In this document: positions 1-64,000 of the stretch, piece by piece
Numbering within the stretch: position 1 is the stretch's first letter
Layout of the letters: each line of letters starts with the position of its first letter
Assembly (NCBI GenBank): GCA_965230955.1
Contig: OZ246404.1
Location: forward strand, 97,184 to 161,183
DNA length: 64,000 bases
Direction: 5' to 3'
From: an uncultured Candidatus Saccharibacteria bacterium
GTDB taxonomy: Bacteria > Patescibacteriota > CALEFQ01
Notes under the pieces: generated by a model
What the model was told of the DNA's origin: nothing
Seen by the model: the letters and a program-made list of their open reading frames with translations, nothing else
Database searches by the model: none
Position numbers and translations under genes: made by a program

Positions 1-537
1 ACGTTGCCGTTTTTCCTGGTGGGGGCGACTCGGTTTTTCGATCAGTTTTTCATACCGATACTGAAAAACAGGGCGGTTTTTTGCGGATTAGCGGCGTTGG
101 CTTTACTGGCCGTATTTACTACCGGTTCCTTCGCCCAAACACTTAAGCGGAGTTTCACTGAAAACGAGATTTTTTCCGCGGCGGACATCCCGGTCAGCGC
201 CGTGCGCGAACTGAAAAATTTACGCTTGTCGGGCAACATGCTAAATGAATACAATTGGGGCGGATATTTGATTTGGCGCGCGCCGGAATACCCGGTATTC
301 ATTGACGGCCGAACGCCTCATTGGAAACAGGATGGGAAGAATTTGCTCCAGGAATTTTTGGATACGGTCAATTACCAAGAGAGCGCCATGGCCACTTTAG
401 AAAAATACGAAATTTCCTTTCTTTTTTTGCAACCCGGAAGACCTCTGATTCAGGCGCTGAAAAATGATCCGGCTTGGGAGATGCTGTATAGTGATGATAA
501 GGCGGTGATTATGAGGCAGGTAACCGGTAACAGGTAA
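1..537 (+). CDS. hypothetical protein, C-terminal fragment (gene starts upstream of window); hydrophobic N-terminal stretch
   Basis: ORF 4..537 runs from the window edge; no recognisable motif. A GTAAC-repeat arm overlaps its 3' end. Confidence 0.4.
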   Translation, partial: TLPFFLVGATRFFDQFFIPILKNRAVFCGLAALALLAVFTTGSFAQTLKRSFTENEIFSAADIPVSAVRELKNLRLSGNMLNEYNWGGYLIWRAPEYPVFIDGRTPHWKQDGKNLLQEFLDTVNYQESAMATLEKYEISFLFLQPGRPLIQALKNDPAWEMLYSDDKAVIMRQVTGNR

Positions 538-590
538 TAAAATGGTTTTTTCCTATTTGTTACTTGTTACCTGTTACTTGTTACTTGTTT
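512..590. repeat. (GTAAC)n palindromic cassette, copy 1 (left arm overlaps the CDS 3' end)
   Basis: ggtaaccggtaacaggtaa taaaatggttttttcctattt gttacttgttacctgttacttgttacttg. Confidence 0.6.
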
Positions 591-603
591 TCTGCCTAAG
601 ACT

Positions 604-632
604 TCTTCGCCCTTGACAGAGTTGTCGTAGTA
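604..632 (+). promoter_or_regulatory. sigma70-like promoter TTGACA-17-TACAAT in the gap between convergent genes
   Basis: TTGACA at 604-609, TACAAT at 627-632, 17 nt spacer; no CDS downstream on + strand. Confidence 0.45.
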
Positions 633-1060
633 TGATACAATGCACGGTTCTTGAGAAATCGAGAACGGAGGCGCTCCGGCGCCGAGTGCGTTCGGAGCGC
701 CAAACCTTATGGGGTCGTTGGTCTTTGGTCTTTAGCCATTCTACTGAAATATTATGGCCAAAGACTAAAGACAAAAGGCCAAAGGCATTGAGAAGTGTTG
801 ACAATCTCTGATATCACTGCTACACTTGCCTAAATTTCAAACCAGACAAATATAAACCATCGCGGTTTTAAAAGGTGTTTTGGTTCTAGATCCAAATTCC
901 CTCCTCTTCTACATGGTCCGGTGATTTCCGGTAAAGGATTTATTCCTGCTGGATAGCAAGCTCTCCTTGCGTTTTAACCGGGCCAGTTACAAGGGGAGGT
1001 TTTTTGTTTTAGGCAAAAATTAAAAGGGAACGCTGGGGCGTCCCCTAATGAGCTGAAGCT

Positions 1061-1552
1061 CTAGTGACAGATGCACAAGTAGGTAGTGGTGATAGAGATG
1101 CTCGGCGGAATCTCGTCCTTTTTATGCTTGGTGATCTGGAACTGACTTCGTAAATGGAAGCAGTAATCGGAATTGAAGATTTTCAGCCGAGATCTTATCT
1201 GAATCCGCATGCACTCGCACAGAAATGTTGATTCCTGCTCAAGTAGTGCTTTGCTGGCGCAGTAAGTTGCGGAATTTTCTTTCAGCCCCTGTTTGCAGGA
1301 CAGGCAGGTTTCTCCAATTTTCTGCTGTTTTCGGTGCCAAAGAGTGAACAGCGTTTTTTCCATTTCGGTCATCGTGCCGACGATTTCTTCGTCTGGAGCC
1401 AGATCACTTTCCGGTGCGATAAATTGACCTGAATTCATGATCGCATCGATTTCTGCCAACAGTAGTTTCAACGGTTCTGCGTAAGGCTTTGTTTCCTTTC
1501 CTGGTTTCCGCATAGCCCAGTCCTCCTGTGGATGGTGCTTGCCCAATTGCAA
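1061..1552 (-). CDS. hypothetical Cys-containing protein (possible zinc-binding C-terminal region)
   Basis: 163 aa ORF; C-terminal CLSCKQG...YCASK...FLCEC cysteine pattern; no family recognised. Confidence 0.4.
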   Translation of the reverse strand: MQLGKHHPQEDWAMRKPGKETKPYAEPLKLLLAEIDAIMNSGQFIAPESDLAPDEEIVGTMTEMEKTLFTLWHRKQQKIGETCLSCKQGLKENSATYCASKALLEQESTFLCECMRIQIRSRLKIFNSDYCFHLRSQFQITKHKKDEIPPSISITTTYLCICH

Positions 1553-1634
1553 GACTTAGTAATTTATCATATTTATGCTTTCTGTCAACAAAGGCCACTT
1601 CTTGCCATAATGACGCCGTTATTTTATACTGCCA

Positions 1635-2570
1635 GTGATGCGAAATCTTACATTTGTTGTCGGTTCTGAGGAATCTTGCTTGCGGCTGGATAAATTTTTG
1701 GCGGAAAAATTATCGGAATATTCTCGCAGTACCATCCAGGGGTTTATCGAGGCGGGGCGAGTTCGCGTCAGCGGAGTAATCGCGCTGAAAGTTTCCCGAG
1801 AAGTTTCCCCGGGCGATGAGATTAAGCTCCAGATCGATGAGATCGAGCGCGAGATCAAGCCCCAGCCGGAAATCGAATTCGAAGTGCTTGATGAACAGCC
1901 GGATTTCCTAATCATCAATAAGCCGATGGGTCTGGTGGTTCATCCCGGTAGCGGCAATTTGGAGGGCACGCTGGCCAACGGTTTGGTGGCTCGTTATCCG
2001 GAAATAAAGAAAGTGGGGGAGGATTTTCTGCGTCCCGGAATCGTCCATCGACTGGACAAGGAAACTTCCGGAATCATGTTGGTGGCGCGAACTCAGGTCG
2101 GATATAACCATCTCAAATCTCAGTTTAAAGAACATCAAATAGAGAAAACATACCTGGCGCTACTTGAGGGAGCCTTGGAAAAAGGCCAAGGCGTGATTGA
2201 AGGATTCATGAAACGCTCGACCAATGTACCCGTTAAGAGGGAATTGCTTGAAGGTGATGAGAGTGAAGTTCCTTCGGCTTTTCAAGAAAATGCCCGGACA
2301 CAATCCGGGAAATTTTCCAAGACGATTTATCGGGTTTTGAAAAAAAAAGCCGATCTGACGTTGGTGGAAGCTCGGCCGCAAACGGGGCGGATGCACCAAC
2401 TTCGGGTTCATTTTTCCTCTCTCCAACATCCGATTGTCGGTGATAAGCTTTATGGCCGGCGTGATCAGGCGGGACCATTGATGTTGCTGGCGTGGAAAAT
2501 CAGATTCAAAGATTTGAATAACATTTGGCGGGAATACGAAGTCCCAGTGGATAATAGATTTGTTTTGTAA
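1635..2570 (+). CDS. rluD: RluA-family 23S rRNA pseudouridine synthase (RluD-like) with N-terminal S4 domain
   Basis: HRLDKETSGIMLVA catalytic motif (RluA family HRLD..TSG); S4-like N-terminus LRLDKFLAEKL; 311 aa. Confidence 0.85.
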   Translation: MMRNLTFVVGSEESCLRLDKFLAEKLSEYSRSTIQGFIEAGRVRVSGVIALKVSREVSPGDEIKLQIDEIEREIKPQPEIEFEVLDEQPDFLIINKPMGLVVHPGSGNLEGTLANGLVARYPEIKKVGEDFLRPGIVHRLDKETSGIMLVARTQVGYNHLKSQFKEHQIEKTYLALLEGALEKGQGVIEGFMKRSTNVPVKRELLEGDESEVPSAFQENARTQSGKFSKTIYRVLKKKADLTLVEARPQTGRMHQLRVHFSSLQHPIVGDKLYGRRDQAGPLMLLAWKIRFKDLNNIWREYEVPVDNRFVL

Positions 2571-2645
2571 ACGTAAAACGAAAGACGTAAAATGTAAAAT
2601 TAAGAATAGCTAATTTTACATTTTACGTTTTACATTTTACGTTAA
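2571..2645. repeat. AT-rich imperfect palindrome (cgtaaaatgtaaaat / attttacattttacg), member of window-wide AT-palindrome family; likely terminator of rluD
   Basis: Inverted-repeat arms visible directly in sequence. Confidence 0.6.
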
Positions 2646-2649
2646 AGAT

Positions 2650-3177
2650 ATGGTGCCAATTATCGTCAACGGTCGCGCCGGTAGCGGCAAGTCGACAATT
2701 ATCAAAAAACTTTCAGAGGCGCTACAACTGCCAGCGGTTGATGTCGGCCAAATGTTTAGGGCGGCGGCTCGAGAGAAAAAAATGGAGCTGGCCGAATTCG
2801 GCCGCTATCGCGATACCCACCATGAGGTCGACCGCGAGATTGACACCCGGGTGATGAACGCGATTAAAGGGGGCGATAAGATTGTACAGTCTCGGACGAT
2901 TCCTTATCTTTTCAAAAAAGAAAAACAGCCTTATTTCGGGGTTTTTCTGGAGGTGACGGCGGAAACTCAGGCCAAGCGGATTGCCGAGCGCGACAAAATC
3001 GGCGTCGATCAAGCGCGGCAAAATAACGCTTTGCGCGATGCGGCGGACAGCGCGCGTTACCAAAAAATTTACGGCATTGACATTTCAGACCTTTCCGTTT
3101 ACCATCTAGTAGTTGCCACGGATGATAAGACGCCCGATCAAATAGCGGAAATCATCCTGGAGCAGCTGCCTAAGTAG
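2650..3177 (+). CDS. cmk: cytidylate kinase-like P-loop nucleotide kinase (short form)
   Basis: P-loop GRAGSGKST near N-terminus, followed by LSEAL...VDVGQMFR, like the Cmk GPSGAGKGT...D.G..YR pattern; 175 aa. Confidence 0.55.
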   Translation: MVPIIVNGRAGSGKSTIIKKLSEALQLPAVDVGQMFRAAAREKKMELAEFGRYRDTHHEVDREIDTRVMNAIKGGDKIVQSRTIPYLFKKEKQPYFGVFLEVTAETQAKRIAERDKIGVDQARQNNALRDAADSARYQKIYGIDISDLSVYHLVVATDDKTPDQIAEIILEQLPK

Positions 3178-3231
3178 AATTTACTTGTTTTAATGGAGCG
3201 TTGTGGTTTTGCGACAGCGCCTTACAATTTT

Positions 3232-3774
3232 ATGAGTTATCAAAAAATCAACGAATTTACTAAGTCTCAGCGAAAAGAAGTCCCGGAAATTATGACCGGA
3301 CAGACCGTGAAAGTCCATCAGAAAGTCAAAGAAGGGGACAAAGAACGGATTCAGATTTTTGAAGGCCTGGTTATCGCTCAGCATGCCGGACACGGACAGA
3401 GCGCGACCTTTACCGTGCGAAAAGTATCTGATGGCATTGGAGTTGAAAGAATTTTTCCGCTCCATTCTCCGGCCATTGATAAAATTGAAGTAACAAAGAC
3501 CTCTAAAGTTCGCCGGTCCAAACTTTATTATATGCGCGAGCGTGATATTCGGGTTAAGGAAGATTCCGATCAGCACGATAAGTATCTCAAGCGGGCCGCG
3601 GTGATCGATCAAAAACGAAAAGTGGATCGTGAAAAGAAAAAGGCGGAAGATGAACGGCGGGCGGCAATCAAGGCAGAACGCGAAGCTAAAGCGGCGGCGA
3701 AAGCCAAGGCGGAAGCTGAAGCAAAAAAAGAAGAAGCCAAGCCGGCTGAAAAACCTAAAGAAGAAAAGAAATAG
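3232..3774 (+). CDS. rplS: 50S ribosomal protein bL19 with Lys/Ala/Glu-rich C-terminal tail
   Basis: [25 protein letters not shown]...[28 protein letters not shown] matches the bL19 core. Start taken at MSYQ (3232) rather than the upstream ORF start. Confidence 0.85.
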
Positions 3775-3834
3775 AAATTTTTCTTTTTGAATTTTGCACT
3801 TGCTTGCGCAAGCAAGTTATGAATTCCCAGTGGT

Positions 3835-3906
3835 CCTCGTGGCTCGACTACGCCCCTTCGGGGCTTCGTCGGGTAAACTCTATTGTCATACTCAGAAAAT
3901 TTTCGT
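3835..3906 (+). mobile_element. small insertion at tRNA-Leu 5' end: 9 nt duplicate of the tRNA 5' end (cctcgtggc) followed by a CTACG/CTTCG-box GC hairpin (3845-3871)
   Basis: cctcgtggc at 3835-3843 repeats tRNA-Leu positions 3-11; hairpin cgaCTACGcccc ttcg ggggCTTCGtcg. Confidence 0.45.
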
Positions 3907-3992
3907 GCCCTCGTGGCGGAATTGGCATACGCGGCAGCTTGAGGGGCTGTGCCCGTAAGGGCGTGTGGGTTCAAATCCCACCGAGGGCACCA
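3907..3992 (+). tRNA. tRNA-Leu(GAG), class II with long variable arm
   Basis: Acceptor GCCCTCG/CGAGGGC, anticodon stem GCAGC/GCTGT, loop TTGAGGG, variable hairpin GCCC-GTAA-GGGC, T-arm GTGGG TTCAAAT CCCAC, CCA encoded. Confidence 0.85.
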
Positions 3993-4071
3993 TGTAGCGA
4001 GAGTTAGCACTGTTTGATGTAGCCGTAGCGGGGATGGGAAGGGACGATAATGATGCACCGATCAGGTGGCT

Positions 4072-4162
4072 CCAAAGTTAAAAGTTTTAAAGATCAAAAT
4101 TCAAAACATCGGTTTTAGTATTTTAGCTTTAAACTTCCTTTGAACTTTGATTTTTAAGCTTT
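4072..4162. repeat. AT-rich imperfect palindrome between tRNA-Leu and tRNA-Val
   Basis: caaagttaaaagttttaaagatcaaaattcaaaac ... gctttaaacttcctttgaactttg. Confidence 0.55.
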
Positions 4163-4182
4163 CACACGCTGGTGTGTGATTT

Positions 4183-4259
4183 GGGCAGTTAGCTCAGTTG
4201 GTTAGAGCATCTCGTTTACACCGAGGGGGTCGGGGGTTCAAATCCCTCACTGCCCACCA
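4183..4259 (+). tRNA. tRNA-Val(TAC)
   Basis: GGGCAGT TA GCTC AGTTGGTTA GAGC A TCTCG TTTACAC CGAGG GGGTC GGGGG TTCAAAT CCCTC ACTGCCC A CCA. Confidence 0.85.
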
Positions 4260-4343
4260 AGTCAGTTCTTAGTTATTAGTTCTTAGATTTCAGGCAGGTA
4301 AAAACCTGATTTCTAAAAACTGAGATCTAAGAACTAATAAAAC

Positions 4344-4459
4344 GCCGAGGTAGCTTCCTACTACGCTTAGCTTCGCTAAGCTTCGTAGGGCAGGCAGTGC
4401 GGTTAATCTACGCTAGCGCTTTACGGGCCCAAAGCCCGACAAAGCCTTGGCGTAGGCGG
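4344..4459 (+). mobile_element. insertion at tRNA-Phe 5' end: 12 nt tRNA-Phe 5' fragment (gccgaggtagct) followed by a ~100 nt element with CTACG/CTTCG-box hairpin and a cttcgtagggcaggcagtgcggtta block
   Basis: gccgaggtagct at 4344-4355 equals tRNA-Phe positions 1-12; the element shares its ends with the tRNA-Val insert at 13995-14117. Confidence 0.5.
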
Positions 4460-4507
4460 GCCGAGGTAGCTCAGTGGTACCTGCCTGCCGGCAGGGAGCA
4501 CAGCACT
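4460..4507 (+). other. partial 5' copy of tRNA-Phe (positions 1-33, to the anticodon loop) with a 16 nt GC hairpin (cctgcctgccggcagg, 4480-4495) inserted in the D-loop
   Basis: gccgaggtagctcagtggta[cctgcctgccggcagg]gagcacagcact, identical to tRNA-Phe 4759-4791 apart from the insert. Confidence 0.6.
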
Positions 4508-4516
4508 AAAAACAAT

Positions 4517-4758
4517 ATGGAGGGATACAAAATTTATGTTCTAAAATCTGAGATCGATGGCCGTCTGTATGTGGGCCTTAGTCAAAACGTCAATAAGCGT
4601 TTGGCTGACCATAAATTTGGTAGGGTATTTGCCACTAAAGGATATAGGCCATGGAAATTAATTTATTCGGAATTTATTGGGTCGAGGAAACACGCTAGAC
4701 GGCGAGAAAAATTTCTCAAAAGTGGCTGCGGAAAAGAATATTTAAAATTTAAACTAAC

Positions 4759-4768
<10 letters not shown>
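4517..4768 (+). CDS. stand-alone GIY-YIG nuclease (YhbQ/URI-domain-like, 83 aa); its last codons and stop lie inside tRNA-Phe
   Basis: YKIYVLKS...GRLYVGLSQNVNKRLADH...REKFLKSGCG = GIY-YIG signature; ATG at 4517; TAG stop at 4766-4768 is inside the tRNA-Phe 5' end. Confidence 0.8.
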
Positions 4769-4830
<62 letters not shown>

Positions 4831-4833
<3 letters not shown>

Positions 4834-5029
4834 GACTACGCTCCGCTTCGCGGAGCTTCGTCTGGCAGGCCAGACTTTTTCCTCACTGTGAGTTTACCCG
4901 CCGTAGCCCCCGCCGAATCGGCGGGCGAAGGCGGGTCTGGCAGGCCAGATTGTTATATAGTATAATTTACCCAGCGGCGGTCCGCAGTCAGCGGGCCTGC
5001 CCGCCGTAGTCCGCCTTGGGCGGACGTAG
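4831..5029. repeat. cluster of GC-rich hairpins with CG(A/T)AG boxes between tRNA-Phe and tRNA-Gly (4831-4866, 4896-4937, 4995-5029), plus two copies of gtctggcaggccaga
   Basis: ccagaCTACGctccgc ttcg gcggagCTTCGtctgg; cccgcCGTAGccc[ccgccgaatcggcgg]gCGAAGgcggg; cccgcCGTAGtccgcc ttgg ggcggaCGTAGgcggg (the last arm overlaps the tRNA-Gly 5' end). Confidence 0.55.
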
Positions 5030-5104
<75 letters not shown>

Positions 5105-5220
5105 GCACAAAGCTGGCTTCAACAAACATAAGTGTCAGTTAACGCTGAATATACTAATTACTGGGGCTTGCCCTTCGTAGCTCGAGCGTTAGCGAGAGCG
5201 AAGTAGGGTCTCCCGCTCCA
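5105..5220 (+). mobile_element. ~100 nt insert after tRNA-Gly bounded by a 14 nt direct repeat of the tRNA 3' end (ggtctcccgctcca at 5091-5104 and 5207-5220); contains a CGTAG/CGAAG hairpin
   Basis: Direct repeat read from sequence; hairpin ccTTCGTAGctcgagcgttagcgagagCGAAGTAGg. Confidence 0.45.
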
Positions 5221-5403
5221 CCTTCGATGCGCTCCTCGCTTTGTTTGGAGCTTACTCGGGTTTGTGGTACCGTAAAATAATATTGATGTGTACCAGCCCT
5301 TAGCTAGGCCTGAGTTTGTCGAAGGGCAACCGGTATTTGTGGTTGATGTTATCCTGGTTCTTCGATATAATATTCTTGAACACAAAATATTAATAAAAAT
5401 TTC

Positions 5404-5568
5404 ATGGACGAACAAAAAAATTCCAATCCCAAGCCAATCGACCAGAAGCACTTAAGCGTTTGGATTGGCGTGACAATTATCGCGATTGTCGGTATGTCGG
5501 TAGTTTTCTTCATGTTATACATGGCCAGCCATCCACAGGCGACATTCTTAATCGGTGCGCACCTCTAG
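5404..5568 (+). CDS. possible small membrane protein (54 aa, one TM)
   Basis: ATG at 5404 preceded by a TATAAT-like box; MDEQKNSNPKPIDQKHLSVWIGVTIIAIVGMSVVFFMLY...; below the ORF-track length cutoff. Confidence 0.3.
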   Translation: MDEQKNSNPKPIDQKHLSVWIGVTIIAIVGMSVVFFMLYMASHPQATFLIGAHL

Positions 5569-5612
5569 TTTTGGCTCTAATAGCGGTTGTGGACGAGCGG
5601 TGGCTAAGTCGG

Positions 5613-5640
5613 TTGACATAATCTGCCTGTTTGCTATCAT
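5613..5640 (+). promoter_or_regulatory. sigma70-like promoter TTGACA-16-TATCAT upstream of the 3D-domain gene, followed by a ~120 nt structured leader
   Basis: TTGACA 5613-5618; TATCAT 5635-5640. Confidence 0.4.
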
Positions 5641-5769
5641 ACACTCTCGAGGCATCCTTCATGAGGATGCTTCTTAGTTACCCTTACCTTGTTCTAGGTA
5701 GGGGCAAGACCGAATAAAAGGTTTCGTATTATTAAACAAGGAAAACCAGCTATTCGAAATCAAATTAGC

Positions 5770-6480
5770 ATGATGAAGCGTTTTGTGGACGGGCTGTATC
5801 AACGGCCGATCGTTCAAAAAGCGTTGACGCAAGCTAAAAAGACCCCTTATGCCGCGCTTTTCGCGGCCGCCGTAATCCTGACAATCTTGATTGTCAGCGG
5901 CGTCGGGACGGTCAAACAAGCGCTGGCCGCTCGATCATCCAAACCCAAACTTGATTTTCCGGCTGATCGCGTCGTGGTTCAACAGCGCAAAGAACTCAAA
6001 GACGAATTACAAAATAAACTGGCACAGGCGCGGCAAGTCAAAGCTACCCAGAAAACCAAGCAAAATACCCCTTCGGCCAGTCAGTTGCTTGAGGCTAGGA
6101 AACAATCGCGCTTGATAGCGTTTAATCGTCAACAGAGTACTCAGCGAGCGACTCGATCGGTTGACAGCGCCAATTACAGCGGCGGCAATACCAAGACCGG
6201 TACCGCCTATACTCCCGATCCGGCTGAGAATGGCGGCTCCCATAATACCGCGACTGGTGAAAATTTGACGGAATTACTTAATCGCGGCGAAAAAGTGGTG
6301 GCCTCAAATGATTATAAGCTCGGAACGAAACTCAAGATCAATGGCCAGTGGTATACCGTGAAGGATCGGATGGCCCGTAGCGGCAAAGTGGACTTCCTGG
6401 TTCGCACTAAAGCCGAGGCCAGTAAGATCGGCCGCCAAACGATCAAGATTGAAGACGTGAAAGCTCCCGGACAGAAATAA
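5770..6480 (+). CDS. membrane-anchored 3D (MltA-like Asp-rich) domain protein, putative cell-wall-associated
   Basis: N-terminal TM; C-terminal GENLTELLNRGEKVVASNDYKLGTKLKINGQWYTVKDRMARSGKVDFLV resembles the 3D domain. Confidence 0.55.
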   Translation: MMKRFVDGLYQRPIVQKALTQAKKTPYAALFAAAVILTILIVSGVGTVKQALAARSSKPKLDFPADRVVVQQRKELKDELQNKLAQARQVKATQKTKQNTPSASQLLEARKQSRLIAFNRQQSTQRATRSVDSANYSGGNTKTGTAYTPDPAENGGSHNTATGENLTELLNRGEKVVASNDYKLGTKLKINGQWYTVKDRMARSGKVDFLVRTKAEASKIGRQTIKIEDVKAPGQK

Positions 6481-6585
6481 GAAAGTTTCGATAACAAAAT
6501 CCCCCTTCGAAAGATGAGGGGATTTTGTGTTTGGGCGGTAAATTTATGAAAGCGTTCCGCCTTCGGCGGAGTGACTTTTTGTCAC

Positions 6586-6601
6586 TCCTCCTTCGCCCTC
6601 G
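6586..6601 (+). repeat. 16 nt repeat tcctccttcgccctcg (second copy at 7039-7054), each just after a hairpin + T-run
   Basis: Exact 16-mer twice within the 780 nt ORF-free block. Confidence 0.5.
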
Positions 6602-6651
6602 GGAACCTCGGGCTTCGGCAGACAAGCCAAAAAGTGCACCGTGAAAAAGCT

Positions 6652-6695
6652 TGCCTGCCGTAGTCCCGCTCGTATGGCGGGACGTAGGCAGGTGC
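6652..6695. repeat. CGTAG/CGTAG-box GC hairpin
   Basis: cctgcCGTAGtcccgc tcgtatg gcgggaCGTAGgcagg. Confidence 0.5.
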
Positions 6696-6804
6696 CGGGG
6701 GAATTAAGTCGCCATCGTAGTGGTCAGCTCTTTTGCCTTCGGTTTGGGCTCCTGGAATTCCCCCGGACCCCAGGGGTGCTTATTATAGGCAAATACCACG
6801 TAGC

Positions 6805-6833
6805 TTTGTCATTTTTTATGGATTTGCTATAAT
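6805..6833 (+). promoter_or_regulatory. extended -10 promoter (TGcTATAAT) inside the ORF-free block upstream of metK
   Basis: TATAAT 6828-6833 with TG at 6825-6826; weak -35 TTTGTC. Confidence 0.35.
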
Positions 6834-6999
6834 ACACTTATCATCCTTAACCAGTCCGACGCTTTTTCCCAAAAGGGTTTTAATGGTTCTTATCTTTTGT
6901 CTTTGTCTAAAACTAATCAATTGCTTGATTAGCGGGCCAGAGACGAAGGTTGCTTCATTAAAATTCTTTTGTTCCTAAGGTAAAATTTTATTTTGCCAT

Positions 7000-7038
7000 G
7001 GGGACAGGCGTGACTGGGTTACCTACCCAGTTTTTTTA
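7000..7038 (+). terminator. intrinsic terminator-like hairpin + T-run (gactgggttacctacccag ttttttt)
   Basis: Stem ctgggt/acccag followed by T7. Confidence 0.5.
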
Positions 7039-7125
7039 TCCTCCTTCGCCCTCGTTATTTCACCATATTATGGTGAAGCGGGCTGGGAGGAACTCTTGGA
7101 TCCCGGTGGGGATTCGAGCGGTGGC

Positions 7126-7160
7126 TTCGGCCTGCGCCGACCGAAGTCGGCTACGGCCGA
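7126..7160. repeat. CGAAG/CGTAG-box GC hairpin in metK leader
   Basis: ccgacCGAAGtcggc tacg gccgaCGTAGgtcgg. Confidence 0.5.
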
Positions 7161-7263
7161 CGTAGGTCGGAGGATTCCGCTCCGCGGATTTTCTCTTGCT
7201 ACTGCCGAGAGTTTACACTCGCGGAGCTTCATGTGCGGAAAATACTCGGACAAAAACAATTGT

Positions 7264-8424
7264 ATGAAGCAGGGACACTATCTTTTCACCTCGGAATCGG
7301 TGACCGAGGGTCACCCGGACAAGCTCGCCGATCAAATTTCAGACGCGGTACTCGATGCCTTCTATGCTCAGGATCCCCAGGCTCGAGTCGCTTGCGAGAC
7401 GGCGGTTAAGACCGGGCAAGTCTTGGTCTTCGGTGAAATCACCAGCACTGCCACGGTGGAAATACCGGCGGTTGTGCGCCAGGCGATTCTCGATGTCGGC
7501 TACGATCGTTCGGAGTATGGTCTTGATGGACGCAGTTGCGGCATCAATGTCGCGCTCGAACAGCAAAGTCCCGATATTTCTCAGGGGGTGAGCCAGGGGA
7601 AAGGATTGCATAAATCCCAGGGCGCTGGCGACCAGGGTTTGATGTTCGGTTACGCCACCAATGAAACGGAAGAGCTGATGCCGCTGCCGATAATGCTCGC
7701 TCACCGGTTGACGGAGCGGCTGGCTCAAGCGCGAAAAAACGGGCAGATAAAATGGCTGCGGCCGGACGGAAAATCGCAGGTGACGGTGGAATATGACGAG
7801 AAAGATCGGCCGGTGCGGGTTGATACGGTAGTGGTTTCGGCCCAGCATAGTCCCGATGTTTCTCATGCCCAAATCGAGAAAACGATTATCAATAAAATTA
7901 TTAAACCGACTTGCGGAAAATGGCTCGACCGGAAGACGGTGTATCACATTAATCCGACCGGGCGTTTCGTCATTGGCGGTCCGCAGGGCGATGCCGGACT
8001 CACCGGTCGTAAAATCATCGTCGATACTTACGGCGGAATGGGACGGCATGGTGGGGGAGCTTTTTCCGGCAAGGATCCGACCAAAGTCGACCGTTCGGCG
8101 GCTTACGCGGCGCGGTATGTGGCCAAGAATATTGTGGCGGCGGGGCTGGCGGGAAAATGCGAAGTCCAAATCGCTTATGCGATCGGCGTGGCGGAGCCGG
8201 TTTCGGTCAATGTCAAAACTTTCGATACGGGGAAGATTTCGGAAGATAAAATCAGCCGGCTGGTGGAGGGAAATTTCGATCTGACGCCGGCGGGAATAAT
8301 CGATCATCTCAAATTGCGCCGGCCGATTTACCGAAAAACGGCGTCCTATGGGCATTTCGGCCGAGAGGACAAAGATTTTACCTGGGAGAAGACCGATAAG
8401 AAGAAAAAGCTGAAACAAAAATAG
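7264..8424 (+). CDS. metK: S-adenosylmethionine synthetase
   Basis: [41 protein letters not shown] and [19 protein letters not shown] motifs; start taken at MKQGH (7264). Confidence 0.9.
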
Positions 8425-8514
8425 GAAATACGGAAAACAGAGTCGGCTTCTTGTCGGCTCTGTTTTTTTGTGATATAATTCAATAACGGTTAAAAACTAA
8501 CCAAAATAAAATTT

Positions 8515-10770
8515 ATGAAATCGACCAAACTTTGGCTGTGCGCTCTGGCCTTCAGTGCGTTTTTTGCATTGGGGCTGGGCTTTATCTCAACAGTTAATGC
8601 CGAAAACTTGAGTGGCGTCTATTTATATTTTGCCGATTATCTTAATTCTCAGATTCATGTCATCGACGCTAATACTAATTCTGAAGTGGCTACAATTTCT
8701 ACCGGTGTTGGTTCTGTGCCGCTGATGACGGCTCTGGCTCCGGACCAAAAAACTTTGTATGTCAGCGATGCCGTGGCTGCTAAAATCTATGTCATTGATA
8801 CCACGACGAATACTTTAGCAACCAGTTTTTCCATCGGTGCGATTGGTGAAGATATTGCGATTTCTCCGAGCGGCGACAAACTCTATAATTTGGATCGCAA
8901 TACTAGAAATATTTACGTGATTGATCTGAATACACACCAAGAAACCAAAACGATTTCTATCGGGCAGACAATTTGGTTGATGGATATTACACAGGATGGC
9001 AGCCGTATTTACATAACTAATAACGGCGCTGGCGGGAAAGTTTTTGAAGTTGATATGAACACGGAGTCTTTCACAAAAACATACGATCCGGATAGCGGTA
9101 TGGGTACAGGAGCTGGCCTGAAAGCTTCTCCGGATGGCACAAAAGTTGCTTTGTGTGATCCTATTGGCCGAGGAGCGTATTTACTGAATGTTAGCAGCGG
9201 CAGTTCTGCCAAATCATCCGGTTATGATGCGGGCGGTATCGGTGGTCCGATTGATGTAGCTTTTAATCCCGCGGGAACTAAAGCTTATTTTGCACATTCC
9301 AGTTTCGGTATCGGTGGCAATCAAGTGAAGGTAGTCGATGTTAGCAGTGCTGCCAATACTAATTCAATTACCGTTGGAGGCGGTCCATCGGCGGTCGTTT
9401 TTAGTCCCAATGGAGAAAGGGCTTATGTGGCAAATTATACAGATCGAACAATCTCGGTGATTAATGCTAATTCGGAAGCCAGTATTGCTACCATCACCCC
9501 TTCGGGAATGCCGATGATTAATGGATTACAGTTAGTTGACCGGGGTGATTTTACCGGGTCGCTGGAATTTAACGGTGGTAAACAATACACAACTTCCGCT
9601 GATGTTACATTGAATCTCGGTGCCAGTGGTGATACTAATTTGAGCCGAATGATGATTTCGAATAATGCTGATTTTGCTGATGCCAATTGGGAAACCTATT
9701 CAGCTGCTAAAACTTGGACTCTAGCTTCCGGCTATGGTTCAAAAACGGTTTATGTAAAATTGATGAATGAGTCCGGCCGTGTGACCGATGTGGTCGCGGG
9801 TCAGATAACACTGGAAAAGCCGATGATCGTGACTGCTCCGCGCCAAGGCGGTGGTCCGCAGGTGCGAGTATTTGATTGGGCGAATAATAAAGTAACCGCG
9901 ACCAAGGTTTCTTTCATGGCCTATGCTTCTTCTTTCCGCGGCGGGGTCAATATCGCTTACGGTGATGTCAATGACGATGGTCGATTTGAGATCGTGACCG
10001 CCCCGGGCGCTACCGGCGGTCCGCAAGTAAAAGTTTGGGATCGTAATGGTAAATTGCTCAGCCAATTTATGGCTTATCCCAGTGCTTTCCGCGGGGGAGT
10101 AAAAGTTGCCGTGGGAGACCTTGATGGCAATGGCACCGACGAAATTATCACCGGTCCGCAATCAATCGGCACGCCGCAAGTTCGGGTTTTTGACTCTGCC
10201 GGTAATACCAAATTTACAGCCGGATTTTTCGCTTACGACAAATCTTTCAAAGGCGGAGTTTCCGTCGCGGCCGGCGATGTCAATCGCGATGGCCAAGATG
10301 AAATTATTACCGGTGCCGGGCTCACCGGGGCGCCTCAGGTTCGAGTATTCAGTCGCTATGGCAAATCCGTTTCCACTCCCGGTTTCTTCGCGTATGACAG
10401 TAAGTTCCGCGGTGGCGTGACGGTTAGCACCGGCGATCTCAATGCCGACGGCAAATGGGAAATTCTCACCGCGCCGGGAAATGGCGGAGGAGCGAATGTC
10501 CGTGTCTTTAATTCAGCCGGCAAACCGTCGGTCAGCGGCGGATATAATGCCTGGAAATCGAATGAAGCCGGTGCGCGAGGGGGAGTGTCGATTACCTCGA
10601 CCGATTACAGCGGTGACGGCAAAGCGGAAGTTGTTGGCGGGGCGGGTATCGGTAGCTCTCCAATGCTTCGCTTCTTTGATGTCATGGGAAACACCAAACC
10701 CGGCTCGGGATTTATGACTTATGCCCAAAGTTTCAAAAACGGCATAAATGTGGCGAGCCACAGCCTATAA
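8515..10770 (+). CDS. secreted YVTN-type beta-propeller + FG-GAP repeat surface protein
   Basis: Signal peptide; N-terminal ~40-aa YVTN-like repeats (..YVIDTTTNTLATSFSIG..); C-terminal repeated F.AY...FRGGV.VA.GD.N.DG..EI.TGPG..G.PQVRVF units. Confidence 0.75.
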   Translation: MKSTKLWLCALAFSAFFALGLGFISTVNAENLSGVYLYFADYLNSQIHVIDANTNSEVATISTGVGSVPLMTALAPDQKTLYVSDAVAAKIYVIDTTTNTLATSFSIGAIGEDIAISPSGDKLYNLDRNTRNIYVIDLNTHQETKTISIGQTIWLMDITQDGSRIYITNNGAGGKVFEVDMNTESFTKTYDPDSGMGTGAGLKASPDGTKVALCDPIGRGAYLLNVSSGSSAKSSGYDAGGIGGPIDVAFNPAGTKAYFAHSSFGIGGNQVKVVDVSSAANTNSITVGGGPSAVVFSPNGERAYVANYTDRTISVINANSEASIATITPSGMPMINGLQLVDRGDFTGSLEFNGGKQYTTSADVTLNLGASGDTNLSRMMISNNADFADANWETYSAAKTWTLASGYGSKTVYVKLMNESGRVTDVVAGQITLEKPMIVTAPRQGGGPQVRVFDWANNKVTATKVSFMAYASSFRGGVNIAYGDVNDDGRFEIVTAPGATGGPQVKVWDRNGKLLSQFMAYPSAFRGGVKVAVGDLDGNGTDEIITGPQSIGTPQVRVFDSAGNTKFTAGFFAYDKSFKGGVSVAAGDVNRDGQDEIITGAGLTGAPQVRVFSRYGKSVSTPGFFAYDSKFRGGVTVSTGDLNADGKWEILTAPGNGGGANVRVFNSAGKPSVSGGYNAWKSNEAGARGGVSITSTDYSGDGKAEVVGGAGIGSSPMLRFFDVMGNTKPGSGFMTYAQSFKNGINVASHSL

Positions 10771-10880
10771 TTAAGTCAAAAGTCAAAGGTCAAAAGTAAA
10801 AAGGCGGAGCCATTCAGGTTCCGTCTTTTGTGGTTGATGGCGATTGTGGTAAAATTAATTAATCCTTAAATAAACAAAAA

Positions 10881-12593
10881 ATGAAATGGCTAAAAATTAT
10901 CGCGCTAGTAATATTATTTAGCGCCTTGCTAATTCCTGCCATATCTTATCGCGCTGCCACCGCGGGGGGCAGTATGCCGATCTACATGCTGGGGCGCTCG
11001 GTTATGGAGGGCTGGTTTTATCACTGGGATTGGAGCGGGGATGACGGTTCGGAGGTGTATTTTCACGATTATTCGCTTTACCATCGTTATGTCGATGGAC
11101 CGGAAGGGGACGGGAGCAATATGGTCGACAGCGCCCGTTCGATTATCGATGCCTTGCCCAGTGGCGACAAAGCTGTTTTTTTCAAATTGTGCTTCGTAGA
11201 TTTCACTGGCGGTTCACAGTCAGCGGCCAATGAAAATTACGCCCGCAATATCGGAATAGTGGAAGATGTTTATAATATCACTCACGGTAAAGGGATTAGC
11301 CTAATTGTGGGAAATTCTTTGCCCCAGGTAGCTTCAGCGACCGATGCTTATTTGGTATCTGCGCATCGTCAATACAATTCCTGGTTAGATAGTTTTGCCG
11401 GCAGTCACGACGATTTTTATGTTTTTGATCAGTACGGCACTTTAGCGGACAGCGGTGGCAATTTAAAATCAAGTTATGCCACCGGTGATGATTCCCATCC
11501 CAATAGCGCCGGTTACAATGCGCTGGACAGCGCTTACATCGATTTTTTGGCCAATGATTTTAAAGGTAGCACGCCGACACCACCGACACCGACTGATGAT
11601 CCGGGCGAAAAGCCGGCGACAGGCTCACAGAGCGACGACAATTACAAGGAAAACGCCAATAAAATCATTACCGCGCCTTCTTGGGGCTGCCAGTCGCATG
11701 TTCGGTCATTTTCACCTCGCGGAGTAGTGTTAAACTCGACGAATTTTTTCGCCTACGATAAAAGTTTCAAGGGCGGAGCACGTTTGGCGCTGGCCGACGT
11801 GGATAAGGACGGTCAGGCTGAAATTTTGACCGGCGCCGGAGCCGGCGGCGGACCGCAGGTCCGCGTTTTTAAAAGAGACGGCCGTTTGATGGGGATCCAG
11901 TTTTTCGCTTTTTCCAAAGATTTTCACGGGGGAATAGATGTCGCCGGGGGAGATTTTGACGGCGACGGTAAAGATGAAATCGGCGTTTGTCAGTTGTCCG
12001 GCGGTCAGGGCTGGGCCAAAGTTTATCGCTATAATTCAGAAAAGACGGTTTTGTTTGAACGCAATATTTTCGGTTCGGCCCAAAATGGCTGCACGGTCGC
12101 TTTCGGCGATGTCGATAAAGACAATCGGGCGGAATTGGTAGTGGGCTCCGGCGAGGGCGGGGACTCAAGAGTTTTTACATATGATTATGTCGAAGGAAAT
12201 AAATCCGGGCGTCAAAGGGGTTTGGTCTGGACCGCTTTTCCGGGGAGCAAAACAGGGGTTGATGTCGAGGCAGCCGATTTCGATCGCGACGGCAAAGCTG
12301 AATTGGCGGCGGCACAGTTGTCCAGTTCCCCCAAGGTCAAGGTCGTTCGTTATAACTCCGCTTTTACCAAGCTGGGCGAGTTTTATGCTTATCCGACCAA
12401 TTATAAAATCGGTGCCAATCTCTCGGCGGCCGATGTCAATAATGACAAAGTTCCGGATTTGCTGGTCGGCCCCAATCGCAATTCCGGACTGCAGATGAAG
12501 ACCTTTTCTTATGCCGGCAAGTCCTTGTCCAGTTTCTTTGCCTATCCCCAGAGCACTCGCGGGGGAGCGATGGCGGTGGCGGGGCGGTGGTAA
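10881..12593 (+). CDS. secreted SGNH/GDSL-like hydrolase domain + FG-GAP repeat protein
   Basis: Signal peptide; GDDSHPNSAGYNALDSAY (SGNH block V D..HP); C-terminal FG-GAP units FFAYDKSFKGGARLALADVDKDGQAEILTGAGAGGGPQVRVF. Confidence 0.7.
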   Translation: MKWLKIIALVILFSALLIPAISYRAATAGGSMPIYMLGRSVMEGWFYHWDWSGDDGSEVYFHDYSLYHRYVDGPEGDGSNMVDSARSIIDALPSGDKAVFFKLCFVDFTGGSQSAANENYARNIGIVEDVYNITHGKGISLIVGNSLPQVASATDAYLVSAHRQYNSWLDSFAGSHDDFYVFDQYGTLADSGGNLKSSYATGDDSHPNSAGYNALDSAYIDFLANDFKGSTPTPPTPTDDPGEKPATGSQSDDNYKENANKIITAPSWGCQSHVRSFSPRGVVLNSTNFFAYDKSFKGGARLALADVDKDGQAEILTGAGAGGGPQVRVFKRDGRLMGIQFFAFSKDFHGGIDVAGGDFDGDGKDEIGVCQLSGGQGWAKVYRYNSEKTVLFERNIFGSAQNGCTVAFGDVDKDNRAELVVGSGEGGDSRVFTYDYVEGNKSGRQRGLVWTAFPGSKTGVDVEAADFDRDGKAELAAAQLSSSPKVKVVRYNSAFTKLGEFYAYPTNYKIGANLSAADVNNDKVPDLLVGPNRNSGLQMKTFSYAGKSLSSFFAYPQSTRGGAMAVAGRW

Positions 12594-12660
12594 GAAATAA
12601 GATATTAAGATTTAAGATATTAAGAAATAAGAATGACCGGAAATTATTTCCTGGTCATTT
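12591..12660. repeat. TAAGAWAT tandem/mirror repeats followed by terminator hairpin gaccggaaattatttcctggtc
   Basis: taagaaataagatattaagatttaagatattaagaaataagaa then hairpin + atttt. Confidence 0.5.
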
Positions 12661-12853
12661 TAGTTCGTACAGTCTGATTGTTTTATTCTTGCTACCATGC
12701 GAACATTGTGTGGACCTTTCCTTTTATCGCCTGCGTTGACGCTAATGGGTTTCTAGCGTAAAATAAAAACAGCTTTGGGACATGGCCAAAGACAAAAGAC
12801 CGATGACCAAAGACTAATTTAGGGCCCATAGCTCAGTGGTTAGAGCACCCGGC

Positions 12854-13222
12854 TCAAGACAGTACCTTTAAATCTAGATCAGGATTATGAAGTTCCGCGT
12901 GGCAATTCTGGCAAACCAAACGGCATTTGGCTACCTCTTTTAGAACACTATCGAAGGTTCTATTGGAAAGTGATCTCATGTCTAATTTGAACTCTTTGCC
13001 GGAAACATGATGAAAAGTAAGCGCTGATAAGTTGCGCTTGTATCCACAGCGGGAACAGCAACCACCTCGTTGCTTAACCAAAAGCAGCTTGCGGTTTATT
13101 CCGCGCTTCTTTTGGGCGTCATATGACTGGTGCACTTTATTCTTGCACCTCGTAGAGCAATATTGGCTTTGCTGTCCGGACAATGAGTGTCCGCAAACAG
13201 AACAGTTAGACTGTTTCTTCAT
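12854..13222 (-). CDS. HNH homing-endonuclease-like protein encoded antisense within the intron (122 aa from MKKQSN)
   Basis: C..CG...C..C zinc knuckle, LTFHHVSGKEFKLDMRSLSNRTF...CRLVCQNCHAELH = HNH motif. Its stop TGA (rev-comp of 12854-12856) overlaps the 5' splice junction. The longer upstream ORF extension to 13498 looks like read-through. Confidence 0.75.
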   Translation of the reverse strand: MKKQSNCSVCGHSLSGQQSQYCSTRCKNKVHQSYDAQKKRGINRKLLLVKQRGGCCSRCGYKRNLSALTFHHVSGKEFKLDMRSLSNRTFDSVLKEVAKCRLVCQNCHAELHNPDLDLKVLS

Positions 13223-13495
13223 AAGCCAATAATAGCATCTAGAATTAATCTGTCCAGGGCAGTCGGTGGGGCAACCTGCCGATGTAACTCGCCAAATTCG
13301 GGGAACCCTTCTCCTGTAAGGGAATGGCAATCCCGAGCCAAGCTCTCCTTCGCTCCTCCCGGAGCTTCGGAGGGAAGGTGTAGAGACTGTACGACGAGCC
13401 CCCACATTCAAAATATTGATGGTGGGAGAAGAGACAGTCCAGACTACAAACCCTGTACCGTAAGGTACAGAGGCAGTGAAAACTGTAGTAGTAAG
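12855..13495 (+). ncRNA. group I intron (IC3-like, Azoarcus tRNA-Ile-type core) in the anticodon loop
   Basis: Insert follows U33 and ends in G. The 3' ~230 nt contain CAAAUUCGG, AAUGGCAAUCCCGAGCCAAGC and GAAGGUGUAGAGACU blocks recalled from the Azoarcus ribozyme, plus a GNRA hairpin ctgtacc-GTAA-ggtacag. Confidence 0.7.
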
Positions 13496-13574
13496 CATAA
13501 CCGGAGGGTCGCTGGTTCGATCCCAGCTGGGCCCACCATCCTCGCCCCCTCACTCAGGTATTTGAAAATAATTC

Positions 13575-13700
13575 CAAATCCTGAGTGAGGGGGCTCAAAA
13601 TTTAAAATCTAAAGTCCAAAGGTCAAAGAAAATCAAAACGTCGCAGTCTTTAGATTTTGAGTTTTAATTTCTTTTAGACTTCTAGCTTTTAATTTTCCGC
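13575..13700. repeat. AT-rich imperfect palindrome between tRNA(CAU) and tRNA-Arg
   Basis: aaaatttaaaatctaaagtccaaaggtcaaag ... ctttagattttgagttttaatttcttttagac. Confidence 0.55.
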
Positions 13701-13717
13701 CGTTGCGGCGGTGTCAG

Positions 13718-13794
13718 GCGCCCGTAGCTCAGCTGGATAGAGCAGCGGTTTTCTAAACCGCAGGTCGCAGGTCCGAATCCTGCCGGGCGTACCA
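13718..13794 (+). tRNA. tRNA-Arg(TCT)
   Basis: GCGCCCG TA GCTC AGCTGGATA GAGC A GCGGT TTTCTAA ACCGC AGGTC GCAGG TCCGAAT CCTGC CGGGCGT A CCA. Confidence 0.85.
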
Positions 13795-13799
13795 AGCCA

Positions 13800-13915
13800 C
13801 ACGCCCCGAACGGCCGGTGGAAATTTAAAACTCAAAGTCCAAAAATTAAATAATTTTAGTTTTTAGCTTTAAACTTCTTTTAAATTTTAGGCTTTGAATT
13901 TCGGTGCCGTTGTCT
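13800..13915. repeat. AT-rich imperfect palindrome
   Basis: aaatttaaaactcaaagtccaaaaattaaat ... ctttaaacttcttttaaattttaggctttgaattt. Confidence 0.55.
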
Positions 13916-13936
13916 GTATTTTGCCGAAACCATCGG

Positions 13937-13965
13937 TTGACAACATCGCTTAAAAATATTACACT
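13937..13965 (+). promoter_or_regulatory. sigma70-like promoter TTGACA-17-TACACT for the downstream tRNA-Val/His block
   Basis: TTGACA 13937-13942; TACACT 13960-13965. Confidence 0.45.
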
Positions 13966-13983
13966 GTCGCTTATTCCTCTGTG

Positions 13984-14117
13984 TGTGTAGCTCCCTACTA
14001 CCTGCCTACCGGCAGGCAGGCGCGCTCACTTCGTTCGCGCTTCGTAGGGCGGGCAGTGCGATTAGATGGTTTCGGTAATAAAGTTTGCGTTTTGCATTTT
14101 GAATTTTGCATTAGTCT
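13984..14117 (+). mobile_element. insertion at tRNA-Val 5' end: 11 nt duplicate gtgtgtagctc (13984-13994) + ~123 nt element (cctactac...ctgcctaccggcagg...cttcgtagggcgggcagtgcgatta...) + intact tRNA
   Basis: Duplicate equals tRNA-Val(GAC) positions 3-13. The element's start (cctactac) and internal block match the tRNA-Phe insert, and its GC mini-hairpin equals the one inserted in the partial tRNA-Phe D-loop. Confidence 0.5.
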
Positions 14118-14194
14118 GGGTGTGTAGCTCAGTTGGTTAGAGCGTTACCTCGACACGGTAAAGGTCACAGGTTCGATTCCTGTCACACCCACCA
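14118..14194 (+). tRNA. tRNA-Val(GAC)
   Basis: GGGTGTG TA GCTC AGTTGGTTA GAGC G TTACC TCGACAC GGTAA AGGTC ACAGG TTCGATT CCTGT CACACCC A CCA. Confidence 0.85.
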
Positions 14195-14214
14195 GCCTCG
14201 CTCGCGGCGCCCCG

Positions 14215-14336
14215 CGCCGCTCGCTCAAGATTAAAAATTTAAAGATAAAAATTCAAAAGAAATTCAAGATTTCAGCTTTAAATTTGTTTTAGCTTTTGCA
14301 TTTTTGATTTTAAATTTCCCGCCCATGGCGGGTCAT
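14215..14336. repeat. AT-rich imperfect palindrome ending in GC mini-hairpin cccgcccatggcggg
   Basis: caagattaaaaatttaaagataaaaattcaaaag ... cttttgcatttttgattttaaattt. Confidence 0.55.
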
Positions 14337-14389
14337 GGTGACTGTAGCTCAGTTGGTTAGCCCGCCGAATCGGCGGGGGCGGGTTGTGG
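14337..14389 (+). other. partial 5' copy of tRNA-His (to anticodon loop position ~37) with 17 nt GC hairpin cccgccgaatcggcggg replacing part of the D-arm
   Basis: ggtgactgtagctcagttggttag[cccgccgaatcggcggg]ggcgggttgtgg versus the intact tRNA-His at 14670. Confidence 0.6.
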
Positions 14390-14415
14390 ATCCGGAGTAA
14401 TTAAGAGGAGGGGAT

Positions 14416-14704
14416 ATGTATTACGTATATATTTTACAGAGTCTAAAAGACGGGAAATTATATTACGGAATGACATCCGGCTTGACTCGTAGATTCTGGC
14501 AACATTGCTTTGGACTAAATAAGTCTACTAGCAGTCGTCGTCCTTTGCATTGATTTATTATGAAGCTTATTTATGTAATGAGGATGCCAGGATTAGAGAA
14601 AGATTTCTTAAAAGCGGTCGAGGACGTGAGGTAATCAGAAAGCATTTAAAAATCTTCTTTGGTTCATGTGGTGACTGTAGCTCAGTTGGTTAGAGCGGCG
14701 GGTT
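14416..14704 (+). pseudogene. decayed GIY-YIG nuclease gene (in-frame TGA at 14551, then a frameshift; C-terminal fragment reads into tRNA-His)
   Basis: MYYVYILQSLKDGKLYYGMTSGLTRRFWQH...RRPLH* then, in another frame, NEDARIREKFLKSGRGREVIRKHLKI; homologous to the 4517-4768 GIY-YIG. TGA is a genuine stop elsewhere in the window (e.g. the lspA and comM ends). Confidence 0.6.
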
Positions 14705-14747
14705 GTGGTCCCGCAGGTCGTGGGTTCAACTCCCACCAGTCACCCCA
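14670..14747 (+). tRNA. tRNA-His(GTG) with genomically encoded G-1
   Basis: g GTGACTG TA GCTC AGTTGGTTA GAGC G GCGGG TTGTGGT CCCGC AGGTC GTGGG TTCAACT CCCAC CAGTCAC C CCA; the extra 5' G pairs with discriminator C. Confidence 0.85.
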
Positions 14748-14756
14748 GAACAAAAT

Positions 14757-14789
14757 ATCGCCCCTTCGATAAACTCAGGGCGATTTTTT
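14757..14789 (+). terminator. intrinsic terminator after the tRNA cluster
   Basis: atcgcccc ttcgataaactca gggcgat tttttg. Confidence 0.6.
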
Positions 14790-15028
14790 GTAAATTCAAA
14801 GTCTAAAATTTAAATATCAAAGGAAACTAAAAATTTAAATAAAAAAATTCGCTACCGGGTAGGATTTTTGAAAAAAAAGATGTCAAAATACAAACCTGGG
14901 GTTTTACCAAAATTCTTTTCTTGACATGAATGACTTTTCCTGTTATTTTACGGAGTCCATTGTTTTGTCTGGGAAACAATAGATCCCTGAACATGATAAT
15001 GTCAGGGATAGAAAGGGAGGGTATTTTT

Positions 15029-15637
15029 ATGAGTTCCAGTGATTTAGACCTGGCGATTGCTCAGCGGATTGTCCGAAAACTTCACGGGGAAATCAGTGCT
15101 TTTCGTGGCGGATCCGAATCGGCGACTGAAGCGGCTTGGCGATTTTTGGAAACTCCGGAGGGAGAAGACTCGTTCAAAAGAGTCGCCCAGGTGATCGCGA
15201 TGGGCGGAATGGCTTGTTACCCGATCGAGATTAAACCGGCGTCATATGCTGAATTGGTAGCCCTTGGCAAATATGACGAGGTTCTAATTGAGATCGAGCC
15301 TACGGCTCCTTTTCCCGAAGCATCATCTTTCGGCCGTTTTAATTGCTGGCTGTTTCGTTACGCAGAGGCGATAGGTACCGGGAAACTGATCAGTCTGATG
15401 ATTCGCCAGCAGTTGATACCGGCAAATTTTATCCATTTGCTCGGATTTGGCGCACAGTATCCGAATATTCAGCGCTTGTTTCCGGTAGTGGCGCTGGGCG
15501 AATTGTATACACCGATGTTTTCTCGGGAATTCGCACATTCTTTATCCTGTTTTGGTGGTTTACGGCGATTGGAGTTTCGCTATGCCAATCAGAAATGGGA
15601 TGACGCGTATCGTTTTTTGGCCGTCACCCCGGGCTAA
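15029..15637 (+). CDS. hypothetical protein (202 aa)
   Basis: ATG at 15029 with AAAGGGAGG 8 nt upstream; no recognisable domain. Confidence 0.5.
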   Translation: MSSSDLDLAIAQRIVRKLHGEISAFRGGSESATEAAWRFLETPEGEDSFKRVAQVIAMGGMACYPIEIKPASYAELVALGKYDEVLIEIEPTAPFPEASSFGRFNCWLFRYAEAIGTGKLISLMIRQQLIPANFIHLLGFGAQYPNIQRLFPVVALGELYTPMFSREFAHSLSCFGGLRRLEFRYANQKWDDAYRFLAVTPG

Positions 15638-15771
15638 TCATTTTTACCGGTCTTGTTGCTTGAGACCTTTGATCCCTTCACTTAGAAATAAGTGCGGGGA
15701 TTTTATTTTTAAAAAAACACCCGAGAAATGTTTTGGCAAACAGTTTCTCGGGCATTCTTTAGGTTTTGTGC

Positions 15772-17199
15772 TTACTTGTTTTTTAGCGCCATTTTTAGGA
15801 AATTTTCCAGTAATTTTTTCCCGTGATTGTAGGGGACTTTTATTTCCGGATGAAATTGAGTGCCGTAGATAAAGCGCTTGGTGCTCTTTTGCACCTGGGT
15901 ATAGGTGGAGGACGCAATGACTTCGAATTCACTCCCGGGCTCGGCCACGGCCCAGCTATGGACTTCCGGCGCGGTAAAATCTTTGGCCAGGCCTTCGAAG
16001 ATCGGATCCTTCTTGTCAATTTTTATCCGTGTCATCTTATTCCTCGGCTCCATGGCTGAGATATCGGACCAGCCCATGCTTCTTATCCTGGTATAGCCGT
16101 AGGCCGCCGCCAAAAATTGGTGGCCGGCGCAGATTCCGAGCAGTGGCAAATTTGTTTCCCGAATTATTTCAAATTCGCCGTTGTATTCAAACATCGGTTC
16201 GTTGGGATAGTCGGCGTTGTTGCCGCTCAGCACGATCGCGACTGGTTGATGCGGCAACTTAACGAGCATTTCCATCGAGGCCTCGTAGCAGGGGACGACT
16301 ACCGTTTTCAGTTTGAGCGGCAGATCGGAAATATATTTGGCCAATTCCGTGAAAGTAAAACCGTTGTGCTCGTTGCCGATTATCAGTACATAATCTTCTT
16401 TGGGCACGATCGGGGGTTTGGGTTGCCCGGGGGAGTAGAGAATGATTTCATTGATCTGGGCGGCGTAGCCGGTGAAACTGGTAATCAGTAATCTGAAATA
16501 GCGAGCTTTGACTGCCGGAAAATTTAAAATATTTCTAAATGTCTCGTTATTTTTGGTCGTGGTCGCAGAGATGGTCTGCCATTTTTTACCGTCAGAACTT
16601 GATTGCAGGGAAAAATCTTTCAGCCAACCGTCGCGGTCATTGAAATTAGAGAGGATCCAGGCGCGAGCGACTTCAGTCGGTTTCCCCAGATCGAATTCAA
16701 TCCATTGGCGTTCTTCGCCCGGCGGCGGGCTTTGCCAAAAAGTCAGGAGTCCCGGGTCGTCCCAGTCGGTGATGTTTTTGACGTTATAACCGTTCGAGGC
16801 CTTGGCGTTCTTCACGTTGACGCGCACCAGATTCATAAAAGCGGCATCGGATTTGGTGTCGACCCAAAAGCGGGAAGTGACCCAGGGGCTTTTGCCCTGA
16901 GCGGTCACCGTCCTGACGCGCCAGTAGTAGAGACGATTGTCTTTCAAGGCATCGGCAGCCGGTATTTTCTGGTCGGTGATGTAGGGATCGTCTTCGTTTA
17001 TTTTGTGATAGATTTTCAAATCAGCGGAAGAAAAGTTTTTGCTGGTGTCGAGTTGTATTTCATAAGTGCGGCCGGCGGCTTTTCCTGGAGCGTTAAAAAA
17101 AGACAAAAGCGGACAGAGTTCAGTCACGATGACGTCCCAGCTGGGATTGTTGGCCAGGCGAGGCGGCAGCGGGGTGGCTTGTTTTTTGGGTGCGGGCAT
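15772..17199 (-). CDS. multidomain protein: FN3-like + F5/8 type C (discoidin) domain + C-terminal class I glutamine amidotransferase (peptidase C26-like) domain
   Basis: Discoidin-like WQSPPPGEERQWIEFDLGKPTEVARAWILSN...ARYFRLLI; GATase1 catalytic LPLLGICAGHQFLAAAYG ... IYGTQFHPE; no signal peptide. Confidence 0.7.
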   Translation of the reverse strand: MPAPKKQATPLPPRLANNPSWDVIVTELCPLLSFFNAPGKAAGRTYEIQLDTSKNFSSADLKIYHKINEDDPYITDQKIPAADALKDNRLYYWRVRTVTAQGKSPWVTSRFWVDTKSDAAFMNLVRVNVKNAKASNGYNVKNITDWDDPGLLTFWQSPPPGEERQWIEFDLGKPTEVARAWILSNFNDRDGWLKDFSLQSSSDGKKWQTISATTTKNNETFRNILNFPAVKARYFRLLITSFTGYAAQINEIILYSPGQPKPPIVPKEDYVLIIGNEHNGFTFTELAKYISDLPLKLKTVVVPCYEASMEMLVKLPHQPVAIVLSGNNADYPNEPMFEYNGEFEIIRETNLPLLGICAGHQFLAAAYGYTRIRSMGWSDISAMEPRNKMTRIKIDKKDPIFEGLAKDFTAPEVHSWAVAEPGSEFEVIASSTYTQVQKSTKRFIYGTQFHPEIKVPYNHGKKLLENFLKMALKNK

Positions 17200-17246
17200 A
17201 TTTTTTCTCTAAACGAATATTGGTTTTTCCCGGTAATCTGCGGGCA

Positions 17247-17340
17247 AGATATAAGATGTAAGATGTAAGAGTTAAGATATAAGAAGAAAGAAGATCATAG
17301 TTTTATCTTACATCTTAATTCTTATGTCTTAAATCTTATT
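17247..17340. repeat. TAAGAT-type AT-rich palindrome in a divergent promoter region
   Basis: gatataagatgtaagatgtaagagttaagatataag ... cttacatcttaattcttatgtcttaaatctta. Confidence 0.5.
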
Positions 17341-17452
17341 TAGTTTTATTTTAACATGTCGTGAGTGGAAGAAAAAGTATTCTGTTCGGAAAAGTTTCCT
17401 CGGAGTGAAAAATGTGGTATAATGTAAATATAACATTCAAACAAACAAAATT

Positions 17453-18892
17453 ATGGAAAAGTCCAAAGCTTCGGTACTGACGAATCCGAAATTCGCCAAG
17501 GTATTAGGCGTATTTTCCCTGGCGATGATTAATGTGTCGCTAATCTGCAGTTTACGCGGATTACCGACCATGGCTGAATACGGCCTGTCGATTGTTTTCT
17601 TTCTGGCGGTCTCGGTGCTTATTTTCTTGATCCCGGTTTCTTTTGTTTCGGCCGAATTGGCCGCCGCCTGGCCCAAAGGGGGCGGTATTTATTCCTGGGT
17701 TCGGGAAGCTTTTGGCGAAAAATGGGGCTTTATTGCGGTATCACTGCAGTGGATCCAAAATTTGGTTTTCTATCCGACGGCGCTGGCCGCTACGGCCGCT
17801 GTCATCGCTTATCTGATCAATCCGGCTTTGGCGGAAAATAAACTATATACTCTCGTGGTGATCATTGTTGTTTACTGGATCGCCATTCTGATAAACTTGC
17901 GCGGTATGAAAACCTCCGGGCGAGTAGCGACGATTGGCACTATCCTGGGTATCATTTTACCCGGCGCCATATTGATTATTCTCGGCCTATTGTGGGTTTT
18001 AAGTGGCCAGGAATTAGCCATCCCGATTACTCTCAAAAGCTTGGTCCCGGACATGGGCAATATCAATAACATTGTCATGCTTTCCGGCCTTTTCCTTTTC
18101 TTTGCCGGCATGGAAGTTTCCGGTGTGCATGCCCGAGAAGTAAAAAATCCGCAGAAGGATTATCCCAAAGCCATTTTCATCTCGGCTATTATCGTCACGG
18201 TTATATTCCTGCTCGGTTCCCTGGCTATAGCGGTGATCATTCCGGTTTCCCAGCTCAGCCTGACGGCGGGAATTATGCAAACTTATTCGGCGGTTCTGGG
18301 GCGTTTCAATCTGCTGTGGCTGATTCCGATCATCGCGCTTTTGGCCGCGCCGGGTATGATTGTCCAGGTCAGTTCTTGGATCGCTGGACCAAGCCGCGGC
18401 TTGTTGGTCACTGCCAAAAATGGCGATTTACCGCCGTTCCTCCAGAAGATGAACAAAAATGGCATGCCGATAAATATCATGCTGGTCCAGGGAATTATAG
18501 TTTCCATGATTGCCGTCGTGTTTCTCTTTATGCCTTCGGTTAGCAGTTCTTTCTGGATTCTGACTGATCTGGCGGCGCTATTGTACCTGACGGTTTATAT
18601 AATTATGTTTATGGCGGCCATCAAACTTCGAAAAACTCGCCCCGATGTCCCGCGCCCGTACAAAGTTCCCGGCGGAAAATATGGTCTCAAGATTTTTGCA
18701 GGAATCGGTATAGCTGCTTGCGCTTTCGCTATGGTGCTGGGATTTTTCCCGCCATCCGCTCTTGATACCGGAAATCTGCTTTCCTATGAGTTATTCCTTG
18801 GTCTCGGCTTTGTTGTTATGCTGTGTTTGCCGCTCGTCGTTTGGCGGTTTAGGAAGAGTTCTTGGAAAAAAGATGTACAAGTTGATAGCTAA
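17453..18892 (+). CDS. APC-superfamily amino acid permease/antiporter (GadC-like)
   Basis: 12-TM profile; N-terminal ..MAEYGLSIVFFLAV...SAELAAAWPKGGGIYSWV typical of APC transporters. Confidence 0.8.
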   Translation: MEKSKASVLTNPKFAKVLGVFSLAMINVSLICSLRGLPTMAEYGLSIVFFLAVSVLIFLIPVSFVSAELAAAWPKGGGIYSWVREAFGEKWGFIAVSLQWIQNLVFYPTALAATAAVIAYLINPALAENKLYTLVVIIVVYWIAILINLRGMKTSGRVATIGTILGIILPGAILIILGLLWVLSGQELAIPITLKSLVPDMGNINNIVMLSGLFLFFAGMEVSGVHAREVKNPQKDYPKAIFISAIIVTVIFLLGSLAIAVIIPVSQLSLTAGIMQTYSAVLGRFNLLWLIPIIALLAAPGMIVQVSSWIAGPSRGLLVTAKNGDLPPFLQKMNKNGMPINIMLVQGIIVSMIAVVFLFMPSVSSSFWILTDLAALLYLTVYIIMFMAAIKLRKTRPDVPRPYKVPGGKYGLKIFAGIGIAACAFAMVLGFFPPSALDTGNLLSYELFLGLGFVVMLCLPLVVWRFRKSSWKKDVQVDS

Positions 18893-18988
18893 TATCAATA
18901 ATCACTTTTGAATTTCGTTAGTAAAAAATCGCCGATGGCGATTTTTTACTATTATGATAAAATTGAGTAGTAATATTAAAACAAATAT

Positions 18989-20863
18989 ATGCTAAATTCT
19001 TTGAAAGCTTATGTCGTTGGTTTGGCTGCCGCGTTTTTATTTTTGGGTTTGGCATTTGGGGCTATCCCGGCTCATGCCGTCGACAGCTGGCCGGGCGATA
19101 GCGGATCGCTTATCGCCGATGCCGCCAGTTTGGGCGCCGGCTACGAGCCCAGCGGCTTGGCGTATCATAGCGTCAGAAAGCAACTGGTCATGGTGGGAGA
19201 CGACGGTGATATCACCACTATGAATACCGACGGTTCTTCCGTTCATACTAAATCTCCGACGGGCGAGGATCTGGAAGGAGTGGCCGTGGCCGATGCCACT
19301 TCAGATTTGATTTATGTCGGGATCGAAAACCCGGACAGTATCAAAGAATACAATTTAAGCACCGAAGCCTACACCGGCAAAAAATGGACGCTTACCGCTT
19401 GGTTGCACGGCGATGACGGCCAGGGACTGGAAGCTCTGACCTTTGTGCCCAATGGTTTCCATCCTTATGCCAATAGTAATTCGGGCGGATTATTTTATGC
19501 CGGTCATCAGCTGGACGGTAAAATTTTTGTTTTCGATATCAATACCGGTACCAGCGAAGCCGTTACTCTGGTTGACACTATCACGGTTGATCCCGCGTTG
19601 ACTGATATTTCCGGGCTGGATTTTAACAGCGACACCCAGTTGATTTACGCTATTTTTGATACGAGCAACCGGCTGGTGGAAATGCAGCCGGATAAAACGA
19701 TCATCAATACTTATTCCCTGCCCAGCGATACACAGGAAGGGATCGCCGTCGTGACCGGTTGTCCGACCGCTTCCGCTCATGTTTATATCGCTGAAGATTT
19801 TGGACCTGAGGTCTGGGCTTACGGCAATTATCCGATCACCTGTCACGAGGACGATGACGGCAATGGTGGCGGTGATGATGACGGCGGCGGCGGGGAGACA
19901 GAGACGGAATATCTCGGAAAAAATACAGTTGTCTCGATGCCGGGGCCGGGCGGGACTTCGCAAGTCCGTACTTTCAACACCACGGGCCGGGCCAGTTATA
20001 CCACCGGTTGGTCGGCTTATGCTGCATCGCTTCGGACGGGATTCAATGTCGCCGCCGGTGATCTGAATGGTGATGGCGAAGATGAAATTGTCACCTCCCC
20101 GCGAACGGGCGGAGCTCCGCGGATACGTATCTTCGATAAATCCGGTCGGGCGGTTTTCACCCCGGGCTTTTATGCTTATGACCAGAATTCCCGTTGCGGC
20201 GTTGACCTGACTGTCGGTGACCTGAACGGAGACGGCAAAGCCGAGATTGTGACGGTCCCGGGCGCTGGCTGTTCGGCCCAGGTAAAGATTTTCAACTACA
20301 TCGGCCAGCCGATTTTTACGCTCGGATTTTTTGCCTACGATAAAAATTTAAAGACCGGTTTTCGCGTGACGGCCGGCGATTTGAACGGTGACGGCAAGGA
20401 TGAGATCATCACCTCGCCGGAGAAGGGGGCTCCCGCTCATATTCGAGTATTTAATTATCTCGGCGAGCCTCGGCTGACCAATGGTTTTTACGCTTATTCC
20501 AGTAAATTAAAAACCGGCGCGGATGTAACCGGGGCGGATCTGGACAGCGACGGCCGGGCGGAAATTGTGACTGTCCCGGGAGACGGATTTCCGGCTCAAG
20601 TCAGGATTTTCGACTCGGCGGGCCGGGTGGTTCTCAGTCCGGGGTTTTACGCCTATTCCACGGCGGTTAAGACCGGTTTCAGTATTACCGCCGGTGATCT
20701 GAATGGCGACAGGAAATCGGAAATAGTGGTCGCGCCCAAAGAAAAATCGCCGGCGCATGTTCGGACTTTCGATTATCGGGGCCAGGTCAAGATTAATGCC
20801 GGTTTTTTCGCTTATCCGCAGACTTGGCCGCTCGGTGCCGATGTAGCGGTGGGGAAGTTTTAA
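18989..20863 (+). CDS. secreted protein with N-terminal beta-propeller-like (SdiA-regulated/YjiK-like?) region and C-terminal FG-GAP repeats
   Basis: Signal peptide; EPSGLAY motif; Gly/Asp-rich linker; 7 or more repeats of F.AY......G..V..GDLNGDG..EIVT.PG.G..AQV..F. Confidence 0.7.
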   Translation: MLNSLKAYVVGLAAAFLFLGLAFGAIPAHAVDSWPGDSGSLIADAASLGAGYEPSGLAYHSVRKQLVMVGDDGDITTMNTDGSSVHTKSPTGEDLEGVAVADATSDLIYVGIENPDSIKEYNLSTEAYTGKKWTLTAWLHGDDGQGLEALTFVPNGFHPYANSNSGGLFYAGHQLDGKIFVFDINTGTSEAVTLVDTITVDPALTDISGLDFNSDTQLIYAIFDTSNRLVEMQPDKTIINTYSLPSDTQEGIAVVTGCPTASAHVYIAEDFGPEVWAYGNYPITCHEDDDGNGGGDDDGGGGETETEYLGKNTVVSMPGPGGTSQVRTFNTTGRASYTTGWSAYAASLRTGFNVAAGDLNGDGEDEIVTSPRTGGAPRIRIFDKSGRAVFTPGFYAYDQNSRCGVDLTVGDLNGDGKAEIVTVPGAGCSAQVKIFNYIGQPIFTLGFFAYDKNLKTGFRVTAGDLNGDGKDEIITSPEKGAPAHIRVFNYLGEPRLTNGFYAYSSKLKTGADVTGADLDSDGRAEIVTVPGDGFPAQVRIFDSAGRVVLSPGFYAYSTAVKTGFSITAGDLNGDRKSEIVVAPKEKSPAHVRTFDYRGQVKINAGFFAYPQTWPLGADVAVGKF

Positions 20864-20882
20864 CGGCGAAAAAGATTAAGTT

Positions 20883-21353
20883 ATGAAAAAGAAAACTAAA
20901 ATTAAAACCGATCCGCGCCTAATTACTCCTTGCGGGATGAACTGTGCCATTTGCAGTGGGTATTTGGCGCAGACACGCGATATTAAGAAGCGGGGAGTGC
21001 GGCGATCGTATTGCGCCTATTGTGCTGGGTGCAGGGTCCAGGACAAGCAGTGTACTTTGAAAAGGCAGTGCCGATTGTTGCGACGGGAAGAAGTGAAATT
21101 TTGTTTTGAGTGCCAAAAATTTCCCTGCGAGCGCCTGAAATATCTGGATAAGCGCTATCGGACCAATTTCCATATGAGCATGATCGATAATCTGAAATAC
21201 ATACAAAAAAACGGTCTGCCGAAATTCCTAAAACAGCAAGAAAAGAAATGGCGCTGTTCCGAATGCGGGGGAGTGATCTGTTGTCATAACGGGATTTGTT
21301 ATGATTGCGGGATCGATAAATTGAAGAAGAAAAAGAGGCTGTGCCGGTGGTAA
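20883..21353 (+). CDS. cysteine-rich putative zinc-binding protein (DUF3795-like?)
   Basis: Pattern CGMNCAICSGY ... CAYCAGCRVQDKQC ... CFECQKFPCERL ... CSECGGVICCHNGICYDCG; the family assignment is from memory only. Confidence 0.45.
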   Translation: MKKKTKIKTDPRLITPCGMNCAICSGYLAQTRDIKKRGVRRSYCAYCAGCRVQDKQCTLKRQCRLLRREEVKFCFECQKFPCERLKYLDKRYRTNFHMSMIDNLKYIQKNGLPKFLKQQEKKWRCSECGGVICCHNGICYDCGIDKLKKKKRLCRW

Positions 21354-21513
21354 GAGTTTTGTGCATTAAACTGATTAGTGTAATTGCTTTCAGCAGTTTG
21401 AAATTACCGGGCGGTGCACTTTGAACCGCGAGGGATAATTGATATAGAAGGCTTGACTCATTTATTTGTTATTGTAGAATTCAGGCACCACAATTTTTTC
21501 AAAGGAGGATGTT

Positions 21514-21792
21514 ATGCATTTGAATGATAGCCGTCCGTTTATTTTGATGGTTGGATCTAGGCTCACTATTCCCGGAGGGATCAAGTTTGAGTATGCAGAG
21601 AATGGGGATGTAATAATTCCCCTGACCGTGGTGGAAATCAGCAACGATGTTTACCACTTTATCCCGAAGTTTTCAGGCAAATCGGTAGATGTTAGCCTGG
21701 TTTTGCCTTCCCGTGCTGAGGTTTCTGGTGCGGATATCGTGGTTGAGTCTGTTGATTTATCACAAAAAACAGCCTTGGCCAGATGGGCCTAG
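21514..21792 (+). CDS. small hypothetical protein (92 aa), weak AbrB/SpoVT-like swapped-hairpin resemblance
   Basis: RBS AAAGGAGGA 6 nt upstream; promoter TTGACT-17-TAGAAT ~50 nt upstream; intrinsic terminator at 21809-21836. Confidence 0.45.
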   Translation: MHLNDSRPFILMVGSRLTIPGGIKFEYAENGDVIIPLTVVEISNDVYHFIPKFSGKSVDVSLVLPSRAEVSGADIVVESVDLSQKTALARWA

Positions 21793-21836
21793 CGCATTCG
21801 CTTATGTAAGACCTGCTCCGGCGGGTCTTTTTTTTT

Positions 21837-21905
21837 CAAGTAACAGGTAACAAGTAACAAAAATTGACCCTTTTCCTATTTGTTACGTGATACCTGTTTT
21901 TTGTT
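21837..21905. repeat. (GTAAC)n palindromic cassette, copy 2, immediately after a terminator
   Basis: caagtaacaggtaacaagtaaca aaaattgacccttttcctattt gttacgtgatacctg. Confidence 0.65.
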
Positions 21906-22011
21906 CACCCCAAAAGACGGCTAGTCGGCCGCCTTTTGATTTGCTTGATCGCTGAGATTGATCGATGAAGTCAATTTATTGCTTGTCCGGGCGCGGGTAC
22001 TTATATTCGGT

Positions 22012-22761
22012 CTAAATGGGGCGGGTGATTTTCCATAGTAATTTGAAATAGTTCTGATATGTTTTGACTAGTGCGCCTCCGCGTAATGAGATTATTAAAG
22101 GATTGGAACCGAATAAAAGCAATGAAATTCGGTCTGACCAGATAGTAGTCGCTACCGGCTGATCGAAATCATCCGGCAAAAAACGGAAACTGACTAGATC
22201 GCGCCGGCTGGTATAGAGATCCACTTTGGGATCTTTTTTTTGATTCTCGTAAAGCAGGATGGCGTGTTTGATCTGCTTGCGCAAGCGCAGTTTTTCGTAT
22301 TGTCGGAAAAAATTATTTTTGTCCACCAGGTCAAAAAACTTGCTGGCACCGCCGCCGATGATGGAAACAGTGCTGTGGGCCGGCTGATTTTCTAGAGACT
22401 GGCGAAAAAAACGCTGGATTTCCGGCAGGCCGTCATAGACAGTGATTTCATTGGCGTGCTTGCCGGTTGCCAGGTGTTGATTGAGCTGGGGAATAATTTC
22501 TTGAGCCAGAGATACTTGGCGTTTGATGTTTCGAGTGATATTTTCCGGACTTTCGGCTCGAAAATAGCGGCGATATCCTTTGGGGGAGACAGTGACCAAT
22601 CCTTGCCGCTCAAGTTCAGCTAGTGTGTTGTAGATGACTTGCCGGTGTAGATGCACCTTTTTGGCCAGAGGTCCGATAGAGCTTGCTCCGGAGGCCAAAA
22701 GAGCCAGGTAGATATCGGCCTGGTGGGGAGAGAGTCCTAATTGTATTAGTTTGTCGCGCAT
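22012..22761 (-). CDS. TrmB-family transcriptional regulator
   Basis: N-terminal wHTH LGLSPHQADIYLALLASGASSIGPLAKKVHLHRQVIYNTLAELERQGLVTV; start taken at MRDKLIQ (22761). Confidence 0.7.
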   Translation of the reverse strand: MRDKLIQLGLSPHQADIYLALLASGASSIGPLAKKVHLHRQVIYNTLAELERQGLVTVSPKGYRRYFRAESPENITRNIKRQVSLAQEIIPQLNQHLATGKHANEITVYDGLPEIQRFFRQSLENQPAHSTVSIIGGGASKFFDLVDKNNFFRQYEKLRLRKQIKHAILLYENQKKDPKVDLYTSRRDLVSFRFLPDDFDQPVATTIWSDRISLLLFGSNPLIISLRGGALVKTYQNYFKLLWKITRPI

Positions 22762-22955
22762 ATTAGATGTCAAAATAAATGGATAAAAACACCCTGGAAC
22801 CTTTAGGCTAGCTATTATATCAGTAATAATAAAAGTCGTCAAATAGTGTTGACTTTGAGTTGATTTGATGGCAATCTTCGGGGTCGGAACTATTCAGAGT
22901 GAATCGGTGCTTTCCGAGTTTTATCAAACGCCAACTATTTGGCAGGGAGGATGAA

Positions 22956-23231
22956 ATGAAAAGGAAAAACACTTGTTGTAACTTTGTGGCCGGTTGTGTT
23001 TTCCCAGATCGAGAAACGACGGTTCTGATTTCGGGAACAGTGAAGACGTTTCCCGGTGGTAAGTTCCCGCGAATCGAAACAGAGGAATGTTTGGCGGAGT
23101 ACTTCAAAATTGAGGTGAGCCGAGTCGTGATAGTGAAGTGGTCTCGACAAACTTCAGGAAAATCGGCCGGCAAAAATGTTTCTTCTCGTAAGAACGGATA
23201 TCGGCTGATTCAGCCAAGGAGGTCGTCGTGA
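22956..23231 (+). CDS. hypothetical small protein (91 aa)
   Basis: ATG 22956 with GGGAGG RBS; no motif. Confidence 0.4.
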   Translation: MKRKNTCCNFVAGCVFPDRETTVLISGTVKTFPGGKFPRIETEECLAEYFKIEVSRVVIVKWSRQTSGKSAGKNVSSRKNGYRLIQPRRSS

Positions 23232-23695
23232 AAAGAATCCCGTTTGTGTTGTTTTTCTGGTTGAGCGGTGTTGTCCTGGCGGCTGATGCCCCGCTGGTGA
23301 AATTCGGCTGGGTAACGCAGGCCATCCAGCCTTGGAATGAAAGCGGTTTTGTTTCTGGACGCCTGTCGTTGGCGGCCGGCCCGATCATTTCCGGCTGGAT
23401 TTCGGACCATTGGCGTTGGGGAGGGGAGGTGCTCTTTTTCAAGGATCAAAACACCATTCGTCCGATGGCGTCGGCCGGTCCGATTTTTCTGCTGGGAAAA
23501 AAAATGACATTAGGCACGGTAGCTCTGGTACGAAGCGATTCTCATCTGAAAGAAATCGAAGCTTGGGGCGGCTCGATTGTACCGGGGATCAGGCTTGGTA
23601 ATATCAATGTGATGTTACCATGCGGTCGAGTCAGAATCGAGGCGACTGATACCTGGGTTAGCACTGTGTCGTTGAGGTTGGTGTTTTGGTTCTAA
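23228..23695 (+). CDS. hypothetical secreted protein (GTG start, signal peptide, aromatic C-terminus ...LRLVFWF)
   Basis: AAGGAGG RBS before GTG; signal peptide MKRIPFVLFFWLSGVVLAADA; terminator at 23740-23778. Confidence 0.5.
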   Translation: MKRIPFVLFFWLSGVVLAADAPLVKFGWVTQAIQPWNESGFVSGRLSLAAGPIISGWISDHWRWGGEVLFFKDQNTIRPMASAGPIFLLGKKMTLGTVALVRSDSHLKEIEAWGGSIVPGIRLGNINVMLPCGRVRIEATDTWVSTVSLRLVFWF

Positions 23696-23778
23696 ACCGG
23701 ATTTGCCTTGTCAGAGAGTCCTACCGAAACTTTTAGATTGACCTCTCGTTTCGAAATTCGAACGAGGGGTCTTTTTTT

Positions 23779-23865
23779 CAAGTAACAGGGAACAGGTAAC
23801 AAGTAACAAAAATTGACCCTTTTCCTATTTGTTACCTGTTACTTGTTACTTGTACTTGATCCTTG
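23779..23865. repeat. (GTAAC)n palindromic cassette, copy 3, immediately after a terminator
   Basis: caagtaacagggaacaggtaacaagtaaca aaaattgacccttttcctattt gttacctgttacttgttacttg. Confidence 0.65.
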
Positions 23866-23887
23866 TCCCACCCTCTGCTAGAATAAT

Positions 23888-24904
23888 ATGTCGCTTGGGA
23901 AGGGCTCAAGCGTGTTCTTTTTCCCCTGGTGGGCCGAACGGATAGTCAGCCGATTGGCTGACAGACCGTTTCGCCGTGCCACCCATGCCCTGCCTTGGCG
24001 GGGTATCGGAAAGGAGTTGGTTATGGAGCATTTTGTTTATTGTGACAGAGAATGGCGTGATGGTCCGGAGTGGGCGAAGCCTTTCAGTGCCGGGACGGTT
24101 ATCGGTGTGCTTTTGTGGTCGATAGTGATAATTTTCTGGTTCTGGTTCTGTCAGCGCTTTCTCATCTCTGAGGACACGTCTTTTTGGGTGAGAGTGGTGA
24201 TCGTTATCGGATTGCCCGCTTTCCTGATTATCTTTGGCATTCCACATTTAACTCTGCCAAAGGGATGGAGCTTGATGCGTGGTTTGGAGCATTTCTGGAA
24301 AGCCAATGTTCTGGGGCACACTCGTTGGTTCGGGCTAAAGTCCGATGGCTCACTGGTTATTTTTGACAAGCCATATCGAGCGCCGAAACCGAAGGACGTT
24401 GTTAAATTCTGGCTGGTGATTCCCTGGGGTGGAGTGTTTCGGAGGACGCGAATCTTTTGGTGCTGTATTTCTTGTCCCATATTTTTGGTAAATGCGAAGC
24501 ACCGCGGTTCGTCAGTCGTTTGCCGGTATAAATCAGGCCAAATAGCGGATATGTCGATCCAGGCTTTCTTTTGCTTGATGCACTGGCAAATCTCGGATTG
24601 TGATTGTTCTGAATTGGATAGGACGATTGATACAATTCTCTCCCGTCTGCGGAGTGCCGAAGATCGTTGCGGCAAACATTGGGACGTTATTGTTCAATTG
24701 GCTCGACTGGCCGATGATGCCGTCGAGAAAATCGCGGCGACCAAGCGATTTGTCAAATCTGAGGAGGGCTTAAAAATTCGAGTATGGCTGATACGGCAAC
24801 TGAGTCAGGTTTTGCCGGATAACTTGCCTGAATTAGGCATGAAATACCGCAAACTTGCAGAAAACCTGCCGCCAGAAAAGAAGGACGTCGCCGAGGGGAC
24901 TTAA
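23888..24904 (+). CDS. hypothetical membrane protein
   Basis: Several TM segments (VIGVLLWSIVIIFWFWF, VIVIGLPAFLIIFGI); terminator at 24916-24943; start uncertain (MEHFVY at 24023 is possible). Confidence 0.5.
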   Translation: MSLGKGSSVFFFPWWAERIVSRLADRPFRRATHALPWRGIGKELVMEHFVYCDREWRDGPEWAKPFSAGTVIGVLLWSIVIIFWFWFCQRFLISEDTSFWVRVVIVIGLPAFLIIFGIPHLTLPKGWSLMRGLEHFWKANVLGHTRWFGLKSDGSLVIFDKPYRAPKPKDVVKFWLVIPWGGVFRRTRIFWCCISCPIFLVNAKHRGSSVVCRYKSGQIADMSIQAFFCLMHWQISDCDCSELDRTIDTILSRLRSAEDRCGKHWDVIVQLARLADDAVEKIAATKRFVKSEEGLKIRVWLIRQLSQVLPDNLPELGMKYRKLAENLPPEKKDVAEGT

Positions 24905-24946
24905 GCAGCAATGTGGCCGGAAAGGAAACTTTCCGGCTTTTTTATT

Positions 24947-25055
24947 TCAAGTAACGGTAAACAAGTAACAGGTAACAGGGAATAAGTAACAAGGAATAAA
25001 GAGGAAATAAATTATATAATATTTGATACTTGTTACCTGTTACTTGTTACTTGGC
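24947..25055. repeat. (GTAAC)n palindromic cassette, copy 4 (longer AT-rich centre with TATATAAT), between a terminator and valS
   Basis: caagtaacggtaaacaagtaacaggtaacagggaataagtaacaagg ... tatataat ... tacttgttacctgttacttgttacttg. Confidence 0.65.
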
Positions 25056-25083
25056 CTTATTTCTGTTAAGATGTCGTCAGCTT

Positions 25084-27471
25084 ATGTCCGAACTCCCCAA
25101 ACATTACGATTTCGCCACGCAAGAATCCAAGTGGCAAAAATTCTGGGAAACCGAGAAGATTTTTGAGTTTAAGCCGGATGATGGACGGCCCATTTATTCC
25201 ATCGATACTCCGCCACCGACAGTTTCGGGACGGATGCACATCGGGCATGCTTTTTCTTACGCGCATGCCGATATGATCGCTCGCTATCACCGGATGAAAG
25301 GAGAAAATGTTCTTTATCCTTTCGGCACCGATGATAACGGCTTGGCGACTCAGCTTCTGGTAGAAAAAGAAAAGAAAGTCCGGGCGGTTTCTCTGGGGCG
25401 CGAAAAATTTGTGGAATTAGTCCTGCAAACATTGGAAAACGAACTGCGGCCGGAATACATCAGCGGTTTTAAGCAGATCGGTTTGAGTTGTGATTTTTCC
25501 CTTTATTACACGACGATCAATGAACGTTGCCGGCGCATCAGTCAGTCGGCTTTTATCGATCTTTATAAAAATAAACGTGCTTATCGTCAGGAAGCGCCGG
25601 GAATGTATTGTCCCAAATGCCGCACGGCCATTTCGCAGGTGGAATGCGAGGATCGGGAATTGCCTTCGATCTTCAATGACATTGTTTTCAAAGTCGACGG
25701 ACGCGATCTGATTATTTCCACCACTCGTCCGGAATTATTGCCGGCCTGTGTGGCTGTTTTCTACCATCCCGATGACAAGCGTTATCAATCATTGAAAGAC
25801 CAACAAGCGACTGTTCCGCTCTTTGGTTTCACTGTACCGATCCTGGCCGACCGACGCGTGGATATGGCCAAGGGTACGGGAATTGTGATGTGTTGCACCT
25901 TTGGCGACCAGACCGATATGGAATGGCAAAAAGCCTATCAGTTGCCCATCAAAGTGGCTATCGGCGCCAATGGCAAAATGACGGAATTGGCCCAAGGCTA
26001 CAAAGATCTGTCGATCAAAGACGCGCGGGCCAAGATCATTGAAGACATGAAAGTTCAGAAATTACTGACCAAACAGGAAAATATTGTTCACGCCGTCAAT
26101 GTCCATGAGCGCTGCGGAACGGAAGTGGAATTTATAAAATCGAAGCAATGGTTTATTAAATACTTGGATTTGCGCGACCGGATGCTGGAGTGGGGAAAAC
26201 AGTTAAACTGGCAGCCGAAGCACATGTTCAATCGCTATGAAAACTGGGTCAAAGGCCTTCAATGGGATTGGTGTATTTCGCGCCAGATTTATTACGGCAT
26301 TCCTTTCCCCGTGTGGTATTGTGAAAAATGCGGGGAAATAATTTTGCCGGCTGAAAAAGACTTACCGATTGATCCTCTCAAAGATCAGTCCTCGATCAAG
26401 AAATGTCCCGCTTGTGGCGCCGATAAATTCAAGCCGGAAACCGATGTTTTGGATACTTGGGCCACGTCGTGTTTGACGCCGCGGATCATCAACGAATTAG
26501 CCCAAGCGCGCGGGGTAAAAAAAGATTTGATTCCGCTGAATCTGAGGCCCCAGGCTCACGACATTATTACTTTTTGGCTTTTCAAAACAGTGGTGCGGTC
26601 TCAAATGCAGCTACAGAAACAGCCGTTTGAAGACGTAATGATCAGTGGCTGGGTACTTGATCCCCACGGCAAAAAAATGAGCAAGAGCAAGGGAAACGTA
26701 ATCAAGCCCAAAGATGTGTTTGATAAATTCGGTGTCGACGCGTATCGCTATTGGGCGGCCGGATCCACGCCCGGTTCCGATCACAGCTATCGCGAGGAAG
26801 AAGTCAAAGTCGGAAAACGCCTGGTCACCAAACTTTGGAATGCCGGTAAGTTTTGCGCGCTACATCTTGAGAAATATAAACCCCAGGATGAGCTTGCCGA
26901 ATCCGAACCGGTAGATCGCTGGATACTAAATCAATTGCGCCAAACCATTGAAGCGGCGGCGAAGGGTTTTGAAATTTACAATTATACCCAGGCGCTGGAG
27001 GCGATTGATCGCTTCTTCTGGCGCGATTTCACCGATCGTTATTTGGAATTTGTTAAATATCGGCTGTACGGCACGGATGCCAAATCGAAAACCGCGGCTC
27101 AACAAACTTTATATCAAGTTTTCCTGGCGATTTTGAAACTCTATGCTCCGATCATTCCTTTTATCACTGAGGACGTTTACCAGTTTCTCTATCAAAATAC
27201 TGAAAAGGCAAAAAGTCTGCACCTGACGTCTTGGCCGGAAGTTGAGAAAACCCAGGGTATGCCGGCCGGCGAGTCGGCTGAGTTTGATAAGATACTGGCG
27301 GTGGTGGAAGAAATTAAAAAATTCAAAGCAAATAATAAAATGTCGGTGGCCAAGGAATTGGATGACTACGCGGTGCAAGACGCTGGATTGAAGGAATTTA
27401 TCGCCACGCCGGGATTTATCGCGCACGCGGAATTTGTTCGGCAAGCCATGAGGGTGAAAAACATAAAATAG
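25084..27471 (+). CDS. valS: class I aminoacyl-tRNA synthetase, most likely valyl-tRNA synthetase (short form)
   Basis: PPTVSGRMHIGHAFSY (HIGH), DWCISRQIYYGIPFPVWYC, KMSKSKGN; 796 aa; start at MSELPKHYDF (25084). Confidence 0.7.
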   Translation: MSELPKHYDFATQESKWQKFWETEKIFEFKPDDGRPIYSIDTPPPTVSGRMHIGHAFSYAHADMIARYHRMKGENVLYPFGTDDNGLATQLLVEKEKKVRAVSLGREKFVELVLQTLENELRPEYISGFKQIGLSCDFSLYYTTINERCRRISQSAFIDLYKNKRAYRQEAPGMYCPKCRTAISQVECEDRELPSIFNDIVFKVDGRDLIISTTRPELLPACVAVFYHPDDKRYQSLKDQQATVPLFGFTVPILADRRVDMAKGTGIVMCCTFGDQTDMEWQKAYQLPIKVAIGANGKMTELAQGYKDLSIKDARAKIIEDMKVQKLLTKQENIVHAVNVHERCGTEVEFIKSKQWFIKYLDLRDRMLEWGKQLNWQPKHMFNRYENWVKGLQWDWCISRQIYYGIPFPVWYCEKCGEIILPAEKDLPIDPLKDQSSIKKCPACGADKFKPETDVLDTWATSCLTPRIINELAQARGVKKDLIPLNLRPQAHDIITFWLFKTVVRSQMQLQKQPFEDVMISGWVLDPHGKKMSKSKGNVIKPKDVFDKFGVDAYRYWAAGSTPGSDHSYREEEVKVGKRLVTKLWNAGKFCALHLEKYKPQDELAESEPVDRWILNQLRQTIEAAAKGFEIYNYTQALEAIDRFFWRDFTDRYLEFVKYRLYGTDAKSKTAAQQTLYQVFLAILKLYAPIIPFITEDVYQFLYQNTEKAKSLHLTSWPEVEKTQGMPAGESAEFDKILAVVEEIKKFKANNKMSVAKELDDYAVQDAGLKEFIATPGFIAHAEFVRQAMRVKNIK

Positions 27472-27488
27472 TAAGACGTTGGAATCAT

Positions 27489-27520
27489 AAATAGCCGGGA
27501 TATGCTTCCCGGCTATTTAT
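27489..27520 (+). terminator. intrinsic terminator after valS
   Basis: aaatagccggga tatgct tcccggctattt at. Confidence 0.55.
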
Positions 27521-27603
27521 GTTGACAGATCTTTTGTGGTGAGTTAGTTTATGTCCGCGGTTTGTTTCTGTTTTTTCAATCACGAAGCTGGTAAGGAGGT
27601 AAA

Positions 27604-28029
27604 ATGGGAGGGATGAAATTTCCAATCAGTCGGCCGGGAGAAACATTGGTCATTCATTGTATCGATCCTCGATTTGCTGAGGCCTTCGCGGGACGTCTTT
27701 TGGAACTGCCGGTCAATAAGGCGGTTTCGTTGACTAATCCCGGGGGAATTTTTGATCTGGTATTTCCGTCGCGGAGCCAAGCTGGCGAAAATCTTTGGGA
27801 AAAGATTTCGTTTTCTGTCCGTCATTTGAAATTATCGCAAGTCGTGATTTTTCAACATGATGATTGCCAGTGGGAGCACCACTGGCAAGATCGCTTGACG
27901 ACGTGTCCTTTTGACTTGGTGCCGGCTACAACACAACTTATTGATCGTTTACAGCGGGAACTGGGAGTCAATGTTATTCATGAGCGCGCGATTTTGGAAG
28001 AAGGGGGAATCCGTTTTCAGTCCCTGTAA
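27604..28029 (+). CDS. small protein with beta-carbonic-anhydrase-like metal-site motifs (CxDxR ... HxxC)
   Basis: HCIDPRF and QHDDCQW spaced as in beta-CA; GGAGG RBS; only 141 aa. Confidence 0.4.
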   Translation: MGGMKFPISRPGETLVIHCIDPRFAEAFAGRLLELPVNKAVSLTNPGGIFDLVFPSRSQAGENLWEKISFSVRHLKLSQVVIFQHDDCQWEHHWQDRLTTCPFDLVPATTQLIDRLQRELGVNVIHERAILEEGGIRFQSL

Positions 28030-28048
28030 ACTTAAATGATGGTCTATA

Positions 28049-28088
28049 ATTCCTGGAAACTTGCAAGAGATTCCAGGAATTTTTCTTT
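28049..28088 (+). terminator. intrinsic terminator
   Basis: attcctggaaacttgcaagagattccaggaat ttttc. Confidence 0.6.
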
Positions 28089-28097
28089 ACTAAAGAT

Positions 28098-28126
28098 TTG
28101 CTGCGATCGCAAAAATCTGCTATAAT
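28098..28126 (+). promoter_or_regulatory. sigma70-like promoter TTGCTG-17-TATAAT
   Basis: TTGCTG 28098-28103; TATAAT 28121-28126. Confidence 0.5.
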
Positions 28127-28205
28127 AAAAATATAGAAGAAAATATACATTTCTAAACAAAAATAAAACCTTAGCGGCCTCTTTTGGCTAAGGATAAACA
28201 ATTTT

Positions 28206-29468
28206 ATGATGAAATGCCCCAAATGTGGCGCCAGTATGCCTGAGCACGAAAAATTTTGTATGCGGTGCGGGCAGGCAATGAGTACCAGAATGGCTCCGGC
28301 AGCCACTCCCGCTGCCCCGGTTCCTCCCCAAGCTCCGGCGGCGCCTTTGCCGCCCCAATCGCCGCACGTTTTTCGCCCCGGGATGAAAAAAAATATGATG
28401 GGCCTGTGGATTGGTATCGCGGTGGCGGCGATAGCGGCTGTTTTTTTGATTTTGTATTTTACCGGTGTTTTGGGCGGGCGTCCGACCGGAAAAGAAGTCG
28501 GACAGAGCGAAACTACCGTATCCAATGCCAAAGTTGACGTAAAATGGGAAACGAAAGATACTTTGCCGACCGCCTTTTATCCCAATACCACCGAACGTTT
28601 GATCCGGGTCAAGCTCAAGTCGGATCAGCCCACGAAAGTAAATATTTCGGTTGAGATTCCCAAAATAACCCAAAAAGAAACCAAAACCGTTGATGTAACG
28701 GAAATTGATAAGCCTTATGATTTTAAGCCTGCTTTCTTGAAAGAGGCTTACGGCCCGTTGGACAAGGCTCAGGATACATTTATTGATTTGAAAGTCACCG
28801 ATGAAAAAGGCGGTTCGATTATCAGCGAAAGTATCCCGATTCGGACGCTCTCGCGCAACGATATGGTCTGGATAGATAAAGATGGGACGAAAAATTACGA
28901 ATATATTGCACGTTGGGTCACCAAGGACAACAAAGAAGTAAAAGAATTGGTGCGCAAGGCTTCGGATTACAATCAGAAAATTTGCGGTCAATCGGCGATG
29001 GTGGGATATCTGGGCGATGAGACCATGGTCGCTTGCCAGATGGCGTCGGTTTTTTCCGCCATGCAGGATTATTACAAAATCAAATATGTCGCTTCGCCGG
29101 AGAGCTATCAGACTTCCAATGCCCAAGCAATTCGACTGCCGGAAGAAGTTCTGATGGAAAAAAGCGGTTTGTGTATCGAAACTACTATTCTGATGGCCGC
29201 GGCTCTGGAAAATCTGGGAATGGAGCCAGCCATTATCATTATCCCCGGTCATGCTTGGGTGGCCGTTAAGGCTTATGCCGGAGCGCCGTATTACTTCCAT
29301 CTGGAAACTACCATGCTCGATTCCCCGGTGCTGGATGCCATGACCACGGCGGAACAAGAGTGGGCGCAAAGCGGCGGCAGCGCGCTGGCTATCGTTGATA
29401 TCAAAAAAGCTCGCGCGGACGGGATTTTACCATTCGGTGAAACTGCCGGCGAACCCACGATGCAATAA
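28206..29468 (+). CDS. zinc-ribbon / single-TM / extracellular transglutaminase-like cysteine-protease-fold protein
   Basis: N-terminal KCPKCG...CMRCG zinc ribbon; Pro/Ala-rich linker; TM; C-terminal GLCIETTILMAAALENLG ... IIIPGHAWVAV (transglutaminase-core Cys/His pattern). Confidence 0.65.
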   Translation: MMKCPKCGASMPEHEKFCMRCGQAMSTRMAPAATPAAPVPPQAPAAPLPPQSPHVFRPGMKKNMMGLWIGIAVAAIAAVFLILYFTGVLGGRPTGKEVGQSETTVSNAKVDVKWETKDTLPTAFYPNTTERLIRVKLKSDQPTKVNISVEIPKITQKETKTVDVTEIDKPYDFKPAFLKEAYGPLDKAQDTFIDLKVTDEKGGSIISESIPIRTLSRNDMVWIDKDGTKNYEYIARWVTKDNKEVKELVRKASDYNQKICGQSAMVGYLGDETMVACQMASVFSAMQDYYKIKYVASPESYQTSNAQAIRLPEEVLMEKSGLCIETTILMAAALENLGMEPAIIIIPGHAWVAVKAYAGAPYYFHLETTMLDSPVLDAMTTAEQEWAQSGGSALAIVDIKKARADGILPFGETAGEPTMQ

Positions 29469-29507
29469 TTTTGCCTTTTGAATTTTGCATTATTAATTTG
29501 AAAAAAT

Positions 29508-30509
29508 ATGGTTATCAAATGTCCTAAGTGCGGGGATCCGATCGAAGCGGGCGAGACATTTTGCGGCAAGTGCGGCACTCCGCTTTCCATTCAGTCGCAA
29601 AGTGGTGGACAGGCTCCGCTAGCCGGGGCTCCCGTCGACGGAAAACCCAAGAGCAAAATGTTGCTCTGGATCATCCTCGGCGCGGTGGCGGCCGTCGTGG
29701 TGGTGCTGATATTGTGGCTGACCGGCGTTTTTGGCGGTTCAGCGGCAGTGACTAAGTATCTGAAAAACACTCAGCCGGAATTTCAGACCGTGACTGAAAA
29801 CATGAACAAGCTAAACAAAGCTCTGACCTACGAGACGACGGGCGATGCCACGAAGGACATCGAAAAACTCCAGACCGAAGTAGATCAAATCAAAGCTACT
29901 CAGAGCGCCGTCGACGTCGCTTCGACCAAGCTTAGCGCCCAGACTGCGACCGCGGAAGTGGCGACCCTGGACAAGGACCTGCAGGATTTTTACAAACAAC
30001 TGAAAGCCGACCTGGCCAATCGCTACGAGATCATGAATTATTTTCTGACTTCGGAAAAGATCGGCGATGACCTGGCTCGTTCCGCCGGCAGCAATGAGAA
30101 TATGACTGATATGGTCCAGGTGCAAGAAGCTTTCCGGCAGTTGAAATATGTTTTGGATCAATCGGTGGCTCAATTTGAAAAGATTGCCGTCCCGGCAGTG
30201 CTGAAAGATATGCATAATTCCGACATAAAAATTCTTAAGGACATGTCAAAGATTTTGGGCGATATGGTTTCGGCCATTGAAAAGCAGGATTCTGTCGGGT
30301 TGACGGCCAGTTTCACCCAGTTTGACAAATTGACCAGTGAGTACGATACCAAGGTCAAAAACAAATATAAGGAAATTCTCGAGCCGGAATTCGCGACGAT
30401 GAACAAAGCGCTGGAAAAAGATACGGCGATGAAAGATAAAATCGAAGATGAATTTTCCAAATTCAAAGGCAAATACAATATCCAGGGCGCGGCCTTAAAA
30501 TTATTCTAA
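29508..30509 (+). CDS. zinc-ribbon / single-TM / extracellular coiled-coil protein (N-terminus paralogous to 28206 gene)
   Basis: KCPKCG...CGKCG zinc ribbon, TM LLWIILGAVAAVVVVLILWL, heptad-rich remainder. Confidence 0.55.
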   Translation: MVIKCPKCGDPIEAGETFCGKCGTPLSIQSQSGGQAPLAGAPVDGKPKSKMLLWIILGAVAAVVVVLILWLTGVFGGSAAVTKYLKNTQPEFQTVTENMNKLNKALTYETTGDATKDIEKLQTEVDQIKATQSAVDVASTKLSAQTATAEVATLDKDLQDFYKQLKADLANRYEIMNYFLTSEKIGDDLARSAGSNENMTDMVQVQEAFRQLKYVLDQSVAQFEKIAVPAVLKDMHNSDIKILKDMSKILGDMVSAIEKQDSVGLTASFTQFDKLTSEYDTKVKNKYKEILEPEFATMNKALEKDTAMKDKIEDEFSKFKGKYNIQGAALKLF

Positions 30510-30574
30510 TTTTGGTGATGCCTGGATGGTAGGGGCGAGCGTCTGCTCGCCCCTCTTTGTTCGAAGCGCTAGGA

Positions 30575-30603
30575 TTGACTTGGCTGGTTCTGGTTGTTAC
30601 AAT
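30575..30603 (+). promoter_or_regulatory. sigma70-like promoter TTGACT-17-TACAAT for tRNA-Arg/tRNA-Lys
   Basis: TTGACT 30575-30580; TACAAT 30598-30603. Confidence 0.5.
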
Positions 30604-30633
30604 GCGGCTAGTTTATTGCTAACATAGTGTTTT

Positions 30634-30710
30634 GCACCCGTAGCTCATTTGGATAGAGCGTCGGTCTTCGGAACCGAAGGTAGCAGGTCCGAATCCTGCC
30701 GGGTGCACCA
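30634..30710 (+). tRNA. tRNA-Arg(TCG)
   Basis: GCACCCG TA GCTC ATTTGGATA GAGC G TCGGT CTTCGGA ACCGA AGGTA GCAGG TCCGAAT CCTGC CGGGTGC A CCA. Confidence 0.8.
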
Positions 30711-30730
30711 CTTTGCCGCTTTGGCGGCCA

Positions 30731-30806
30731 TGGGTGCATAGCTCAGTTGGTAGAGCAGATCCCTCTTAAGGATAAGGTCGCAGGTTCGAATCCTGCTGCA
30801 CCCACC
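30731..30806 (+). tRNA. tRNA-Lys(CTT)
   Basis: GGGTGCA TA GCTC AGTTGGTA GAGC A GATCC CTCTTAA GGATA AGGTC GCAGG TTCGAAT CCTGC TGCACCC A CCA. Confidence 0.8.
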
Positions 30807-30855
30807 AAAAAATGTATAGCCTGAATTTGCGCAATAGTGGTAAATAAACCGCCCG

Positions 30856-30896
30856 CCGATTAGCCCGCCGATTCGGCGGGGTTTTTTATAAAAAAG
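30856..30896 (+). terminator. GC hairpin (cccgccgattagcccgccgattcggcggg) + T-run; on the other strand a second hairpin (atcccgataaaag...cttttatcgggat) terminates the 30930 gene
   Basis: Hairpins and T-runs read from sequence. Confidence 0.55.
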
Positions 30897-30929
30897 ATCC
30901 CGATAAAAGTTTTAGCTTTTATCGGGATT

Positions 30930-31478
30930 TTAGACGGCTTCGTAGTGCATCTGGCAGTGGGGGCATTTTTTGATGCCCGGCTCACCGACGCTTTGGTTTG
31001 ATGTACCGCAGCGAGGGCAGGTGGCATTACCTTCGGAATTGATTCTGGCCAGTCGAGCGGTCATACAGCGTGAGCTTGGTTTTCGTGGTGGTGGGGTGGT
31101 GATTGCCGGTGTTTTGGCGGGGAGACTGGGTTTCGGCCGGATCGGTGTTTTCGGTGCGGGGACAGGGCTTACTGGTCGGGGACGTGGCTTGGGAGCCTCT
31201 TTCCTCGGAAGCGGATCTTGTCGCTGGGGGCGGAGAAAGGTGAAAGCGCGTCGCATTTCCGGATCGACGTATTCGAGATACAGGTGCCAGTTGCCATGAG
31301 GATCGGCTTTCCAGTTCATCTCCATTTGCCTGATTGCCTTCTTGGTCTCGGGGACAATTCGATTCCCAAATCGCTGGAGAAATTCAGCCTGGAGTTGGGT
31401 TCGTCCGCGCGGAGTTTTCGTCGAAGGCTTGGCCGCCGGAAGCAGTTGCTTCACAAATCTTATAATACCCTTCAACAT
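30930..31478 (-). CDS. hypothetical Pro-rich protein with C-terminal zinc ribbon (CPRCG...CPHCQ)
   Basis: 182 aa; Pro/Lys-rich middle; terminal CxxC...CxxC. Confidence 0.5.
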   Translation of the reverse strand: MLKGIIRFVKQLLPAAKPSTKTPRGRTQLQAEFLQRFGNRIVPETKKAIRQMEMNWKADPHGNWHLYLEYVDPEMRRAFTFLRPQRQDPLPRKEAPKPRPRPVSPVPAPKTPIRPKPSLPAKTPAITTPPPRKPSSRCMTARLARINSEGNATCPRCGTSNQSVGEPGIKKCPHCQMHYEAV

Positions 31479-31533
31479 AGTATCCTCCTTTCATTGAGGG
31501 GACATAGTACTGTATCCGATCGAGCTTCTGTCG

Positions 31534-32514
31534 TCAATCCTGCTTGGCATCTTTTCGTTTTCGGTTGTGAAATTTATGATACGTTTCTTTCAGCTGATTA
31601 TTAGTAATATGGGTATAAATTTGGGTGGTAGTGATCGAAGCGTGGCCCAACATGGCCTGAACCGAGCGGATATCGGCGCCGTTTAGGAGTAAATCGGTCG
31701 CAAACGTGTGGCGCAGGGAATGGGTGGTGATATCTTTGTTTATGCCTGCGATTTGTGAGTACATTTTAATGATACGCTGAACACTTCTGGGGGTCAATCG
31801 CGGTTGATTCTCGACGGCGTCTTTTTTTGCCCGGCCGACGGATTTGGTGTCGTGTGAAATAAAAAGGGCATCAAAATTATCCTGCCGTCGTTCGAGATAT
31901 TTTTTGAGCGCATCTTTGGCGGCGGGGGAGAGGAAAACGACTCGGGCTTTATCGCCTTTGCCGGTGACGGTGAACTCCTCTTTGTTTAAATTGAGGCTGC
32001 GTCGATTGAGGTTGGCCAGTTCGCTGACGCGCAACCCGGCGGAGAAAAGCAATTCCAGAATCGCTTTATCGCGTAGCGTGGCCAGGTCGATTTCCGGCTT
32101 ATTCTTTGATTTGTATTTAGGATGTTGAAAAGGGGCGGCGAGTAATCTTTCCAGCTCTTCGTCATCAAGATAGCTGATCGAACGGCTTTCGGTTTTGGGT
32201 AATTCGATTTTTTCCGGAGCCAGAGTGGCGATATCTTGCTTTGCTAAGTACTTGAGAAAAGACCGCAGGGCGATAATATGGTAGGCCTGGGTGATTTTTT
32301 TGAGGGGGAGATTGGTGGCGGGATCCAGGTGGCGATTCAGCATCAGGCGATATTTTTTTACCAGCGGCAGGGTGATATCTTGGGGAGTTTTTACCTTCAT
32401 CCAATCCAAAAAACGGCGTAAGTAATGATCGTAGTTCTGGACCGTCTTTTGCGATCGGTTACGCTCTATTTCGCAATATTCCAGGAAATCGATGAGGAGG
32501 TCGGATAAATCCAT
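31534..32514 (-). CDS. xerD: tyrosine site-specific recombinase, XerC/XerD family
   Basis: HSLRHTFATDLLLNGADIRSVQAMLGHASITTTQIYTH (R-H-R-Y catalytic box); N-terminal SAM-like core-binding domain. Confidence 0.85.
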   Translation of the reverse strand: MDLSDLLIDFLEYCEIERNRSQKTVQNYDHYLRRFLDWMKVKTPQDITLPLVKKYRLMLNRHLDPATNLPLKKITQAYHIIALRSFLKYLAKQDIATLAPEKIELPKTESRSISYLDDEELERLLAAPFQHPKYKSKNKPEIDLATLRDKAILELLFSAGLRVSELANLNRRSLNLNKEEFTVTGKGDKARVVFLSPAAKDALKKYLERRQDNFDALFISHDTKSVGRAKKDAVENQPRLTPRSVQRIIKMYSQIAGINKDITTHSLRHTFATDLLLNGADIRSVQAMLGHASITTTQIYTHITNNQLKETYHKFHNRKRKDAKQD

Positions 32515-32523
32515 GGGAAAGAG

Positions 32524-32672
32524 AATTAAGAGGATTAAGATATTAAGATATTAAGAGTATTAAGATGTTGAGAAGGCTAAGATTAGCGTAAAAAAATGAT
32601 TTTCCCGGCAAGTTTAGGTTTCATCTCCTCTCGTAACGTTCTTAATATCTTAATATTCTTAATATCTTATTT
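32524..32672. repeat. TTAAGAT-type AT-rich palindrome
   Basis: attaagaggattaagatattaagatattaagag ... cttaatatcttaatattcttaatatctta. Confidence 0.55.
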
Positions 32673-32706
32673 ATATTGTACGACACATCGGTGAGGACGG
32701 CAAGAC

Positions 32707-32735
32707 TTGCCAAATTGGCATCAAGCTGATAGAAT
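32707..32735 (+). promoter_or_regulatory. sigma70-like promoter TTGCCA-17-TAGAAT for rpsO, followed by a ~100 nt leader
   Basis: TTGCCA 32707-32712; TAGAAT 32730-32735. Confidence 0.5.
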
Positions 32736-32834
32736 GCAATTACTTATAAAGCCTTATATTTACCACTAAAACTGTCGATCACGTTATTTTCTGCCCGGGT
32801 TGGGTAAGAAGACGGATCCGCGGTAGGAAAAACC

Positions 32835-33101
32835 ATGTTAAAGCCTGATACTAAAGGGAAAATTATCAAGAAGTACAAAGTCCACGAAACGGATACCGGG
32901 TCGCCGGAAGTCCAAATCGCTATTTTGAGTGAGGAAATTGAGGAACTGCAAGAACATCTCAATACTCATAAGAAAGATCATCACTCCCGTCGAGGATTGC
33001 TGAAGAAGGTGAATAATCGCCGACGATTACTGACCTATTTGAAGAAAGAAGACGAAAAACGGCACGAAAAACTGATCAAGGCGCTGAAATTAAGAAAATA
33101 A
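32835..33101 (+). CDS. rpsO: 30S ribosomal protein bS15
   Basis: [57 protein letters not shown]; 88 aa; followed by pnp as in the conserved rpsO-pnp arrangement. Confidence 0.9.
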
Positions 33102-33131
33102 GAAATAATTGTAACTACTAGACAAAAATAA

Positions 33132-33671
33132 ATGATCAAGAATAAAGAGCAGAGAGTTGGAGTATTTGTCGATGTGTCTAATTTGTATTATTCCGCGCGA
33201 CATTATGGGGCGCGGGTTAATTTTGAAAATTTGCTGAAAGCGGCGGTGGCCGGGCGCAAACTGATCCGGGCGATCACTTATGTGGTGCGAGCCGAGAATC
33301 CCGATGAGGAAAATTTCTTTAAGGCCTTGGATAAAATCGGTTTTGAAGTGAAAGAAAAAGAGCTCCAGGTTTTCGCGGGCGGGCGCAAAAAAGCCGACTG
33401 GGACGTAGGGATAGTCATGGATATGATTAAAATGTCCAGCAACCTAGATGTCTTGGTTTTGGTCAGCGGAGACGGTGATTATATTCCGGCTTTGACCTAT
33501 CTCCAGAATCACGGCAATTTGGTGGAAACGATGTCGTTCGGTGAAGGGACTTCGCATAAATTGATTGAAACGGCGGATGATTTTATCGATATGGGCAAGT
33601 ATAAAGATAAGTTTTTGATCTATCCCGGTAAATCTCCGGTTCCCAAACGATATACTCGTCCGAGATCGTAA
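33132..33671 (+). CDS. NYN-domain (LabA-like) protein
   Basis: VGVFVDVSNLYYSA ... DVLVLVSGDGDYIPAL. Confidence 0.75.
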   Translation: MIKNKEQRVGVFVDVSNLYYSARHYGARVNFENLLKAAVAGRKLIRAITYVVRAENPDEENFFKALDKIGFEVKEKELQVFAGGRKKADWDVGIVMDMIKMSSNLDVLVLVSGDGDYIPALTYLQNHGNLVETMSFGEGTSHKLIETADDFIDMGKYKDKFLIYPGKSPVPKRYTRPRS

Positions 33672-33904
33672 ATTATCTTTGATCGTTGATCTTTGTTCTT
33701 TGACGGGCGAGACTATTTCCCGACTAAAGATCAAAGATTATAGTTCAAAGATTATTATTAATTTTCTTGTCTGCGGACACAAAGACTGTCACCCTAAACT
33801 TGAGCAGGACTCCGGGGGGCTGATGATAAATATTTTGTCATCGGGTCTGTCCTGAACTGGTCGAAGGATAGTCTTCAGCCTGTAGGCAAGAAACGAGCAA
33901 GAAC

Positions 33905-36205
33905 ATGGAAGCGAAAAAATTTGAGATGGAGCTGGCCGGTCGTAAATTGACGATCGAAACCGGTCTCCTGGCCAAGCAGGCTAATGGTGCCGTGACGGTT
34001 CGTTACGGCGACACAATGGTATTGGCCACAGTAGTGTTTAGCAAACGCAAGCGAGTCGGGAAAGACTTTTTCCCGCTGATGGTCGAGTACGATGAGAAGA
34101 TGTATGCCTCCGGCAAAATCAAAGGCTCGCGTTTTGTTAAACGTGAAGGACGGCCGTCCGACGAGGCGCAATTAACCGCACGGTTGATTGATCGCCCGCT
34201 ACGGCCGCTTTTTGATCAGCGAATTCGCAACGACATTCAGGTGGTGATAACCACCCTGTCTTATGACGGCCAGAATGATCCCGATGTGCCGGCACTGGTG
34301 GCTTCGGCAACGGCGATTTTGATTTCCGACATTCCTTTCGAAGCGCCGCTCGGAGCCGTGCGAGTCGGTTTGGTTGATGGCCAAATGGTAATCAATCCGA
34401 CCGTGGAACAGCGAGCTAAAAGTTCTTTGGATCTGGTTGTGGCCGGCACCCAAGAAAACATTGTTATGGTTGAGGCCGGCGCAAAAGAAGTGGCGGAAGC
34501 CGATATCCTGAAAGCCATGGCTTTCGGGCACGATTCAATCAAACAAATTACCGCTTTCCAGTCGGAAGTTATCAAGGCGATCGGTAAAACCAAACAGGAA
34601 TTAGTCCTCCCCGAACCGGGCGAAGCTACGGTGAAAGAAAAAGTGGCCGCGGCGGTCGGGAACAAATTGGATGAGATTCTAGACACCAATATCAAGCTGG
34701 AGCGGATGGCTAAAACCGATGCGCTGGAGGAAGAAATAGTCGAACAATTGACAAAAGACATCGACGATTCTTTTGGCGAAAATAAGCTGAAATCTATTGC
34801 CGAGAAACAGGAATTGTTCAATAAGCAGGTGATTGATATAAAAGAAGCTTTTCACGAAGTTATGTCTGATCGAGTGCGGGCGGATATTTTGGAAAAAGAG
34901 CACCGGATCGGGGGACGCAAACTGAATGAAATTCGGCCCATCAGTATCGCGGTGGGAGTTGCCCCGCGGACTCACGGAACCGGTTTGTTTACCCGCGGCG
35001 AAACCCAAGTTCTGACGGTGGCTACTCTCGGCTCTCCGGGCGATGAGCAAATCATCGACGGTATGGAAGACGAGTACAAGAAGCGCTATATCCACCATTA
35101 CAATATGCCCGGTTTTGCTACCGGCGAAACCGGTCCGTCGCGCTGGCCGTCGCGTCGCGAGTTGGGTCATGGTGCCATGGCGGAGCGGGCTTTGATTCCG
35201 GTTTTACCTCCGCAAGAAAAATTTCCCTATACCATTCGTTTGGTTTCCGAAGTTCTGGAAGCGAACGGTTCGACTTCGATGGCTTCCACTTGCGCCAGCA
35301 CTTTAGCCTTGATGGATGCCGGCGTGCCGATTACAGCTCCGGTAGCCGGTGTGGCGATGGGTTTGGTCACCGATGGCCAGGGGAAATTTAAAGTACTGAC
35401 CGATATCCAAGGCGAGGAAGATCATCTCGGCGACATGGACTTCAAAGTGACCGGAACCGAAAAAGGCGTGACCTGCATGCAGATGGATATCAAGGTCAAA
35501 GGTATAACCCATGAGATTTTCGAACAGGCGATCGGCCAGGCGCGCGAGGGCCGAATGGAAATCCTGGGAAAGATTAAAGCTGTCCTCCCGCAACCGCGAG
35601 CGGATTTATCAAAGTACGCCCCGCGGATCAAGACGATCAAAATCAATCCGGAAAAAATCCGCGAAGTTATCGGTCCGGGCGGAAAGGTGATAAATAAGAT
35701 CATCGAAGAAACGGGAGTAAAGATCGATATCGATGATGCCGGATTGGTCATGATTTCTTCGGTTGATCCCGAAGGGATGAAGCAAGCCGTCCAGAAAGTG
35801 GAAGACATCACTCGCGAAGCGGAAGTCGGTAAGATTTATCACGGCAAAGTTACTCGCCTGATGACTTTTGGGGCGTTTGTTGAGATTTTCCCGGGTCATG
35901 AAGGCTTGGTCCATATTTCCGAGATGGCTCCTTATCGAGTGGGGCGCGTGGAAGATATCGTCAAAGAAGGCGACGAGATCGATGTGATCGTGACGGAAAT
36001 AGACGACCAGGGGCGAACTAACCTGTCGAAAAAGCAGGCCGATCAAAAATTAGGGAAACCGGCTCCGACACCGAAGCCGGGAACCGGCGCTCCGAGCAGC
36101 CGGCCGGCCTTTGGTTCTCGACCGCCGCGATTTGGCGGTAATGACCGCGGGCGTCGTTCTGATGGCGATCGTCCGCCGCGCCGTGGCTTCTTTATCAAGA
36201 AATAA
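33905..36205 (+). CDS. pnp: polyribonucleotide nucleotidyltransferase (PNPase) with Arg/Gly/Pro-rich C-terminal tail
   Basis: Two RNase PH-like cores, then KH (VIGPGGKVINKIIEETG) and S1 (GKIYHGKVTRLMTFGAFVEIFPGHEGLVHISE) domains. Confidence 0.9.
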   Translation: MEAKKFEMELAGRKLTIETGLLAKQANGAVTVRYGDTMVLATVVFSKRKRVGKDFFPLMVEYDEKMYASGKIKGSRFVKREGRPSDEAQLTARLIDRPLRPLFDQRIRNDIQVVITTLSYDGQNDPDVPALVASATAILISDIPFEAPLGAVRVGLVDGQMVINPTVEQRAKSSLDLVVAGTQENIVMVEAGAKEVAEADILKAMAFGHDSIKQITAFQSEVIKAIGKTKQELVLPEPGEATVKEKVAAAVGNKLDEILDTNIKLERMAKTDALEEEIVEQLTKDIDDSFGENKLKSIAEKQELFNKQVIDIKEAFHEVMSDRVRADILEKEHRIGGRKLNEIRPISIAVGVAPRTHGTGLFTRGETQVLTVATLGSPGDEQIIDGMEDEYKKRYIHHYNMPGFATGETGPSRWPSRRELGHGAMAERALIPVLPPQEKFPYTIRLVSEVLEANGSTSMASTCASTLALMDAGVPITAPVAGVAMGLVTDGQGKFKVLTDIQGEEDHLGDMDFKVTGTEKGVTCMQMDIKVKGITHEIFEQAIGQAREGRMEILGKIKAVLPQPRADLSKYAPRIKTIKINPEKIREVIGPGGKVINKIIEETGVKIDIDDAGLVMISSVDPEGMKQAVQKVEDITREAEVGKIYHGKVTRLMTFGAFVEIFPGHEGLVHISEMAPYRVGRVEDIVKEGDEIDVIVTEIDDQGRTNLSKKQADQKLGKPAPTPKPGTGAPSSRPAFGSRPPRFGGNDRGRRSDGDRPPRRGFFIKK

Positions 36206-36233
36206 TCGTTTTAAATAAAACCACATCTTTTCC

Positions 36234-37775
36234 ATGGGCACTCCTTGGTCTAAATGGCTGATTCCGCTGATCGTGATCGGTATTATCGCGGGAGTGGCAA
36301 TCGCGATGTGGTTTTATTTTTTTGGAAAAGCCGGTTCGGCCGCCGAATTGGTGCCGGAAGACGAGATGATCTACGTCCGGCTGGATGTGAGCGATAAATC
36401 GACGGATTCGGCCTCGGAGTTACCATCTTTCACCGAAATGACCGACCTGTTTTGGAAAGGTTTTGCCAATCAAAATCCTTTCTTTTCTTTTGAAGAGGAT
36501 ATCAAGCCCTGGCTTGGCGAAGAATTGGTGCTGGCCAAGGCCAGTCCGGATCTCGTCGATCCGTTTGTGATTTTAGCCGAAGTCGGTAATCAGAGTGAGG
36601 CGCTCAAAACGGTCGAAAAATTAAAAGCCAAGATGGGCAATCAGGGCGGAGAGTTGGTGAAAGAGAGCTACAAAGGCGTCGATCTATATAATCTGAAAGG
36701 GCTGTTCAATATGGCGGGCGGCTACGTGAAAGGATATTTGGTTTTGTCGACCAGCTTGAAAAGCGTCAAAGAAATTGTCGATGTCAGTACCGGTGACGCG
36801 AAATCTTTGTCCCAGAATTCCGAATGGCGCAATTTGGAGCGTAATCTGGAAAGCAAAGATAATCGTCTCCTGGTGGCGCTAAAGCTCAAAGAGGCGCTGG
36901 AAGCTACGACCGCTTCGCTCGGGACGACCGAACGCCTGATGGTAAAACAATTGAATCTTCCGCCGGATTTGATGCTGGGAGTGGCGATTCGCTATGAGGG
37001 CCGGGATCTGCGTCTGCAGACCTATTTGGGCTCGGGACTGATTGCCAACTGGGAGGTGATGAGCCCGGAACTGTTGGGCAGCGCTCCGCAGGATGCTCTG
37101 GCATATTTTGAGGGTAAAGATTTAGCCCGAGTTATTATAAATTGGGCCGGCCAGGATTTGAATATCTCCCCCGAATCGCTCAATTGGCTGACGGGTGAAT
37201 ATGCGGTGGTCTGGCTGCCGCGCGACAATAAGAGATCATCGCTGGGCTTGATTTTGGAAGTAGCCGATAACGAGGTGGCGCGTGCCAAGATGCAGGCGGC
37301 GGAGCCGGCGCTGGTATCCGCTTTGAGCCGTTTGGGCATCAGCGGCGCCACTGATTTCCGCGACGGCAATAATAATGGTTTGCCCAGCCGTTACGCGTCC
37401 TTTGATGAAGGACTGGCGTTGGATCTGAATTATGCCGTGACGGATAATAAAATTATCATTGCCACTTCGCAGGCCGGTTTATCCGATCTGCTGGATACGG
37501 TTCAGGGCAATCGTCTGTCGCTCCAGGAATCAAAAGTGTTTGACGGTGTCATGAAGAAAATCCAGGGCGGAGATATGGTCTCTTTGCTGTTTCTAAATTC
37601 CGAATCCATTACCGGCTGGCTGGCGCAATCGGCCGCCGAGACGGAAGAATCGGAGCAGTCTGTTTCATCCGGTTTTTTGAATCAAATTTTAGAGCCTTAT
37701 CAGGGTTTGGGCTTGGCCATAAAAAAGTCAGAGGCCGGCGCCATGATCACTGATATTTATTTACCGGCTAAATAG
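36234..37775 (+). CDS. hypothetical membrane-anchored protein (N-terminal TM, large extracytoplasmic domain)
   Basis: TM LIPLIVIGIIAGVAIAMWFYFF; no motif recognised. Confidence 0.5.
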   Translation: MGTPWSKWLIPLIVIGIIAGVAIAMWFYFFGKAGSAAELVPEDEMIYVRLDVSDKSTDSASELPSFTEMTDLFWKGFANQNPFFSFEEDIKPWLGEELVLAKASPDLVDPFVILAEVGNQSEALKTVEKLKAKMGNQGGELVKESYKGVDLYNLKGLFNMAGGYVKGYLVLSTSLKSVKEIVDVSTGDAKSLSQNSEWRNLERNLESKDNRLLVALKLKEALEATTASLGTTERLMVKQLNLPPDLMLGVAIRYEGRDLRLQTYLGSGLIANWEVMSPELLGSAPQDALAYFEGKDLARVIINWAGQDLNISPESLNWLTGEYAVVWLPRDNKRSSLGLILEVADNEVARAKMQAAEPALVSALSRLGISGATDFRDGNNNGLPSRYASFDEGLALDLNYAVTDNKIIIATSQAGLSDLLDTVQGNRLSLQESKVFDGVMKKIQGGDMVSLLFLNSESITGWLAQSAAETEESEQSVSSGFLNQILEPYQGLGLAIKKSEAGAMITDIYLPAK

Positions 37776-37776
37776 C

Positions 37777-40551
37777 ATGAACAAAAATTTTAGACAAACA
37801 TTAATTGCTCTTGATATTGAAACTACTGATATCTCTCCGACCCGGGGAGAGATTATTGAAATTGCGGCCATTAAGTACCGCCAGGGGAAGGTCGTGGATA
37901 TTTGGCATTCTTTGATCAAGCCACGGAAAAAGATTCCACCGATTGTTCGTTCGATTACGGGGTTGACCGACGAGGATGTGGCGGACGCGCCTAAAATCGA
38001 GTCGGTATTCAAAGAGGTGGCGGCTTTCATCGATGATTTTCCCATTGTGGGACACAATGTCGGTTTTGATATAGCTTTTTTGCGCCAGTTCGGAATGGAA
38101 TTGAAAAACAATCCCGTTTACGATACCTGGAAACTGGCGACGATCGTCTATCAGGGAGCCCGTTCTTACAGCCTGGAGGCGTTGACAGCTCGACTGAATT
38201 TGGAACATCGTGAAAAACACCGGGCGGAGCATGATGCCCAAGCGGGCATGAAACTTTTTCTTCATCTGGTCGATCGCTTACGGGAAATTTCCCCGGCGGT
38301 GCAAAAGCAGATTCTCGCCTTAGTTGAGCGTACCAGTTGGCCGTTGCGTGAAGTTTTGATTGAAGCCGGCCGCTTAGGTCCGCTGGCCAAGAAAAAAATG
38401 CCACCGGCGCCGTCAGAAAAAAAATCGATCAAGTCAGATGATGAAATCAGCTTCACGGCCAAAAACGTTGCCGGTTTGCTTGAAAAAAATGGGCCTGTTC
38501 GACAAGTGGTGCCCGGTTATGAATATCGGCCGGCCCAAGTGGAAATGATGCGCTACATTTCCGAGGCTTTTTTACAAGAGCAATGGTTATTGGTGGAAGC
38601 TCCTCCCGGTGTCGGAAAATCGATGGCGTACTTATTGCCGGCTGTCATGTTTGCCAAAGCCAAAAAGAAAAAGGTGGTTATTTCCACCTTTACCCTGAGT
38701 TTGCAGAATCAGTTGCTAAACAAAGATTTGCCGCTGATTCGTAAAATTTTTCCTTGGTCTTTTAAGGCGGTCGTGCTCAAGGGCCGCCAGCAGTATGTGT
38801 GCCGGCGACTGATTGACCAGTTTCAACGCCGGGCGGCTTTATCGGATGATGAAATTACCACTCTGGTAAAGCTCCTGGTTTGGCTGGCTTCTACCACCAC
38901 CGGCGAAATCAGTGAAATCGCTCTAACCCGCGAGGATCGGCCGACCATTCAGCGCCTGGTTTCCGATTATCATACCTGCGTCGGGCAGAGCTGTCCGCGC
39001 TATTTGGAATGCTATGTCAATGTTGCTCGGCAAAAAGCCGCCGCAGCTGATTTAATTATCGCTAATCACGCATTGCTTTTGCGCGAGCCAAAATTTGAAT
39101 CCGAGCCGGTACTCAATACCGAGCACTTGGTATTGGATGAGGCTCATGAGCTCGAAGGGGCGGCGACCGATGCATATAGCCAGCGTCTGACAAAACAAAT
39201 GATCGATAGTTGGCTCCAGTCGCTGACCATGCCTCGCAAAAAAGGAGGCCTGTTGGATTATTTCCCGTTCAAAAAACAGCCGCGCCTCCAAGTTTCCGTC
39301 CGGGATCTGCGTGAGGGCACGCGCCAACTGAATGACGACCTGTCTTTGTTTTGGGGATTGGTGGGAATTTTTGTCCGGCGCTATCAGCAGGATCACCAAT
39401 ACCAAAAATATGAAGTTTCCTTGACCGAGGATTTGCGCGAGCAACGCGAGTGGAAACAAGTGGCCGCCGCGGCCGAAACGTTGCAGCACAAAATGGATAA
39501 ATTTTTGGATCAAATACAATCAGTCATTGATTCGGTCGGGAAATCAACGGGCTCGGAAAAACAGCGCCCGGAATCCGAGATCGATTGGTTGCGCGGAGCC
39601 AAAGGTTTGATTCAAGAAGGGAAAATACTGGCCAAGCTTACCGGGGAAATATTCACGTCTCCCCGAGCCGAGCAAATCTATTGGATTACTATCTGGCGGG
39701 ATACCGACTTTGTGGCGAATACCGCGCCCCGGCGGGTGAGCGAACTCTTGCAGCAGCAACTTTATGCCGGCAAAAAAACTATCATCATGACTTCCGCCAC
39801 CTTATCGACGGCTCAATCGGATGATAGCGGTACTATGGTTGCCAGTTTTGATTATTTTCAGGATCGCCTCGGTCTGAACAATTTTGAGTTTCAACGTGTC
39901 GCCAGCGAATTCGACTATAAACGGCAAGCTTTGATTTACTTGCCCCGCGATTTGGTTTCTCCGCAACATCCCAAATATGTCGAACAGCTGTCCAATACAA
40001 TTGTTCAGGTGGCCGGCCGATTGGGCGGACGCACTTTAGTGCTGTTTACCTCTTATAGCGGTATCAAGGCGGTGTACGAAAAGATCACCGAATTGCTCAA
40101 GAAGGAAAAAATAGATGTTTTTGCCCAGGGTGTCACGGGCGGTAAAATGAAATTGCTCCAACAGTTCCAGCAATCGCCGCGGGGCGTTCTTCTCGGCACG
40201 GCGACTTTTTGGCAGGGCGTTGATTTGCCGGGTGAAAAGCTTAGTTGCTTGGTCATGGCGAAGCTACCTTTTGACGTGCCGACCGAACCGGTTTTTAAAG
40301 CTCGACAACAAGAATACGATAATGGTTTTATGCATTACGCGGTGCCGTTAGCGATTCTGCGTTTCCGACAGGGCTTTGGGCGTCTGATTCGGACGAAGAC
40401 CGATCGAGGCGTAATGGTAATCATGGATAATCGGATTGAAAAATCTAATTTTGGCTTGGCTTTTTTGCGCAGTCTGCCGGAATGCGAGGTGCAGTATGGC
40501 CAGTTAAGCGGTGTCGCCGATGTTACGGCCGATTGGCTGAAAAAACTATAG
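37777..40551 (+). CDS. dinG: DnaQ-like 3'-5' exonuclease / DinG-family ATP-dependent helicase fusion
   Basis: Exo motif LIALDIETTDIS..EIIEIAAI; helicase Walker A LVEAPPGVGKSMAYLLPA; DEAH box LVLDEAHELE; 924 aa. Confidence 0.85.
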   Translation: MNKNFRQTLIALDIETTDISPTRGEIIEIAAIKYRQGKVVDIWHSLIKPRKKIPPIVRSITGLTDEDVADAPKIESVFKEVAAFIDDFPIVGHNVGFDIAFLRQFGMELKNNPVYDTWKLATIVYQGARSYSLEALTARLNLEHREKHRAEHDAQAGMKLFLHLVDRLREISPAVQKQILALVERTSWPLREVLIEAGRLGPLAKKKMPPAPSEKKSIKSDDEISFTAKNVAGLLEKNGPVRQVVPGYEYRPAQVEMMRYISEAFLQEQWLLVEAPPGVGKSMAYLLPAVMFAKAKKKKVVISTFTLSLQNQLLNKDLPLIRKIFPWSFKAVVLKGRQQYVCRRLIDQFQRRAALSDDEITTLVKLLVWLASTTTGEISEIALTREDRPTIQRLVSDYHTCVGQSCPRYLECYVNVARQKAAAADLIIANHALLLREPKFESEPVLNTEHLVLDEAHELEGAATDAYSQRLTKQMIDSWLQSLTMPRKKGGLLDYFPFKKQPRLQVSVRDLREGTRQLNDDLSLFWGLVGIFVRRYQQDHQYQKYEVSLTEDLREQREWKQVAAAAETLQHKMDKFLDQIQSVIDSVGKSTGSEKQRPESEIDWLRGAKGLIQEGKILAKLTGEIFTSPRAEQIYWITIWRDTDFVANTAPRRVSELLQQQLYAGKKTIIMTSATLSTAQSDDSGTMVASFDYFQDRLGLNNFEFQRVASEFDYKRQALIYLPRDLVSPQHPKYVEQLSNTIVQVAGRLGGRTLVLFTSYSGIKAVYEKITELLKKEKIDVFAQGVTGGKMKLLQQFQQSPRGVLLGTATFWQGVDLPGEKLSCLVMAKLPFDVPTEPVFKARQQEYDNGFMHYAVPLAILRFRQGFGRLIRTKTDRGVMVIMDNRIEKSNFGLAFLRSLPECEVQYGQLSGVADVTADWLKKL

Positions 40552-40682
40552 CGTTAAGTGGAAAACGCTGTGGAAAAGTGAATAACTAAGTTACCCACAG
40601 TTGAATACATTTTATAGTAAAGACAAGGTTTATTCTCTTAAAATGGCTTAGCGGTGCCATTTTTATTTTACTGGTCGGGTAC

Positions 40683-40711
40683 TTGATAAAGAGTCTAAAT
40701 TTTGCTATAAT
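40683..40711 (+). promoter_or_regulatory. sigma70-like promoter TTGATA-17-TATAAT at the start of a 410 nt ORF-poor transcript unit
   Basis: TTGATA 40683-40688; TATAAT 40706-40711; matching terminator at 41099-41125. Confidence 0.5.
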
Positions 40712-41098
40712 GCTTATAGATCAAATTTGCTCCTTTACATGCCGATTCACCCCGATGGTGGGGGAACCAAGCTCACGAGTCTGATCTTGGTTTCCTTACT
40801 ACTCGGTTTGGTGCCGATACACCGCTTTAAAACAAAGACAAAACTTGTACCCTCTTCAGGGTTCTATCCAGAAAATGTTCCGGATAGCATCCTGAAGAGG
40901 AACTCAGTCAAACATTAGGGATCGAGGCCAAAATAGTCTCATTCCCGAAGAGCGGTAAGGATTCTTCGAGCTATTATCGGTAACTTGAAGAAAACCGTCG
41001 ACTTTTCAATGTCATTACTGATGCTTATTCACCCGGGCGTTGGTAGTGCAGAAAGGTAGACGTCTGGGGTGCTCTGCGTCCATTAATTTAATTATTTT

Positions 41099-41125
41099 TG
41101 GGGCGCACTGAGCGCCCCTTTTCGT
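41099..41125 (+). terminator. intrinsic terminator (ggggcgc actga gcgcccc ttttcgtt)
   Basis: Perfect 7 bp GC stem + T-run. Confidence 0.6.
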
Positions 41126-41186
41126 TACAAAAAATTCGATTCCCCGCTGATATTTTGCCGGTCCACCGGTATGATTCTTGGAAAAA

Positions 41187-41522
41187 TTACCGGTAGCGGA
41201 ACAAATAACGCTTTAGCTCTATTTTGTTTTTCCGGATCACAATACCTTCGACGCGGAGGAGGCGAGACTTGGCCGCTCGGCCTCCGGCAAACCCGCCGAT
41301 GTTACCATCACTGCGCACGACGCGGTGGCAGGGTACGTTCGGAGCGAAGGGGTTGCGATTGAGAGCATTGCCCACGGCTCGGCCGGCTGACGGATGTTTG
41401 ATAAATCTGGCCAGTTCGCCGTAGGTAGTGATGCGCCCGCGAGGAATTTTAAGACAGGCGCGGTATACCCGAGCCTTAAAATCTGTTAGCGTCATTTTTA
41501 CTTTATTTTTTTTGTCTGGCAT
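41187..41522 (-). CDS. MGMT-family (O6-alkylguanine-DNA alkyltransferase-like) DNA-binding domain protein
   Basis: RITTYGELA ... VPCHRVV (PCHR active-site box); ~100 aa single-domain form. Confidence 0.7.
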   Translation of the reverse strand: MPDKKNKVKMTLTDFKARVYRACLKIPRGRITTYGELARFIKHPSAGRAVGNALNRNPFAPNVPCHRVVRSDGNIGGFAGGRAAKSRLLRVEGIVIRKNKIELKRYLFRYR

Positions 41523-41559
41523 GCTATGATACTATTAGTAATAATTTCAATCCAATTAT

Positions 41560-41952
41560 ATGATATCATCTGAATTAATCGCCTCGCAAAAAAAGAAACT
41601 TCTCGCGGAAAAGGCCTTCCTGGAAGATCAACTTCAGGAAATCGGCGGCACTAAGGACACAAATGTCAAAGATGTCGAAGATTTCGACGTCAATCCTCCG
41701 GCGCTTTCAAAAGACAATGAAGCTCATGAGGATGATCTGGAAGCCCAGGAAGTTACGACCTATACCAATAATTTAGCGGTTGAAGATAGTTTGGAAAAAA
41801 AATTGGCCGATGTCAATACGGCGCTGGTCAAAATAGAAGCCGGCCAGTATGGCAAATGCGAAAATTGTTCCAAGGACATACCCCAGAAAAGACTGGAAGC
41901 GCTTCCTGCCGCCAAAATTTGTTTGGAATGCGAACAAAATAAAGCCGAATAA
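41560..41952 (+). CDS. DksA/TraR-family C4 zinc-finger protein
   Basis: Coiled-coil N-terminus; C-terminal [28 protein letters not shown]. Confidence 0.7.
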
Positions 41953-41953
41953 C

Positions 41954-42439
41954 ATGAAGAAATCGGCGGTGGTATTCGGGATAGTTTTTGGAGCCGTGCT
42001 GGCGGCCGATCAGTTGCTTAAATATTGGCTCGTGAATAAACTCTCCATTGTCGGAGAGTTTTCTTTGTTGAATGGCGCGCTGACCATTCATATTTATCCT
42101 AATCAAGGCATCGCTTTTGGAATACCGATATACGGAGTGTGGCTTGTAATTTTACTGGCGGCGGTGGTAGGCCTTTTGCTGACCATGTATTTCAAATACT
42201 TGAAGCACGATTATCCCTGGTCCCCCCTGGCTTTGGGCCTGGTGCTCGGCGGGGCGATTGGAAACAACTTAATTGACCGGCTACGCCTAGGGTATGTCAT
42301 TGATTATGTTGATTTCCACTGGTTTCCGGTCTTCAATCTGGCCGACGCGGCGATTGTCATCGGCGTGATAATCCTCTTATGCCGGATCATATTCAATTCC
42401 GAATCGGCGGAAAATGGGGATAAAGCAGTTTCAAAATGA
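41954..42439 (+). CDS. lspA: lipoprotein signal peptidase II
   Basis: [10 protein letters not shown] ... NQGIAFGI ... FNLADAAIV motifs; start at MKKSAVVFG (41954) right after the DksA stop. Confidence 0.8.
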
Positions 42440-42463
42440 TCGCCAAAATGCTATCATAACTTT

Positions 42464-43162
42464 ATGGATTTTGAGGATTTTCAAGCAAAAAAAACTCCAA
42501 TAGCGCCACATCGTAATGACCTGAGTGGTTCAGCTGATGAATTCACGCCATCAGATTATTTTATGCTTTCTGAGTATGAGCATCTGACAGAGATGTTGCT
42601 TTATACCAAGGAAGTGGGTCATAAGCGGGTGCAATTTTGGTTGTCGATCGTTACCGCCGCCGGTGGTTTGTTGGCATTGTTATATCAGATTGACGGCATC
42701 AGTAAGACTTTTTCCGGAACGGCTCTAATTGTTTGTTTTGGGGTGTTGATAATCGGCTGGACTGTTTTCCTGAAGCTTATTCATAGAACGATTACCACCG
42801 TTGAATATTTGCGCGGTCTGGGAAAAATCAAGCATTATTTTGCGGAAACCGATACTCGGGTGAAACGTCATCTCTATTTTCCGGCTCGGGATGATCGCCC
42901 CTCGTTCGGCTATGATCCACACATGATGGGATCAAGTTTGAGGGGGCTGGTGGTGACAGTAAATAGTTTTGTTCTGGCTGGCGTAGTGGCTCTCTTGCCG
43001 TATTTTATCTGGAATGAGTGGTCTCAACTGCCGATTGAAATCATTTTGGCTGTCTCGGCTTTTGGGACATCTTACCTGGTTCATGAGTTGTATGCGGTTT
43101 GGCGTTTTGGCAAAGCCGAACATGATAATGAGTTTAGAGTTTCTTATCGCCGAGACGATTAG
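42464..43162 (+). CDS. hypothetical membrane protein
   Basis: Four predicted TM segments; terminator at 43189-43228. Confidence 0.5.
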   Translation: MDFEDFQAKKTPIAPHRNDLSGSADEFTPSDYFMLSEYEHLTEMLLYTKEVGHKRVQFWLSIVTAAGGLLALLYQIDGISKTFSGTALIVCFGVLIIGWTVFLKLIHRTITTVEYLRGLGKIKHYFAETDTRVKRHLYFPARDDRPSFGYDPHMMGSSLRGLVVTVNSFVLAGVVALLPYFIWNEWSQLPIEIILAVSAFGTSYLVHELYAVWRFGKAEHDNEFRVSYRRDD

Positions 43163-43232
43163 AGTGTCATTTAAAGTAGAGAAAAATCAACCCTCCTGAG
43201 CTCATTGGTGAGCTTGAGAGGGTTTTTTAGAT

Positions 43233-43297
43233 AAGTCAAAATTCAAAAGTCAAAAGTGTGCTGGCCAGTACTTTTGACCTTTGACTTTTAACTTGAA
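43233..43297. repeat. AT-rich palindrome (gtcaaaattcaaaagtcaaaagtg ... acttttgacctttgacttttaacttgaa)
   Basis: Inverted repeat read from sequence. Confidence 0.55.
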
Positions 43298-43301
43298 TTC
43301 T

Positions 43302-44831
43302 ATGCCTATCAAACTCTACTCGGCTGCGGTAGTGGGTCTCGAGGCGCAGCCAATCGAAGTCGAAGTTGACGTTGATTATCGTTGCCACCCTGGCTTTGTC
43401 ATTGTCGGTTTGCCGGACAAGGCGGTGAGCGAAGCGAAGGATCGGGTTCTCGCCGCGTTTCGAAATACTGTCAGCCCCAGTCCGTACAAAAAAATTACGG
43501 TCAATTTGGCTCCGGCGGATTTGCGTAAGGAAGGTCCCGGTTTCGATCTGCCGATTGCCGTCGGTTTGCTGGCTATGTTTGGCGAGGTGGATCTCAGTAA
43601 TTGGCAGAAGAGTATTTTTATCGGCGAATTGGCGCTGAATGGCACGCTTCATTCTACCGCCGGTGTTTTGCCGATAGCTATGATGGCTCGGCAATGCGGC
43701 TTCCGGCAAGTATTTGTCCCGCAGGAAAATGCGGCCGAGGCGGCGCTGGTGGATGGGGTAGACGTGTATGGGATGAAAAGCTTGAGGGAAATACATGATC
43801 ATCTCAACGGCGTTTCGGTGGTGAAGCCGCAGGCTCGGGGCAATATCGATCGGGCCAGAGACGAGGCGGGGACTGATTTCTCTGATATCCGCGGACAAGC
43901 TCAATCCAAACGAGCGTTACAGATTGTCGCCGCCGGAGCGCATAACGTATTGCTGAGCGGTCCGCCCGGCTCGGGCAAGACGATGCTGGCCCGCACTCTG
44001 CCGTCAATTATGCCGCCTCTGGTAATTGAAGAAGCTTTGGAAGTGACGAAAATTCACAGTATCGCCGGCCTGGTGCGCGCCGACACGCCGCTGATTGCTT
44101 GGCGTCCTTTTCGTACGCCTCACCATACGGCCTCAAGCGTGGCGTTAGTCGGCGGCGGAACGTGGCCGCGTCCGGGCGAGATCAGCTTGGCACATCGCGG
44201 TGTATTGTTTCTGGATGAATTTCCGGAGTTTCCCCGGCCTGTCTTGGAGGCGTTGCGTCAGCCGCTGGAAGATCATGTGGTCACCATCTCGCGGGCGCAG
44301 GGGACGCTGACTTTTCCCGCCCAATTTATCTTGGTGGCGGCGCAGAATCCATGCCAATGCGGATATGCCGGCGATCCCGAGCGCGAATGCGTGTGTACGC
44401 CCTTGCAGGTGGCTAACTATCAAAAAAGGCTTTCTGGTCCGCTCCTTGATCGGATCGATCTGCATTTGACGGTGCCGCGGGTGAAAGTGGAGGAACTCAC
44501 CGATTCGAGCCGTGGAAAAAATACGGCGGAAACATCGCAGAATATTCGCGCGCGAGTATTATCCGCGCGGCAAATTCAGTCACGACGTTTTGCCGGTTTG
44601 CCAGCGAGTACCAATTCGGAAATGGGCACGCGCGAGGTGAAGAAGTTTTGTCCGGTTGATCAGGCGACGATAACTTTACTGCAAAAGGCGATCGTCCAGC
44701 TGCATCTTTCCGCGCGCAGTTATTTCCGGATATTGAAAGTCGCGCGTACCATCGCGGATCTCGAAGGCGAAAAAAAAATCCGTCTCGAGCACGTGGCCGA
44801 GGCGTTGCAGTATCGGGGGAGCCAGGGGTGA
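43302..44831 (+). CDS. comM: YifB/ComM-family Mg-chelatase-like AAA+ ATPase
   Basis: N-terminal Lon-like domain (KLYSAAVVGLEAQPIEVEVDV), Walker A LLSGPPGSGKTMLA, C-terminal winged helix; 509 aa. Confidence 0.85.
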   Translation: MPIKLYSAAVVGLEAQPIEVEVDVDYRCHPGFVIVGLPDKAVSEAKDRVLAAFRNTVSPSPYKKITVNLAPADLRKEGPGFDLPIAVGLLAMFGEVDLSNWQKSIFIGELALNGTLHSTAGVLPIAMMARQCGFRQVFVPQENAAEAALVDGVDVYGMKSLREIHDHLNGVSVVKPQARGNIDRARDEAGTDFSDIRGQAQSKRALQIVAAGAHNVLLSGPPGSGKTMLARTLPSIMPPLVIEEALEVTKIHSIAGLVRADTPLIAWRPFRTPHHTASSVALVGGGTWPRPGEISLAHRGVLFLDEFPEFPRPVLEALRQPLEDHVVTISRAQGTLTFPAQFILVAAQNPCQCGYAGDPERECVCTPLQVANYQKRLSGPLLDRIDLHLTVPRVKVEELTDSSRGKNTAETSQNIRARVLSARQIQSRRFAGLPASTNSEMGTREVKKFCPVDQATITLLQKAIVQLHLSARSYFRILKVARTIADLEGEKKIRLEHVAEALQYRGSQG

Positions 44832-45327
44832 ATTTCTAATTGATATAATTGACCTAAGTGTTCTAAACAATAGCCAATGTCGAACAATAATGACAATTTT
44901 TTTGCTCATTTGGATATGATTATCAGGCAGGGGTGGCCTTAAGGCCACCCCTGTGGGATCCGGAAAACAAAAAAACCGCCTGCTGGGCGGTATTTAATCG
45001 AAATGTTTTTTAGCGATATCTGCGGCGGGAAAGCGCGATCAATAACTTCAAATGCCCCAGCGCGGTCTGGGTGGTTTTCCGGGGAGTAAGAGGCGTTTTG
45101 ACTTTGGTCGCGCCGCTTAATCCTTTTTCACGAAGATATGAATCGACGTCAATCTTGAACAAGTAATTTTTTTTATTTACTGTTTCAGTATAGCACCGGA
45201 AAATATTTTCTCCAAGGGGATAAGTTTTTTCGACTCGGCCGACTCGCTCCGGGCGGGGCAGAAAACTTTACTCCGACATAAACAAACAACCCCCGACGAC
45301 GAGGGTTGTTTTATCGGCCAAAAAATT

Positions 45328-46512
45328 TTAGTAGATGAAACCTTTGACGCGACCGTTACTCGGACTAATGGTCCGAGTGCTGGTTTTGCCAAATCCGGCG
45401 TAGTTCATTTCAGAGACGACTGCCGAACCATCAGGATTGACTTTCTCAACGTAACCAACATGTCCCCAGCCACTCTCATTGGTAACCATGATAGCGCCCG
45501 CTTTTGGGGCACTACCGGTTGCTTTGCCTTGGGCCTTGGCATTGTTCAACCAGGTGCCGGCGTTTCCTCGCCAGGTAACGTCACCTCGTTTTTTAGCTAC
45601 ATAGTACGTACAGTAACCGGCAGGGAAACCGTTGTAACTGCCACCGCTAGTAATACTGCGACTGACATTCCGGCTGGTTGAAGCACTGGAAGATGTCCGG
45701 CTGTAGGAAGTTTTCGTGCTGGAGCGACTGGCGGAAGCGAGTCGGCGAGTCTGAGTGGTGGCTGGCTGTTCAACCGGTTTGTCGGGGAGCTGACCATTGA
45801 AAACCACAATCAATTGTCCGGGCTGGACTGTCCCGTCTTCCGGGAGATTATTTCCTTCGATAATTTTTTGGATATTAGTGGCTCCGTAACGTTGGGCAAT
45901 CTGGGACAGACTCTGGCCTTCGGCCACTTTGTGGATGGGGCTATTGGAACTGGGGATGCTGATTTTTTGTCCGGGCTTCACCATTTCATCCCATTTGGCG
46001 TCGGCCAGCAAAGTTTGCGGGCTGAGACCGAATTTTCGGGCGATGCTGGAAAGAGTTTCACCGGGCTGAACTGTATAAGTAAACATGGCGGCGGGGCGCT
46101 CTACCGTATAAGCGGTGGGCGCGGCTTCAACTTCGGGTGGAAGCACCGAGGCTTCGGTCATCGGATTGGTGTAAACAACGCTGGACATAGCGATACTTTC
46201 AGTATTGAGAGCGGCATTATCAACGGCTGTTTTGGATACGCTGGTCAAACTGGCGGTATCTTCGTGAATCAATTTTTTGGGATCGCCGGCTTTGACCACT
46301 TCCAATTGATCGGATCGGCTGGCAAAAAAACCAAACAAGGCACTGCTTTCATCGGTATTCAACGCGTTGGCGCTGACTGAATTGGCGTTGAAAATGGCGA
46401 CTCCGACACCCAAAACCAACAAGATAGCCGGAATAATGAAAACTTTAGGATTACTTTTCAGTGTAGCGAAAAATCCCCGGAAGAAATTTGGTAAATGAGG
46501 TGATTTCTTCAC
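45328..46512 (-). CDS. secreted LysM-LysM-CHAP peptidoglycan hydrolase
   Basis: Signal/TM; two LysM motifs (YTVQPGETLSSIARKFGLS; HKVAEGQSLSQIAQRYGAT); C-terminal CHAP (GYCTYYVAKKR ... GHVGYVEKV). Confidence 0.75.
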   Translation of the reverse strand: MKKSPHLPNFFRGFFATLKSNPKVFIIPAILLVLGVGVAIFNANSVSANALNTDESSALFGFFASRSDQLEVVKAGDPKKLIHEDTASLTSVSKTAVDNAALNTESIAMSSVVYTNPMTEASVLPPEVEAAPTAYTVERPAAMFTYTVQPGETLSSIARKFGLSPQTLLADAKWDEMVKPGQKISIPSSNSPIHKVAEGQSLSQIAQRYGATNIQKIIEGNNLPEDGTVQPGQLIVVFNGQLPDKPVEQPATTQTRRLASASRSSTKTSYSRTSSSASTSRNVSRSITSGGSYNGFPAGYCTYYVAKKRGDVTWRGNAGTWLNNAKAQGKATGSAPKAGAIMVTNESGWGHVGYVEKVNPDGSAVVSEMNYAGFGKTSTRTISPSNGRVKGFIY

Positions 46513-46601
46513 CGGGGGTGTCAGTAATTTGTTTGAGATAGCCAGTTTTCGAATAAGAGTGAACCAATAAGGCGAATAAGATTTTATCTCGTGCGATTTT
46601 T

Positions 46602-46629
46602 AGTGTAACAAGCGCGCGCTCTTTGTCAA
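46602..46629 (-). promoter_or_regulatory. sigma70-like promoter TTGACA-16-TACACT (minus strand) ~100 nt upstream of the LysM-CHAP gene
   Basis: Rev-comp boxes at 46624-46629 and 46602-46607. Confidence 0.4.
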
Positions 46630-46865
46630 TCATCGACGGCCTTTGACCTAGCTCTAGCCCAATGCGAGTACAATAGCGATCAAAAAAGTCTTAAAATAAG
46701 GGTTTGTTGTCCACAGGGGAGGAAAAGTCTTTAGTCTTTGGTCTATTGTCTTTAGACTCGTACTTAGGCCGGTGCTGTAGTTATCTCCCAAGTATCAATC
46801 TAGGGCGGCTATAGACTATAGACTAAAGACTTTTTCTAAAACGAAAACCCCCCTGTCCGCCGTCT

Positions 46866-46912
46866 GCCGAATCGGCAGAGGCGGACACGAGGGGGTTATC
46901 GTTATCTAATCG
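46866..46912 (-). terminator. GC hairpin (gtccgccgtctgccgaatcggcagaggcggac) + T-run on the minus strand, terminator of the 46913 gene
   Basis: Hairpin shares the ccgaatcgg loop with other GC mini-hairpins in the window. Confidence 0.5.
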
Positions 46913-47650
46913 TTACTTCTGAATGAAGGTAACGATTTTGGGATCGTTGATGTTGAGCGTTCGTTCGCTGACAACACCGCGTCCCTTATAGTTCATTTCG
47001 CTGATTGTGACTTGATTGCCTTTCACTTCTTTCACGTAGGCGACGTGACCGTAAGAACTTTCACGGGTTTGAACGATTGATCCGGCCGCGGCGTATTCTT
47101 TGCCAACTTTGTGGCCATTGGCCGCAGCATTGCTACCCCAGGCTTTGGCGTTTCCGCGCCAGTCGACCCAGCCGGTTTGGCGGGCCGCCCAGTCGGTGCA
47201 ATAACCGGAGGCAAACGTGTTATTTCGGGTAGAACTGGTTGAACGAGCGGTGGAAGTGACCAAACGAGCACTAGACGCAATGCGTCGCGTGGCTGTCGTT
47301 GATTGCTTCGCCGCCGCTTCTTCAGCCGCGGTGTCGGTCGTGCGGGTGATCGCTTTGACTGTCAAAGCGGTCTGATCGCCGCTAGCGACTTTGGTCGCGG
47401 GCACGGTAGTGGTTGTCACGTTGACCGCCGAGGCGAAAGCCGTCGGGGTCGGCGTGATAGTGGCGGAGTTTTTGACGGTGACATCGTTGCCGATGTTTTT
47501 GACCGTCTGCTCATCCGCCAGCGCGGTGTGCGTGAAGGTAACGGTGACAACTAACGCCAGTAACAGTGTTAAGGTATGGCGCCAACTGTACCCGAAGAAA
47601 TTCTTTAATTTGGTAAGATCGTTTTGGTGTGTTTTTGAAAACTTCTTCAC
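46913..47650 (-). CDS. secreted CHAP-domain protein (Thr/Ala-rich linker), paralogue of the 45328 gene
   Basis: TM/signal; FASGYCTDWAARQTGW ... GHVAYVKEV CHAP pattern. Confidence 0.7.
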   Translation of the reverse strand: MKKFSKTHQNDLTKLKNFFGYSWRHTLTLLLALVVTVTFTHTALADEQTVKNIGNDVTVKNSATITPTPTAFASAVNVTTTTVPATKVASGDQTALTVKAITRTTDTAAEEAAAKQSTTATRRIASSARLVTSTARSTSSTRNNTFASGYCTDWAARQTGWVDWRGNAKAWGSNAAANGHKVGKEYAAAGSIVQTRESSYGHVAYVKEVKGNQVTISEMNYKGRGVVSERTLNINDPKIVTFIQK

Positions 47651-48060
47651 AGAGGTAATAAGTGAGAGAAGATGTTTTCGAATAATGTTTCACCCTTGTT
47701 TAATGATGTTCTGACCTTTTATAAAAGCCTAGCTTCGACAGGCTCAGCTTGGACTTTTGATCCTAGGTAAGCGTCGAAACCGGGCTTATTCAAAGGCAGA
47801 CCCGGCATTGTATCATACTTCGATAATCTTGTCAAGGGGCTGTGGTGGCTTATTTAAGCCAAAGTTTATATGGCTCCAAAGGCTTAAATAAGGCTTTTCC
47901 ATCCAACTTCGCCCCTCGAAAACTCGGGGCTTCGCGGTATTTCCGCATCGTTGAGCCATTTTAATACCTGATTTGGCGTTGGCTCCAACAAAAAAGCACC
48001 ACGTTTGCGATGCTTCTGGATGAGTCTATCAGATGGCAGGGAAGTGTCAAGAGGAAGGGG

Positions 48061-48232
48061 GCTTGGGGAAGTTTAAAGCTAAAAGCCTAAAATGCAAAAG
48101 AAATCTAAGGTTGAAAGTTAAAACTGTCGCTAGTCATTAGTTTTGAATTTTTGGCTTTTAATTTCCTTTGAATTTTAGTCTTTTAACTTTAAACTTTTCT
48201 ACAGTATTGTTACAATACCCTGACTAACTAAT
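48061..48232. repeat. long AT-rich imperfect palindrome (~55 nt arms)
   Basis: gtttaaagctaaaagcctaaaatgcaaaagaaatctaagg ... ccttTgaattttagtcttttaactttaaac. Confidence 0.6.
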
Positions 48233-48236
48233 TCTC

Positions 48237-49067
48237 ATGATCTCATCTCGCGAAAATGTCGGGCCCGAATCGATTGAGGGGCAAAAGGAATTCAAGGAAC
48301 ACCGGCGTCCGGTAGATTTTGGGTTCGCGACTCAGATTGGCGGCCGGCATGAGCGACAGGGACGGGAGAACGAAGATTCGCTATTTATCGCCAGTCCGGG
48401 GAGCGAACGTCTGATCATGGCGGTAGCCGATGGGATGAGCGGGCACGCGCAGGGGAAAGAAGCATCCGCCCGGGCAATCCAAGCGTTAATTGAGACCATG
48501 GGTGATTCAGCCGAGGACGTCACTGATCATGATTTGTGTCAGGCTATCCAAAAGGCGGATCAAGCAGTCAGGACATTGCGCCCAAAATTACTAAATATCG
48601 AAAATGAAAAGGGCTTTCCGGGGACCACTATGGTAGTTCTGGCAGAAATAGAAAAACCGAGTGGTCGGGACTGGTTGATCGCTAATGTGGGTGATTCTCG
48701 GGCTTATCGGATTCATGACGGTCAGGTAGAACAGCTAACGATCGATCAGACCGTCTTGGAAAAATATCGGGCGATGGGGCGTAAAGCTCCGGCCGATATA
48801 GCTAATCGGCTGACTTCATGTTTGGGCGGAGATAAAAGTGAATTTAATATGGATTCGATCGATCTTTTTCCGGTGGCGCCCGAACCGGGGGATGTGATCA
48901 TGCTGGCCAGTGATGGTCTGGAAAGCGGCGGGGCTGTTTCGCGCCAAGAAATGGCGCAAATAGCCGGTGATCCTGACGTCTCCGCCAGCCAGATGGCGGA
49001 CAATCTGGCTCTGGCCGCCGCCGGGCCGAATTCCGATGATGTTTCGGTAATCGTGATCAAATTTTAA
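48237..49067 (+). CDS. PP2C-family Ser/Thr protein phosphatase
   Basis: EDSLFIA ... MAVADGMSGH ... GTTMVVL ... ANVGDSRAY ... LASDGL motifs. Confidence 0.8.
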   Translation: MISSRENVGPESIEGQKEFKEHRRPVDFGFATQIGGRHERQGRENEDSLFIASPGSERLIMAVADGMSGHAQGKEASARAIQALIETMGDSAEDVTDHDLCQAIQKADQAVRTLRPKLLNIENEKGFPGTTMVVLAEIEKPSGRDWLIANVGDSRAYRIHDGQVEQLTIDQTVLEKYRAMGRKAPADIANRLTSCLGGDKSEFNMDSIDLFPVAPEPGDVIMLASDGLESGGAVSRQEMAQIAGDPDVSASQMADNLALAAAGPNSDDVSVIVIKF

Positions 49068-51326
49068 ATGACCCTGATATTAGACAAGCTGAATACCGCC
49101 CAACGGCAAGCCGTGACAACAGTTGACGGCCCTGTTTTAATTTTAGCCGGCGCCGGTTCGGGTAAAACCAGAGCGTTGACGCATCGGATTGCTTTTTTGA
49201 TCGGGGAGAAGCAAATCGCTCCTTATAATCTTTTGGCGGTGACCTTTACCAATAAGGCGGCAGGTGAGATGAAGGAACGGGTAAAACAATTGCTCGGTAG
49301 CACCGCCCGGGGAGTGCCCACGATCGGCACTTTTCATTCGGTCTGTGTGCGGATCCTGCGCCAGGAAATCGAAGTCCTCGGCTTCAAACGGCAGTTTGTC
49401 ATTTACGACGACTCGGATACGCTGGCCGCGATAAAAAAATCCTTGCTTGATCTGGAGCTTGATCCCAAGGAGTTCAATCCCCGCGCGGTGCGGGAGCTTA
49501 TCTCTTCGGCTAAAAACGAGCTGGTGACGCCACAGCAATACGAAGAAACCGCCTCCGGACTGATTCAAGAGACGGCGGCACGCGTGTATTTCCGCTATCA
49601 AAAATTTCTAAAAGACAGTAATGCGCTGGATTTTGATGATTTGCTGATGAAAACAGTGGAACTTTTCCAAAAATTTCCGGAACTGCTGGAAAAATATCGC
49701 CGCCACTGGCGCTATATTTTGGTTGACGAATACCAAGATACCAATAAATCCCAATATGTTTTCGTGAATCTGCTGGCGCAAAAACATAAAAATCTTTGCG
49801 TCGTCGGCGACGACTGGCAATCGATTTATAGCTGGCGTGGAGCCGACATCCGAAATATCTTGGAATTTGAAAAAGATTATCCGGAAGCCAAGGTGGTGAT
49901 GCTGGAACAAAACTATCGTTCCACTAAAAATATTTTGCGTGCGGCGCAGGAGGTGATCGCGGCCAACGTGAACAAAAAAGACAAAAACCTCTGGACGGAA
50001 AACGAGGCCGGCGATCCGGTGCGACTCTATGAGGCGTCGGATGAGCGCGATGAGGCGCGTTATATCATCGATAAAATGCGGGAATATCGGCGCCTGGGAC
50101 ACGCCAACCGGTCGATGGCCGTGCTCTATCGGACCAATGCCCAATCGCGCGTTTTGGAAGAAGCGCTGTTGCGCGCGGCTATTCCATATAACATTGTCGG
50201 CGCTCTGAAATTTTATCAGCGCAAAGAGATAAAGGATATTTTGGCTTATTTGCGCCTGGTGGCCGGCGGAAATGATTTTATTTCTTTTTCCCGGATTATT
50301 AATGAGCCCAGCCGCGGCGTGGGCGAAAAAACTTTGGCCAAAATCGATCAGCTGGCCGAAGCGCAAGGATTGGCGCCGGCGATCAAAAAAATCGTCGGCA
50401 GCCAGGAAATATCGTCCGGTGACGGTTCGGTGCCGTGGCGTTTGCCGCCTCGGGCGAGAGCCGGGTTGACCGATTTGCAAAATTTATTTGATCAAGCTCG
50501 GAAGTATTTGGCCGACCATACTATCGGGGAGTTGATCGATCATGTGGCGGTATCGTCCGGGTACAAAAAGATGATTCTGGATGGAACTGAGGAAGGAGAG
50601 GCGCGGTGGGAAAACATTCAGGAACTAAAAAGCGTGGCCGGCAAGTATGATGCTTCGCGCGGAGCCGAGTCTTTGGAAAAATTTTTAGAAGAAGTGGCTT
50701 TGGTCCAAGAGCTTGATCGCCTGGATGAATCGACCGATGCCGTCACGCTAATGACGGTGCATTCGGCCAAAGGACTGGAGTATCCGCTGGTTTTCATAAT
50801 CGGACTGGAAGAAGGACTGTTTCCCCATGCGCGCAGTTATCTAGACCCCTCGGCGCTGGAAGAAGAGCGCCGGCTGTGCTACGTGGGTATGACGCGGGCC
50901 AAACAACGTTTATTTTTATCGTATGCCGTTTCGCGAAAAATCTACGGTTCGGTGCAATTCAATTTGCCGTCGCAATTTTTGGAAATTACCAATTTGGAAA
51001 GAGAGCCCTCGGCCCTTCGACCAGCTCAGGGCTCAGTCTGGGGTTCTTCGGGAACCTCAAGCTTTGGCCATTCGGCGACCTCAGATCGGAGTCACTCGGA
51101 AAAATATTCGGGCACTTCATTTGATGATATATCGACTCCGGATCGCTCAGCTGACCGCCGATTCGGCGGGGAGGAATTCTCGGAGTTTTCTTCTTCGAGC
51201 TCCGGTACGACGAAAAATAAAAAACCGCGTCAGCGCCCTTCGAAAAGCTCAGGGCGGAGCGGGGGAATTTTGGATCAGATTATTGAGGAAAAGGGAGGAA
51301 TGAGGTATGAGCAGGTGGACGAGTGA
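49068..51326 (+). CDS. pcrA: UvrD/PcrA-family ATP-dependent DNA helicase with acidic/Ser-rich C-terminal tail
   Basis: LNTAQRQAVTTVDGPVLILAGAGSGKTRALTHRIAFL; TFTNKAAGEM; YRST; VLYRTNAQSR; GLEYPLVFI. Confidence 0.9.
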   Translation: MTLILDKLNTAQRQAVTTVDGPVLILAGAGSGKTRALTHRIAFLIGEKQIAPYNLLAVTFTNKAAGEMKERVKQLLGSTARGVPTIGTFHSVCVRILRQEIEVLGFKRQFVIYDDSDTLAAIKKSLLDLELDPKEFNPRAVRELISSAKNELVTPQQYEETASGLIQETAARVYFRYQKFLKDSNALDFDDLLMKTVELFQKFPELLEKYRRHWRYILVDEYQDTNKSQYVFVNLLAQKHKNLCVVGDDWQSIYSWRGADIRNILEFEKDYPEAKVVMLEQNYRSTKNILRAAQEVIAANVNKKDKNLWTENEAGDPVRLYEASDERDEARYIIDKMREYRRLGHANRSMAVLYRTNAQSRVLEEALLRAAIPYNIVGALKFYQRKEIKDILAYLRLVAGGNDFISFSRIINEPSRGVGEKTLAKIDQLAEAQGLAPAIKKIVGSQEISSGDGSVPWRLPPRARAGLTDLQNLFDQARKYLADHTIGELIDHVAVSSGYKKMILDGTEEGEARWENIQELKSVAGKYDASRGAESLEKFLEEVALVQELDRLDESTDAVTLMTVHSAKGLEYPLVFIIGLEEGLFPHARSYLDPSALEEERRLCYVGMTRAKQRLFLSYAVSRKIYGSVQFNLPSQFLEITNLEREPSALRPAQGSVWGSSGTSSFGHSATSDRSHSEKYSGTSFDDISTPDRSADRRFGGEEFSEFSSSSSGTTKNKKPRQRPSKSSGRSGGILDQIIEEKGGMRYEQVDE

Positions 51327-51330
51327 GAAC

Positions 51331-51465
51331 GAAATTTAAAATCAAAAGACATAAAATTTAAAAGAAATTTAAAGTTTAAAATCTAAAACGCCATAAGCTA
51401 AGATTTTAAACTTTTGCTTTTGAATTTCTTTTAAATTTTAAACTTTTATTTTTAAAATTTCAGAA
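51331..51465. repeat. long AT-rich imperfect palindrome between convergent genes
   Basis: gaaatttaaaatcaaaagacataaaatttaaaagaaattt ... aaatttcttttaaattttaaacttttatttttaaaatttc. Confidence 0.6.
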
Positions 51466-53043
51466 CGCTATCAGGTATACGAGAAACACGTAGATAAACA
51501 TCATCCCGAATACCCAAAGCTCACGACTGCGTTTGTCGAGGATGATAAATATTTCCGCGACGCCAAAGGCGAGTGACACCCAGAGCAAGTCGGAGCGCCG
51601 GAGCAGGATCGGGAAAAGCATAATCGCCGCAAAAGCCATCAAGGCAATGATCAGTTTGCCTTTTTTTAATCCCCAAACGGTCAAAACCGTGTAAGCCTGG
51701 CCGACTTTGTCGCCGGCGTAATCCTTCAGATCTTTGACGCTGGCCAGCAGGGTGGTGGCGGCGAAAACCAAGAGACTGATGGCCGGAGGCAGATTGATAA
51801 TCGTATTGTTGGCATTAAACATCAGGTAGCCGGCGACAAACATCAGGGCTCCGGTCGCGCCCATGGCCAGATTGGAGATGAATAGCCATTTTTTCAGGCG
51901 CAAGGGCGGAGTGGAATAAAGATAGCCGATGGCCAAGATGACCAAGAAAATAAAAAATACTTTGTACCCCAGCACAAAAGAACTGAAAAAAGTAATCAGT
52001 CCGGCGACGATAGACAGATTCACCATCTCGGCCGGAGAAATAATTCCGCGGGGGATCGGTCGGCCGGGATTGGTGACGCTATCGATCCGGGCGTCGGCCA
52101 CATCATTTAGGAAAACGCCGAAAAGCCAGGAAAACAAAATGGCGCTGGCGACCGCGATTAAGGAGAGGATAAATTGAGGCGTAAATATTTCGGCGTTGTT
52201 CAATCGAGTAAAGGCAAAAAATCCGCCGGCGCCGAAAAGAAAAATTTGCGTCAGGAGTCTGGTCGGCCGGACAGACGTCATCAAGGCGGCGAGCTTGGCG
52301 GGAGCGATCAGGCGATAGAAAATCAAAACTTGTATCAGTAATAGCGGAATGAAAATTAGCGCAATTATAATACTCGAATAAACATTGGGGTCCTCGTAGG
52401 AAACCAGCAAGGAGTCGCGGGTGTTTGTCAGCCAATTGAGAATTTCCAGTGTGGTGACCGACCAAACGCCCTTTTGCAGGGAAATGATAACCATGGAGAC
52501 CAGCGAAATTATCGCCGTCAGGGCGAAAGAAACTACATAAAAAATCGCGCCGGCTAAAATTGTTTTCCAAATTTTCCTGGTTTTCAGGGCGACAAAAAAC
52601 ATCATGGCGGCGATCAGTAGAATCAATTGGATCCGCGCGCCCCAGGTGAGGCTCAGCTGGGAGGAATCAATCAGGAAAGTGAAAAATTTTTGTCCGACAT
52701 TGCCGGTATCGACCAGCAGAGCGGGGACAAACCATTTTTTATCCGAGAAAAGGTCGATCAATGGCGGAATGAAAATGACCAGAAACCCGAGGAGAGTAAA
52801 AGGAGCCAGATTTTTCAGCGGTAACTTGGTGAAAACGAAAAGCAAAATAAAAAATGCCAACAAGGCATTGAGATAAAATAATGGCGAGACTAGCAAGAGC
52901 GCGGTATAATTGGGAATATCAAAAATCGGGCTGGAAAATCCTTCCAGGAAAATGCGAATGATTACCAGCGCCGCGATTGTTCCCAAAAAGCGGGGAAATG
53001 TCAGCTGGATGGAATCAATTTTGGCGATAATTTTAGCAAACAT
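51460..53043 (-). CDS. polytopic membrane protein with C-terminal UbiA-family prenyltransferase-like domain
   Basis: 12 or more TM helices; NDVADARID (UbiA Asp-rich motif) in the C-terminal third. Confidence 0.5.
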   Translation of the reverse strand: MFAKIIAKIDSIQLTFPRFLGTIAALVIIRIFLEGFSSPIFDIPNYTALLLVSPLFYLNALLAFFILLFVFTKLPLKNLAPFTLLGFLVIFIPPLIDLFSDKKWFVPALLVDTGNVGQKFFTFLIDSSQLSLTWGARIQLILLIAAMMFFVALKTRKIWKTILAGAIFYVVSFALTAIISLVSMVIISLQKGVWSVTTLEILNWLTNTRDSLLVSYEDPNVYSSIIIALIFIPLLLIQVLIFYRLIAPAKLAALMTSVRPTRLLTQIFLFGAGGFFAFTRLNNAEIFTPQFILSLIAVASAILFSWLFGVFLNDVADARIDSVTNPGRPIPRGIISPAEMVNLSIVAGLITFFSSFVLGYKVFFIFLVILAIGYLYSTPPLRLKKWLFISNLAMGATGALMFVAGYLMFNANNTIINLPPAISLLVFAATTLLASVKDLKDYAGDKVGQAYTVLTVWGLKKGKLIIALMAFAAIMLFPILLRRSDLLWVSLAFGVAEIFIILDKRSRELWVFGMMFIYVFLVYLIAF

Positions 53044-53112
53044 GCTTCAGAGAGTATATTATATGGAGCATAGTCGCGCGATTCGATTTCAATTTTAGCA
53101 CGGTTTAATCAG

Positions 53113-53955
53113 ATGTCGAAGGAATTGAGGCAAAAAGCCATCGAAAAGCTGGCCGGCGCCAATTTACGCCGATTGGAGTCGCTTGGGCAGAATTTTTTAA
53201 TTGATAAGGAAATGATTTCCAGAATATGTCAAGCAGTGTTGGATTCCAAGCCGGATGTCGTACTGGAAATCGGCCCGGGGCTCGGGGCGGTCACTTTTGC
53301 GCTAGCTCCTGCGCTAAAACGACTGGTTGCCGTGGAGTTGGATCGTGGTCTGGCCGCTGGTTTAGCCAAGGAAGGCGTCCAAAACCTGGAAGTGGTCCAA
53401 GGTGATATAATCAAGCAAGATCTGGCAGAATTAGGCTTATTTAAGCGTAAATACACCGCTTTTGGCAGTTTGCCGTTTAATATGGGTACGGCGATAATCC
53501 GGTATTTGCTGGAAAATGAAAACCCGCCGAAAAAGCTTTATGTGATACTGCAACAAGAAGTAATTGACCGAATTTTGGCTAAAGATGGGCAAGAAACGAT
53601 ACTTTCGTTGGCGGTCCGGTTTTTCGGCTCACCTCAGCAGCTTCTCCGCATACCTCGATCGGCCTATCAGCCGATTCCCCGCGTTGATACAGGGTTACTG
53701 GTGATAGATTGCTCTGCGCCGCCGTCGGAACCGGCTCTGCAGAAGCCATTTTTTTCGCTTATTAAAGCGGGATTTTCAGCGCGGCGGAAGTTTTTGAGCG
53801 CGAATTTAGCTGCAAAGCTGAAAATACCGCGAAAAACCGTCAATCAAGCCTTAAAAGAGCTTCCAATCGACCCCAAAATACGAGCCGAAGCCTTGTCTTA
53901 CGCCGATTGGCTGAAATTGGCGCGTAATTCGATATTTCACCGGAATACGGGGTGA
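53113..53955 (+). CDS. rsmA: 16S rRNA (adenine1518/1519-N6)-dimethyltransferase
   Basis: GQNFLIDKEMISRI ... VLEIGPGLGAVTFAL ... NLPFNMGT motifs. Confidence 0.85.
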   Translation: MSKELRQKAIEKLAGANLRRLESLGQNFLIDKEMISRICQAVLDSKPDVVLEIGPGLGAVTFALAPALKRLVAVELDRGLAAGLAKEGVQNLEVVQGDIIKQDLAELGLFKRKYTAFGSLPFNMGTAIIRYLLENENPPKKLYVILQQEVIDRILAKDGQETILSLAVRFFGSPQQLLRIPRSAYQPIPRVDTGLLVIDCSAPPSEPALQKPFFSLIKAGFSARRKFLSANLAAKLKIPRKTVNQALKELPIDPKIRAEALSYADWLKLARNSIFHRNTG

Positions 53956-54065
53956 AAATACGTGCTAAAAATACCGGTAAATTGTGTGGAAAAGGCGAGT
54001 TAGGCACAGTTGCGGTTTATTGCCGATTACTTTATAATTAGGGGGATTCTTACCGAAATAAAAAC

Positions 54066-55196
54066 ATGGTAAAGAAAGTTTGTTTTAGTCATGCTTCGAC
54101 ATCGAAGCGTAACCGAAGTTGTTTAAATTTGGCGAGTTTTTCTGCGTGGCGGGATCGTCATCCCCGCCTTTTTAATTCGTTACTGGCGGTTTTCGTGGTG
54201 TTGATTGTCGGGGTGACATTGATTTGGCAGCAACCATCAATCGCCAAAAAACTGGCCAGTACCGGACTGGACGATTATTTCAAACAAGACGTGCTTGATT
54301 CCCAAAAAGACGACGCCGATCGCGACGGCTTATCGGATGCCAAGGAAGCGGAGCTGAAAACCGATTCCGCCAAGCCGGATAGCGATGGCGATGGTCTGCT
54401 TGATGGTGAGGAAGTGAATACCTACAAAACAAATCCTTTGGCGGCCGATACCGACGGCGATAAATTTTCCGATGCCACCGAGGTTCTGACCGGGCATGAT
54501 CCCAATCGTGTTTCCTCGGCCACTGATTCTACCGCCAGCTCGAATAAATCTACTGCCAAAGAAGTCAGCTCTGATAATCTCGAATCAATCAGCCAATTAC
54601 TTAACGGCGATAGCGCTTCCAGTGAATTAAATCTGGATGATTTGAATCTGGATAATTTGACTGATGTTTCCAGCGCTTTTGGCACCGGCAATACGGCTGA
54701 AATTGTCGTGGTTGATTCGGATATAAAAATAATCGAAGTCCCGGAAAACGAAGCCAAGGCCAAGCTTGAATCTTACCTGGCTGAAATCGGTGATTTAATG
54801 ATGGAAGTTTTCAGCGATGAATTCAAAGATCCGCAGGCCTCGCAGAAATTTTTGGAGGCTGTTATTTCCAGCGGAAATTTTGAGAAACTTGAACAAACAA
54901 TCAAGAAAGCTCAGCTTTTCAGCGACCGGGTGGTGCAGATAGCCGTCCCCGCGCAGGGCAAGGAATTTCACAAGCTTCTGCTGAAAACGTTTCTCGAGCT
55001 TCAGGCCGTGGCCAAAAGCATGCAGCAAATGCAGAGCGATAATTTGACCAGTTTGGTGGTATTGGATCAGGTCAGCAAGCTTGAAACCGATCTGGCTGAA
55101 TTTCAAGCTGCATTCAATCTGCTTTCGACACGCTACGAATTTGGATATCAACTCGAAACTCCGGTCACTACGGCGACGGATACGAGTAGCGACTAA
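54066..55196 (+). CDS. membrane-anchored protein with Asp-rich Ca-binding-like repeats and coiled coil (first gene of the T4SS-like operon)
   Basis: TM LLAVFVVLIVGVTLIW; DADRDGLSDAKE, DSDGDGLLDGEE and DTDGDKFSDATE repeats. Confidence 0.5.
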   Translation: MVKKVCFSHASTSKRNRSCLNLASFSAWRDRHPRLFNSLLAVFVVLIVGVTLIWQQPSIAKKLASTGLDDYFKQDVLDSQKDDADRDGLSDAKEAELKTDSAKPDSDGDGLLDGEEVNTYKTNPLAADTDGDKFSDATEVLTGHDPNRVSSATDSTASSNKSTAKEVSSDNLESISQLLNGDSASSELNLDDLNLDNLTDVSSAFGTGNTAEIVVVDSDIKIIEVPENEAKAKLESYLAEIGDLMMEVFSDEFKDPQASQKFLEAVISSGNFEKLEQTIKKAQLFSDRVVQIAVPAQGKEFHKLLLKTFLELQAVAKSMQQMQSDNLTSLVVLDQVSKLETDLAEFQAAFNLLSTRYEFGYQLETPVTTATDTSSD

Positions 55197-55207
55197 CTTT
55201 TCTTTTC

Positions 55208-56068
55208 ATGTTAAACGGGTGGAAAAAATTGGGCGGTTTGGTGTTGGTCATCATTATGGTGGCCGGTTTAGGTTTGAGCGCCCGTCCGACCGGCGCGGCG
55301 TGGTCGCAGATTTGGAACGATATCGTCCAGCCGGCACTGCAAGTTTTCGTCCATCAGGAAATTCATGACATTATTCCCGATATCGCCAAGCGTATCGCCA
55401 TGGAGCGCTGGCAGAAATTTGTCATGAAAACGGTCGCCAAAAAGGGCGGCTATATCTGGAATTACGGCGAGTATCTTTACGGCTCCGGCAATAGCGCCGC
55501 CTCAAAATACTGGCGCGCGTTTTTGCAGAATTGCGCCAATATCGATCCGACAATCAGTTTGAATGTTCAGTTTAGCGCGGTTGAACAGGGCGAATATGAT
55601 TGGTGTCCGGTGCGGATAAATGTTCGGGGCGTAAATATTCAGGAAAATATAAACCTGTCTAACAATTTCGGCTGGGAGGACTTCAAAGACGCGGCGGCGA
55701 ACAATAGCTATAAACAGTATCAGCAATTATCGTCGAATGTTGAAAAGGCGCGCCAAGACACCCAGCTGGTCAAATTTATGGAAGCGATTTCCTCTGGGAA
55801 TAAACCGGCGACGGAAGAAGTCGATAATAGCCCCGTCGAAGGGACTACCGGACCGCCCTCGCCGTCCGATATTGCGGAGCGCGAGCGGGTCAAAATTCCG
55901 GTTCAGTCTTTCACGAATATGCTCAGTGCCGCTACCGGCGGGGTAGTCCAAGCGACTGCCAATCAGAAATCAATTGTAGCCTCGGCGCTTACTTATATGG
56001 TTCTGAATCAGGTGACCGACTGGACGCTGGACAAATTCGGCGGTGAGTACGGCGATTACTTTCAATAG
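55208..56068 (+). CDS. hypothetical secreted protein
   Basis: Signal peptide LVLVIIMVAGLGLSARPTGAAW. Confidence 0.5.
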   Translation: MLNGWKKLGGLVLVIIMVAGLGLSARPTGAAWSQIWNDIVQPALQVFVHQEIHDIIPDIAKRIAMERWQKFVMKTVAKKGGYIWNYGEYLYGSGNSAASKYWRAFLQNCANIDPTISLNVQFSAVEQGEYDWCPVRINVRGVNIQENINLSNNFGWEDFKDAAANNSYKQYQQLSSNVEKARQDTQLVKFMEAISSGNKPATEEVDNSPVEGTTGPPSPSDIAERERVKIPVQSFTNMLSAATGGVVQATANQKSIVASALTYMVLNQVTDWTLDKFGGEYGDYFQ

Positions 56069-56107
56069 ATAGGATTCAAAAATAACCCCCATACTCAACG
56101 AAGTTGA

Positions 56108-58324
56108 GTGTGGAGGACGGGTGAAATAAAAATGTCCCCAGCAGGACAAAAATTTTGGAGCACGGTGCTGAAACAGGGAAAATATCTTGCCTGGCTCTTT
56201 GTGTATGATCCGTTGCTGGTTCGGATTTATCGCTGGTTTAAGCGACCCCGTCATCCCCAAACCCGCCGGACGGTTTTTGTTTCCTTGATTACTTTGGGAC
56301 TGGTTTTGTTGGCTATTCCCCACACAGTAGCAGCAAATTGGTTTAGTAACGCGCTGGGTGATGTGGTTATGTTCTTTTATACGGTGGCGGCGGAGATTCT
56401 TTCGTTGGCAGGAATCGCTTTTAACAAAGTCGTGGAAGGCGATCTCTTTAATCAAATTATTTCTTCTCCGGCTGTCGGAATCGGATGGACCGCTACTCGC
56501 GATATTTGTAATTTAGTTTTTGTCTTGATTTTGTTGGGGATCGGTTTCGCGACTATCCTACGAGTGCCGACCTACCATATCAAAAAACTGATTATCCCCT
56601 TCATCGTGGCGCTTTTATTGATCAATTTCAGCAAGCTTATTTGCGGAGTGGTCACGGATTTTTGTCATGTGATCATGGCTTCATTCAACGCGGCTATGCA
56701 AGGCGGAGAATCTGGCAACTATTCCGGAGCTATTGCTAACGCGGTGGGGGTAGGAACATGGCTGCGACCCGGGGCTGATTTTAAGGGAGAACTAAACGAT
56801 GTGGCTAATTTAGCCATAGTGACGATGTTTATGTTTGCGCTGGCTTTTGCATTTTTATTGCTGGCGGCCTTACTGGTTTCGCGGTGGATTACTTTGCTGG
56901 TTTTGACTATTTTTTCCCCGTTGATTTATGCCGCCCAAATTTTACCGACTACCAAGGGGTTTGCCAAAAAATGGTGGCAACAGTTTTTGCAAAATGCTTT
57001 TTACGGCCCGGTGGCGGTGTTTATGGTTTATTTGGCGATTTCGATCGTGATGGGTATGTCTAAGCAACTTGCCGATTCACAGGCCGCCGCAGGAGCGGTT
57101 GATCGAAATAACCTCACCTGGGCGACACTGGTTGCGCTGTTAATCGCCTGTATCTTGCTATATAAGGCCGTGACTTTTTCTAAAAATCTCGGTATCGCCG
57201 GTGCCGGTGCGATAATCAGTACCGGGACGAAGTGGGGCAAGAGTCTGGGCTCGCCGTTGACTGATCGGGTGAGAGCGGCTTGGGGTGCTCGGAAATCTGC
57301 TATACAGTCGGCTCGGAAAGAGTCCGGCGAAAGATGGGGAACCGGTCGTCTGGCTCGGGCAACTATGTTAGATAGTGGCGCCAGAGCAAAATCGCGCGCG
57401 GCCCAGGAATCTCTGCGGGCCAGTCGCGAGAAACAAGCTTCGGAAGCGATGCGTCCGGGTGATAAGGGTGATGAAGAATTGCAGGCTTTACTAAAGGGCG
57501 GATCCAAACAGCAAAAATTGGCGGCGGGTAATGAGTTGGCCAAGAGGGGTAAATTGGATCGAGCCAGTTATGATAGTCTTAAAAACATGGGCGGCATCAG
57601 CGCAGTTGGCTTGGCCGGTCTCAAAGACACAATGAGTAGTACTGACCCCATGGCTGAAATCGATCGTAATAAGTTGAGAAATGGCGATGTGGCAGAAAAA
57701 GAAAAACTCGATAGTTTAATGAAAAGAGCCGACTTGAAAAAACTGAGCACTGAAGCGTTGACTAATACTTCGGGAAATAATGACGGCAATGTGGAATTAC
57801 TAAACTCGATTGCTCGGGTGAGAGGAAAGGATTCGTTAACAGACATTCACAAGAATATGACCAGTGAGGCTGACAAAAGGGCATTCGGTGATACATTGAA
57901 GGGAATCTCGGCCAAAGGATTGGCTGCTGGTGGAAATAGATCGGAATTTATGAATATTGCGGGAGCTTCGTTGGCAATTAATAAGGAATTAGCGTTAGAT
58001 AGCAGCGGCAATTTGAAGCTTTCAGGATCTGAATTAGCCGAGTTGGCTCAGAAGGCAGACAGTAAAGATTTGAGTATCGCCTTGACCCGACCTGGGGCAA
58101 TGCCGGCTCTGAATAATTCCCAAAATTATGCTATGTCGAAGGTTTTGTCGCCTGGTAAATTAAAGAACATGCAGGATCATATGGGAAGTGGTTTTGATGA
58201 TTTTATGAGAATTCAGCGAGCGGCCAGTTCTGGCGCATTCTCCAATGGAAATATCACACCTTCTGATGCTGCTCGGTTGTCTTCGATTAATAGTGATCCG
58301 ATATTGAGAAGTTACGGATTATAA
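56108..58324 (+). CDS. large polytopic membrane protein, VirB6/TrbL-like candidate, with long hydrophilic C-terminal domain
   Basis: Eight or more TM helices in the first ~330 aa, then a soluble Lys/Ala/Ser-rich domain; the assignment rests on topology and context, not on a sequence motif. Confidence 0.45.
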   Translation: MWRTGEIKMSPAGQKFWSTVLKQGKYLAWLFVYDPLLVRIYRWFKRPRHPQTRRTVFVSLITLGLVLLAIPHTVAANWFSNALGDVVMFFYTVAAEILSLAGIAFNKVVEGDLFNQIISSPAVGIGWTATRDICNLVFVLILLGIGFATILRVPTYHIKKLIIPFIVALLLINFSKLICGVVTDFCHVIMASFNAAMQGGESGNYSGAIANAVGVGTWLRPGADFKGELNDVANLAIVTMFMFALAFAFLLLAALLVSRWITLLVLTIFSPLIYAAQILPTTKGFAKKWWQQFLQNAFYGPVAVFMVYLAISIVMGMSKQLADSQAAAGAVDRNNLTWATLVALLIACILLYKAVTFSKNLGIAGAGAIISTGTKWGKSLGSPLTDRVRAAWGARKSAIQSARKESGERWGTGRLARATMLDSGARAKSRAAQESLRASREKQASEAMRPGDKGDEELQALLKGGSKQQKLAAGNELAKRGKLDRASYDSLKNMGGISAVGLAGLKDTMSSTDPMAEIDRNKLRNGDVAEKEKLDSLMKRADLKKLSTEALTNTSGNNDGNVELLNSIARVRGKDSLTDIHKNMTSEADKRAFGDTLKGISAKGLAAGGNRSEFMNIAGASLAINKELALDSSGNLKLSGSELAELAQKADSKDLSIALTRPGAMPALNNSQNYAMSKVLSPGKLKNMQDHMGSGFDDFMRIQRAASSGAFSNGNITPSDAARLSSINSDPILRSYGL

Positions 58325-58327
58325 TTT

Positions 58328-59206
58328 TTGGCTATGATGGATATTCTACAATTTCTAACAATCTGCCCTCCAGAAATAAAAGCATTTTTGTTTTCTGACA
58401 AAGTTAGCCAATCCATAGTGTCTTGGGTTGAAAAATATCGTTTTAATGAAAATGAACGTGATCAATTGGTGGATTTGGCGCGCGATGTTTTGGTGGGATT
58501 GACTGCTGTTGATAATTTGCCGGGTAGATTCAAGGCCATTTGTATTCGGCATCCTGATAGTAGAGCTCCATTAGAAGCTGAATTCAAGGAGAAATTGATT
58601 GATCCTAACTTATCTTATTTAAATAAGACCGAAGCAGATGTGCAAAAATTCAAGGCTGATAATGATTTGCCTGAAATAGTTACTTTTGATGTCCCCAAAA
58701 AGCCAGCAGCAGTTCCGGCGAAGCCGGCTGTCATGGCGCAGGTTGTTTCTCACCGTCCGGTCCCAAACACTTCCGACATCCGCCGTCCGGTCAAGCGTAT
58801 TGTCCCGCCCGCCACTCCGGTCAAACCGATTGCTTCTGTACCGGTACCGATGAAAGAAGAAAAACCGAAGCCGGAGCAATTTCAATTACGCACGGTGGAA
58901 GACCTGATAAATGTCCCGGCCATCGCTTTGGCCGGTGAGCCCGATGATGAGAAAAAACTGGTGGGACGTTTCAAGCAAGAGATTCAGGATATCGCTAATT
59001 ATTCCGGAGCGACCAGGGCGGACATTACTGCCGGATGGAAAAAGAGCCAGATCTACCATACATATATAGAGATGGGTAATGACAGTATTCAGCAGGGCAA
59101 ACCGATAGGCGATGTCACTGCCTTCCGAAAGACTGCCGGGAAACCGTATCTGACCGAGAATCAGTTTCACGCAGTATCTGAAATTAGTCGGTTGTTATTG
59201 AGATAA
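58328..59206 (+). CDS. hypothetical protein (Pro/Val-rich middle region)
   Basis: 292 aa; no motif. Confidence 0.45.
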   Translation: MAMMDILQFLTICPPEIKAFLFSDKVSQSIVSWVEKYRFNENERDQLVDLARDVLVGLTAVDNLPGRFKAICIRHPDSRAPLEAEFKEKLIDPNLSYLNKTEADVQKFKADNDLPEIVTFDVPKKPAAVPAKPAVMAQVVSHRPVPNTSDIRRPVKRIVPPATPVKPIASVPVPMKEEKPKPEQFQLRTVEDLINVPAIALAGEPDDEKKLVGRFKQEIQDIANYSGATRADITAGWKKSQIYHTYIEMGNDSIQQGKPIGDVTAFRKTAGKPYLTENQFHAVSEISRLLLR

Positions 59207-59312
59207 AATTTAAAGTCAAAAGCTTAAAATTCAAAAGAGTTTTAAAGCTTAACGATAAAAGTACTTTAAATTTTCACTTTGAATTTCTTTTAAATTTTCA
59301 TTTTTAGAACTT
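59207..59312. repeat. AT-rich imperfect palindrome between T4SS-like genes
   Basis: aaatttaaagtcaaaagcttaaaattcaaaagag ... cactttgaatttcttttaaattttcatttt. Confidence 0.55.
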
Positions 59313-59324
59313 TATATTTTACGT

Positions 59325-59846
59325 ATGCAGTATTCCGTGCCACAATTTATCGATGTTCAGGACAAGATTATCGGGCCGATGACAATCACCCAGTTTCTTT
59401 ATATTCTGGCCGGAGCCGGGACTTTGTTTGTTTTTTGGATTATCTCGCCGTCAATTCAGGTATTCCTGATCCCGGCCGTCCCGACACTGGGGCTTTTCGC
59501 CGCTTTGGCTTTCGCCAAAGTGAATGGCCGGCAGTTTTCCTCTTTTTTGAAATCCGCGATTCATTTCGTCCTGCGCCCGAAAGTGCGTTTATGGCGCCGG
59601 GAATTTGAGATCCGGGATGTGCGGACGGATCTCCGCTCGGCCAAAGCGCCCACACCGGCGGAAACGGTGGTCGGGAAACATGTTTCGGACAGCCGGTTGC
59701 GCCATTTATCGATCGTGCTGGATAATGAACACGAAGCGATAGAAGAAATGTCGGAAGCGGAAGTGGCGGAGGAAAAGCGCGACGCGATGGGTATGACAGC
59801 GGAAGAGCGCGAAAAAAAACTCGGTGAATTATTGGGTAAAAAATAA
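59325..59846 (+). CDS. PrgI-family / VirB3-like small membrane protein
   Basis: QFIDVQDKIIGPMTITQFLYILAG followed by two TM helices, as in the Gram-positive PrgI family (from memory). Confidence 0.5.
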   Translation: MQYSVPQFIDVQDKIIGPMTITQFLYILAGAGTLFVFWIISPSIQVFLIPAVPTLGLFAALAFAKVNGRQFSSFLKSAIHFVLRPKVRLWRREFEIRDVRTDLRSAKAPTPAETVVGKHVSDSRLRHLSIVLDNEHEAIEEMSEAEVAEEKRDAMGMTAEEREKKLGELLGKK

Positions 59847-59879
59847 TTTAATTTCTTTTCTTTTATTTCATCAATCTCT

Positions 59880-60656
59880 ATGGCTAAAAATAATCAGCCG
59901 CCAAAGGAAGACCCGGAACTCCAAAAATCGGTCGAGACGATGCATTCCGAAAAGCTTAATCCGAAAAAAACCGGACAGAGCACCCAGCAATATTTGGACG
60001 TGGAAGAAATTCGCGACGGCGTCATGGTCCTGCGCGACGGGGGAATGCGGGCGCTGGTCATGGTTTCGTCCATGAATTTCGCGCTCAAATCAACGGAAGA
60101 ACAAGAGGCGATAATCTATTCGTACCAGAGCTTTTTGAATTCATTGGAGTTTCCGATTCAAATCGTGGTGCAATCGCGCCAGTTGGATATTGACGCCTAT
60201 CTGGATAAATTGCGCAAAATGGAATCCGAACAGACTTCCGAACTCCTGCGGATTCAGACGGCGGAATATGTCGAATACGTCACGCAACTGGTGGAACTGA
60301 GCCATATCATGAGCAAAAGTTTTTATATCGTCGTGTCTTACTCCCCGGCGGAAGGCAAAAAAGAAAGCTGGCTGGATAAAGTTTTCAATCCGACCAAAGC
60401 GGTCGTTCATAAGGAAACCGATTTCAAACGCTACCGTGATTTACTGATGCAGCGGGTGGACCATATCGCCACCGGTTTACAGGGGGTCGGTTTGCGCATC
60501 GCTTTGCTCGAGACGCAGGAATTGATCGAACTGCTTTATAATACTTATAATCCGGCTACTTTTCAGCAGGAGACTTTGTCCGATGTCAATAAGCTTGATC
60601 TTTCCTCCGGCGATTTTATCCCCGAATCGGAAAAACAAGCCGCGCCGGAAGAATGA
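59880..60656 (+). CDS. hypothetical protein resembling the N-terminal region of VirB4/TrbE-type ATPases
   Basis: YLDVEEIRDGVMVLRDGGMRALVMVSS...SRQLDIDAYL pattern; Pro/Glu-rich C-terminal end; separated from the ATPase gene by an AT-palindrome. Confidence 0.4.
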   Translation: MAKNNQPPKEDPELQKSVETMHSEKLNPKKTGQSTQQYLDVEEIRDGVMVLRDGGMRALVMVSSMNFALKSTEEQEAIIYSYQSFLNSLEFPIQIVVQSRQLDIDAYLDKLRKMESEQTSELLRIQTAEYVEYVTQLVELSHIMSKSFYIVVSYSPAEGKKESWLDKVFNPTKAVVHKETDFKRYRDLLMQRVDHIATGLQGVGLRIALLETQELIELLYNTYNPATFQQETLSDVNKLDLSSGDFIPESEKQAAPEE

Positions 60657-60661
60657 TGAAT

Positions 60662-60745
60662 AAAATACAGAATGCAAAATTCAGAATGCAGCATTATAAG
60701 GATAAAATTTTGCATTTTGAATTCTGAATTTTGAATTTTAAACTT
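60662..60745. repeat. AT-rich palindrome (cagaatgcaaaattcagaatgca ... tgcattttgaattctgaattttg)
   Basis: Read from sequence. Confidence 0.55.
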
Positions 60746-60751
60746 AGTTAT

Positions 60752-62587
60752 ATGGCCAATATTGGACCCAAGAAAATTTCAAAAGAAGATTTAGCTCGGC
60801 GCGAAGCGATTCTCGAGGCGGAGCGCGTTTATCGTAAAGGCTTGGCCACGGTCAAGGATATTATCGCGCCTTCGGCGATGCAGGTGACGCCAAGTTACTT
60901 GCTGATCGGTGATCGGTACGCCCGGACGCTGTTTGTTTCCATTTATCCCCGGTTTTTACAGACCAGCTGGTTTTCTCCCATTGTCAATATGAATCAGACG
61001 ATGGATGTCTCGATGTTTCTTTATGCCGTCGATACTGAAATTCTATTGAAGAAATTGCGCAACAAGGTCGGGCAGATTCAGACTTCCATCATGATGAATG
61101 AAGAAAAAGGCGAAGTCCGTGATCCGGTGCTCGATACCGCTTTTCACGACGTGGAAGACCTGCGCGATAAATTGCAGCAGGGTACGGAAAAACTTTTCCG
61201 GTTCGCTCTCTATGTCACCGTCTATGGCCGGACAAAAAAGGAACTGGATGAATCGACCGAGCAGATTGAATCGGTCTTGAGCACGAAAATGGTGTATTCC
61301 AAACACTGCATGTTGCAAATGGAAGAGGGTTTTGCTTCCACTCTGCCGCTCGGCAACGATGAAATTGATATCGTGACCAATCTCAATACGGCGCCGCTTT
61401 CGACTACTTTCCCCTTTGTCTCGAATGAGCTGACTTCCAACGACGGAATTCTCTACGGCATCAATCGGCACAACAACAGCTTGATTCTTTTCGACCGTTT
61501 CAGTCTTGAGAACGCCAACATGGTTGTTTTCGCCAAATCCGGCGCCGGAAAAAGCTATACGACCAAGCTGGAAATTCTCCGCTCGCTGATGATGGGGACG
61601 GACGTGATCGTGATTGACCCGGAAAATGAATATAAGTATTTGAGCGACGCGGTGGGCGGCAGTTATTTGGATATTTCGCTCAATTCCGATAATCGTATCA
61701 ACCCCTTTGATTTGCCGAAATCTCACGGCGAGGAAAATACCGGCGATATCTTGCGTTCGGCCACAGTGGCCATTATCGGCTTGATGAATTTGATGCTGGG
61801 ACAATTGACGCCCGAGGAAGATTCGATCATGGACACGGCCATCGGGCAGGCCTACGCCAAAAAGGATATCACCGCTCAGTCCGATTTGACTAAAGTCGAA
61901 GTACCGACCATGCAGGATCTGGAAGAAATTTTGCAAAACATGGAAGGCGGCGAAAATTTGGCTCTGCGCCTTCAGAAATATACTCAAGGAACTTTTTCCG
62001 GTGTCTTCAATCAGCCGACCAATATCAATATGGATAATCAGTTTGTCGTCTTCAGTATACGCGATCTGGAAGACGAGATGCGCCCGATCGGCATGTATGT
62101 CATTCTCAATTATATTTGGAATATTGTCCGCGCCAAATTGAAAAAACGCATGCTGGTGGTGGATGAAGCCTGGTGGATGATGCAGTACGAAGACTCGGCC
62201 AAATTTTTGTTCGGCCTGGCCAAGCGCGCCCGCAAATATTATCTGGGCGTCACGACCATCAGCCAAGACGTGGCGGATTTCCTGCATTCCGATTACGGTA
62301 AAGCCATTGTGACCAACTCGTCCATCCAGATACTGCTGAAACAATCGCCGGCTTCGATCGATCTGATCGCCGATACTTTTCACCTGACTGACGGCGAAAA
62401 ATATTTACTGCTGGAAAGCGATGTCGGCGAGGGAATTTTCTTCGCCGGTCTCAAGCATGTAGCAATCAAGGTGGTGGCGTCATATACCGAAGATCAGATT
62501 ATCACCAGTGATCCGAGGCAGCTTCTGGAAATTCAGCAGGCCAAGCAGGAATTCGCGGCTTCGCAAGAAGAAAGCTCGGGGAAGTAA
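60752..62587 (+). CDS. VirB4/TrbE/CagE-family type IV secretion ATPase
   Basis: Walker A VFAKSGAGKSYTT; Walker B-like MLVVDEAWWMM; N-terminal PSYLLIGDRYARTLFVSIYP typical of VirB4 homologues; start at MANIGP (60752). Confidence 0.85.
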   Translation: MANIGPKKISKEDLARREAILEAERVYRKGLATVKDIIAPSAMQVTPSYLLIGDRYARTLFVSIYPRFLQTSWFSPIVNMNQTMDVSMFLYAVDTEILLKKLRNKVGQIQTSIMMNEEKGEVRDPVLDTAFHDVEDLRDKLQQGTEKLFRFALYVTVYGRTKKELDESTEQIESVLSTKMVYSKHCMLQMEEGFASTLPLGNDEIDIVTNLNTAPLSTTFPFVSNELTSNDGILYGINRHNNSLILFDRFSLENANMVVFAKSGAGKSYTTKLEILRSLMMGTDVIVIDPENEYKYLSDAVGGSYLDISLNSDNRINPFDLPKSHGEENTGDILRSATVAIIGLMNLMLGQLTPEEDSIMDTAIGQAYAKKDITAQSDLTKVEVPTMQDLEEILQNMEGGENLALRLQKYTQGTFSGVFNQPTNINMDNQFVVFSIRDLEDEMRPIGMYVILNYIWNIVRAKLKKRMLVVDEAWWMMQYEDSAKFLFGLAKRARKYYLGVTTISQDVADFLHSDYGKAIVTNSSIQILLKQSPASIDLIADTFHLTDGEKYLLLESDVGEGIFFAGLKHVAIKVVASYTEDQIITSDPRQLLEIQQAKQEFAASQEESSGK

Positions 62588-62606
62588 TAATATTATTTGA
62601 CCGCTT

Positions 62607-63029
62607 ATGGCCGAAGTCGAAGAACAATCCTCCGCCCAAAATGAACGCCGGATGGCGCAGAATTTGGCTGCCCAACGAAATAAATCCGATCCGGGTTTGC
62701 TGGAGCAAGCTTCGCCATCATTTCAAGCGGCCAGTCAGGTGGGTGGTGCGATCGGTCTGGGGGGAGCCGGTAAATCGGATGAGGAATACGGATTACTTGA
62801 TGCGATTTGGGAAGTGCTGGTGGTCTCCGTTTTAATCTGGTGGGGAGAAGGCTTGGCGACGCTTTCCGCTTGGTTGATGGAAGGACTGACTCCGAAAAAC
62901 ATCAAGCGTTTGATAGTCGTGGCCATGATGATAGCGCTAACGGTGGGGATGTTAATGCTGATTATCAGTGTGATTTCCGATCTGCCTTGGTCGATAGTTA
63001 ACTATATTACTTTAGGTGTTTTTCAATAA
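62607..63029 (+). CDS. small membrane protein (2 TM)
   Basis: WEVLVVSVLIWW and LIVVAMMIALTVGMLMLIISVI. Confidence 0.45.
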   Translation: MAEVEEQSSAQNERRMAQNLAAQRNKSDPGLLEQASPSFQAASQVGGAIGLGGAGKSDEEYGLLDAIWEVLVVSVLIWWGEGLATLSAWLMEGLTPKNIKRLIVVAMMIALTVGMLMLIISVISDLPWSIVNYITLGVFQ

Positions 63030-63044
63030 GAGTATTGCTGAATT

Positions 63045-64000
63045 ATGACGGGAAAAAACAAGCGACGACAATTGGTGTTAGTCATCAGTGCGGTAATGGC
63101 GGCGCTCTCGTTTTTTATTTTTGGTCTGCTCTCTCCGGTCTCGGCCGCCGAGACCTTTACCTATCCTAATTTCAGTATCGATTCGGAATCAGACGGTCAA
63201 GCTTGGGGTGTCGGCTCATTGGCCGGCGGCGCGATCGTGAACGGCGTCTTGACTTTTGAAGTCAAAGGTTTCCAGCAAGACGATCCCGATAATCCCAAAC
63301 GACAGGTTTTCGCAATGTATGACGCCGACCAGCCGTCGTTGTTCGGTAATCACGGATATTTCATGCATTTTCGGAAAAGAGCGGAAGTGCCGCAGGCCGG
63401 TTATCAGCCCGGGATACAGTTCAAAGGAGCGATCGATTGCGTCTGGTTTGAACCGGAAGCCAATTTTGCGACCGAGCCGTGGAATCCCAATACCAATTAC
63501 AAGTTTACCGTCGCGTGGGGGGGAGACGGAGCGACTCTGACCGTCGAGAACCAATCCGGCGGCAGTTGGTCGGGCAGTGTCGGTTATACTTTGCCTTTTT
63601 TGGCTCAGAGCCAGGAAATAGTTTTTGGCTCGGCCGGTCTGGCCAGCGGCGCTTCTTTTCCGGCCGAACCCGGACTGGAGTATTCCAATATTTCGCTGAC
63701 GGCCAATGATATCGACGATCCCGACGACCTGGACGGCTATCCGCCCTGCGAAGAAACTTTTACCGTTGATCCCGGGACGCGCGAAGACGAGCCGGGGACG
63801 GACGCGGGTGACCCTTATGACGACCCCAATAATCCTTACGATACTTGCGCGTGCGAGCCGATTGACGGTACCAATTCACGGCCCTGCGAAGATCCCAAGG
63901 CCGGCAAGGATGAATTTAAAATTACCGATCCGCCTTTTCGCATCAGCGTCAGCAAATACAAAGGCTTCCCGACCGGATTAAAAGTGGAGCCGCTTTGGAC
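63045..64000 (+). CDS. secreted hypothetical protein, partial (continues past window end)
   Basis: ATG 63045, signal peptide LVLVISAVMAALSFFIFGLLSPVSAAE; open frame to the window edge. Confidence 0.4.
   Translation, partial: MTGKNKRRQLVLVISAVMAALSFFIFGLLSPVSAAETFTYPNFSIDSESDGQAWGVGSLAGGAIVNGVLTFEVKGFQQDDPDNPKRQVFAMYDADQPSLFGNHGYFMHFRKRAEVPQAGYQPGIQFKGAIDCVWFEPEANFATEPWNPNTNYKFTVAWGGDGATLTVENQSGGSWSGSVGYTLPFLAQSQEIVFGSAGLASGASFPAEPGLEYSNISLTANDIDDPDDLDGYPPCEETFTVDPGTREDEPGTDAGDPYDDPNNPYDTCACEPIDGTNSRPCEDPKAGKDEFKITDPPFRISVSKYKGFPTGLKVEPLW

Follow-up and report, generated by a model that had tools for sequence, protein, structure and literature searches.

The closest described relatives of the element analysed here are the ORF-less 'Ile2 (CAT) 33/34' IC3 introns of the Acidobacteriota genomes GCA_016700075.1 and GCA_016700175.1, which are catalogued in Table S5 of Nakagawa et al. 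(2026; mSystems, PMC13011429). In the accessible portion of that study, the hosts of near-identical introns are classed as tRNA-Ile2, none of the Ile2 introns carries an endonuclease gene, and the 95 complete Patescibacteria genomes surveyed have no Ile2 intron and no IC-type tRNA intron. The same portion describes Patescibacteria tRNA-Asn(GUU) 35/36 introns of the IA type (e.g. GCA_023898525.1) that encode HNH proteins matching PF01844. It also covers the cyanobacterial tRNA-fMet(CAU) 33/34 introns, which encode the PD-(D/E)XK enzyme I-Ssp6803I (Bonocora and Shub, 2001; PF11645 cases in PMC13011429), an enzyme type whose target is the anticodon region of the tRNA gene. Antisense endonuclease genes, I-DirII among them, are reported from group I introns of eukaryotic nuclear rDNA (Johansen et al., 2006, cited in Edgell et al., 2011, PMC3073962). 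Finally, the phage T4 endonuclease SegB is mentioned in PMC13096335.

Here we describe a locus within a 64-kb stretch of DNA, the whole of which is termed the window. The explanation that we favour, with a probability of about 0.78, is that the locus comprises a mobile IC3-type group I intron that interrupts a tRNA-Ile2(CAU) gene between U33 and C34 and carries a homing-endonuclease gene backwards in the loop of its P1 stem. The anatomy of this element (Table 1), its covariation, its splice register, the protein-level selection on its ORF, the conservation of its promoter motif, and its genome distribution and decay states are established by the comparisons below.

On this anatomy, splicing, the transcription start sites, the activity and target of the nuclease, and homing would be expected as follows. 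The pre-tRNA would be transcribed from a promoter approximately 60 nt upstream. In the transcript, a P1 stem of roughly 25 bp would pair G31-C32-U33 with a GGGC element 400 nt further downstream, U33 forming a wobble with G, and would loop out the 369-nt ORF region, while P2-P9 would form the catalytic core. Guanosine-initiated self-splicing with G13495 as omega-G would then join U33 to C34, yielding a tRNA-Ile2 whose C34 would be open to lysidine modification. Independently, a sigma-70-type promoter in the P1 3' strand would drive a leaderless mRNA from the opposite strand, and the protein translated from it, 122 aa long, would combine a zinc ribbon with an HNH nuclease domain. Cleavage by this nuclease close to the anticodon of tRNA-Ile2 genes that lack the intron, followed by repair from an intron-bearing copy, would spread the element (homing).

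Table 1. Features of the split tRNA gene, its intron and the flanking DNA (positions are those of the window).
Feature	Position	Strand	Basis
Sigma-70-like promoter TTGACG-17-TAAAAT, presumed start of the pre-tRNA transcript	12736..12764	+	Consensus scan, 10/12 matches; position only
Terminator-like hairpin and T-run, ~60 nt past the HNH stop	12773..12791	-	Consensus scan
tRNA-Ile2(CAU) exon 1: acceptor 5' strand, D arm, anticodon stem 5' strand, C32, U33	12822..12854	+	ARAGORN
P1 5' strand: exon G31-C32-U33 and first ~26 intron bases	12852..12880	+	Duplex with 13236-13260
HNH homing-endonuclease gene, putative, in the P1 loop: 122 aa plus stop; ATG 13222-13220, TGA 12856-12854	12854..13222	-	ORF list
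Group I intron, 641 nt, between U33 and C34; omega-G is the last base, 13495	12855..13495	+	
Promoter of the antisense gene: -35 TGGACA (13256-13251), 16-nt spacer with TGn, -10 TATTAT (13234-13229)	13229..13256	-	Scan, 10/12, extended -10
P1 3' strand, ending in the internal guide sequence GGGC (13257-13260)	13236..13260	+	GGGC invariant, 76/76
P2 hairpin with GCAA tetraloop, directly 3' of the guide sequence	13261..13284	+	10/10 pairs with double-sided changes; 96% of cells paired
Catalytic core P3-P8	13288..13439	+	RF00028 alignment, RNAalifold, pair counts with controls
P3	13288-13293 with 13393-13398	+	
P4 (P5 lies within the core)	13298-13303 with 13331-13336	+	
P6	13337-13379	+	
P7, pseudoknot with P3	13385-13389 with 13435-13439	+	
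P8	13399-13428	+	
P9 three-way domain, then AAG ending in omega-G 13495	13443..13495	+	RNAalifold, pair counts
P9 closing stem	13443-13447 with 13488-13492	+	Double changes at 4/5 pairs; 35/76 sequences at one pair
P9 hairpins: GUAA loop and GAAA loop	13451-13472; 13473-13486	+	Covariation in both
tRNA-Ile2 exon 2: C34-A35-U36, A37, A38, anticodon stem 3' strand, variable loop, T arm, acceptor 3' strand, CCA	13496..13538	+	
Perfect 15-bp inverted repeat (GCCCCCTCACTCAGG ... CCTGAGTGAGGGGGC), 6 nt past the tRNA 3' end	13544..13594	.	Sequence

The initial annotation had recognized two tRNA halves at this locus, and the spliced product bears it out. Specifically, joining position 12854 to position 13496 in silico generates a clean 76-nt cloverleaf (ARAGORN) with a 7-bp acceptor stem, the anticodon loop CU-CAU-AA and an encoded CCA. 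The split gene was overlooked both by default ARAGORN and by Rfam at its gathering score, which returned nothing beyond nine ordinary tRNAs for the whole window. ARAGORN in intron mode called a tRNA-Leu(CAA) with an intron after position 36. We rejected this call, which would put A at -1 and make U the last intron base, and which is also contradicted by the short variable loop and by the U33|C34 register in 76 loci.

The spliced tRNA is most likely tRNA-Ile2, judging from its sequence. Among 5,426 E. coli genomes, a tRNA-Ile bearing the anticodon CAU matches it best (82.9% identity over 76/76 positions), in agreement with the earlier proposal that the exons are closest to tRNA-Ile2 and not to elongator Met. 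Against provisional reference sequences, identity is approximately 71% to elongator Met and approximately 61% to fMet. Furthermore, G1 and C72 are paired in the spliced tRNA, and it is therefore not an initiator.

The boundaries of the insert were fixed by comparison among related loci. A 641-nt insert that starts after U33 and ends in G had been proposed at the outset, and its limits are confirmed at 12855-13495. In every one of 76 related loci, GGCT closes the 5' exon, the intron terminates in G and CATAAC opens the 3' exon. The first intron bases differ among these loci, with the very first always a pyrimidine (C or U). Only one of the possible registers satisfies both U at -1 and G at omega. 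Because U33 before the intron and the terminal G are invariant (76/76), the splice site is 33/34. This position had been called unusual, which it is not: introns of cyanobacterial tRNA-fMet genes classically occupy it.

The guide sequence GGGC lies 400 nt downstream of the 5' splice site, which places the ORF inside the loop (L1) of a long P1. The extended stem of roughly 25 bp, and its location, are additions to the initial annotation. In the guide pairing, G13258 forms a wobble with U33, G13259 pairs with C32, C13260 with G31, and G13257 with the first intron base. A U at -1 held in a G-U wobble, together with a terminal G, is found in all 76 loci, as expected of a group I intron. The P1 duplex of the window has a predicted energy of -18.2 kcal/mol; across the family, P1 strands pair at -21.2 kcal/mol within their own locus versus -12.5 kcal/mol with strands of other loci (p 2e-33). 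Also, GGGC occurs with G31 whereas GGGUU occurs with A31 in ORF-less relatives, which constitutes a compensatory change. Read on the opposite strand, the P1 5' strand supplies the C-terminal codons of the HNH protein.

Three other pairings were considered and set aside. A guide located directly after the 5' splice site, as in the usual IC3 layout, finds no suitable sequence there. GACAGU at the intron 5' end apparently pairs with ACUGU close to the 3' end, which a local P9b hairpin explains better. The hairpin that Rfam itself labels 'P1' (13198-13219) falls within the N-terminal codons of the ORF and was not adopted.

The ribozyme core could be recognized by several measures. The initial annotation had pointed to group I blocks (CAAATTCGG, AATGGCAATCCCGAGCCAAGC and GAAGGTGTAGAGACT) and a GTAA hairpin in the insert; both are present in the sequence, and the full-length RF00028 model matches positions 13194-13470 (E 3.5e-11) in a relaxed search. 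This covariance check upheld the group I assignment only in part, as the score of 48.8 bits lies 1.2 bits under the gathering score of 50 and the match was missed with default filters. The shortfall arises because the P1/P2 part of the model is forced onto the ORF; an insert of 370 nt cannot be placed in P1. Other features expected of a group I intron, namely a conserved P3-P9 core with the P3/P7 pseudoknot and covariation in support, are present. Among the 76 related loci, 97.0% of core cells are paired, compared with 83.3% in shuffled and 31-44% in slid alignments, and none of 500 shuffles reached any observed measure. Compensatory changes occur at 39 of 56 pairs in 11 helices, including P3, P7 and P9.

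The core is 70-74% identical to introns published by Nakagawa et al. as IC3, Ile2 33/34. This likeness and the 33/34 insertion in the anticodon loop support assignment of the intron to the IC3 type, as far as sequence comparison can decide. RNAalifold additionally paired GGGC with GUCC (alignment columns 2-5 and 288-291), but both sides of this helix are invariant and without covariation. We regard it as an artefact, because the exon was left out of the alignment and the P7 pseudoknot was disallowed.

The minus-strand ORF, originally described as a 122-aa HNH protein, is a real HNH gene, an assignment upheld by phage protein profiles, conserved residues and homology to a published intron HNH. 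It matches PHROG 2255 (E 1.1e-18), PHROG 3106 (E 2.9e-17) and four more HNH PHROGs. More than 215 homologues were found, at 60-70% identity. The pattern CxxC...HH...N...CxxCH...H is conserved, with C56, C59, H71, H72, N87, C104, N106, C107, H108 and H112 invariant in 24 sequences, and residues 1-44 form an N-terminal zinc ribbon. Variation at codon positions 1, 2 and 3 is 0.33, 0.23 and 0.60, respectively, which shows that the ORF family is under purifying selection at the protein level. The match to PF01844, suggested as a check, lies under the cut-off (E 0.033, 14.8 versus 21.4 bits) and covers residues 56-73 only. Neither Pfam nor NCBIfam placed the ORF in a family with significance, and a PDB sequence search gave no useful match. 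An AlphaFold model of the protein (pLDDT 85.4) was compared with the PDB using Foldseek; the top 15 matches are all of HNH type (Cap5, T4 endonuclease VII, Gme HNH and Cas9 among them) and are weak (best E 0.14, TM ~0.3), with TasH and VcaM4I further down the list. The database version of this ORF, P0001 (214 aa), has a start that is clearly wrong.

The TGA of this gene ends at position 12854, so the stop codon uses U33 and spans the 5' splice site. This overlap, also noted in the initial annotation, is real and, occurring at 29 of 68 loci, is more frequent than any other state of the family. At the other end of the gene, 6 nt separate the -10 box from the ATG. Of 68 loci, about 60 have the motif TAnAAT at positions -12 to -7, and free-standing HNH copies without P1 retain the same TATAAT-GCAGTT-ATG. 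No Shine-Dalgarno motif lies upstream of the HNH ATG. This absence and the 6-nt distance make a leaderless mRNA likely.

The minus-strand hairpin at 12773-12791 is possibly the end of the antisense transcript, which would then cover exon 1 antisense as well. The inverted repeat beyond the tRNA may be a terminator or a processing hairpin; it also produced sub-threshold Rfam matches to miRNAs, snoRNAs and other families in the relaxed search, which we treated as noise. On the sense strand inside L1, the scan marked two weak terminator-like sites (13090-13105 and 13116-13133), and these count against our main reading.

The combination of split tRNA, intron and antisense HNH gene recurs in 78 of 80 related loci, which cannot be chance. 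Full analysis covered 76 of the 78; in L007 the intron is longer, and L047 is cut by a contig end. The arrangement is present in at least 78 species genomes, where standard annotation missed it, and relatives of the HNH endonuclease are encoded in 126 species genomes from several phyla. The same element occupies tRNAs with quite different acceptor stems and occurs in distant phyla. Some of its ORFs are decayed: four loci have in-frame stops, three have substitutions in the HNH motif, and one lacks the ATG and a conserved Cys. These loci retain 51-56 of the 56 ribozyme pairs. There are also ORF-less intron copies with a free-standing HNH gene 1.5-1.8 kb away, and one intron copy with a second endonuclease gene, of the LAGLIDADG type. 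Free-standing HNH relatives outside introns, 36-60% identical to the window protein, reside in phage tRNA arrays. Sixty-nine metagenome contigs contain the identical 27-nt target (the anticodon arm) without interruption.

A distribution that is patchy, introns whose ORF is absent or decayed, and the availability of intron-less targets together make up the comparative signature of a mobile intron. The decayed ORFs, the two-endonuclease intron, the free-standing copies and the phage relatives likewise fit a mobile element, and the phage relatives fit an origin as free-standing endonucleases that target tRNA genes.

It is unlikely that the intron splices but is a fixed, vertically inherited resident, with an HNH passenger that is idle, decaying or otherwise used and a spread that reflects old transfers and binning errors. 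Decay of the ORF at several loci would suit such a history, as would the grouping of the ribozyme sequences largely by host group (alignment A2). The metagenome scan yielded no empty-site allele of the window locus, in that none of the 69 uninterrupted tRNAs has the window's flanks. In addition, loci L068 and L079 are near-identical yet labelled as different phyla, which suggests binning errors, and some cross-phylum cases could be errors of this kind. However, the window ORF is intact and has all invariant catalytic and zinc residues, and neither purifying selection on the protein nor a conserved promoter is expected of a dead passenger. Residence by descent is also at odds with an element that sits in tRNAs with very different acceptor stems in distant phyla.

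The HNH gene is antisense in all 78 intron-resident copies, its promoter is built into P1 itself, and for 369 nt its transcript would be a complete complement of the pre-tRNA. These features could indicate that the antisense gene or its transcript is regulatory, through RNA pairing with L1 or through convergent transcription that tunes splicing, or that the protein serves as a maturase. We consider such a role quite improbable, as loci with broken ORFs have intact ribozymes and ORF-less versions of the same intron exist, so that the ribozyme is independent of the protein. Moreover, HNH proteins are not known to act as maturases.

A broader proposal, which we hold to be rather doubtful, is that the antisense layout is functional and not an accident of insertion, and that, in a reduced genome, it couples endonuclease expression to splicing and to how much of the sole tRNA for AUA is available. 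With a promoter within P1 and an mRNA fully complementary to the pre-tRNA loop, one strand could therefore control the other, through its transcription or through RNA-RNA pairing. If this were true, the family would provide, with the free-standing copies beside ORF-less introns and the phage relatives, a stepwise record of a free-standing endonuclease invading an existing intron.

That the tRNA gene is dead, its intron no longer splicing and an uninterrupted tRNA-Ile2 elsewhere decoding AUA, is highly improbable. The tRNA search covered 64 kb of the genome, the RF00028 score is under its gathering threshold, and four of the 56 consensus positions in the window copy form non-standard pairs, three of which are C-A. 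Nevertheless, the window copy forms 52 pairs where members of the family form 49-56, and it retains all 55 invariant core columns. Its exons are perfectly tRNA-like, and the Rfam score is accounted for by the 370-nt insert. No second CAU tRNA was found within the 64-kb window, and small CPR genomes usually have single tRNA copies. Finally, the sub-threshold Pfam HNH match and the wrong start of P0001 might suggest a frame left open by chance or by constraint on RNA structure, a view to which we give practically no weight given the PHROG match (E 1e-18), 215 homologues, 126 species loci with a relative, third-position variation of 0.60 versus 0.23 at the second, free-standing and phage homologues outside introns, and a pLDDT of 85.

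The component parts of the mobile intron favoured here are all of known kinds. ORF-less Ile2 33/34 IC3 introns are already catalogued, whereas the endonuclease-bearing antisense form is not, and the Ile2 33/34 class thereby gains a member with an endonuclease. As far as the searchable literature shows, this is the first antisense intron endonuclease gene in bacteria. The family also shows that Patescibacteria do carry IC-type tRNA introns, contrary to the picture from 95 complete genomes. Default annotation misses or mis-calls all three components (tRNA, intron and true ORF), as seen with ARAGORN, with Rfam at its gathering score and with a spurious 214-aa database ORF. Carrier genomes consequently seem to be without tRNA-Ile2, which is essential for reading AUA, and completeness estimates for CPR and Chloroflexota are affected.

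The design is compact, with a promoter in one P1 strand, C-terminal codons in the other, a stop codon on the splice site and a probably leaderless mRNA, and the antisense layout avoids ribosomes crossing the ribozyme in a non-coding host RNA. The states observed (free-standing in phage, free-standing beside an ORF-less intron, intron-resident, decayed, and with two endonucleases) form a natural series for models of endonuclease invasion. A small HNH enzyme of 122 aa with a probable tRNA-gene target may also interest enzyme engineers.

Compared with known systems, the window intron shares its tRNA, insertion site and subgroup with the ORF-less Acidobacteriota introns, in addition to the core similarity given above. 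They have in common the P9 three-way domain, the 3' end (...GTAG-TNGT-AAG|CATAA) and the logic of P1, in which the Acidobacteriota GGGUU pairs to GACU-C. The Acidobacteriota introns are 243-244 nt long with a P1 hairpin of approximately 45 nt, whereas L1 of the window holds a 369-nt antisense HNH gene and its promoter. The Azoarcus tRNA-Ile2 intron likewise occupies the same tRNA species, is an IC3 ribozyme and forms only three exon pairs in P1, and presumably has the core blocks CAAAUUCGG, GCCGAGCCAAGC and GAAGGUGUAGAGACU in common with the window intron. It differs in its 36/37 site (guide reading CAU), its length of approximately 205 nt and its lack of an ORF, compared with 33/34 (guide reading GCU), 641 nt and an endonuclease gene in the window.

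The cyanobacterial fMet intron resembles that of the window as an endonuclease-bearing IC3 intron at 33/34 of a CAU tRNA. Its host is the initiator tRNA and its endonuclease belongs to another family, encoded by an ORF that we take to be on the sense strand; the window endonuclease is HNH, antisense and has its own promoter. The HNH protein of the Patescibacteria Asn introns falls in one clade with the window nuclease (E 1e-17, with 44% identity across residues 45-113) and is also encoded in an anticodon-loop intron. In contrast to the window gene, it lies on the sense strand of an IA intron in another tRNA and at another site, and the zinc-ribbon region (residues 1-44) is unshared. T4 SegB, a free-standing GIY-YIG homing endonuclease in a phage tRNA gene cluster, parallels the phage HNH relatives found here in being free-standing in such clusters, and differs from them in nuclease family. 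I-DirII is similar in that the gene is opposite to the host RNA gene, has its own promoter and is expressed uncoupled from the ribozyme transcript. That eukaryotic system combines an rDNA host and a His-Cys box enzyme with a Pol II promoter, a spliceosomal intron and polyadenylation. The window element, from a bacterium, combines a tRNA host and an HNH enzyme with a sigma-70-type promoter located within P1 and a presumed leaderless mRNA.

Joining position 12854 to position 13496 in silico yields a 76 nt tRNA with a perfect 7 bp acceptor stem, an encoded CCA and the anticodon loop CU-CAU-AA. In default mode, ARAGORN reports nine tRNAs in the window and none at 12822-13538, and Rfam at the gathering score calls neither a tRNA nor an intron there. 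In intron mode, ARAGORN recognizes this interval as a tRNA carrying a 641 nt insert, confirming the two tRNA halves proposed in the initial annotation. When the spliced tRNA was compared with 5,426 complete E. coli genomes, the top match was annotated as tRNA-Ile with a CAU anticodon, which is tRNA-Ile2, and was 82.9% identical over all 76 bases. The corresponding approximate values for elongator tRNA-Met (~71%) and tRNA-fMet (~61%) are lower and favor the Ile2 identity that had been assigned to the exons over elongator Met. Furthermore, G1 and C72 are paired, indicating that this tRNA is not an initiator. The hosts of related introns that lack an open reading frame (ORF) are named Ile2 by Nakagawa et al. 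(2026; PMC13011429). ARAGORN found no second CAU tRNA within the 64 kb window. The split gene heads a same-strand tRNA cluster (12822-14747).

The minus strand of the intron carries an ORF that had been described as a 122 aa HNH protein whose stop codon overlaps the 5′ splice site, and both points are borne out. From the start shared by homologues, the ORF runs from an ATG at 13222-13220 to a TGA at 12856-12854, such that the stop codon takes in U33, the last exon base. The search with HNH profiles gave a divided result: the Pfam HNH model remains under its cut-off (E 0.033), whereas six PHROG families annotated as HNH endonucleases match (best E 1.1e-18 and 2.9e-17). An NCBIfam search returned nothing useful. 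A large protein collection holds 215 homologues with ~60-70% identity, and the few with a source name are from Candidatus Saccharibacteria. Two CxxC pairs, HH, two Asn residues and a CxxCH...H box are invariant in a 24-member alignment. Pairwise comparison of 68 intact family members gives mean differences of 0.325, 0.225 and 0.604 at the first, second and third codon positions, and about half of the differing codons are synonymous, which is the signature of purifying selection at the protein level. The product was modelled with confidence by AlphaFold (pLDDT 85.4), and the model has HNH-type nucleases as its top 15 PDB matches, including Cap5, T4 endonuclease VII, Gme HNH and Cas9, with TasH and VcaM4I further down; none of these matches is significant (best E-value 0.14). 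Over residues 45-113, the protein shares 44% identity (E 1e-17) with the HNH product of a Paceibacteria tRNA-Asn 35/36 intron described by Nakagawa et al. (2026). In contrast to the window gene, that gene is on the sense strand, and the N-terminal zinc-ribbon part (residues 1-44) is not common to the two proteins. The database record at this locus (P0001; 12854-13498, minus strand, 214 aa) starts in the ribozyme and 3′ exon. This start is too far upstream and looks like an annotation artefact of the undetected intron and tRNA. The minus-strand ORF is a real HNH gene, with predicted nuclease activity.

In GTDB, scanned at one genome per species, 126 species encode a relative, and 80 loci were fetched. 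Carriers are found in the CPR (Saccharibacteria, Berkelbacteria, Doudnabacteria, Gracilibacteria, Peregrinibacteria, Peribacteria, Moranbacteria and Howlettbacteria), in Chloroflexota (Anaerolineae, Chloroflexia and Thermoflexus) and in single genomes labelled Latescibacteria, Bdellovibrionales and Chthonomonadaceae. All are metagenome-assembled genomes (MAGs), and cross-phylum cases call for caution. For example, the exons and intron ends of the Bdellovibrionales locus (L068) are almost identical to those of two Patescibacteria/Moranbacteria MAGs (L079 and L078), which may reflect very recent transfer or a binning error. At 76 loci the ORF lies, antisense every time, in a tRNA split by an insert that measures 594-684 nt (median 608). 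One further locus (L007) shares this layout, its intron being longer, and two lie at contig ends, with the layout still visible (L047) or only the tRNA 5′ half present (L059). Overall, the arrangement is present in 78 of the 80 loci, and the two exceptions (L040 and L063) are informative. The stop codon spans the splice site, as in the window, at 29 of 68 loci; at most others the ORF reads on for 15-95 nt through the antisense of exon 1, and at six it ends 8-13 nt before the splice site. The C-terminus ...IEPTALTTEL seen in many homologues corresponds to the D arm and anticodon stem of the tRNA in reverse.

The window sequence alone permits three splice registers that give an identical mature tRNA and a fourth that gives the anticodon CAA; just one combines U as the final 5′ exon base with a terminal intron G. 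Every one of the 76 loci has GGCU closing the 5′ exon, CAUAAC opening the 3′ exon and G as the final intron base, and the opening intron triplet varies (CAA 40, TAA 18, TAG 6, CAG 4, TGA 3 and others). These invariant exon ends and terminal G, coupled with the variable intron start, place the intron between U33 and C34. The initial annotation considered this position unusual, which does not hold because fMet 33/34 is one of the four classical bacterial types, beside Leu 34/35, Arg 36/37 and Ile2 36/37, to which 17 more were added (Williams, 2020; bioRxiv 10.1101/2020.01.27.920355).

In a relaxed Rfam search of 12700-13650, the sole strong match was to the group I intron model RF00028 (13194-13470, plus strand, 48.8 bits, E 3.5e-11). 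The match spans the full model length, with a score 1.2 bits below the gathering score. An alignment of the 76 loci, from the guide sequence through six bases beyond the 3′ splice site (A2), was analyzed with RNAalifold, which recovered P2, P3, P4, P5, P6, P8 and a three-way P9 domain with double changes in 38 of 55 pairs. A GGGC/GUCC helix drawn by the program was rejected as an artefact, and the P7 pseudoknot was put in its place. Standard pairs fill 97.0% of 4,246 cells, compared with 83.3% (sd 0.3) in shuffles and 31-44% with slid partners, and in 39 of 56 pairs both partners have changed. Covariation scores 0.469 (shuffles 0.202; slid partners at most 0.096), and none of 500 shuffles reached the observed value on any measure. 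Covariation is especially clear in P7 (G-C in 40 sequences, A-U in 35), in the P9 closing stem (C-G in 37, A-U in 35) and in all 10 pairs of P2. The window core is 70-74% identical to two published IC3 introns in PMC13011429. Of the 56 consensus pairs, 52 form in the window copy (family mean 54.2, range 49-56), and three of its four non-pairs are C-A. The copy also has sequence blocks that we take to be common to the Azoarcus intron. The tentative IC3 assignment draws on the core identity and these blocks.

No guide sequence is present immediately 3′ of the 5′ splice site. Directly 5′ of P2 is an invariant GGGC (13257-13260) that could pair with the exon end and first intron base (see table), and the following 25-30 intron bases pair with sequence 5′ of GGGC. 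This pairing makes P1 a long stem and puts the entire ORF, 369 nt including the stop codon, in L1, the loop of P1. The exon supplies only three P1 pairs, as in the Azoarcus intron. The window's own P1 strands have a duplex energy of -18.2 kcal/mol; the family mean is -21.2 kcal/mol for own strands versus -12.5 between loci and -11.5 with shuffled partners (Mann-Whitney p 2e-33). Two ORF-less Ile2 33/34 IC3 introns of Acidobacteriota, printed in Table S5 of PMC13011429, have exon A31 with guide GGGUU, in contrast to G31 with GGGC in the window family. At minimum energy, their 5′ region folds into exactly this P1, closing a hairpin of ~45 nt, and they offer independent support for P1. Within L1, two weak terminator-like hairpins with T-rich tails occur on the plus strand (13090-13105 and 13116-13133); if functional, some pre-tRNA transcripts would end before the ribozyme.

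Features of the window and of related loci (locus coordinates refer to the respective contigs)
Feature	Location	Strand	Remarks
Proposed P1 pair	C13260 : G31
Proposed P1 pair	G13259 : C32
Proposed P1 pair	G13258 : U33		wobble
Proposed P1 pair	G13257 : first intron base		base is C or U in every case
Promoter-like site TTGACG-17-TAAAAT	12736-12764	+	for pre-tRNA, inferred
Perfect 15 bp inverted repeat, 21 nt loop	13544-13594		6 nt past tRNA 3′ end
Antisense-gene promoter	TGGACA 13256-13251; TATTAT 13234-13229	-	16 nt spacer with TGn; inferred, scan
Terminator-like hairpin and T-run	12791-12773	-	scan
tRNA cluster	Ile2 12822; Arg(UCU) 13718; Val(GAC) 14118; His(GUG) 14671	one strand
Second tRNA cluster (Leu, Val, Phe, Gly)	3907-5104
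L040 intron-tRNA; HNH	181-507; 1992-2423	reverse complement
L063 intron part; HNH	71-205; 1998-2366	reverse complement
L007 split tRNA-Ile2	1965-3346	reverse complement
L007 antisense HNH	1989-2474	-	in L1
L007 LAGLIDADG_2 gene, 201 aa	2616-3221	+ (sense)	PF03161, E 6.8e-36

The HNH gene has a candidate promoter of its own, and its ATG lies six bases past TATTAT. Upstream of the ATG, at -12 to -7, the prevailing bases over 68 loci are T (60), A (60), n, A (46), A (48) and T (61), and no Shine-Dalgarno sequence occurs between the -10 box and the ATG. This spacing predicts a leaderless mRNA. The -35 element starts right after the complement of the guide sequence, which places the promoter within the P1 3′ strand. 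TATAAT-GCAGTT-ATG is retained exactly in the two free-standing copies outside introns (L040 and L063), and the -10 box is part of the gene and not of the RNA structure. Among the more distant phage relatives, ordinary Shine-Dalgarno sites are often found in its place. In Rfam, the inverted repeat downstream of the tRNA drew nothing but spurious miRNA matches below threshold, and the scan did not count it as a terminator because of its long loop.

Several loci carry decayed ORFs. Specifically, one to three in-frame stops are present in L048, L053, L079 and L080, substitutions in the HNH motif (NCH to NCY, HH to RH, HH to HL) occur in L010, L060 and L072, and L074 is missing both an ATG start and a conserved Cys (KC to KV). 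The ribozymes of these eight loci keep 51-56 of 56 pairs. In Gracilibacteria (L040; JALNWA010000001.1), an ORF-less 250 nt copy of the window-type intron lies in tRNA-Ile2, and in Peribacteria (L063; CALREX010000005.1) the locus is cut so that only the intron 3′ part and 3′ exon remain. Both have a free-standing HNH homologue 1.5-1.8 kb away on the opposite strand, and may be intermediate between free-standing and intron-resident states. The longer intron (~1,307 nt) of an Anaerolineae MAG (L007; DAOUAJ010000153.1) splits tRNA-Ile2 and carries two endonuclease genes on opposite strands, with the LAGLIDADG_2 gene inserted just past the GTAGAGACT block, after P7 and P3′.

Seventeen distant HNH relatives (36-60% identity) are free-standing in IMG/VR viral contigs (L082-L098), and no group I intron was found at any of them. 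Many sit within arrays of phage tRNA genes (L083, for instance, has 12 tRNAs on the other strand) or beside tmRNA genes (such as L086 and L095), and in several contigs the HNH gene is on the strand opposite the tRNAs. The exact 27 nt anticodon arm GAGCACCCGGCTCATAACCGGAGGGTC is uninterrupted in 69 metagenome contigs (L100-L168) from unrelated organisms and habitats, indicating that the presumed endonuclease target is widely available. None of these 69 has the window flanks, and thus no empty-site allele of the window locus was found among them. The related states are consistent with the usual invasion-fixation-decay cycle of homing-endonuclease genes, in which homing would drive spread. They also fit the movement of a free-standing endonuclease, specific for a conserved gene, into a resident intron. 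Such entry by an endonuclease already specific for a conserved gene was reportedly described by Bonocora and Shub in 2009.

The window has 46-50% G+C and housekeeping genes for ValRS, PNPase, PcrA and DinG. The nearest named relatives of its PNPase (~53-58% identity) are mostly from Saccharibacteria, Falkowbacteria, Moranbacteria and Parcubacteria, with a few Bacillota-type matches at similar identity. The host is likely a deep-branching CPR lineage, judging from these sequences. A 420 aa ORF on the plus strand (28206-29465) partially matches NF058533 (NCBIfam anti-phage ProA; E 9e-33), at 113 bits against a cut-off of 1500, which signifies a shared domain at most.

The overall interpretation of the initial annotation was essentially right, with split tRNA, group I intron and antisense HNH gene all confirmed. 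At the level of sequence the finding is real; self-splicing, transcription of both strands, nuclease activity and homing are predicted. Antisense endonuclease genes are known in eukaryotic nuclear rDNA introns, such as that for I-DirII (PMC3073962). A 2014 review of bacterial group I introns (PMC3984707) mentions no antisense or opposite-strand genes, and text searches of a partial literature, in which absence is not proof, found no bacterial antisense intron endonuclease. PMC13011429 reports 333 tRNA introns in 4,934 complete genomes, 81% of them IC, with endonuclease genes in only 12. These are LAGLIDADG genes in Arg(CCU), PD-(D/E)XK genes in fMet and Arg(UCU), and HNH genes in Asn(GUU) of Patescibacteria and Leu(UAA) of Bacteroidota; no Ile2 intron is among the 12. 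The paper also states that none of the Patescibacteria tRNA introns was IC and lists no Ile2 intron among 95 complete genomes of that group, and its authors point out that detection of endonuclease-bearing introns may be incomplete. Against this background, the unusual combination is an Ile2 33/34 IC3 intron whose endonuclease gene is always antisense and in the P1 loop. Further parts of this combination are the predicted leaderless promoter in the P1 stem, the stop codon on or beyond the splice site, and the wide occurrence in CPR bacteria and Chloroflexota of an element to which default annotation is blind.

Follow-up and report, generated by a model that had tools for sequence, protein, structure and literature searches.

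A tRNA-His gene in an uncultured Candidatus Saccharibacteria bacterium is occupied by a minimal cassette of ~330 bp, the sole gene of which specifies a stand-alone GIY-YIG nuclease. The cassette lies in the 64,000-nucleotide stretch of DNA that we analyzed as a whole, hereafter the window, which also carries a sister cassette at tRNA-Phe. The explanation we favor, at a probability of roughly 60%, is that the locus harbors a selfish cassette that encodes a nuclease, is nested in a tRNA gene, and was inactivated recently. Below, we describe the cassette, its broken gene, and its relatives, and we weigh what else the arrangement could be.

A nuclease cassette in the tRNA-His gene

A preliminary description of this DNA held that the tRNA-His locus shares its design with the tRNA-Phe locus, and every part so described is present (Table 1). 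Specifically, a degenerate 5' copy of tRNA-His precedes a spacer with a Shine–Dalgarno (SD) sequence, a GIY-YIG open reading frame (ORF) split over two frames, and an intact tRNA-His. The 24 nt at 14337-14360 are identical to those at 14670-14693, and 14378-14389 are identical to tRNA-His positions 27-38. Between these blocks, the 17-mer cccgccgaatcggcggg (14361-14377) stands in place of the D-stem "agc", in keeping with the earlier idea of a GC mini-hairpin that replaces part of the D-arm. While the partial copy itself is real, its proposed end in the anticodon loop is not: the copy originally spans the whole anticodon arm and ends in the variable region, because the orthologs continue with "tcccgcag", identical to the tRNA to about position 46. 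In the related loci L001 and L003, the full 20 nt of the copy's second part are identical to their own tRNA. In the window, the last 8 nt (14390-14397) have diverged, reading atccggag versus tcccgcag, with 3 substitutions.

The intact tRNA-His scores 69.6 bits against Rfam RF00005, and 77 of its 77 nt are identical to the L001 tRNA. As proposed, the C-terminal fragment of the ORF reads into this gene with its encoded G-1; its stop codon, TAG at 14691-14693, lies 23 nt inside the tRNA, in the D-loop. On the other side, L001 has an equivalent of the leader hairpin 14318-14332 at the same place, and other tRNAs in the window are also preceded by hairpins similar to cccgcccatggcggg. These leader hairpins suggest that the degenerate copy occupies the original tRNA-His position. 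The SD-bearing spacer is conserved in L001 and L003 and recognizably homologous in L088, a locus of mirror arrangement. The tRNA repeats of the cassette flank only ~280 bp. Because the same architecture is found in three other assemblies, L001 and L002 (both Logan) and L003 (GenBank CALEFQ010000032.1), it is not an assembly artefact. No known RNA family was found for the degenerate copy and its palindrome, which fold with an energy in the usual range (z = -0.7 to -1.6), and a promoter and terminator scan around the cassette gave nothing informative.

Regarding additional copies, a tblastn search of the window finds only those at tRNA-His and tRNA-Phe, and no further homolog from the window's contig (1,136,458 bp) appears among the matches listed in either of two homolog searches, the first of which covers the best 120 of 464. 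An exact-protein look-up of the tRNA-Phe-linked ORF returned no match. Further tRNA-adjacent copies do exist, many of them, in related loci. L171 (tRNA-Arg), L173, and L174 (both tRNA-Asn), for example, carry the palindrome of the Phe cassette at an identical place in the D-loop.

Table 1. Features of the tRNA-His and tRNA-Phe cassettes in the window
Feature	Position	Strand	Basis
Small GC hairpin cccgcccatggcggg in native leader, just 5' of degenerate tRNA-His copy	14318..14332	+	read directly
Degenerate tRNA-His copy, part 1: G-1 and positions 1-23 (acceptor 5' strand, D-stem 5' strand, D-loop)	14337..14360	+	
Perfect 17-bp GC palindrome CCCGCCGA-A-TCGGCGGG, 8-bp arms around one central base	14361..14377	.	
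Degenerate tRNA-His copy, part 2: anticodon arm to ~position 46	14378..14397	+	
Spacer with Shine–Dalgarno aagaggagggg (14403-14413)	14398..14415	+	
GIY-YIG ORF, N-terminal 45 codons, ATG 14416, ending at shift-created TGA 14551-14553	14416..14553	+	
Single-nucleotide deletion site (G in orthologs)	14548..14549	+	codon-level comparison with L001, L003
GIY-YIG ORF, C-terminal 47 codons, -1 frame, including invariant E50 and E62	14550..14693	+	
Intact tRNA-His (GUG), encoded G-1 (14670) and CCA	14670..14747	+	ARAGORN 14671-14747
Phe cassette, degenerate copy positions 1-20	4460..4479	+	
Phe cassette, palindrome CCTGCCTGCCGGCAGG	4480..4495	+	
Phe cassette, degenerate copy positions 21-33	4496..4507	+	
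Phe cassette, intact 83-aa GIY-YIG ORF, reads into tRNA-Phe	4517..4768	+	
Phe cassette, intact tRNA-Phe	4759..4833	+	

The nuclease and its single-base lesion

The frame-corrected His-linked ORF and the Phe-linked ORF both match PF01541 (48.0 and 51.5 bits, respectively, cut-off 22.6; E 1.3e-13 and 1.6e-12). They align with one another without gaps at 42% identity (E 4e-18), which bears out the homology claimed earlier for the ORF behind the ribosome-binding site. The ORFs are about 84-92 aa, PF01541 is their only Pfam match, and the catalytic domain fills the whole ORF; most homologs, among the best 120 of 464 matches, have 80-100 aa. The invariant columns Y5, Y16, G18, H30, E50, and E62 and the near-invariant R26 are all present in the window sequence. 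The best solved structures, 1zg2 and 1ywl (E 1.4e-11 and 6.2e-09), are prokaryotic Slx1-like/UPF0213 proteins of the YhbQ type, and a PDB profile search matches only these and SLX1 chains, not UvrC or I-TevI. Against the group I intron endonuclease model TIGR01453, the Phe-linked ORF reaches 17.8 bits (cut-off 56); no NCBIfam model, TIGR01453 included, matches the His-linked ORF, and a match to phrog_314 is limited to residues 1-41. Judged by these profiles, the protein is predicted to be a GIY-YIG domain of the Slx1/UPF0213 type that stands alone, rather than a homing enzyme of the I-TevI type. In the lineage of UvrC and the homing endonucleases, a C-terminal Asn is typical (PMC1564403). The protein lacks the C-terminal DNA-binding module from which canonical homing endonucleases (I-TevI, Seg proteins) derive their long-site specificity. 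With no DNA-binding domain in a protein of ~85 aa, sequence-specific homing is hard to picture.

The gene had been thought to be interrupted by an in-frame TGA and, separately, by a frameshift. A single 1-nt deletion between 14548 and 14549 explains both: the window reads "tttgc-attg" where L001, L002, and L003 read "tttgcgattg", and all three of these orthologs possess an intact 92-aa ORF. The N-terminal part of the window ORF keeps Y5, Y16, G18, R26, and H30 of the GIY-YIG family. The translated 45-aa product is without the invariant E50 and E62, since both residues lie 3' of the frameshift. The earlier claim of decay at this locus thus stands, and the call of a pseudogene, a probably recently inactivated copy, is reasonable.

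Between the ORFs of the window and L001, 12 codon differences are synonymous and 6 nonsynonymous, and third positions account for 11 of the 18 substitutions; the window-specific changes comprise 7 synonymous and 4 nonsynonymous ones. Nucleotide identity between the two is ~93.5% in the ORF and 81% in the downstream flank, and the Val-His spacer (142 nt in the window, 122 nt in L001) has only 98 matching positions. This pattern shows that the ORF was under purifying selection until recently, which is to be expected of a useful host gene too.

The 1-nt deletion could be an assembly error. Proteins of the window are also present in the Logan runs SRR10083293 and SRR10083294, which makes these runs candidate sources of the DNA. 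More generally, there is a small chance that the gene is not truly broken, and that the base loss either stems from assembly or sequencing or is bypassed by programmed frameshifting, so that the copy functions as its orthologs do. In favor of this view, the window ORF carries one lesion only, the catalytic and invariant residues are all kept across its two frames, and substitutions in the window lineage still lean synonymous. However, the deletion site is not in a homopolymer run, and there is no slippery heptamer at "cct ttg cat tga". Elsewhere in the window, an overlapping ORF pair (a DksA-type zinc-finger protein and lspA) consists of two separate intact genes rather than a frameshift, and a second overlapping pair that we checked has no Pfam match. 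Moreover, the 3 substitutions within 8 nt of the adjoining degenerate tRNA segment are absent from the orthologs and suggest relaxed constraint at the His locus.

Recoding of UGA offers no way out. The genetic code is standard, as the preliminary description had argued: 74% of the window is taken up by ORFs of at least 200 aa under table 11, and TGA is the stop codon of 12 of these 45. When TGA is read as sense, the 7 ORFs with this stop and a length of 250 aa or more grow by only 13-168 aa. In any case, recoding is irrelevant here and reading TGA as sense brings no rescue, because the homology 3' of the TGA lies in a different frame.

Relatives, palindromes, and competing explanations

Among 165 related loci, the ORF abuts or overlaps a same-strand tRNA in 28. 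Twenty of these are type A (degenerate 5' copy, ORF, intact tRNA) and 8 are type B, the mirror arrangement (intact tRNA, ORF, degenerate 3' copy); in 22 of the 28, part of that tRNA is repeated beyond the opposite end of the ORF. At 33 further loci, a same-strand tRNA lies within 300 nt, and at 104, mostly non-CPR, none does. In the two arrangements together, the ORFs adjoin 13 tRNA species. The proposal of a tRNA-targeting family is upheld by these counts; that the family is mobile we infer from its distribution. Closely related ORFs sit at tRNA-His, tRNA-Phe, and tRNA-Lys, with identities to the window ORF of 67-68% for Phe-linked and 62-68% for other His-linked ones, and the relative in L088, at tRNA-His in mirror arrangement, is ~79% identical by global alignment and 76% by BLASTP. 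In L003, the Val-His spacer holds an additional GIY-YIG ORF, which is present in neither the window nor L001. Nonsense or frameshifted copies recur (window, L008, L013), and L059 holds another decayed copy. The His cassette itself is present in the window, L001, L002, and L003; no empty-versus-filled pair for the tRNA-His site was found among these four close relatives. The degenerate copy always matches the tRNA of its own locus, an agreement that is also compatible with long-standing vertical inheritance and duplication in place. The family is cellular and widespread in ultra-small (CPR) bacteria; viral carriage amounts to only 4 distant relatives in 2.9 million viral contigs. A full-text literature search found no published description of tRNA-nested GIY-YIG cassettes.

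Palindromes accompany these ORFs. Each of three ORF clades has its own palindrome type, whichever tRNA is occupied, and carries it within the degenerate tRNA copy. At 13 related loci, which involve tRNA-His, tRNA-Phe, and tRNA-Lys, a palindrome with the CCGANTCGG core adjoins the ORF; palindromes with this core display paired G:C to T:A changes. Over 369 kb of loci, 16 of 23 occurrences of the core fall within 150 nt of an ORF; with the window added, 22 of 36 have arms of exactly 8 bp. If single-stranded, the palindrome at 14361-14377 would form a 7-bp stem with a 3-nt loop. A free-standing copy of the 17-mer had been placed at 4907-4923. The copy exists, its true position is 4909-4925, and others lie at 30864-30880, 46863-46879 (a variant), and 51155-51169, giving five CCGANTCGG-type copies in the window in total; the core pattern has 4 sites there against 0.10 expected. 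The window also contains, at ~14001-14020, a near-copy of the clade III palindrome with one mismatch to the 20-bp form in L171. The palindrome is not confined to the cassette, since the window also has it in intergenic hairpins and in others that resemble terminators. We discarded derivation from the local anticodon stem: the sequences look related in the window, but not in L004 or L005.

In the selfish-cassette reading that we favor, the nuclease would break DNA at or near tRNA genes, and recombination using tRNA sequence as homology would copy the cassette in. Insertion into an essential gene would be tolerated only because the partial duplication regenerates one complete tRNA, and the ORF would ride on tRNA transcription. 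The palindrome would travel with the ORF and may be the nuclease's cognate site; alternatively, it may provide heterology that keeps the tRNA repeats from recombining the cassette out. Counting against this reading are the absence of an empty-versus-filled pair at tRNA-His, the constant local match of the degenerate copies, the 104 loci with no same-strand tRNA nearby, and the palindromes outside the cassette; moreover, if the recognition site were wholly inside the tRNA, the intact tRNA beside the ORF would remain a target. After insertion, copies would decay, as the His copy in the window has. Single-crossover integration of a circular "ORF + pseudo-tRNA" would yield both types A and B, and we keep it only as a partial idea because it fails for moves between tRNA species and for the local identity of the repeats.

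We think it unlikely that the ORF is instead a domesticated, vertically inherited host gene, with a Slx1-like nuclease that, for example, repairs or stabilizes highly transcribed tRNA loci, a place in tRNA operons that serves co-expression only, and partial tRNA copies that are by-products of local duplication. Such a gene would accord with the purifying selection on the ORF, with the conservation of the His-linked arrangement across divergent CPR lineages, and with the constant match of degenerate copies to the local tRNA. A 2006 survey of GIY-YIG proteins likewise sees mainly vertical inheritance in the minimal Slx1/UPF0213 type and keeps it apart from the selfish lineages, considers the Slx1-like family possibly involved in repair, and cites yeast Slx1 as maintaining rDNA repeats (PMC1564403). 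Yet occupancy is patchy, and ORF relatedness does not track which tRNA is occupied. One ORF clade is found in both mirror arrangements, and close relatives differ by an extra copy (L003 versus the window and L001). In addition, broken copies recur, several GIY-YIG copies can share a tRNA cluster, and ORFs overlap tRNAs, often without a stop codon or SD of their own.

The specificity of each palindrome type for its ORF clade brings up another improbable explanation, a REP/RAYT-like system whose mobile or recombinogenic units would be the dispersed GC palindromes. The enzyme that binds, cuts, or spreads these units would be the GIY-YIG protein, and tRNA genes would simply be places that tolerate palindrome insertions and the gene. 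The fixed 17-bp size and the symmetry, perfect to a single central base, look more like a double-stranded DNA site than an RNA loop, and besides the CCGANTCGG-type copies and the clade III near-copy in the window, palindromes flank the tRNA or the ORF on both sides in L016, L028, and L083. The GIY-YIG restriction enzymes Cfr42I, Eco29kI, and Hpy188I are known to recognize short palindromes as oligomers. Nevertheless, cassettes L129 and L142 have no palindrome, L008 and L088 have unrelated hairpins, and some free palindromes resemble ordinary terminator tips (30864-30880, for instance, is followed by a T-run). The explanation supposes that the palindromes transpose. RAYTs are HUH/Y1 transposases, not GIY-YIG nucleases, while the protein here is a GIY-YIG domain. 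We give next to no credence to a remnant of a known element, be it a group I intron with its homing endonuclease or the att duplication of an integrase island. tRNA genes are classic targets of both, the neighboring tRNA-Met in the window carries a group I intron, and L171 has an integrase gene beside its tRNA. However, there is no Intron_gpI match even at E<=1 in 13600-14900 or 3800-5200, which cover both cassettes; the tRNA fragment lies a mere 18 nt from the ATG; and the stop codon of the ORF falls within a tRNA that is complete, where an intron would have a 3' exon. In the interval between the repeats, no ORF encodes an integrase, and it is the 5' part of the tRNA that is duplicated here.

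An extension of the favored reading, possible but doubtful, is that minimal Slx1-like GIY-YIG nucleases and clade-specific GC palindromes of 16-20 bp constitute an unrecognized class of CPR mobile element, neither intron, insertion sequence, nor integrase island. Such an element would recognize tRNA genes perhaps via DNA structure rather than sequence and would insert with a self-repairing partial tRNA duplication, the palindrome being the nuclease's own site. Expression would proceed via tRNA processing: in type B, the ATG comes directly after the tRNA 3' end, so that a leaderless mRNA would result; in type A, RNase P cleavage would remove the stop codon.

Significance and relation to known systems

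If the selfish-cassette reading is true, the most reduced genomes among bacteria host selfish cassettes built on the simplest GIY-YIG nucleases known, and the Slx1/UPF0213 branch, regarded as housekeeping, may behave selfishly. The cassettes would occupy essential single-copy tRNA genes, with the gene regenerated by partial duplication. Many genes next to tRNAs in CPR genomes that are annotated as "GIY-YIG nuclease family protein" would thereby be explained, along with stray tRNA fragments and pseudo-tRNAs that confuse annotation. An enzyme of ~85 aa, a 17-bp palindrome, and a tRNA gene would make a compact, testable system, one that raises the question of how a nuclease without a DNA-binding domain finds its target.

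Several known systems share features with the cassette. Tyrosine-integrase islands (attL/attR) likewise render insertion harmless through a duplicated tRNA segment, by which the gene is restored. Such islands duplicate the 3' part of the tRNA; the cassette duplicates the 5' part in type A, has no integrase, carries a cargo of ~280 bp, occurs in the mirror types A and B, and embeds a palindrome in the spare copy. REP/RAYT (REPtron) systems and the mobile GC clusters of yeast mitochondrial DNA feature short GC-rich palindromes dispersed in AT-rich spacers; the likeness lies in this dispersal and in the pairing of each nuclease clade with its own palindrome type. Slx1-like/UPF0213 proteins of the YhbQ type are, like the window protein, single-domain and of the same size. 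They are treated as mostly vertical housekeeping or repair candidates (PMC1564403), unlike the tRNA-nested protein here, and our literature search yielded no account in which such proteins are nested within tRNA genes alongside duplications of the target. In the same host group, GIY-YIG ORFs occur in non-intron insertions of CPR rRNA genes, again in a stable-RNA gene without a recognizable ribozyme; the passages searched in that report mention neither a compensating target duplication nor an associated palindrome (PMC11270868).

The closest analogue is SegB of the T-even phages, and the cassette thereby ties in with recent phage work on a GIY-YIG enzyme that remodels tRNA loci. SegB is a much longer, phage-borne protein with a DNA-binding region. 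Its gene, like the window ORF, is a GIY-YIG gene among tRNA genes, in its case for a free-standing homing endonuclease, and it is widely co-localized with many tRNA isotypes, as is the family described here. [quoted passage not shown] By contrast, the window protein is a cellular catalytic domain alone, from the Slx1/UPF0213 branch, and its ORF is physically fused to the tRNA gene, with a degenerate, palindrome-bearing tRNA copy alongside.

The tRNA-His cassette and its lesion

The preliminary description placed a degenerate tRNA-His copy, a mini-hairpin, a ribosome binding site, and a GIY-YIG ORF that reads into the intact tRNA-His within 14337-14747, and all of these are located there (see table). 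The intact tRNA has an encoded G-1 (14670) and an encoded CCA, according to both ARAGORN and Rfam. Joined across the frameshift, the His-linked protein has a PF01541 match (E 1.6e-12) and a gap-free alignment, at 42% identity (E 4e-18), with the tRNA-Phe-linked ORF (4517-4768). Thus, the description was accurate, including its claim that the two ORFs are homologous.

Features of the tRNA-His cassette and further palindrome copies in the window
Feature	Position	Detail
Degenerate tRNA-His copy, part 1	14337-14360	exact repeat of G-1 and tRNA positions 1-23
Perfect palindrome cccgccga-a-tcggcggg	14361-14377	in place of tRNA agc
Degenerate tRNA-His copy, part 2	14378-14389	again repeats tRNA
SD aagaggagggg	14403-14413	3' of degenerate tRNA-His copy
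His-linked ORF start	ATG 14416	3' of SD
His-linked ORF first stop	TGA 14551-14553
His-linked ORF, -1 frame continuation	14550 to TAG 14691-14693	same protein family; stop within tRNA-His D-loop
Intact tRNA-His(GUG)	14671-14747	ARAGORN and Rfam
CCGANTCGG-core copy	4909-4925	15-17 bp
CCGANTCGG-core copy	30864-30880	15-17 bp; terminator-like, T-run follows, 57 nt after tRNA-Lys
CCGANTCGG-core copy	46863-46879	15-17 bp
CCGANTCGG-core copy	51155-51169	15-17 bp

An uninterrupted 92-aa ortholog, P0001 (94% identity), occurs on two Logan contigs (L001 and L002); a GenBank MAG locus (L003) encodes a 93% match. From tRNA-Val, all three loci run through a spacer to a degenerate His copy that carries the same palindrome, then to the SD, the ORF, and tRNA-His. 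Compared with these loci, the window is missing one G (tttgc-attg versus tttgcgattg). The in-frame TGA and the frameshift, initially reported as two lesions, are both present and both arise from this single deletion. The deleted base lies outside any homopolymer, and one suspicious overlapping ORF pair elsewhere in the window consists of two separate intact genes. Codon differences in the ORF number 12 synonymous and 6 nonsynonymous between the window and L001; on the window's own branch, the counts are 7 and 4, respectively. At ~93.5% nucleotide identity, the ORF is more conserved than the flanking spacers. These patterns indicate that the ORF was subject to purifying selection in the past, and the ortholog comparison as a whole implies that the lesion is either recent or an assembly error.

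The window uses the standard genetic code, and UGA had rightly been treated as a stop; treating the truncated ORF as a pseudogene is reasonable. Reading TGA as sense would not rescue the ORF, because the downstream homology continues in another frame. The degenerate copy had been thought to end in the anticodon loop; in the orthologs it spans the entire anticodon arm, to about position 46, and the window copy carries three substitutions relative to them within its last 8 nt. As a decayed member, the window copy is unremarkable; the interest lies in its family.

The family and its association with tRNA genes

Loci were drawn from species-representative genomes (80), metagenomes (80), and exact protein look-up (several), and 165 were classified by ORF position relative to same-strand tRNA. 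In type A, the window layout, the ORF enters, or stops within 40 nt of, the intact tRNA (20/165). In type B, the ORF begins up to 40 nt past the intact tRNA, and 0-2 nt past it at the clearest loci (8/165). A same-strand tRNA lies within 300 nt at 33 further loci and is absent from that range at 104, mostly in lineages outside the ultra-small CPR bacteria. At 22 of the 28 tRNA-adjacent loci, part of the neighbouring tRNA recurs beyond the opposite end of the ORF, which supports the proposed association with tRNA genes. Thirteen tRNA species take part: His, Lys, Phe, Pro, Met, Cys, Trp, Gly, Arg, Asp, Gln, Val, and Thr. At its clearest (L005, L013, L008, L020), type B mirrors type A: the ATG directly follows the intact tRNA, and the ORF enters the 'TAGCTCAG' of a degenerate downstream copy. 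Several loci (L016, L028, L083) have a second degenerate copy past the intact tRNA.

The type B ATG lies so close to the tRNA 3' end (L005 and L013, 1500-1503; L008, 227-232; L020, 1494-1499) that there is no space for an SD. Processing of the tRNA 3' end would free an mRNA starting at or beside the AUG, which could undergo leaderless translation. The tRNA-Phe-linked ORF (start region, 4517-4540) is intact. Its start is uncertain, since no SD precedes ATG 4517 and a GGAGGG lies just within the ORF, 7 nt 5' of an in-frame ATT (4532).

A profile of 39 family members matches, among solved structures, only UPF0213 proteins (1zg2, E 1.4e-11; 1ywl) and SLX1. The protein is too short to hold a DNA-binding domain, and none of the intron or homing endonuclease models reaches threshold against the window ORFs. 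By sequence, we assign the family to the "minimal" prokaryotic Slx1-like branch of GIY-YIG. A 2006 survey treated that branch as mostly vertically inherited and derived selfish homing and restriction enzymes from the other, UvrC-like lineage (PMC1564403).

Other traces and elements occur at tRNA genes. About 100 nt downstream of tRNA-Gly, with no intervening ORF, 14 nt of its 3' end are repeated (5207-5220); the repeat resembles the short 3' repeats flanking type B cassettes in L010 and L036 and may mark where a cassette was lost. A 12-nt piece of the tRNA-Phe 5' end (4344-4355) precedes the degenerate copy by ~115 nt and has an imperfect GC hairpin on its 3' side. Hairpins of the related form TACGC..TTCG..CTTCGT..GGCAGGC are found again 3' of tRNA-Phe (4836-4875), and L003 (640-690) has the same kind of fragment plus hairpin. 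The tRNA-Met(CAU) gene (12823-13538), missed by ARAGORN, is split between U33 and C34 by ~635 nt that match an Rfam group I intron model (13194-13470; 48.8 bits, gathering score 50; E 2.9e-11) and contain a 214-aa minus-strand ORF with zero Pfam matches. The L003 ortholog (407-482) is uninterrupted. Finally, in L171 (876-1303), a phage-type integrase gene comes directly after a tRNA-Arg that bears both a GIY-YIG cassette and a tandem pair of degenerate 5' copies; two kinds of element thus appear to use this tRNA.

Palindromes of the ORF clades

The clade containing the window His-linked ORF has members at tRNA-His, tRNA-Phe, and tRNA-Lys, in both arrangements, and nearly all carry a CCGANTCGG-core palindrome within the degenerate tRNA copy. 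Across 369 kb of loci, 16 of 23 occurrences of this core lie ≤150 nt from an ORF. Arm length, over loci and window occurrences, is bimodal, with exactly 8-bp arms in 22/36. These forms are 17-bp perfect palindromes whose free central base takes all four values, and the stem exhibits paired G:C to T:A changes. A second clade has its own palindrome, CCCCGCAGCKGCGGGG, at tRNA-Cys and tRNA-Trp (L028, L054, L109). In a third, CCTGCCTGCCGGCAGG(CAGG) marks the junction between D-loop and D-stem in tRNA-Phe (window 4480-4495, a shorter, 16-bp form), tRNA-Arg, and tRNA-Asn (L171, L173, L174). Thus, the palindrome tracks the ORF lineage, not the tRNA.

Palindromes are not limited to cassettes. The free-standing 17-mer reported at 4907-4923 exists, at 4909-4925. 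Among the four additional CCGANTCGG-core copies, one lies within a duplicated tRNA-Gly leader hairpin, one caps a long intergenic hairpin, and one falls within a UvrD-like ORF, in its C-terminal tail. In the Arg-Val spacer (about 14001-14020), CCTGCCTACCGGCAGGCAGG, one mismatch from the 20-bp third-clade palindrome of L171, stands free with no adjacent ORF. The palindrome could serve as a symmetric site that an oligomeric minimal nuclease binds or cleaves, or as a heterology that keeps the cassette from being deleted between the two repeats; it could also be an independent insertion resembling a GC cluster.

Possible mobility, proposed mechanism, and known systems

Similarity to the window His-linked ORF is 67-68% for tRNA-Phe ORFs and 62-68% for other His-linked ORFs. 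L088 has a 76-79% relative at tRNA-His in mirror arrangement, with homologous spacer and SD. Its ORF tail retains gtgactg, the window-type tRNA-His 5' strand, which can pair with neither local 3' strand. Such a tail would be expected if a piece of donor tRNA had been transferred with the ORF, and equally if it were an old fossil. Close relatives also differ in content: L003 (1133-1372) has an additional divergent GIY-YIG ORF, with GC hairpins on either side, between tRNA-Val and the degenerate tRNA-His copy, where the window and L001 have AT-rich spacer. Two observations weigh against easy horizontal homing: all degenerate copies match the local tRNA, and no empty tRNA-His site was found among close relatives. 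The suggestion that the cassette is decaying at tRNA-His is supported, and decayed copies recur in L008, L013, and L059. The related tRNA-Lys-linked ORFs of L013 (1705-1707) and L008 (431-433) have one in-frame TGA each. The two TGAs occupy neighbouring positions in the conserved KSGRG motif, where they replace different residues (Arg and Gly), and they appear to be nonsense mutations of independent origin, not recoding.

The analysis establishes the cassette anatomy, the nesting in tRNA genes across the family together with the compensating duplication, the palindromes specific to each clade, purifying selection in the past, and the present truncation. In the favoured model, the nuclease would promote breaks at tRNA genes, recombination via tRNA homology would copy the cassette in, and only events that regenerate a whole tRNA would survive, with the ORF presumably transcribed together with the tRNA. 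Were the target wholly inside the tRNA, the intact copy would remain cleavable. Thus, either the target takes in flanking sequence or DNA structure, or the enzyme is not site-specific homing at all.

Integrase islands, which duplicate tRNA ends, are relatives in concept. The GIY-YIG enzyme SegB of phage offers a precedent for the mechanism: it cleaves inside tRNA-containing sequences, and recombination takes place between a tRNA 5' region and the segB 3' end (PMC13096335). Other conceptual relatives are the GIY-YIG ORFs described in non-intron insertions of CPR rRNA genes (PMC11270868) and the group I introns of Patescibacteria tRNAs (bioRxiv 10.1101/2025.07.03.662931). Full-text literature searching found no published account of a domain-only Slx1-like nuclease combined with a clade-specific palindrome and a partial, self-repairing duplication of the tRNA. 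SegB, the rRNA insertions, the tRNA introns, and the integrase islands each differ from the cassettes in that none joins these three features.

Follow-up and report, generated by a model that had tools for sequence, protein, structure and literature searches.

The window analysed here is a stretch of 64 kb within a contig of about 1.14 Mb, and it was examined together with the 9.3 kb that lie downstream of it. The end of the window (54066-64000) holds nine tightly packed genes on the + strand, as a sequence-only reading had described, and an ORF check recovered all of them at the positions collected in Table 1. The intergenic gaps from g1 to g9 measure 11, 39, 3, 118, 33, 95, 19 and 15 nt. Promoter and terminator scans of the locus gave results no better than chance, so the operon call is based on spacing and strand only. 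The first gene of the cluster, g1, directly follows KsgA. On its flanks the window carries housekeeping genes as well as tRNAs, and its GC content stays even throughout; neither dnaA nor a GC-skew switch lies within the window, which therefore does not contain a replication origin.

Table 1. [quoted passage not shown]
Feature	Positions	Strand	Length	Basis
KsgA/RsmA rRNA dimethylase	53113..53955	+		PF00398 RrnaAD (precomputed); upstream housekeeping boundary, not part of the T4SS
g1, TSP3-repeat membrane-anchored or secreted protein	54066..55196	+	376 aa	Pfam PF18884, E 4.6e-13
g2, protein with N-terminal hydrophobic anchor or signal	55208..56068	+	286 aa	no family
g3, "extended" VirB6/TrbL-like polytopic membrane protein	56108..58324	+	738 aa	TM segments and TrbL matches
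g4, cytoplasmic helical protein	58328..59206	+	292 aa	no TM, no named family
g5, PrgI/VirB3-like small membrane protein	59325..59846	+	173 aa	PF12666, 42.4 bits (cut-off 27)
g6, TrsD/TraD-type protein	59880..60656	+	258 aa	NCBIfam profiles; precomputed PF26593 TraC-like
g7, VirB4 ATPase, CD1110/MPF_FATA type	60752..62587	+	611 aa	NF045971, 394 bits (cut-off 325)
Walker A of VirB4, GAGKSYTT	61541..61564	+		read from sequence
Walker B region of VirB4, VVDEAWWMM	62156..62182	+		read from sequence
g8, protein with two TM helices	62607..63029	+	140 aa	no family
g9, surface protein, runs off the window	63045..64000	+	973 aa in full	signal peptide, TSP3-like repeats

The translocon genes

The identification of g7 as a VirB4 ATPase, first made from the letters, is sustained by its profile score and both nucleotide-binding motifs (Table 1), and by the PDB, where the VirB4 structure 4AG5 is the best match (E 2e-47) and TrwK is also found (E 3e-9). 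No VirD4 or FtsK match was obtained in the same search. The protein also matches PF19044 (E 4.8e-26) and PrgJ of pCF10 (E 1.4e-48). The database gene call starts it at ATG 60752, with TTG 60731 as an alternative start. By its nearest neighbours, this VirB4 appears to belong to the Gram-positive class MPF_FATA and, within it, to the Patescibacteria clade. With the VirB4_CagE profile it scores 111 bits against a cut-off of 643, and the matches to the archaeal CedB (E 4.4e-11, 42 bits against a cut-off of 700) and CedD (E 1.9e-5) are weak; the CedB score is best read as generic VirB4 similarity, not family membership.

The match of g7 to NF045971 covers profile positions 177-733 of 752, leaving out the N-terminal 175 or so, and its neighbour g6 matches positions 2-123 of the same VirB4 CD1110 profile (E 2.2e-7), in agreement with the resemblance to a VirB4 N-terminal region noticed earlier. 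VirB4 is thus, as judged from the profiles, split in two, with g6 supplying the N-terminal part that g7 lacks. The sequence-only reading had also counted g6 among the proteins without a recognisable family, which does not hold: besides NF045975 (E 3.1e-9), it matches NF041427 TrsD (E 1.9e-5), and these matches identify it as TrsD, which corresponds, as a separate protein, to the N-terminal region of VirB4. The PrgI-like character proposed for g5 is borne out by Pfam, which also gives a match to TcpE (E 6.8e-4); g5 has two TM segments (residues 19 and 39), and its C-terminal tail, about 80 aa long, is charged. Among the 80 retained loci, tblastn places PrgI directly upstream of TrsD in 70 and TrsD directly upstream of VirB4 in 75, so that g5, g6 and g7 stand in this order in 70-75 of them, where neighbours are detectable.

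For g3 (719 aa in the database gene calls), eight TM segments are predicted; its TM core spans about 350 aa, and the C-terminal half, about 380 aa long, is hydrophilic. Its own matches to PF04610 TrbL (E 4.5e-5, 23.8 bits against 25.9) and PF19597 TrbL_4 (E 1e-4) lie slightly under the cut-offs, and 9 of its 31 orthologues match TrbL, the best with E 1e-8, which favours the VirB6/TrbL-like assignment made earlier from topology. Moreover, in one relative (L090) the gene at this position carries PF19590 TrbL_3. By tblastn, g3 has matches in 32 of the 80 loci, and in every one of these but L029 the match lies upstream of PrgI.

Between the VirB6-like protein and PrgI stands g4 (289 aa in the database gene calls), with no TM segment and no Pfam domain. 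Its AlphaFold model has a mean pLDDT of 78, with residues 1-110 and 180-289 above 87, and is modelled as two all-helical domains separated by a disordered Pro-rich linker. The structural comparison suggested by the sequence-only reading thus yielded confident helical domains and no fold match in the PDB, the best Foldseek hit having E 1.7. The C-terminal region of about 115 aa is a strongly conserved, unnamed helical domain; at the threshold E<=1e-3 it recurs in 2,520 representative clusters, always at the C-terminus. A g4 HMM finds 32 of the 80 loci; in these, the match is on the + strand, precedes VirB4 and ends beside the PrgI match. The order VirB6-like, g4 family, PrgI, TrsD recurs in each of the three independent genomic contexts that were readable. 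The placement of this unnamed domain between VirB6 and PrgI wherever the context is readable is new here, and modest. The locus thus holds the genes of a translocon set for the cytoplasmic membrane, comprising the VirB6/TrbL-like channel protein, PrgI/VirB3, and a VirB4 divided into TrsD and an ATPase body.

Surface proteins, pilins and genes without a family

The calcium-binding repeats recognised earlier in g1 are three bacterial thrombospondin type-3 repeats (DADRDG, DSDGDG and DTDGD at residues 83, 105 and 128), lying after a single N-terminal hydrophobic segment at residue 32 and before a helical C-terminal half. It has tblastn matches in 7 of the 80 loci, and in L007, a related complete chromosome with 78% VirB4 identity, a TSP3 protein likewise comes directly after KsgA. 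For g2, no Pfam, NCBIfam or PHROG match was found; its family is lineage-restricted: a search of 5.8 billion proteins gave only 12 close homologues, at 50-100% identity, and the HMM matches are in 5 of the 80 loci, always upstream of VirB6. The AlphaFold model of g2 has a pLDDT of 34. The small g8 has a hydrophilic N-terminus of about 60 aa and TM helices at residues 61 and 98 with a basic loop between them. It matched no family, had no tblastn or HMM homologue in the 80 loci, and was not recovered by the pilin jackhmmer search. In the closest relative, L004, a 128-aa protein has the topology and position of g8, which is fast-evolving.

The tail of the window is identical to a metagenome contig (L001/L084; 0 mismatches in 1,394 nt), which supplies the downstream sequence. 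There, g9 is completed and followed by g10 and g11. The three are paralogous surface proteins of about 950 aa each, with 32-38% identity to each other. They share one architecture: a signal peptide, a domain at the N-terminus whose fold is unknown, calcium-binding repeats of TSP3-like type, and a TM anchor at the C-terminus. In g11, a PKD match (E 1.4e-5) and a TSP3 match (E 0.0057) are found, and relatives of g9 occur in about 15 of the 80 loci by tblastn. At least two VirB2-like pilin genes come next (PF18895, 34 bits, cut-off 26.6; NF045849 pilin-like model), encoding proteins of 321-324 aa in which a Cys-rich tail takes up about 200 aa. Long cysteine-rich tails on many of the pilins are the other modest novelty reported here.

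The description of a minimal VirB4 and VirB6 system therefore falls short, since the cluster goes on past the window, with three large surface proteins and a VirB2-like pilin array. The pilin genes sought past position 64000 are present; the gene calls of the 9.3 kb downstream include no relaxase or coupling protein such as VirD4 (Pfam and precomputed matches), though either may be encoded elsewhere in the genome. Within the window, the reported absence of relaxase, VirD4 and VirB11 agrees with Pfam, which matches none of them among 30 of the larger ORFs. Of the members first listed as having no recognisable family, those starting at 55208 and 62607 are still unassigned, the one at 58328 carries the unnamed domain, and 59880 (TrsD) leaves the list. 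The cluster yielded neither a VirB8-like nor a VirB1-like gene, and without a wall-spanning part the model of assembly is incomplete.

Relatives and comparable secretion systems

VirB4 is 57-86% identical across 197 loci, essentially all from MAGs of Patescibacteria (CPR), which fits vertical descent. In L007, the cluster lies between KsgA and RadA, with no mobility genes. The chromosomal T4SS of Patescibacteria was described by Quinonero-Coronel et al. (2025, Microb Genom; PMC12102498), who found VirB4, TrsD, PrgI/VirB3, VirB6 and VirB2-like arrays, with no relaxase and with KsgA nearby, in 2,417 of 3,035 genomes; KsgA is among the genes enriched near virB4, and VirD4 homologues occur in most genomes, usually distant from virB4. 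Wang et al. (2023, Cell; PMC10633639) showed the T4SS to be essential in Southlakia epibionticum, pilin arrays included; the homologous cluster of strain ML1, SEML1_0006-0019, is to a large extent required for epibiotic growth, Tn-seq scoring most of the genes covered as essential and SEML1_0012 as not.

The locus shares with these systems its chromosomal location, a VirB4 of MPF_FATA ancestry, adjacent TrsD and PrgI/VirB3, an extended VirB6-like protein, tandem VirB2-like (PF18895) pilins, the KsgA neighbour, and no relaxase or T4CP found nearby. An unannotated helical protein, large or medium, stands between VirB6 and PrgI in both organisms (SEML1_0011 in S. epibionticum, g4 here). In the present locus the pilin genes come after VirB4, whereas in S. 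epibionticum they are upstream of VirB6, and there the pilins also seem shorter (Pfam/DPAM domain ranges end at residues 99-185). In addition, VirB4 is followed there by a lysozyme/peptidase (VirB1-like) pair and here by the two-TM protein and three TSP3-repeat TM-anchored surface proteins, and the NTF2/VirB8-like SEML1_0012 has no recognised counterpart. The expectation of a relaxase-less, non-conjugative CPR system is thus confirmed by the relatives and by both publications, and the claim of a candidate for something new was overstated: the locus is a typical copy, a confirmed example of a known system described in 2023-2025.

Among Gram-positive conjugation systems, the core order VirB3-like, TrsD, VirB4 is that of traC-traD-traE in pIP501 (TraB-TraO) and trsC-trsD-trsE in pGO1, the same as here. 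With pCF10 (PrgF-PrgL, PcfC), the locus shares the PrgI family and, through PrgJ, the NCBIfam family CD1110 of g7; PrgF is a 75-aa two-helix protein of pilin-like pattern. Unlike these three systems, the locus lacks a relaxase, oriT-processing proteins, a VirD4-type coupling protein, a PrgK/TraG-type wall hydrolase, a PrgL/TraM VirB8-like protein and an LPXTG adhesin (PrgB). Its VirB2-like pilins bear signal peptides, which Gram-positive systems generally do without, and it is fixed in the chromosome, whereas MPF_FATA conjugative systems reside on mobile elements. The effector or toxin systems Bordetella Ptl and Brucella VirB and the DNA-uptake systems Helicobacter ComB and Sulfolobales Ced are likewise T4SSs co-opted for a non-conjugative task with no dedicated adjacent coupling protein or relaxase. 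Their sequence similarity to the locus is only the generic one of VirB4; Ptl, Brucella VirB and ComB are diderm systems with VirB7/9/10 outer-membrane cores, unlike the locus, and Ced is archaeal.

Possible roles of the cluster

We think that the region is very probably a chromosomal, vertically inherited T4SS locus of Patescibacteria (CPR), within their clade of MPF_FATA. The homology of VirB4, PrgI, TrsD and VirB6 to conjugation proteins of the pCF10, pIP501 and pGO1 type might instead suggest a functional or decaying conjugative element (ICE) of Gram-positive type in the chromosome, with relaxase, coupling protein and oriT in the roughly 3.7 kb of downstream contig or the rest of the genome beyond the DNA examined; a tyrosine recombinase (31534-32514) does stand beside tRNA genes. 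It lies, however, 22 kb from the cluster with housekeeping genes between. This, the uniform GC content, the identity of VirB4 across CPR lineages, the KsgA neighbour kept in L007 and the scarcity of a relaxase near virB4 (15 of 2,474 Patescibacteria genes; PMC12102498) make such an element most improbable.

An import machine like ComB or Ced, which would feed a cell unable to make nucleotides with host DNA or other macromolecules, is the hypothesis favoured by the authors of the 2025 survey, who report comF, recG and radA as neighbours in class ABY1 (PMC12102498). The RadA that closes the cluster in L007, the relaxase and T4CP not found nearby, and the faint CedB and CedD matches point the same way, yet the CedB score is generic, and neither a DNA-binding component nor a nuclease was recognised among the genes of the cluster. 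Besides, competence in S. epibionticum needs ComEC, whose deletion is viable, whereas the T4SS is essential (PMC12857230); the DNA uptake suggested by the sequence-only reading thus finds no backing in the one system studied by experiment. We consider import unlikely. The same low probability applies, in our opinion, to a mainly adhesive organelle in which the ATPase core assembles VirB2-type filaments and places large adhesins for host attachment without transport. At least two Cys-rich-tailed pilins and three TM-anchored calcium-repeat proteins make up over half of the locus, the pilin arrays of S. epibionticum are essential, and no effector-like or substrate-receptor gene was recognised. 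A VirB6-like channel and the conserved cytoplasmic g4 would not be required for pilus assembly alone, yet Agrobacterium T-pilus assembly needs VirB6, and the point is not decisive. Neither is the experimental assignment of Saccharibacteria host adhesion to type IV pili (PMC11623550; PMC12857230), which also speaks against this reading.

No substrate, effector or signal was identified from the sequence. For the vertically inherited T4SS that we favour, VirB4, TrsD and PrgI would energise the extraction of pilin from the membrane, and the VirB6 platform would serve for its assembly, as in other T4SSs, giving a short pilus or conduit where the cell contacts its host bacterium; the large surface proteins may act as adhesins. 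A gene cluster of this kind is present in most of the ultra-small Patescibacteria (CPR), and the machine would serve their host-dependent, epibiotic lifestyle through the exchange of proteins or other macromolecules, rather than plasmid conjugation.

The VirB4 core and its continuation past the window

All nine plus-strand ORFs of the sequence-only reading (g1 to g9, see the table) were confirmed, with intergenic gaps of 3–118 nt, and family searches gave a name to five of them. The 376-aa g1 carries three bacterial thrombospondin type-3 repeats (PF18884, E 4.6e-13). The 738-aa g3, with eight predicted transmembrane (TM) segments, falls just under the Pfam threshold for TrbL (PF04610, E 4.5e-5, 23.8 bits, cut-off 25.9); TrbL is matched by 9 of 31 g3 orthologues (best E 1e-8), and the positional orthologue in L090 carries TrbL_3 (L-numbers denote loci of other genomes or contigs with relatives of the window VirB4). 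Searched against the PDB, a profile of g3 orthologues gave coiled-coil or low-complexity matches only. The 173-aa g5 belongs to the PrgI family (PF12666, 42.4 bits; cut-off 27), and the 258-aa g6 matches TrsD below the family cut-off (NF041427, E 1.9e-5), PF26593 being also assigned to it by precomputed annotation. Promoter and terminator scans across 53000-64000 gave counts at chance level. A 446-aa minus-strand ORF was treated as a shadow ORF, since it lies entirely within the VirB4 gene on the opposite strand.

The ATPase g7 (611/618 aa) belongs to the CD1110 family of VirB4 proteins (NF045971, 394 bits; cut-off 325) and has both Walker A and Walker B motifs. Its closest solved structure is 4AG5, the Thermoanaerobacter VirB4 (E 2e-47), followed by TrwK, and the PDB search gave no VirD4/FtsK match, so its earlier assignment as a true VirB4 holds and the alternative of a coupling protein falls. 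The pCF10 protein PrgJ matches it only at E 1.4e-48 (phmmer). Along the 752 positions of NF045971, g6 covers 2-123 and g7 covers 177-733, and the two look like one VirB4 split over two genes. Judging by nearest neighbours rather than by a tree, g7 appears nearest to Patescibacteria VirB4 and not to plasmid or ICE proteins. It reaches only 42 bits on NF041017 for CedB-type ATPases (cut-off 700) and 23.5 bits for CedD (cut-off 600), and no other Ced or ComB components were seen.

A metagenome contig (L084), identical to the window over the last 1,394 nt, adds 9.3 kb downstream. It completes g9 as a 973-aa protein, which is followed by two paralogues of 995 and 914 aa (g10 and g11); the three are 32–38% identical, and all combine a signal peptide with TSP3-like DxDxDG repeats and a TM anchor at the C-terminus. 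For g11 the GTG at position 8264 of L084 is the probable start; with it the protein regains its signal peptide. No PDB match was found for g9 by phmmer. The next two genes, g12 (324 aa) and g13 (321 aa), each contain the T4SS_pilin domain PF18895 above the cut-off (34.3 bits against 26.6 for g12) and end in tails of ~200 aa with 24 cysteines each. Such a combination of pilin domain and Cys-rich C-terminal tail (100–370 aa, 10–28 cysteines) occurs in about 20 of 50 pilin-bearing Patescibacteria loci, including L014, L016, L024, L051, L059, L068 and others, whereas Moranbacteria-like loci differ in having a short pilin and a double-pilin-domain protein, upstream of PrgI. The VirB4 core proposed from the window stands, with g3 as its probable VirB6-type member. 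The system is not the minimal one that had been suggested: paralogous surface proteins and at least two VirB2-like pilins follow.

Coordinates of the features in the window and in related loci
Feature	Location	Strand	Remark
g1	window, from 54066	+	TSP3 repeats
g2	window, from 55208	+	
g3	window, from 56108	+	VirB6/TrbL-like
g4	window 58328-59206	+	
conserved C-terminal domain of g4	window 58862-59206	+	
g5	window, from 59325	+	PrgI
g6	window, from 59880	+	TrsD
g7	window, from 60752	+	VirB4
ORF antisense to g7	window 61043-62383	-	shadow ORF
g8	window, from 62607	+	
three tandem surface-protein paralogues (g9-g11)	window 63045-64000, continuing L084 2338-11095	+ in window	
pilin genes g12, g13	L084 11092-12066 and 12110-12322		about 8.5-9.7 kb downstream of VirB4, outside window
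further g4-domain proteins	L088 4042-6228, L089 3097-5514, L090 6001-8049		
CHAP and two LysM domains	window 45328-46512	-	
CHAP	window 46913-47650	-	
tyrosine recombinase	window 31534-32514	-	
tRNA-Arg and tRNA-Lys	window 30634-30807		
FG-GAP/beta-propeller proteins	window 8515-10770, 10881-12593, 18989-20863		
zinc-ribbon proteins, 420 and 333 aa	window 28206-29468, 29508-30509		adjacent

A conserved, chromosomally fixed locus

One genome per species was scanned for relatives of the window VirB4, which gave 197 loci, the best 80 of which were retained. These best 80 have 57–86% identity and are all from CPR MAGs, judged by record title or synteny, a few with evidently wrong automatic labels; they comprise genomes labelled Saccharibacteria as well as Parcubacteria, and Andersen-, Kerfeld-, Komeili-, Moran-, Falkow- and Berkelbacteria. 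Among the same best 80 of 197 loci, tblastn found PrgI in 70 and TrsD, adjacent to VirB4, in 75, always in the order PrgI-TrsD-VirB4. It also found the VirB6-like gene in 32, g4 in 13, g1 in 7 and g2 in 3, whereas no locus gave a match to g8.

A related complete chromosome (L007), whose VirB4 is 78% identical, has the same cluster bounded by KsgA and RadA, in the order TSP3 protein, g2-like, VirB6, g4 family, PrgI, TrsD, VirB4, two ~1,056-aa proteins and pilin, and no mobility genes were found in it. In the window, KsgA, UbiA and UvrD lie upstream, nine tRNAs are present, and GC content and skew are even throughout. From the synteny with L007, the housekeeping flanks and the even GC, the locus is fixed in the chromosome and is not a mobile element.

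Some other genes of the window deserve mention. A tyrosine recombinase of the Phage_integrase family, probably XerC/D-like, stands by tRNA-Arg and tRNA-Lys; no sign of an integrated element was seen, and the T4SS is 22 kb away with housekeeping genes between. Three large FG-GAP/beta-propeller repeat proteins, likely surface proteins, are encoded amid housekeeping genes, and two adjacent proteins have an N-terminal zinc-ribbon as their sole recognisable feature.

The g4 family and its unnamed neighbours

The 292-aa g4 has no TM segment, and AlphaFold gives it two confident all-helical domains with a disordered Pro-rich linker between them (mean pLDDT 78); the model matched no PDB fold. Its C-terminal ~115 aa, all-helical, are highly conserved, and an HMM of this domain found it in 32 of 80 loci, on the plus strand and upstream of VirB4, ending beside the PrgI match. 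Among 1.84 billion representative proteins, a profile search recovered 2,520 members, each carrying the domain at its very C-terminal end, and no Pfam domain was found in the 10 full-length members scanned. All three independent contexts that were readable have a VirB6/TrbL_3-like gene, the g4 family, PrgI and TrsD, with VirB4 next where the contig reaches. By position, g4 corresponds to SEML1_0011, an essential and unannotated gene of the Southlakia epibionticum ML1 cluster. As far as could be checked, the g4 family is the one modest new point.

Less can be said about the other unnamed members. The protein g2 belongs to a small, lineage-restricted family; a VirB8/NTF2 fold was considered for it, and the AlphaFold model with 12 homologues was unusable (pLDDT 34). 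Relatives of pCF10 PrgD, PrgE, PrgG, PrgL, PrgM or PcfA were rejected for both g2 and g4 (hhalign probabilities ≤0.3%). The 140-aa g8 is fast-evolving and has two TM segments; the closest relative encodes a counterpart with matching topology. It was discarded as a VirB2/TrbC pilin, as only its two-helix topology is pilin-like: PF18895 and PF04956 gave no match at E ≤ 1, and four rounds of jackhmmer starting from the pilin domain of g12 did not recruit it. PHROGs scans of the unrecognised proteins gave no match.

The gene directly after VirB4 varies by lineage, belonging in some to famA and in others to famB, two families that are absent from this genome. The first of them, a PrgL-like candidate of other CPR lineages (L012, L014-L017, L019, L021, L024, L028 and others), has ~200 aa, an N-terminal anchor, a FAERFGSFSN motif and a weak in-register hhalign match to PrgL/VirB8 (P 0.015, 99 columns). 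The second, multi-TM and with an LKDLLD motif, follows VirB4 in L018, L023 and L025-L048 and was noted in Moranbacteria-like loci; g8 was rejected as a member of it, with no HMM or jackhmmer link and no Pfam match.

Neither VirB1-like hydrolase domains (SLT/CHAP) nor a VirB8-like NTF2 domain was found in g1 to g13, although g2 might be a divergent VirB8. Two CHAP proteins are encoded 6.4–8.7 kb upstream of the cluster, among housekeeping genes. The VirB1-like function, wall hydrolysis, that the cluster lacks could be supplied by these two proteins; no link to the cluster was found.

Possible function and comparison with known systems

From the R388 structure and the Agrobacterium T-pilus work it is known that, in established T4SSs, VirB4 bound to VirB3 powers both the extraction of pilin and the growth of the pilus, with VirB6 as the platform. 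By analogy with these systems, we think that VirB4, TrsD and PrgI would power pilin assembly on the VirB6-like protein. The product may be a conduit or short pilus where the cell touches a host bacterium, and the Ca-repeat surface proteins might assist there.

That the locus serves conjugation is very unlikely. In agreement with the sequence-only reading, no relaxase, coupling protein or VirB11 was found by Pfam in 30 of the larger ORFs of the window; none of the three was found among the genes of the 9.3 kb downstream (Pfam and precomputed domains), and the KsgA-RadA interval of L007 contains no relaxase or VirD4/TcpA-type coupling protein. In Patescibacteria T4SSs generally, relaxases are almost absent, the T4CP is rarely adjacent and VirB8 is hardly detectable (PMC12102498). 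The system may export proteins; import of host macromolecules is, in our opinion, a less probable rival reading of the locus. A 2025 review speculates that the pilus is a conduit for signals or uptake, and states that ComEC-dependent competence is dispensable in S. epibionticum (PMC12857230). A role purely in adhesion or contact is a rival reading of about the same, rather low probability. The three Ca-repeat paralogues are adhesin-like candidates, whereas the 2025 survey reported that no adhesins were found (PMC12102498).

Quinonero-Coronel et al. (2025) found VirB4 in 2,417 of 3,035 Patescibacteria genomes, as a monophyletic clade nested in MPF_FATA; its commonest neighbour is TrsD, with PrgI/VirB3, VirB6 and VirB2-like pilin arrays also present and KsgA among the enriched neighbours (PMC12102498). 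By Tn-seq, Wang et al. (2023) showed that the homologous S. epibionticum cluster, pilin array included, is largely essential for growth on the host (PMC10633639). Feature by feature the window agrees with the published Patescibacteria T4SS, its VirB6/TrbL match lying just under the cut-off. The proposal of a non-conjugative T4SS of Patescibacteria/CPR type is therefore supported, as MPF_FATA-type VirB4, TrsD, PrgI and pilins are present and no relaxase or T4CP was found in the 64-kb window plus 9.3 kb. Its candidacy as something new has to be given up, since the class is already described (PMC12102498, PMC10633639). Compared with S. epibionticum, the pilins of this lineage stand downstream of VirB4, Ca-repeat surface proteins occupy the position of its wall hydrolases, and the pilins have Cys-rich tails.

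A bolder joint proposal, to which we give little credence, is that g4 is an unnamed near-universal core subunit doing the job of the absent coupling protein, and that the Cys-tailed pilins form a decorated, host-recognising pilus. If true, g4 would be docked on the PrgI/TrsD/VirB4 complex as substrate recruiter or channel gate, and the Cys-rich tails would yield a decorated pilus seen in no other T4SS. For interaction modelling, and for genetics in cultivated Saccharibacteria, the g4 protein offers a concrete target. The locus adds no new class; it is a well-resolved example, with accessory genes unlike those of the experimentally studied lineage, of the Patescibacteria T4SS, one of a small number of machines whose necessity for epibiotic CPR life has been demonstrated.
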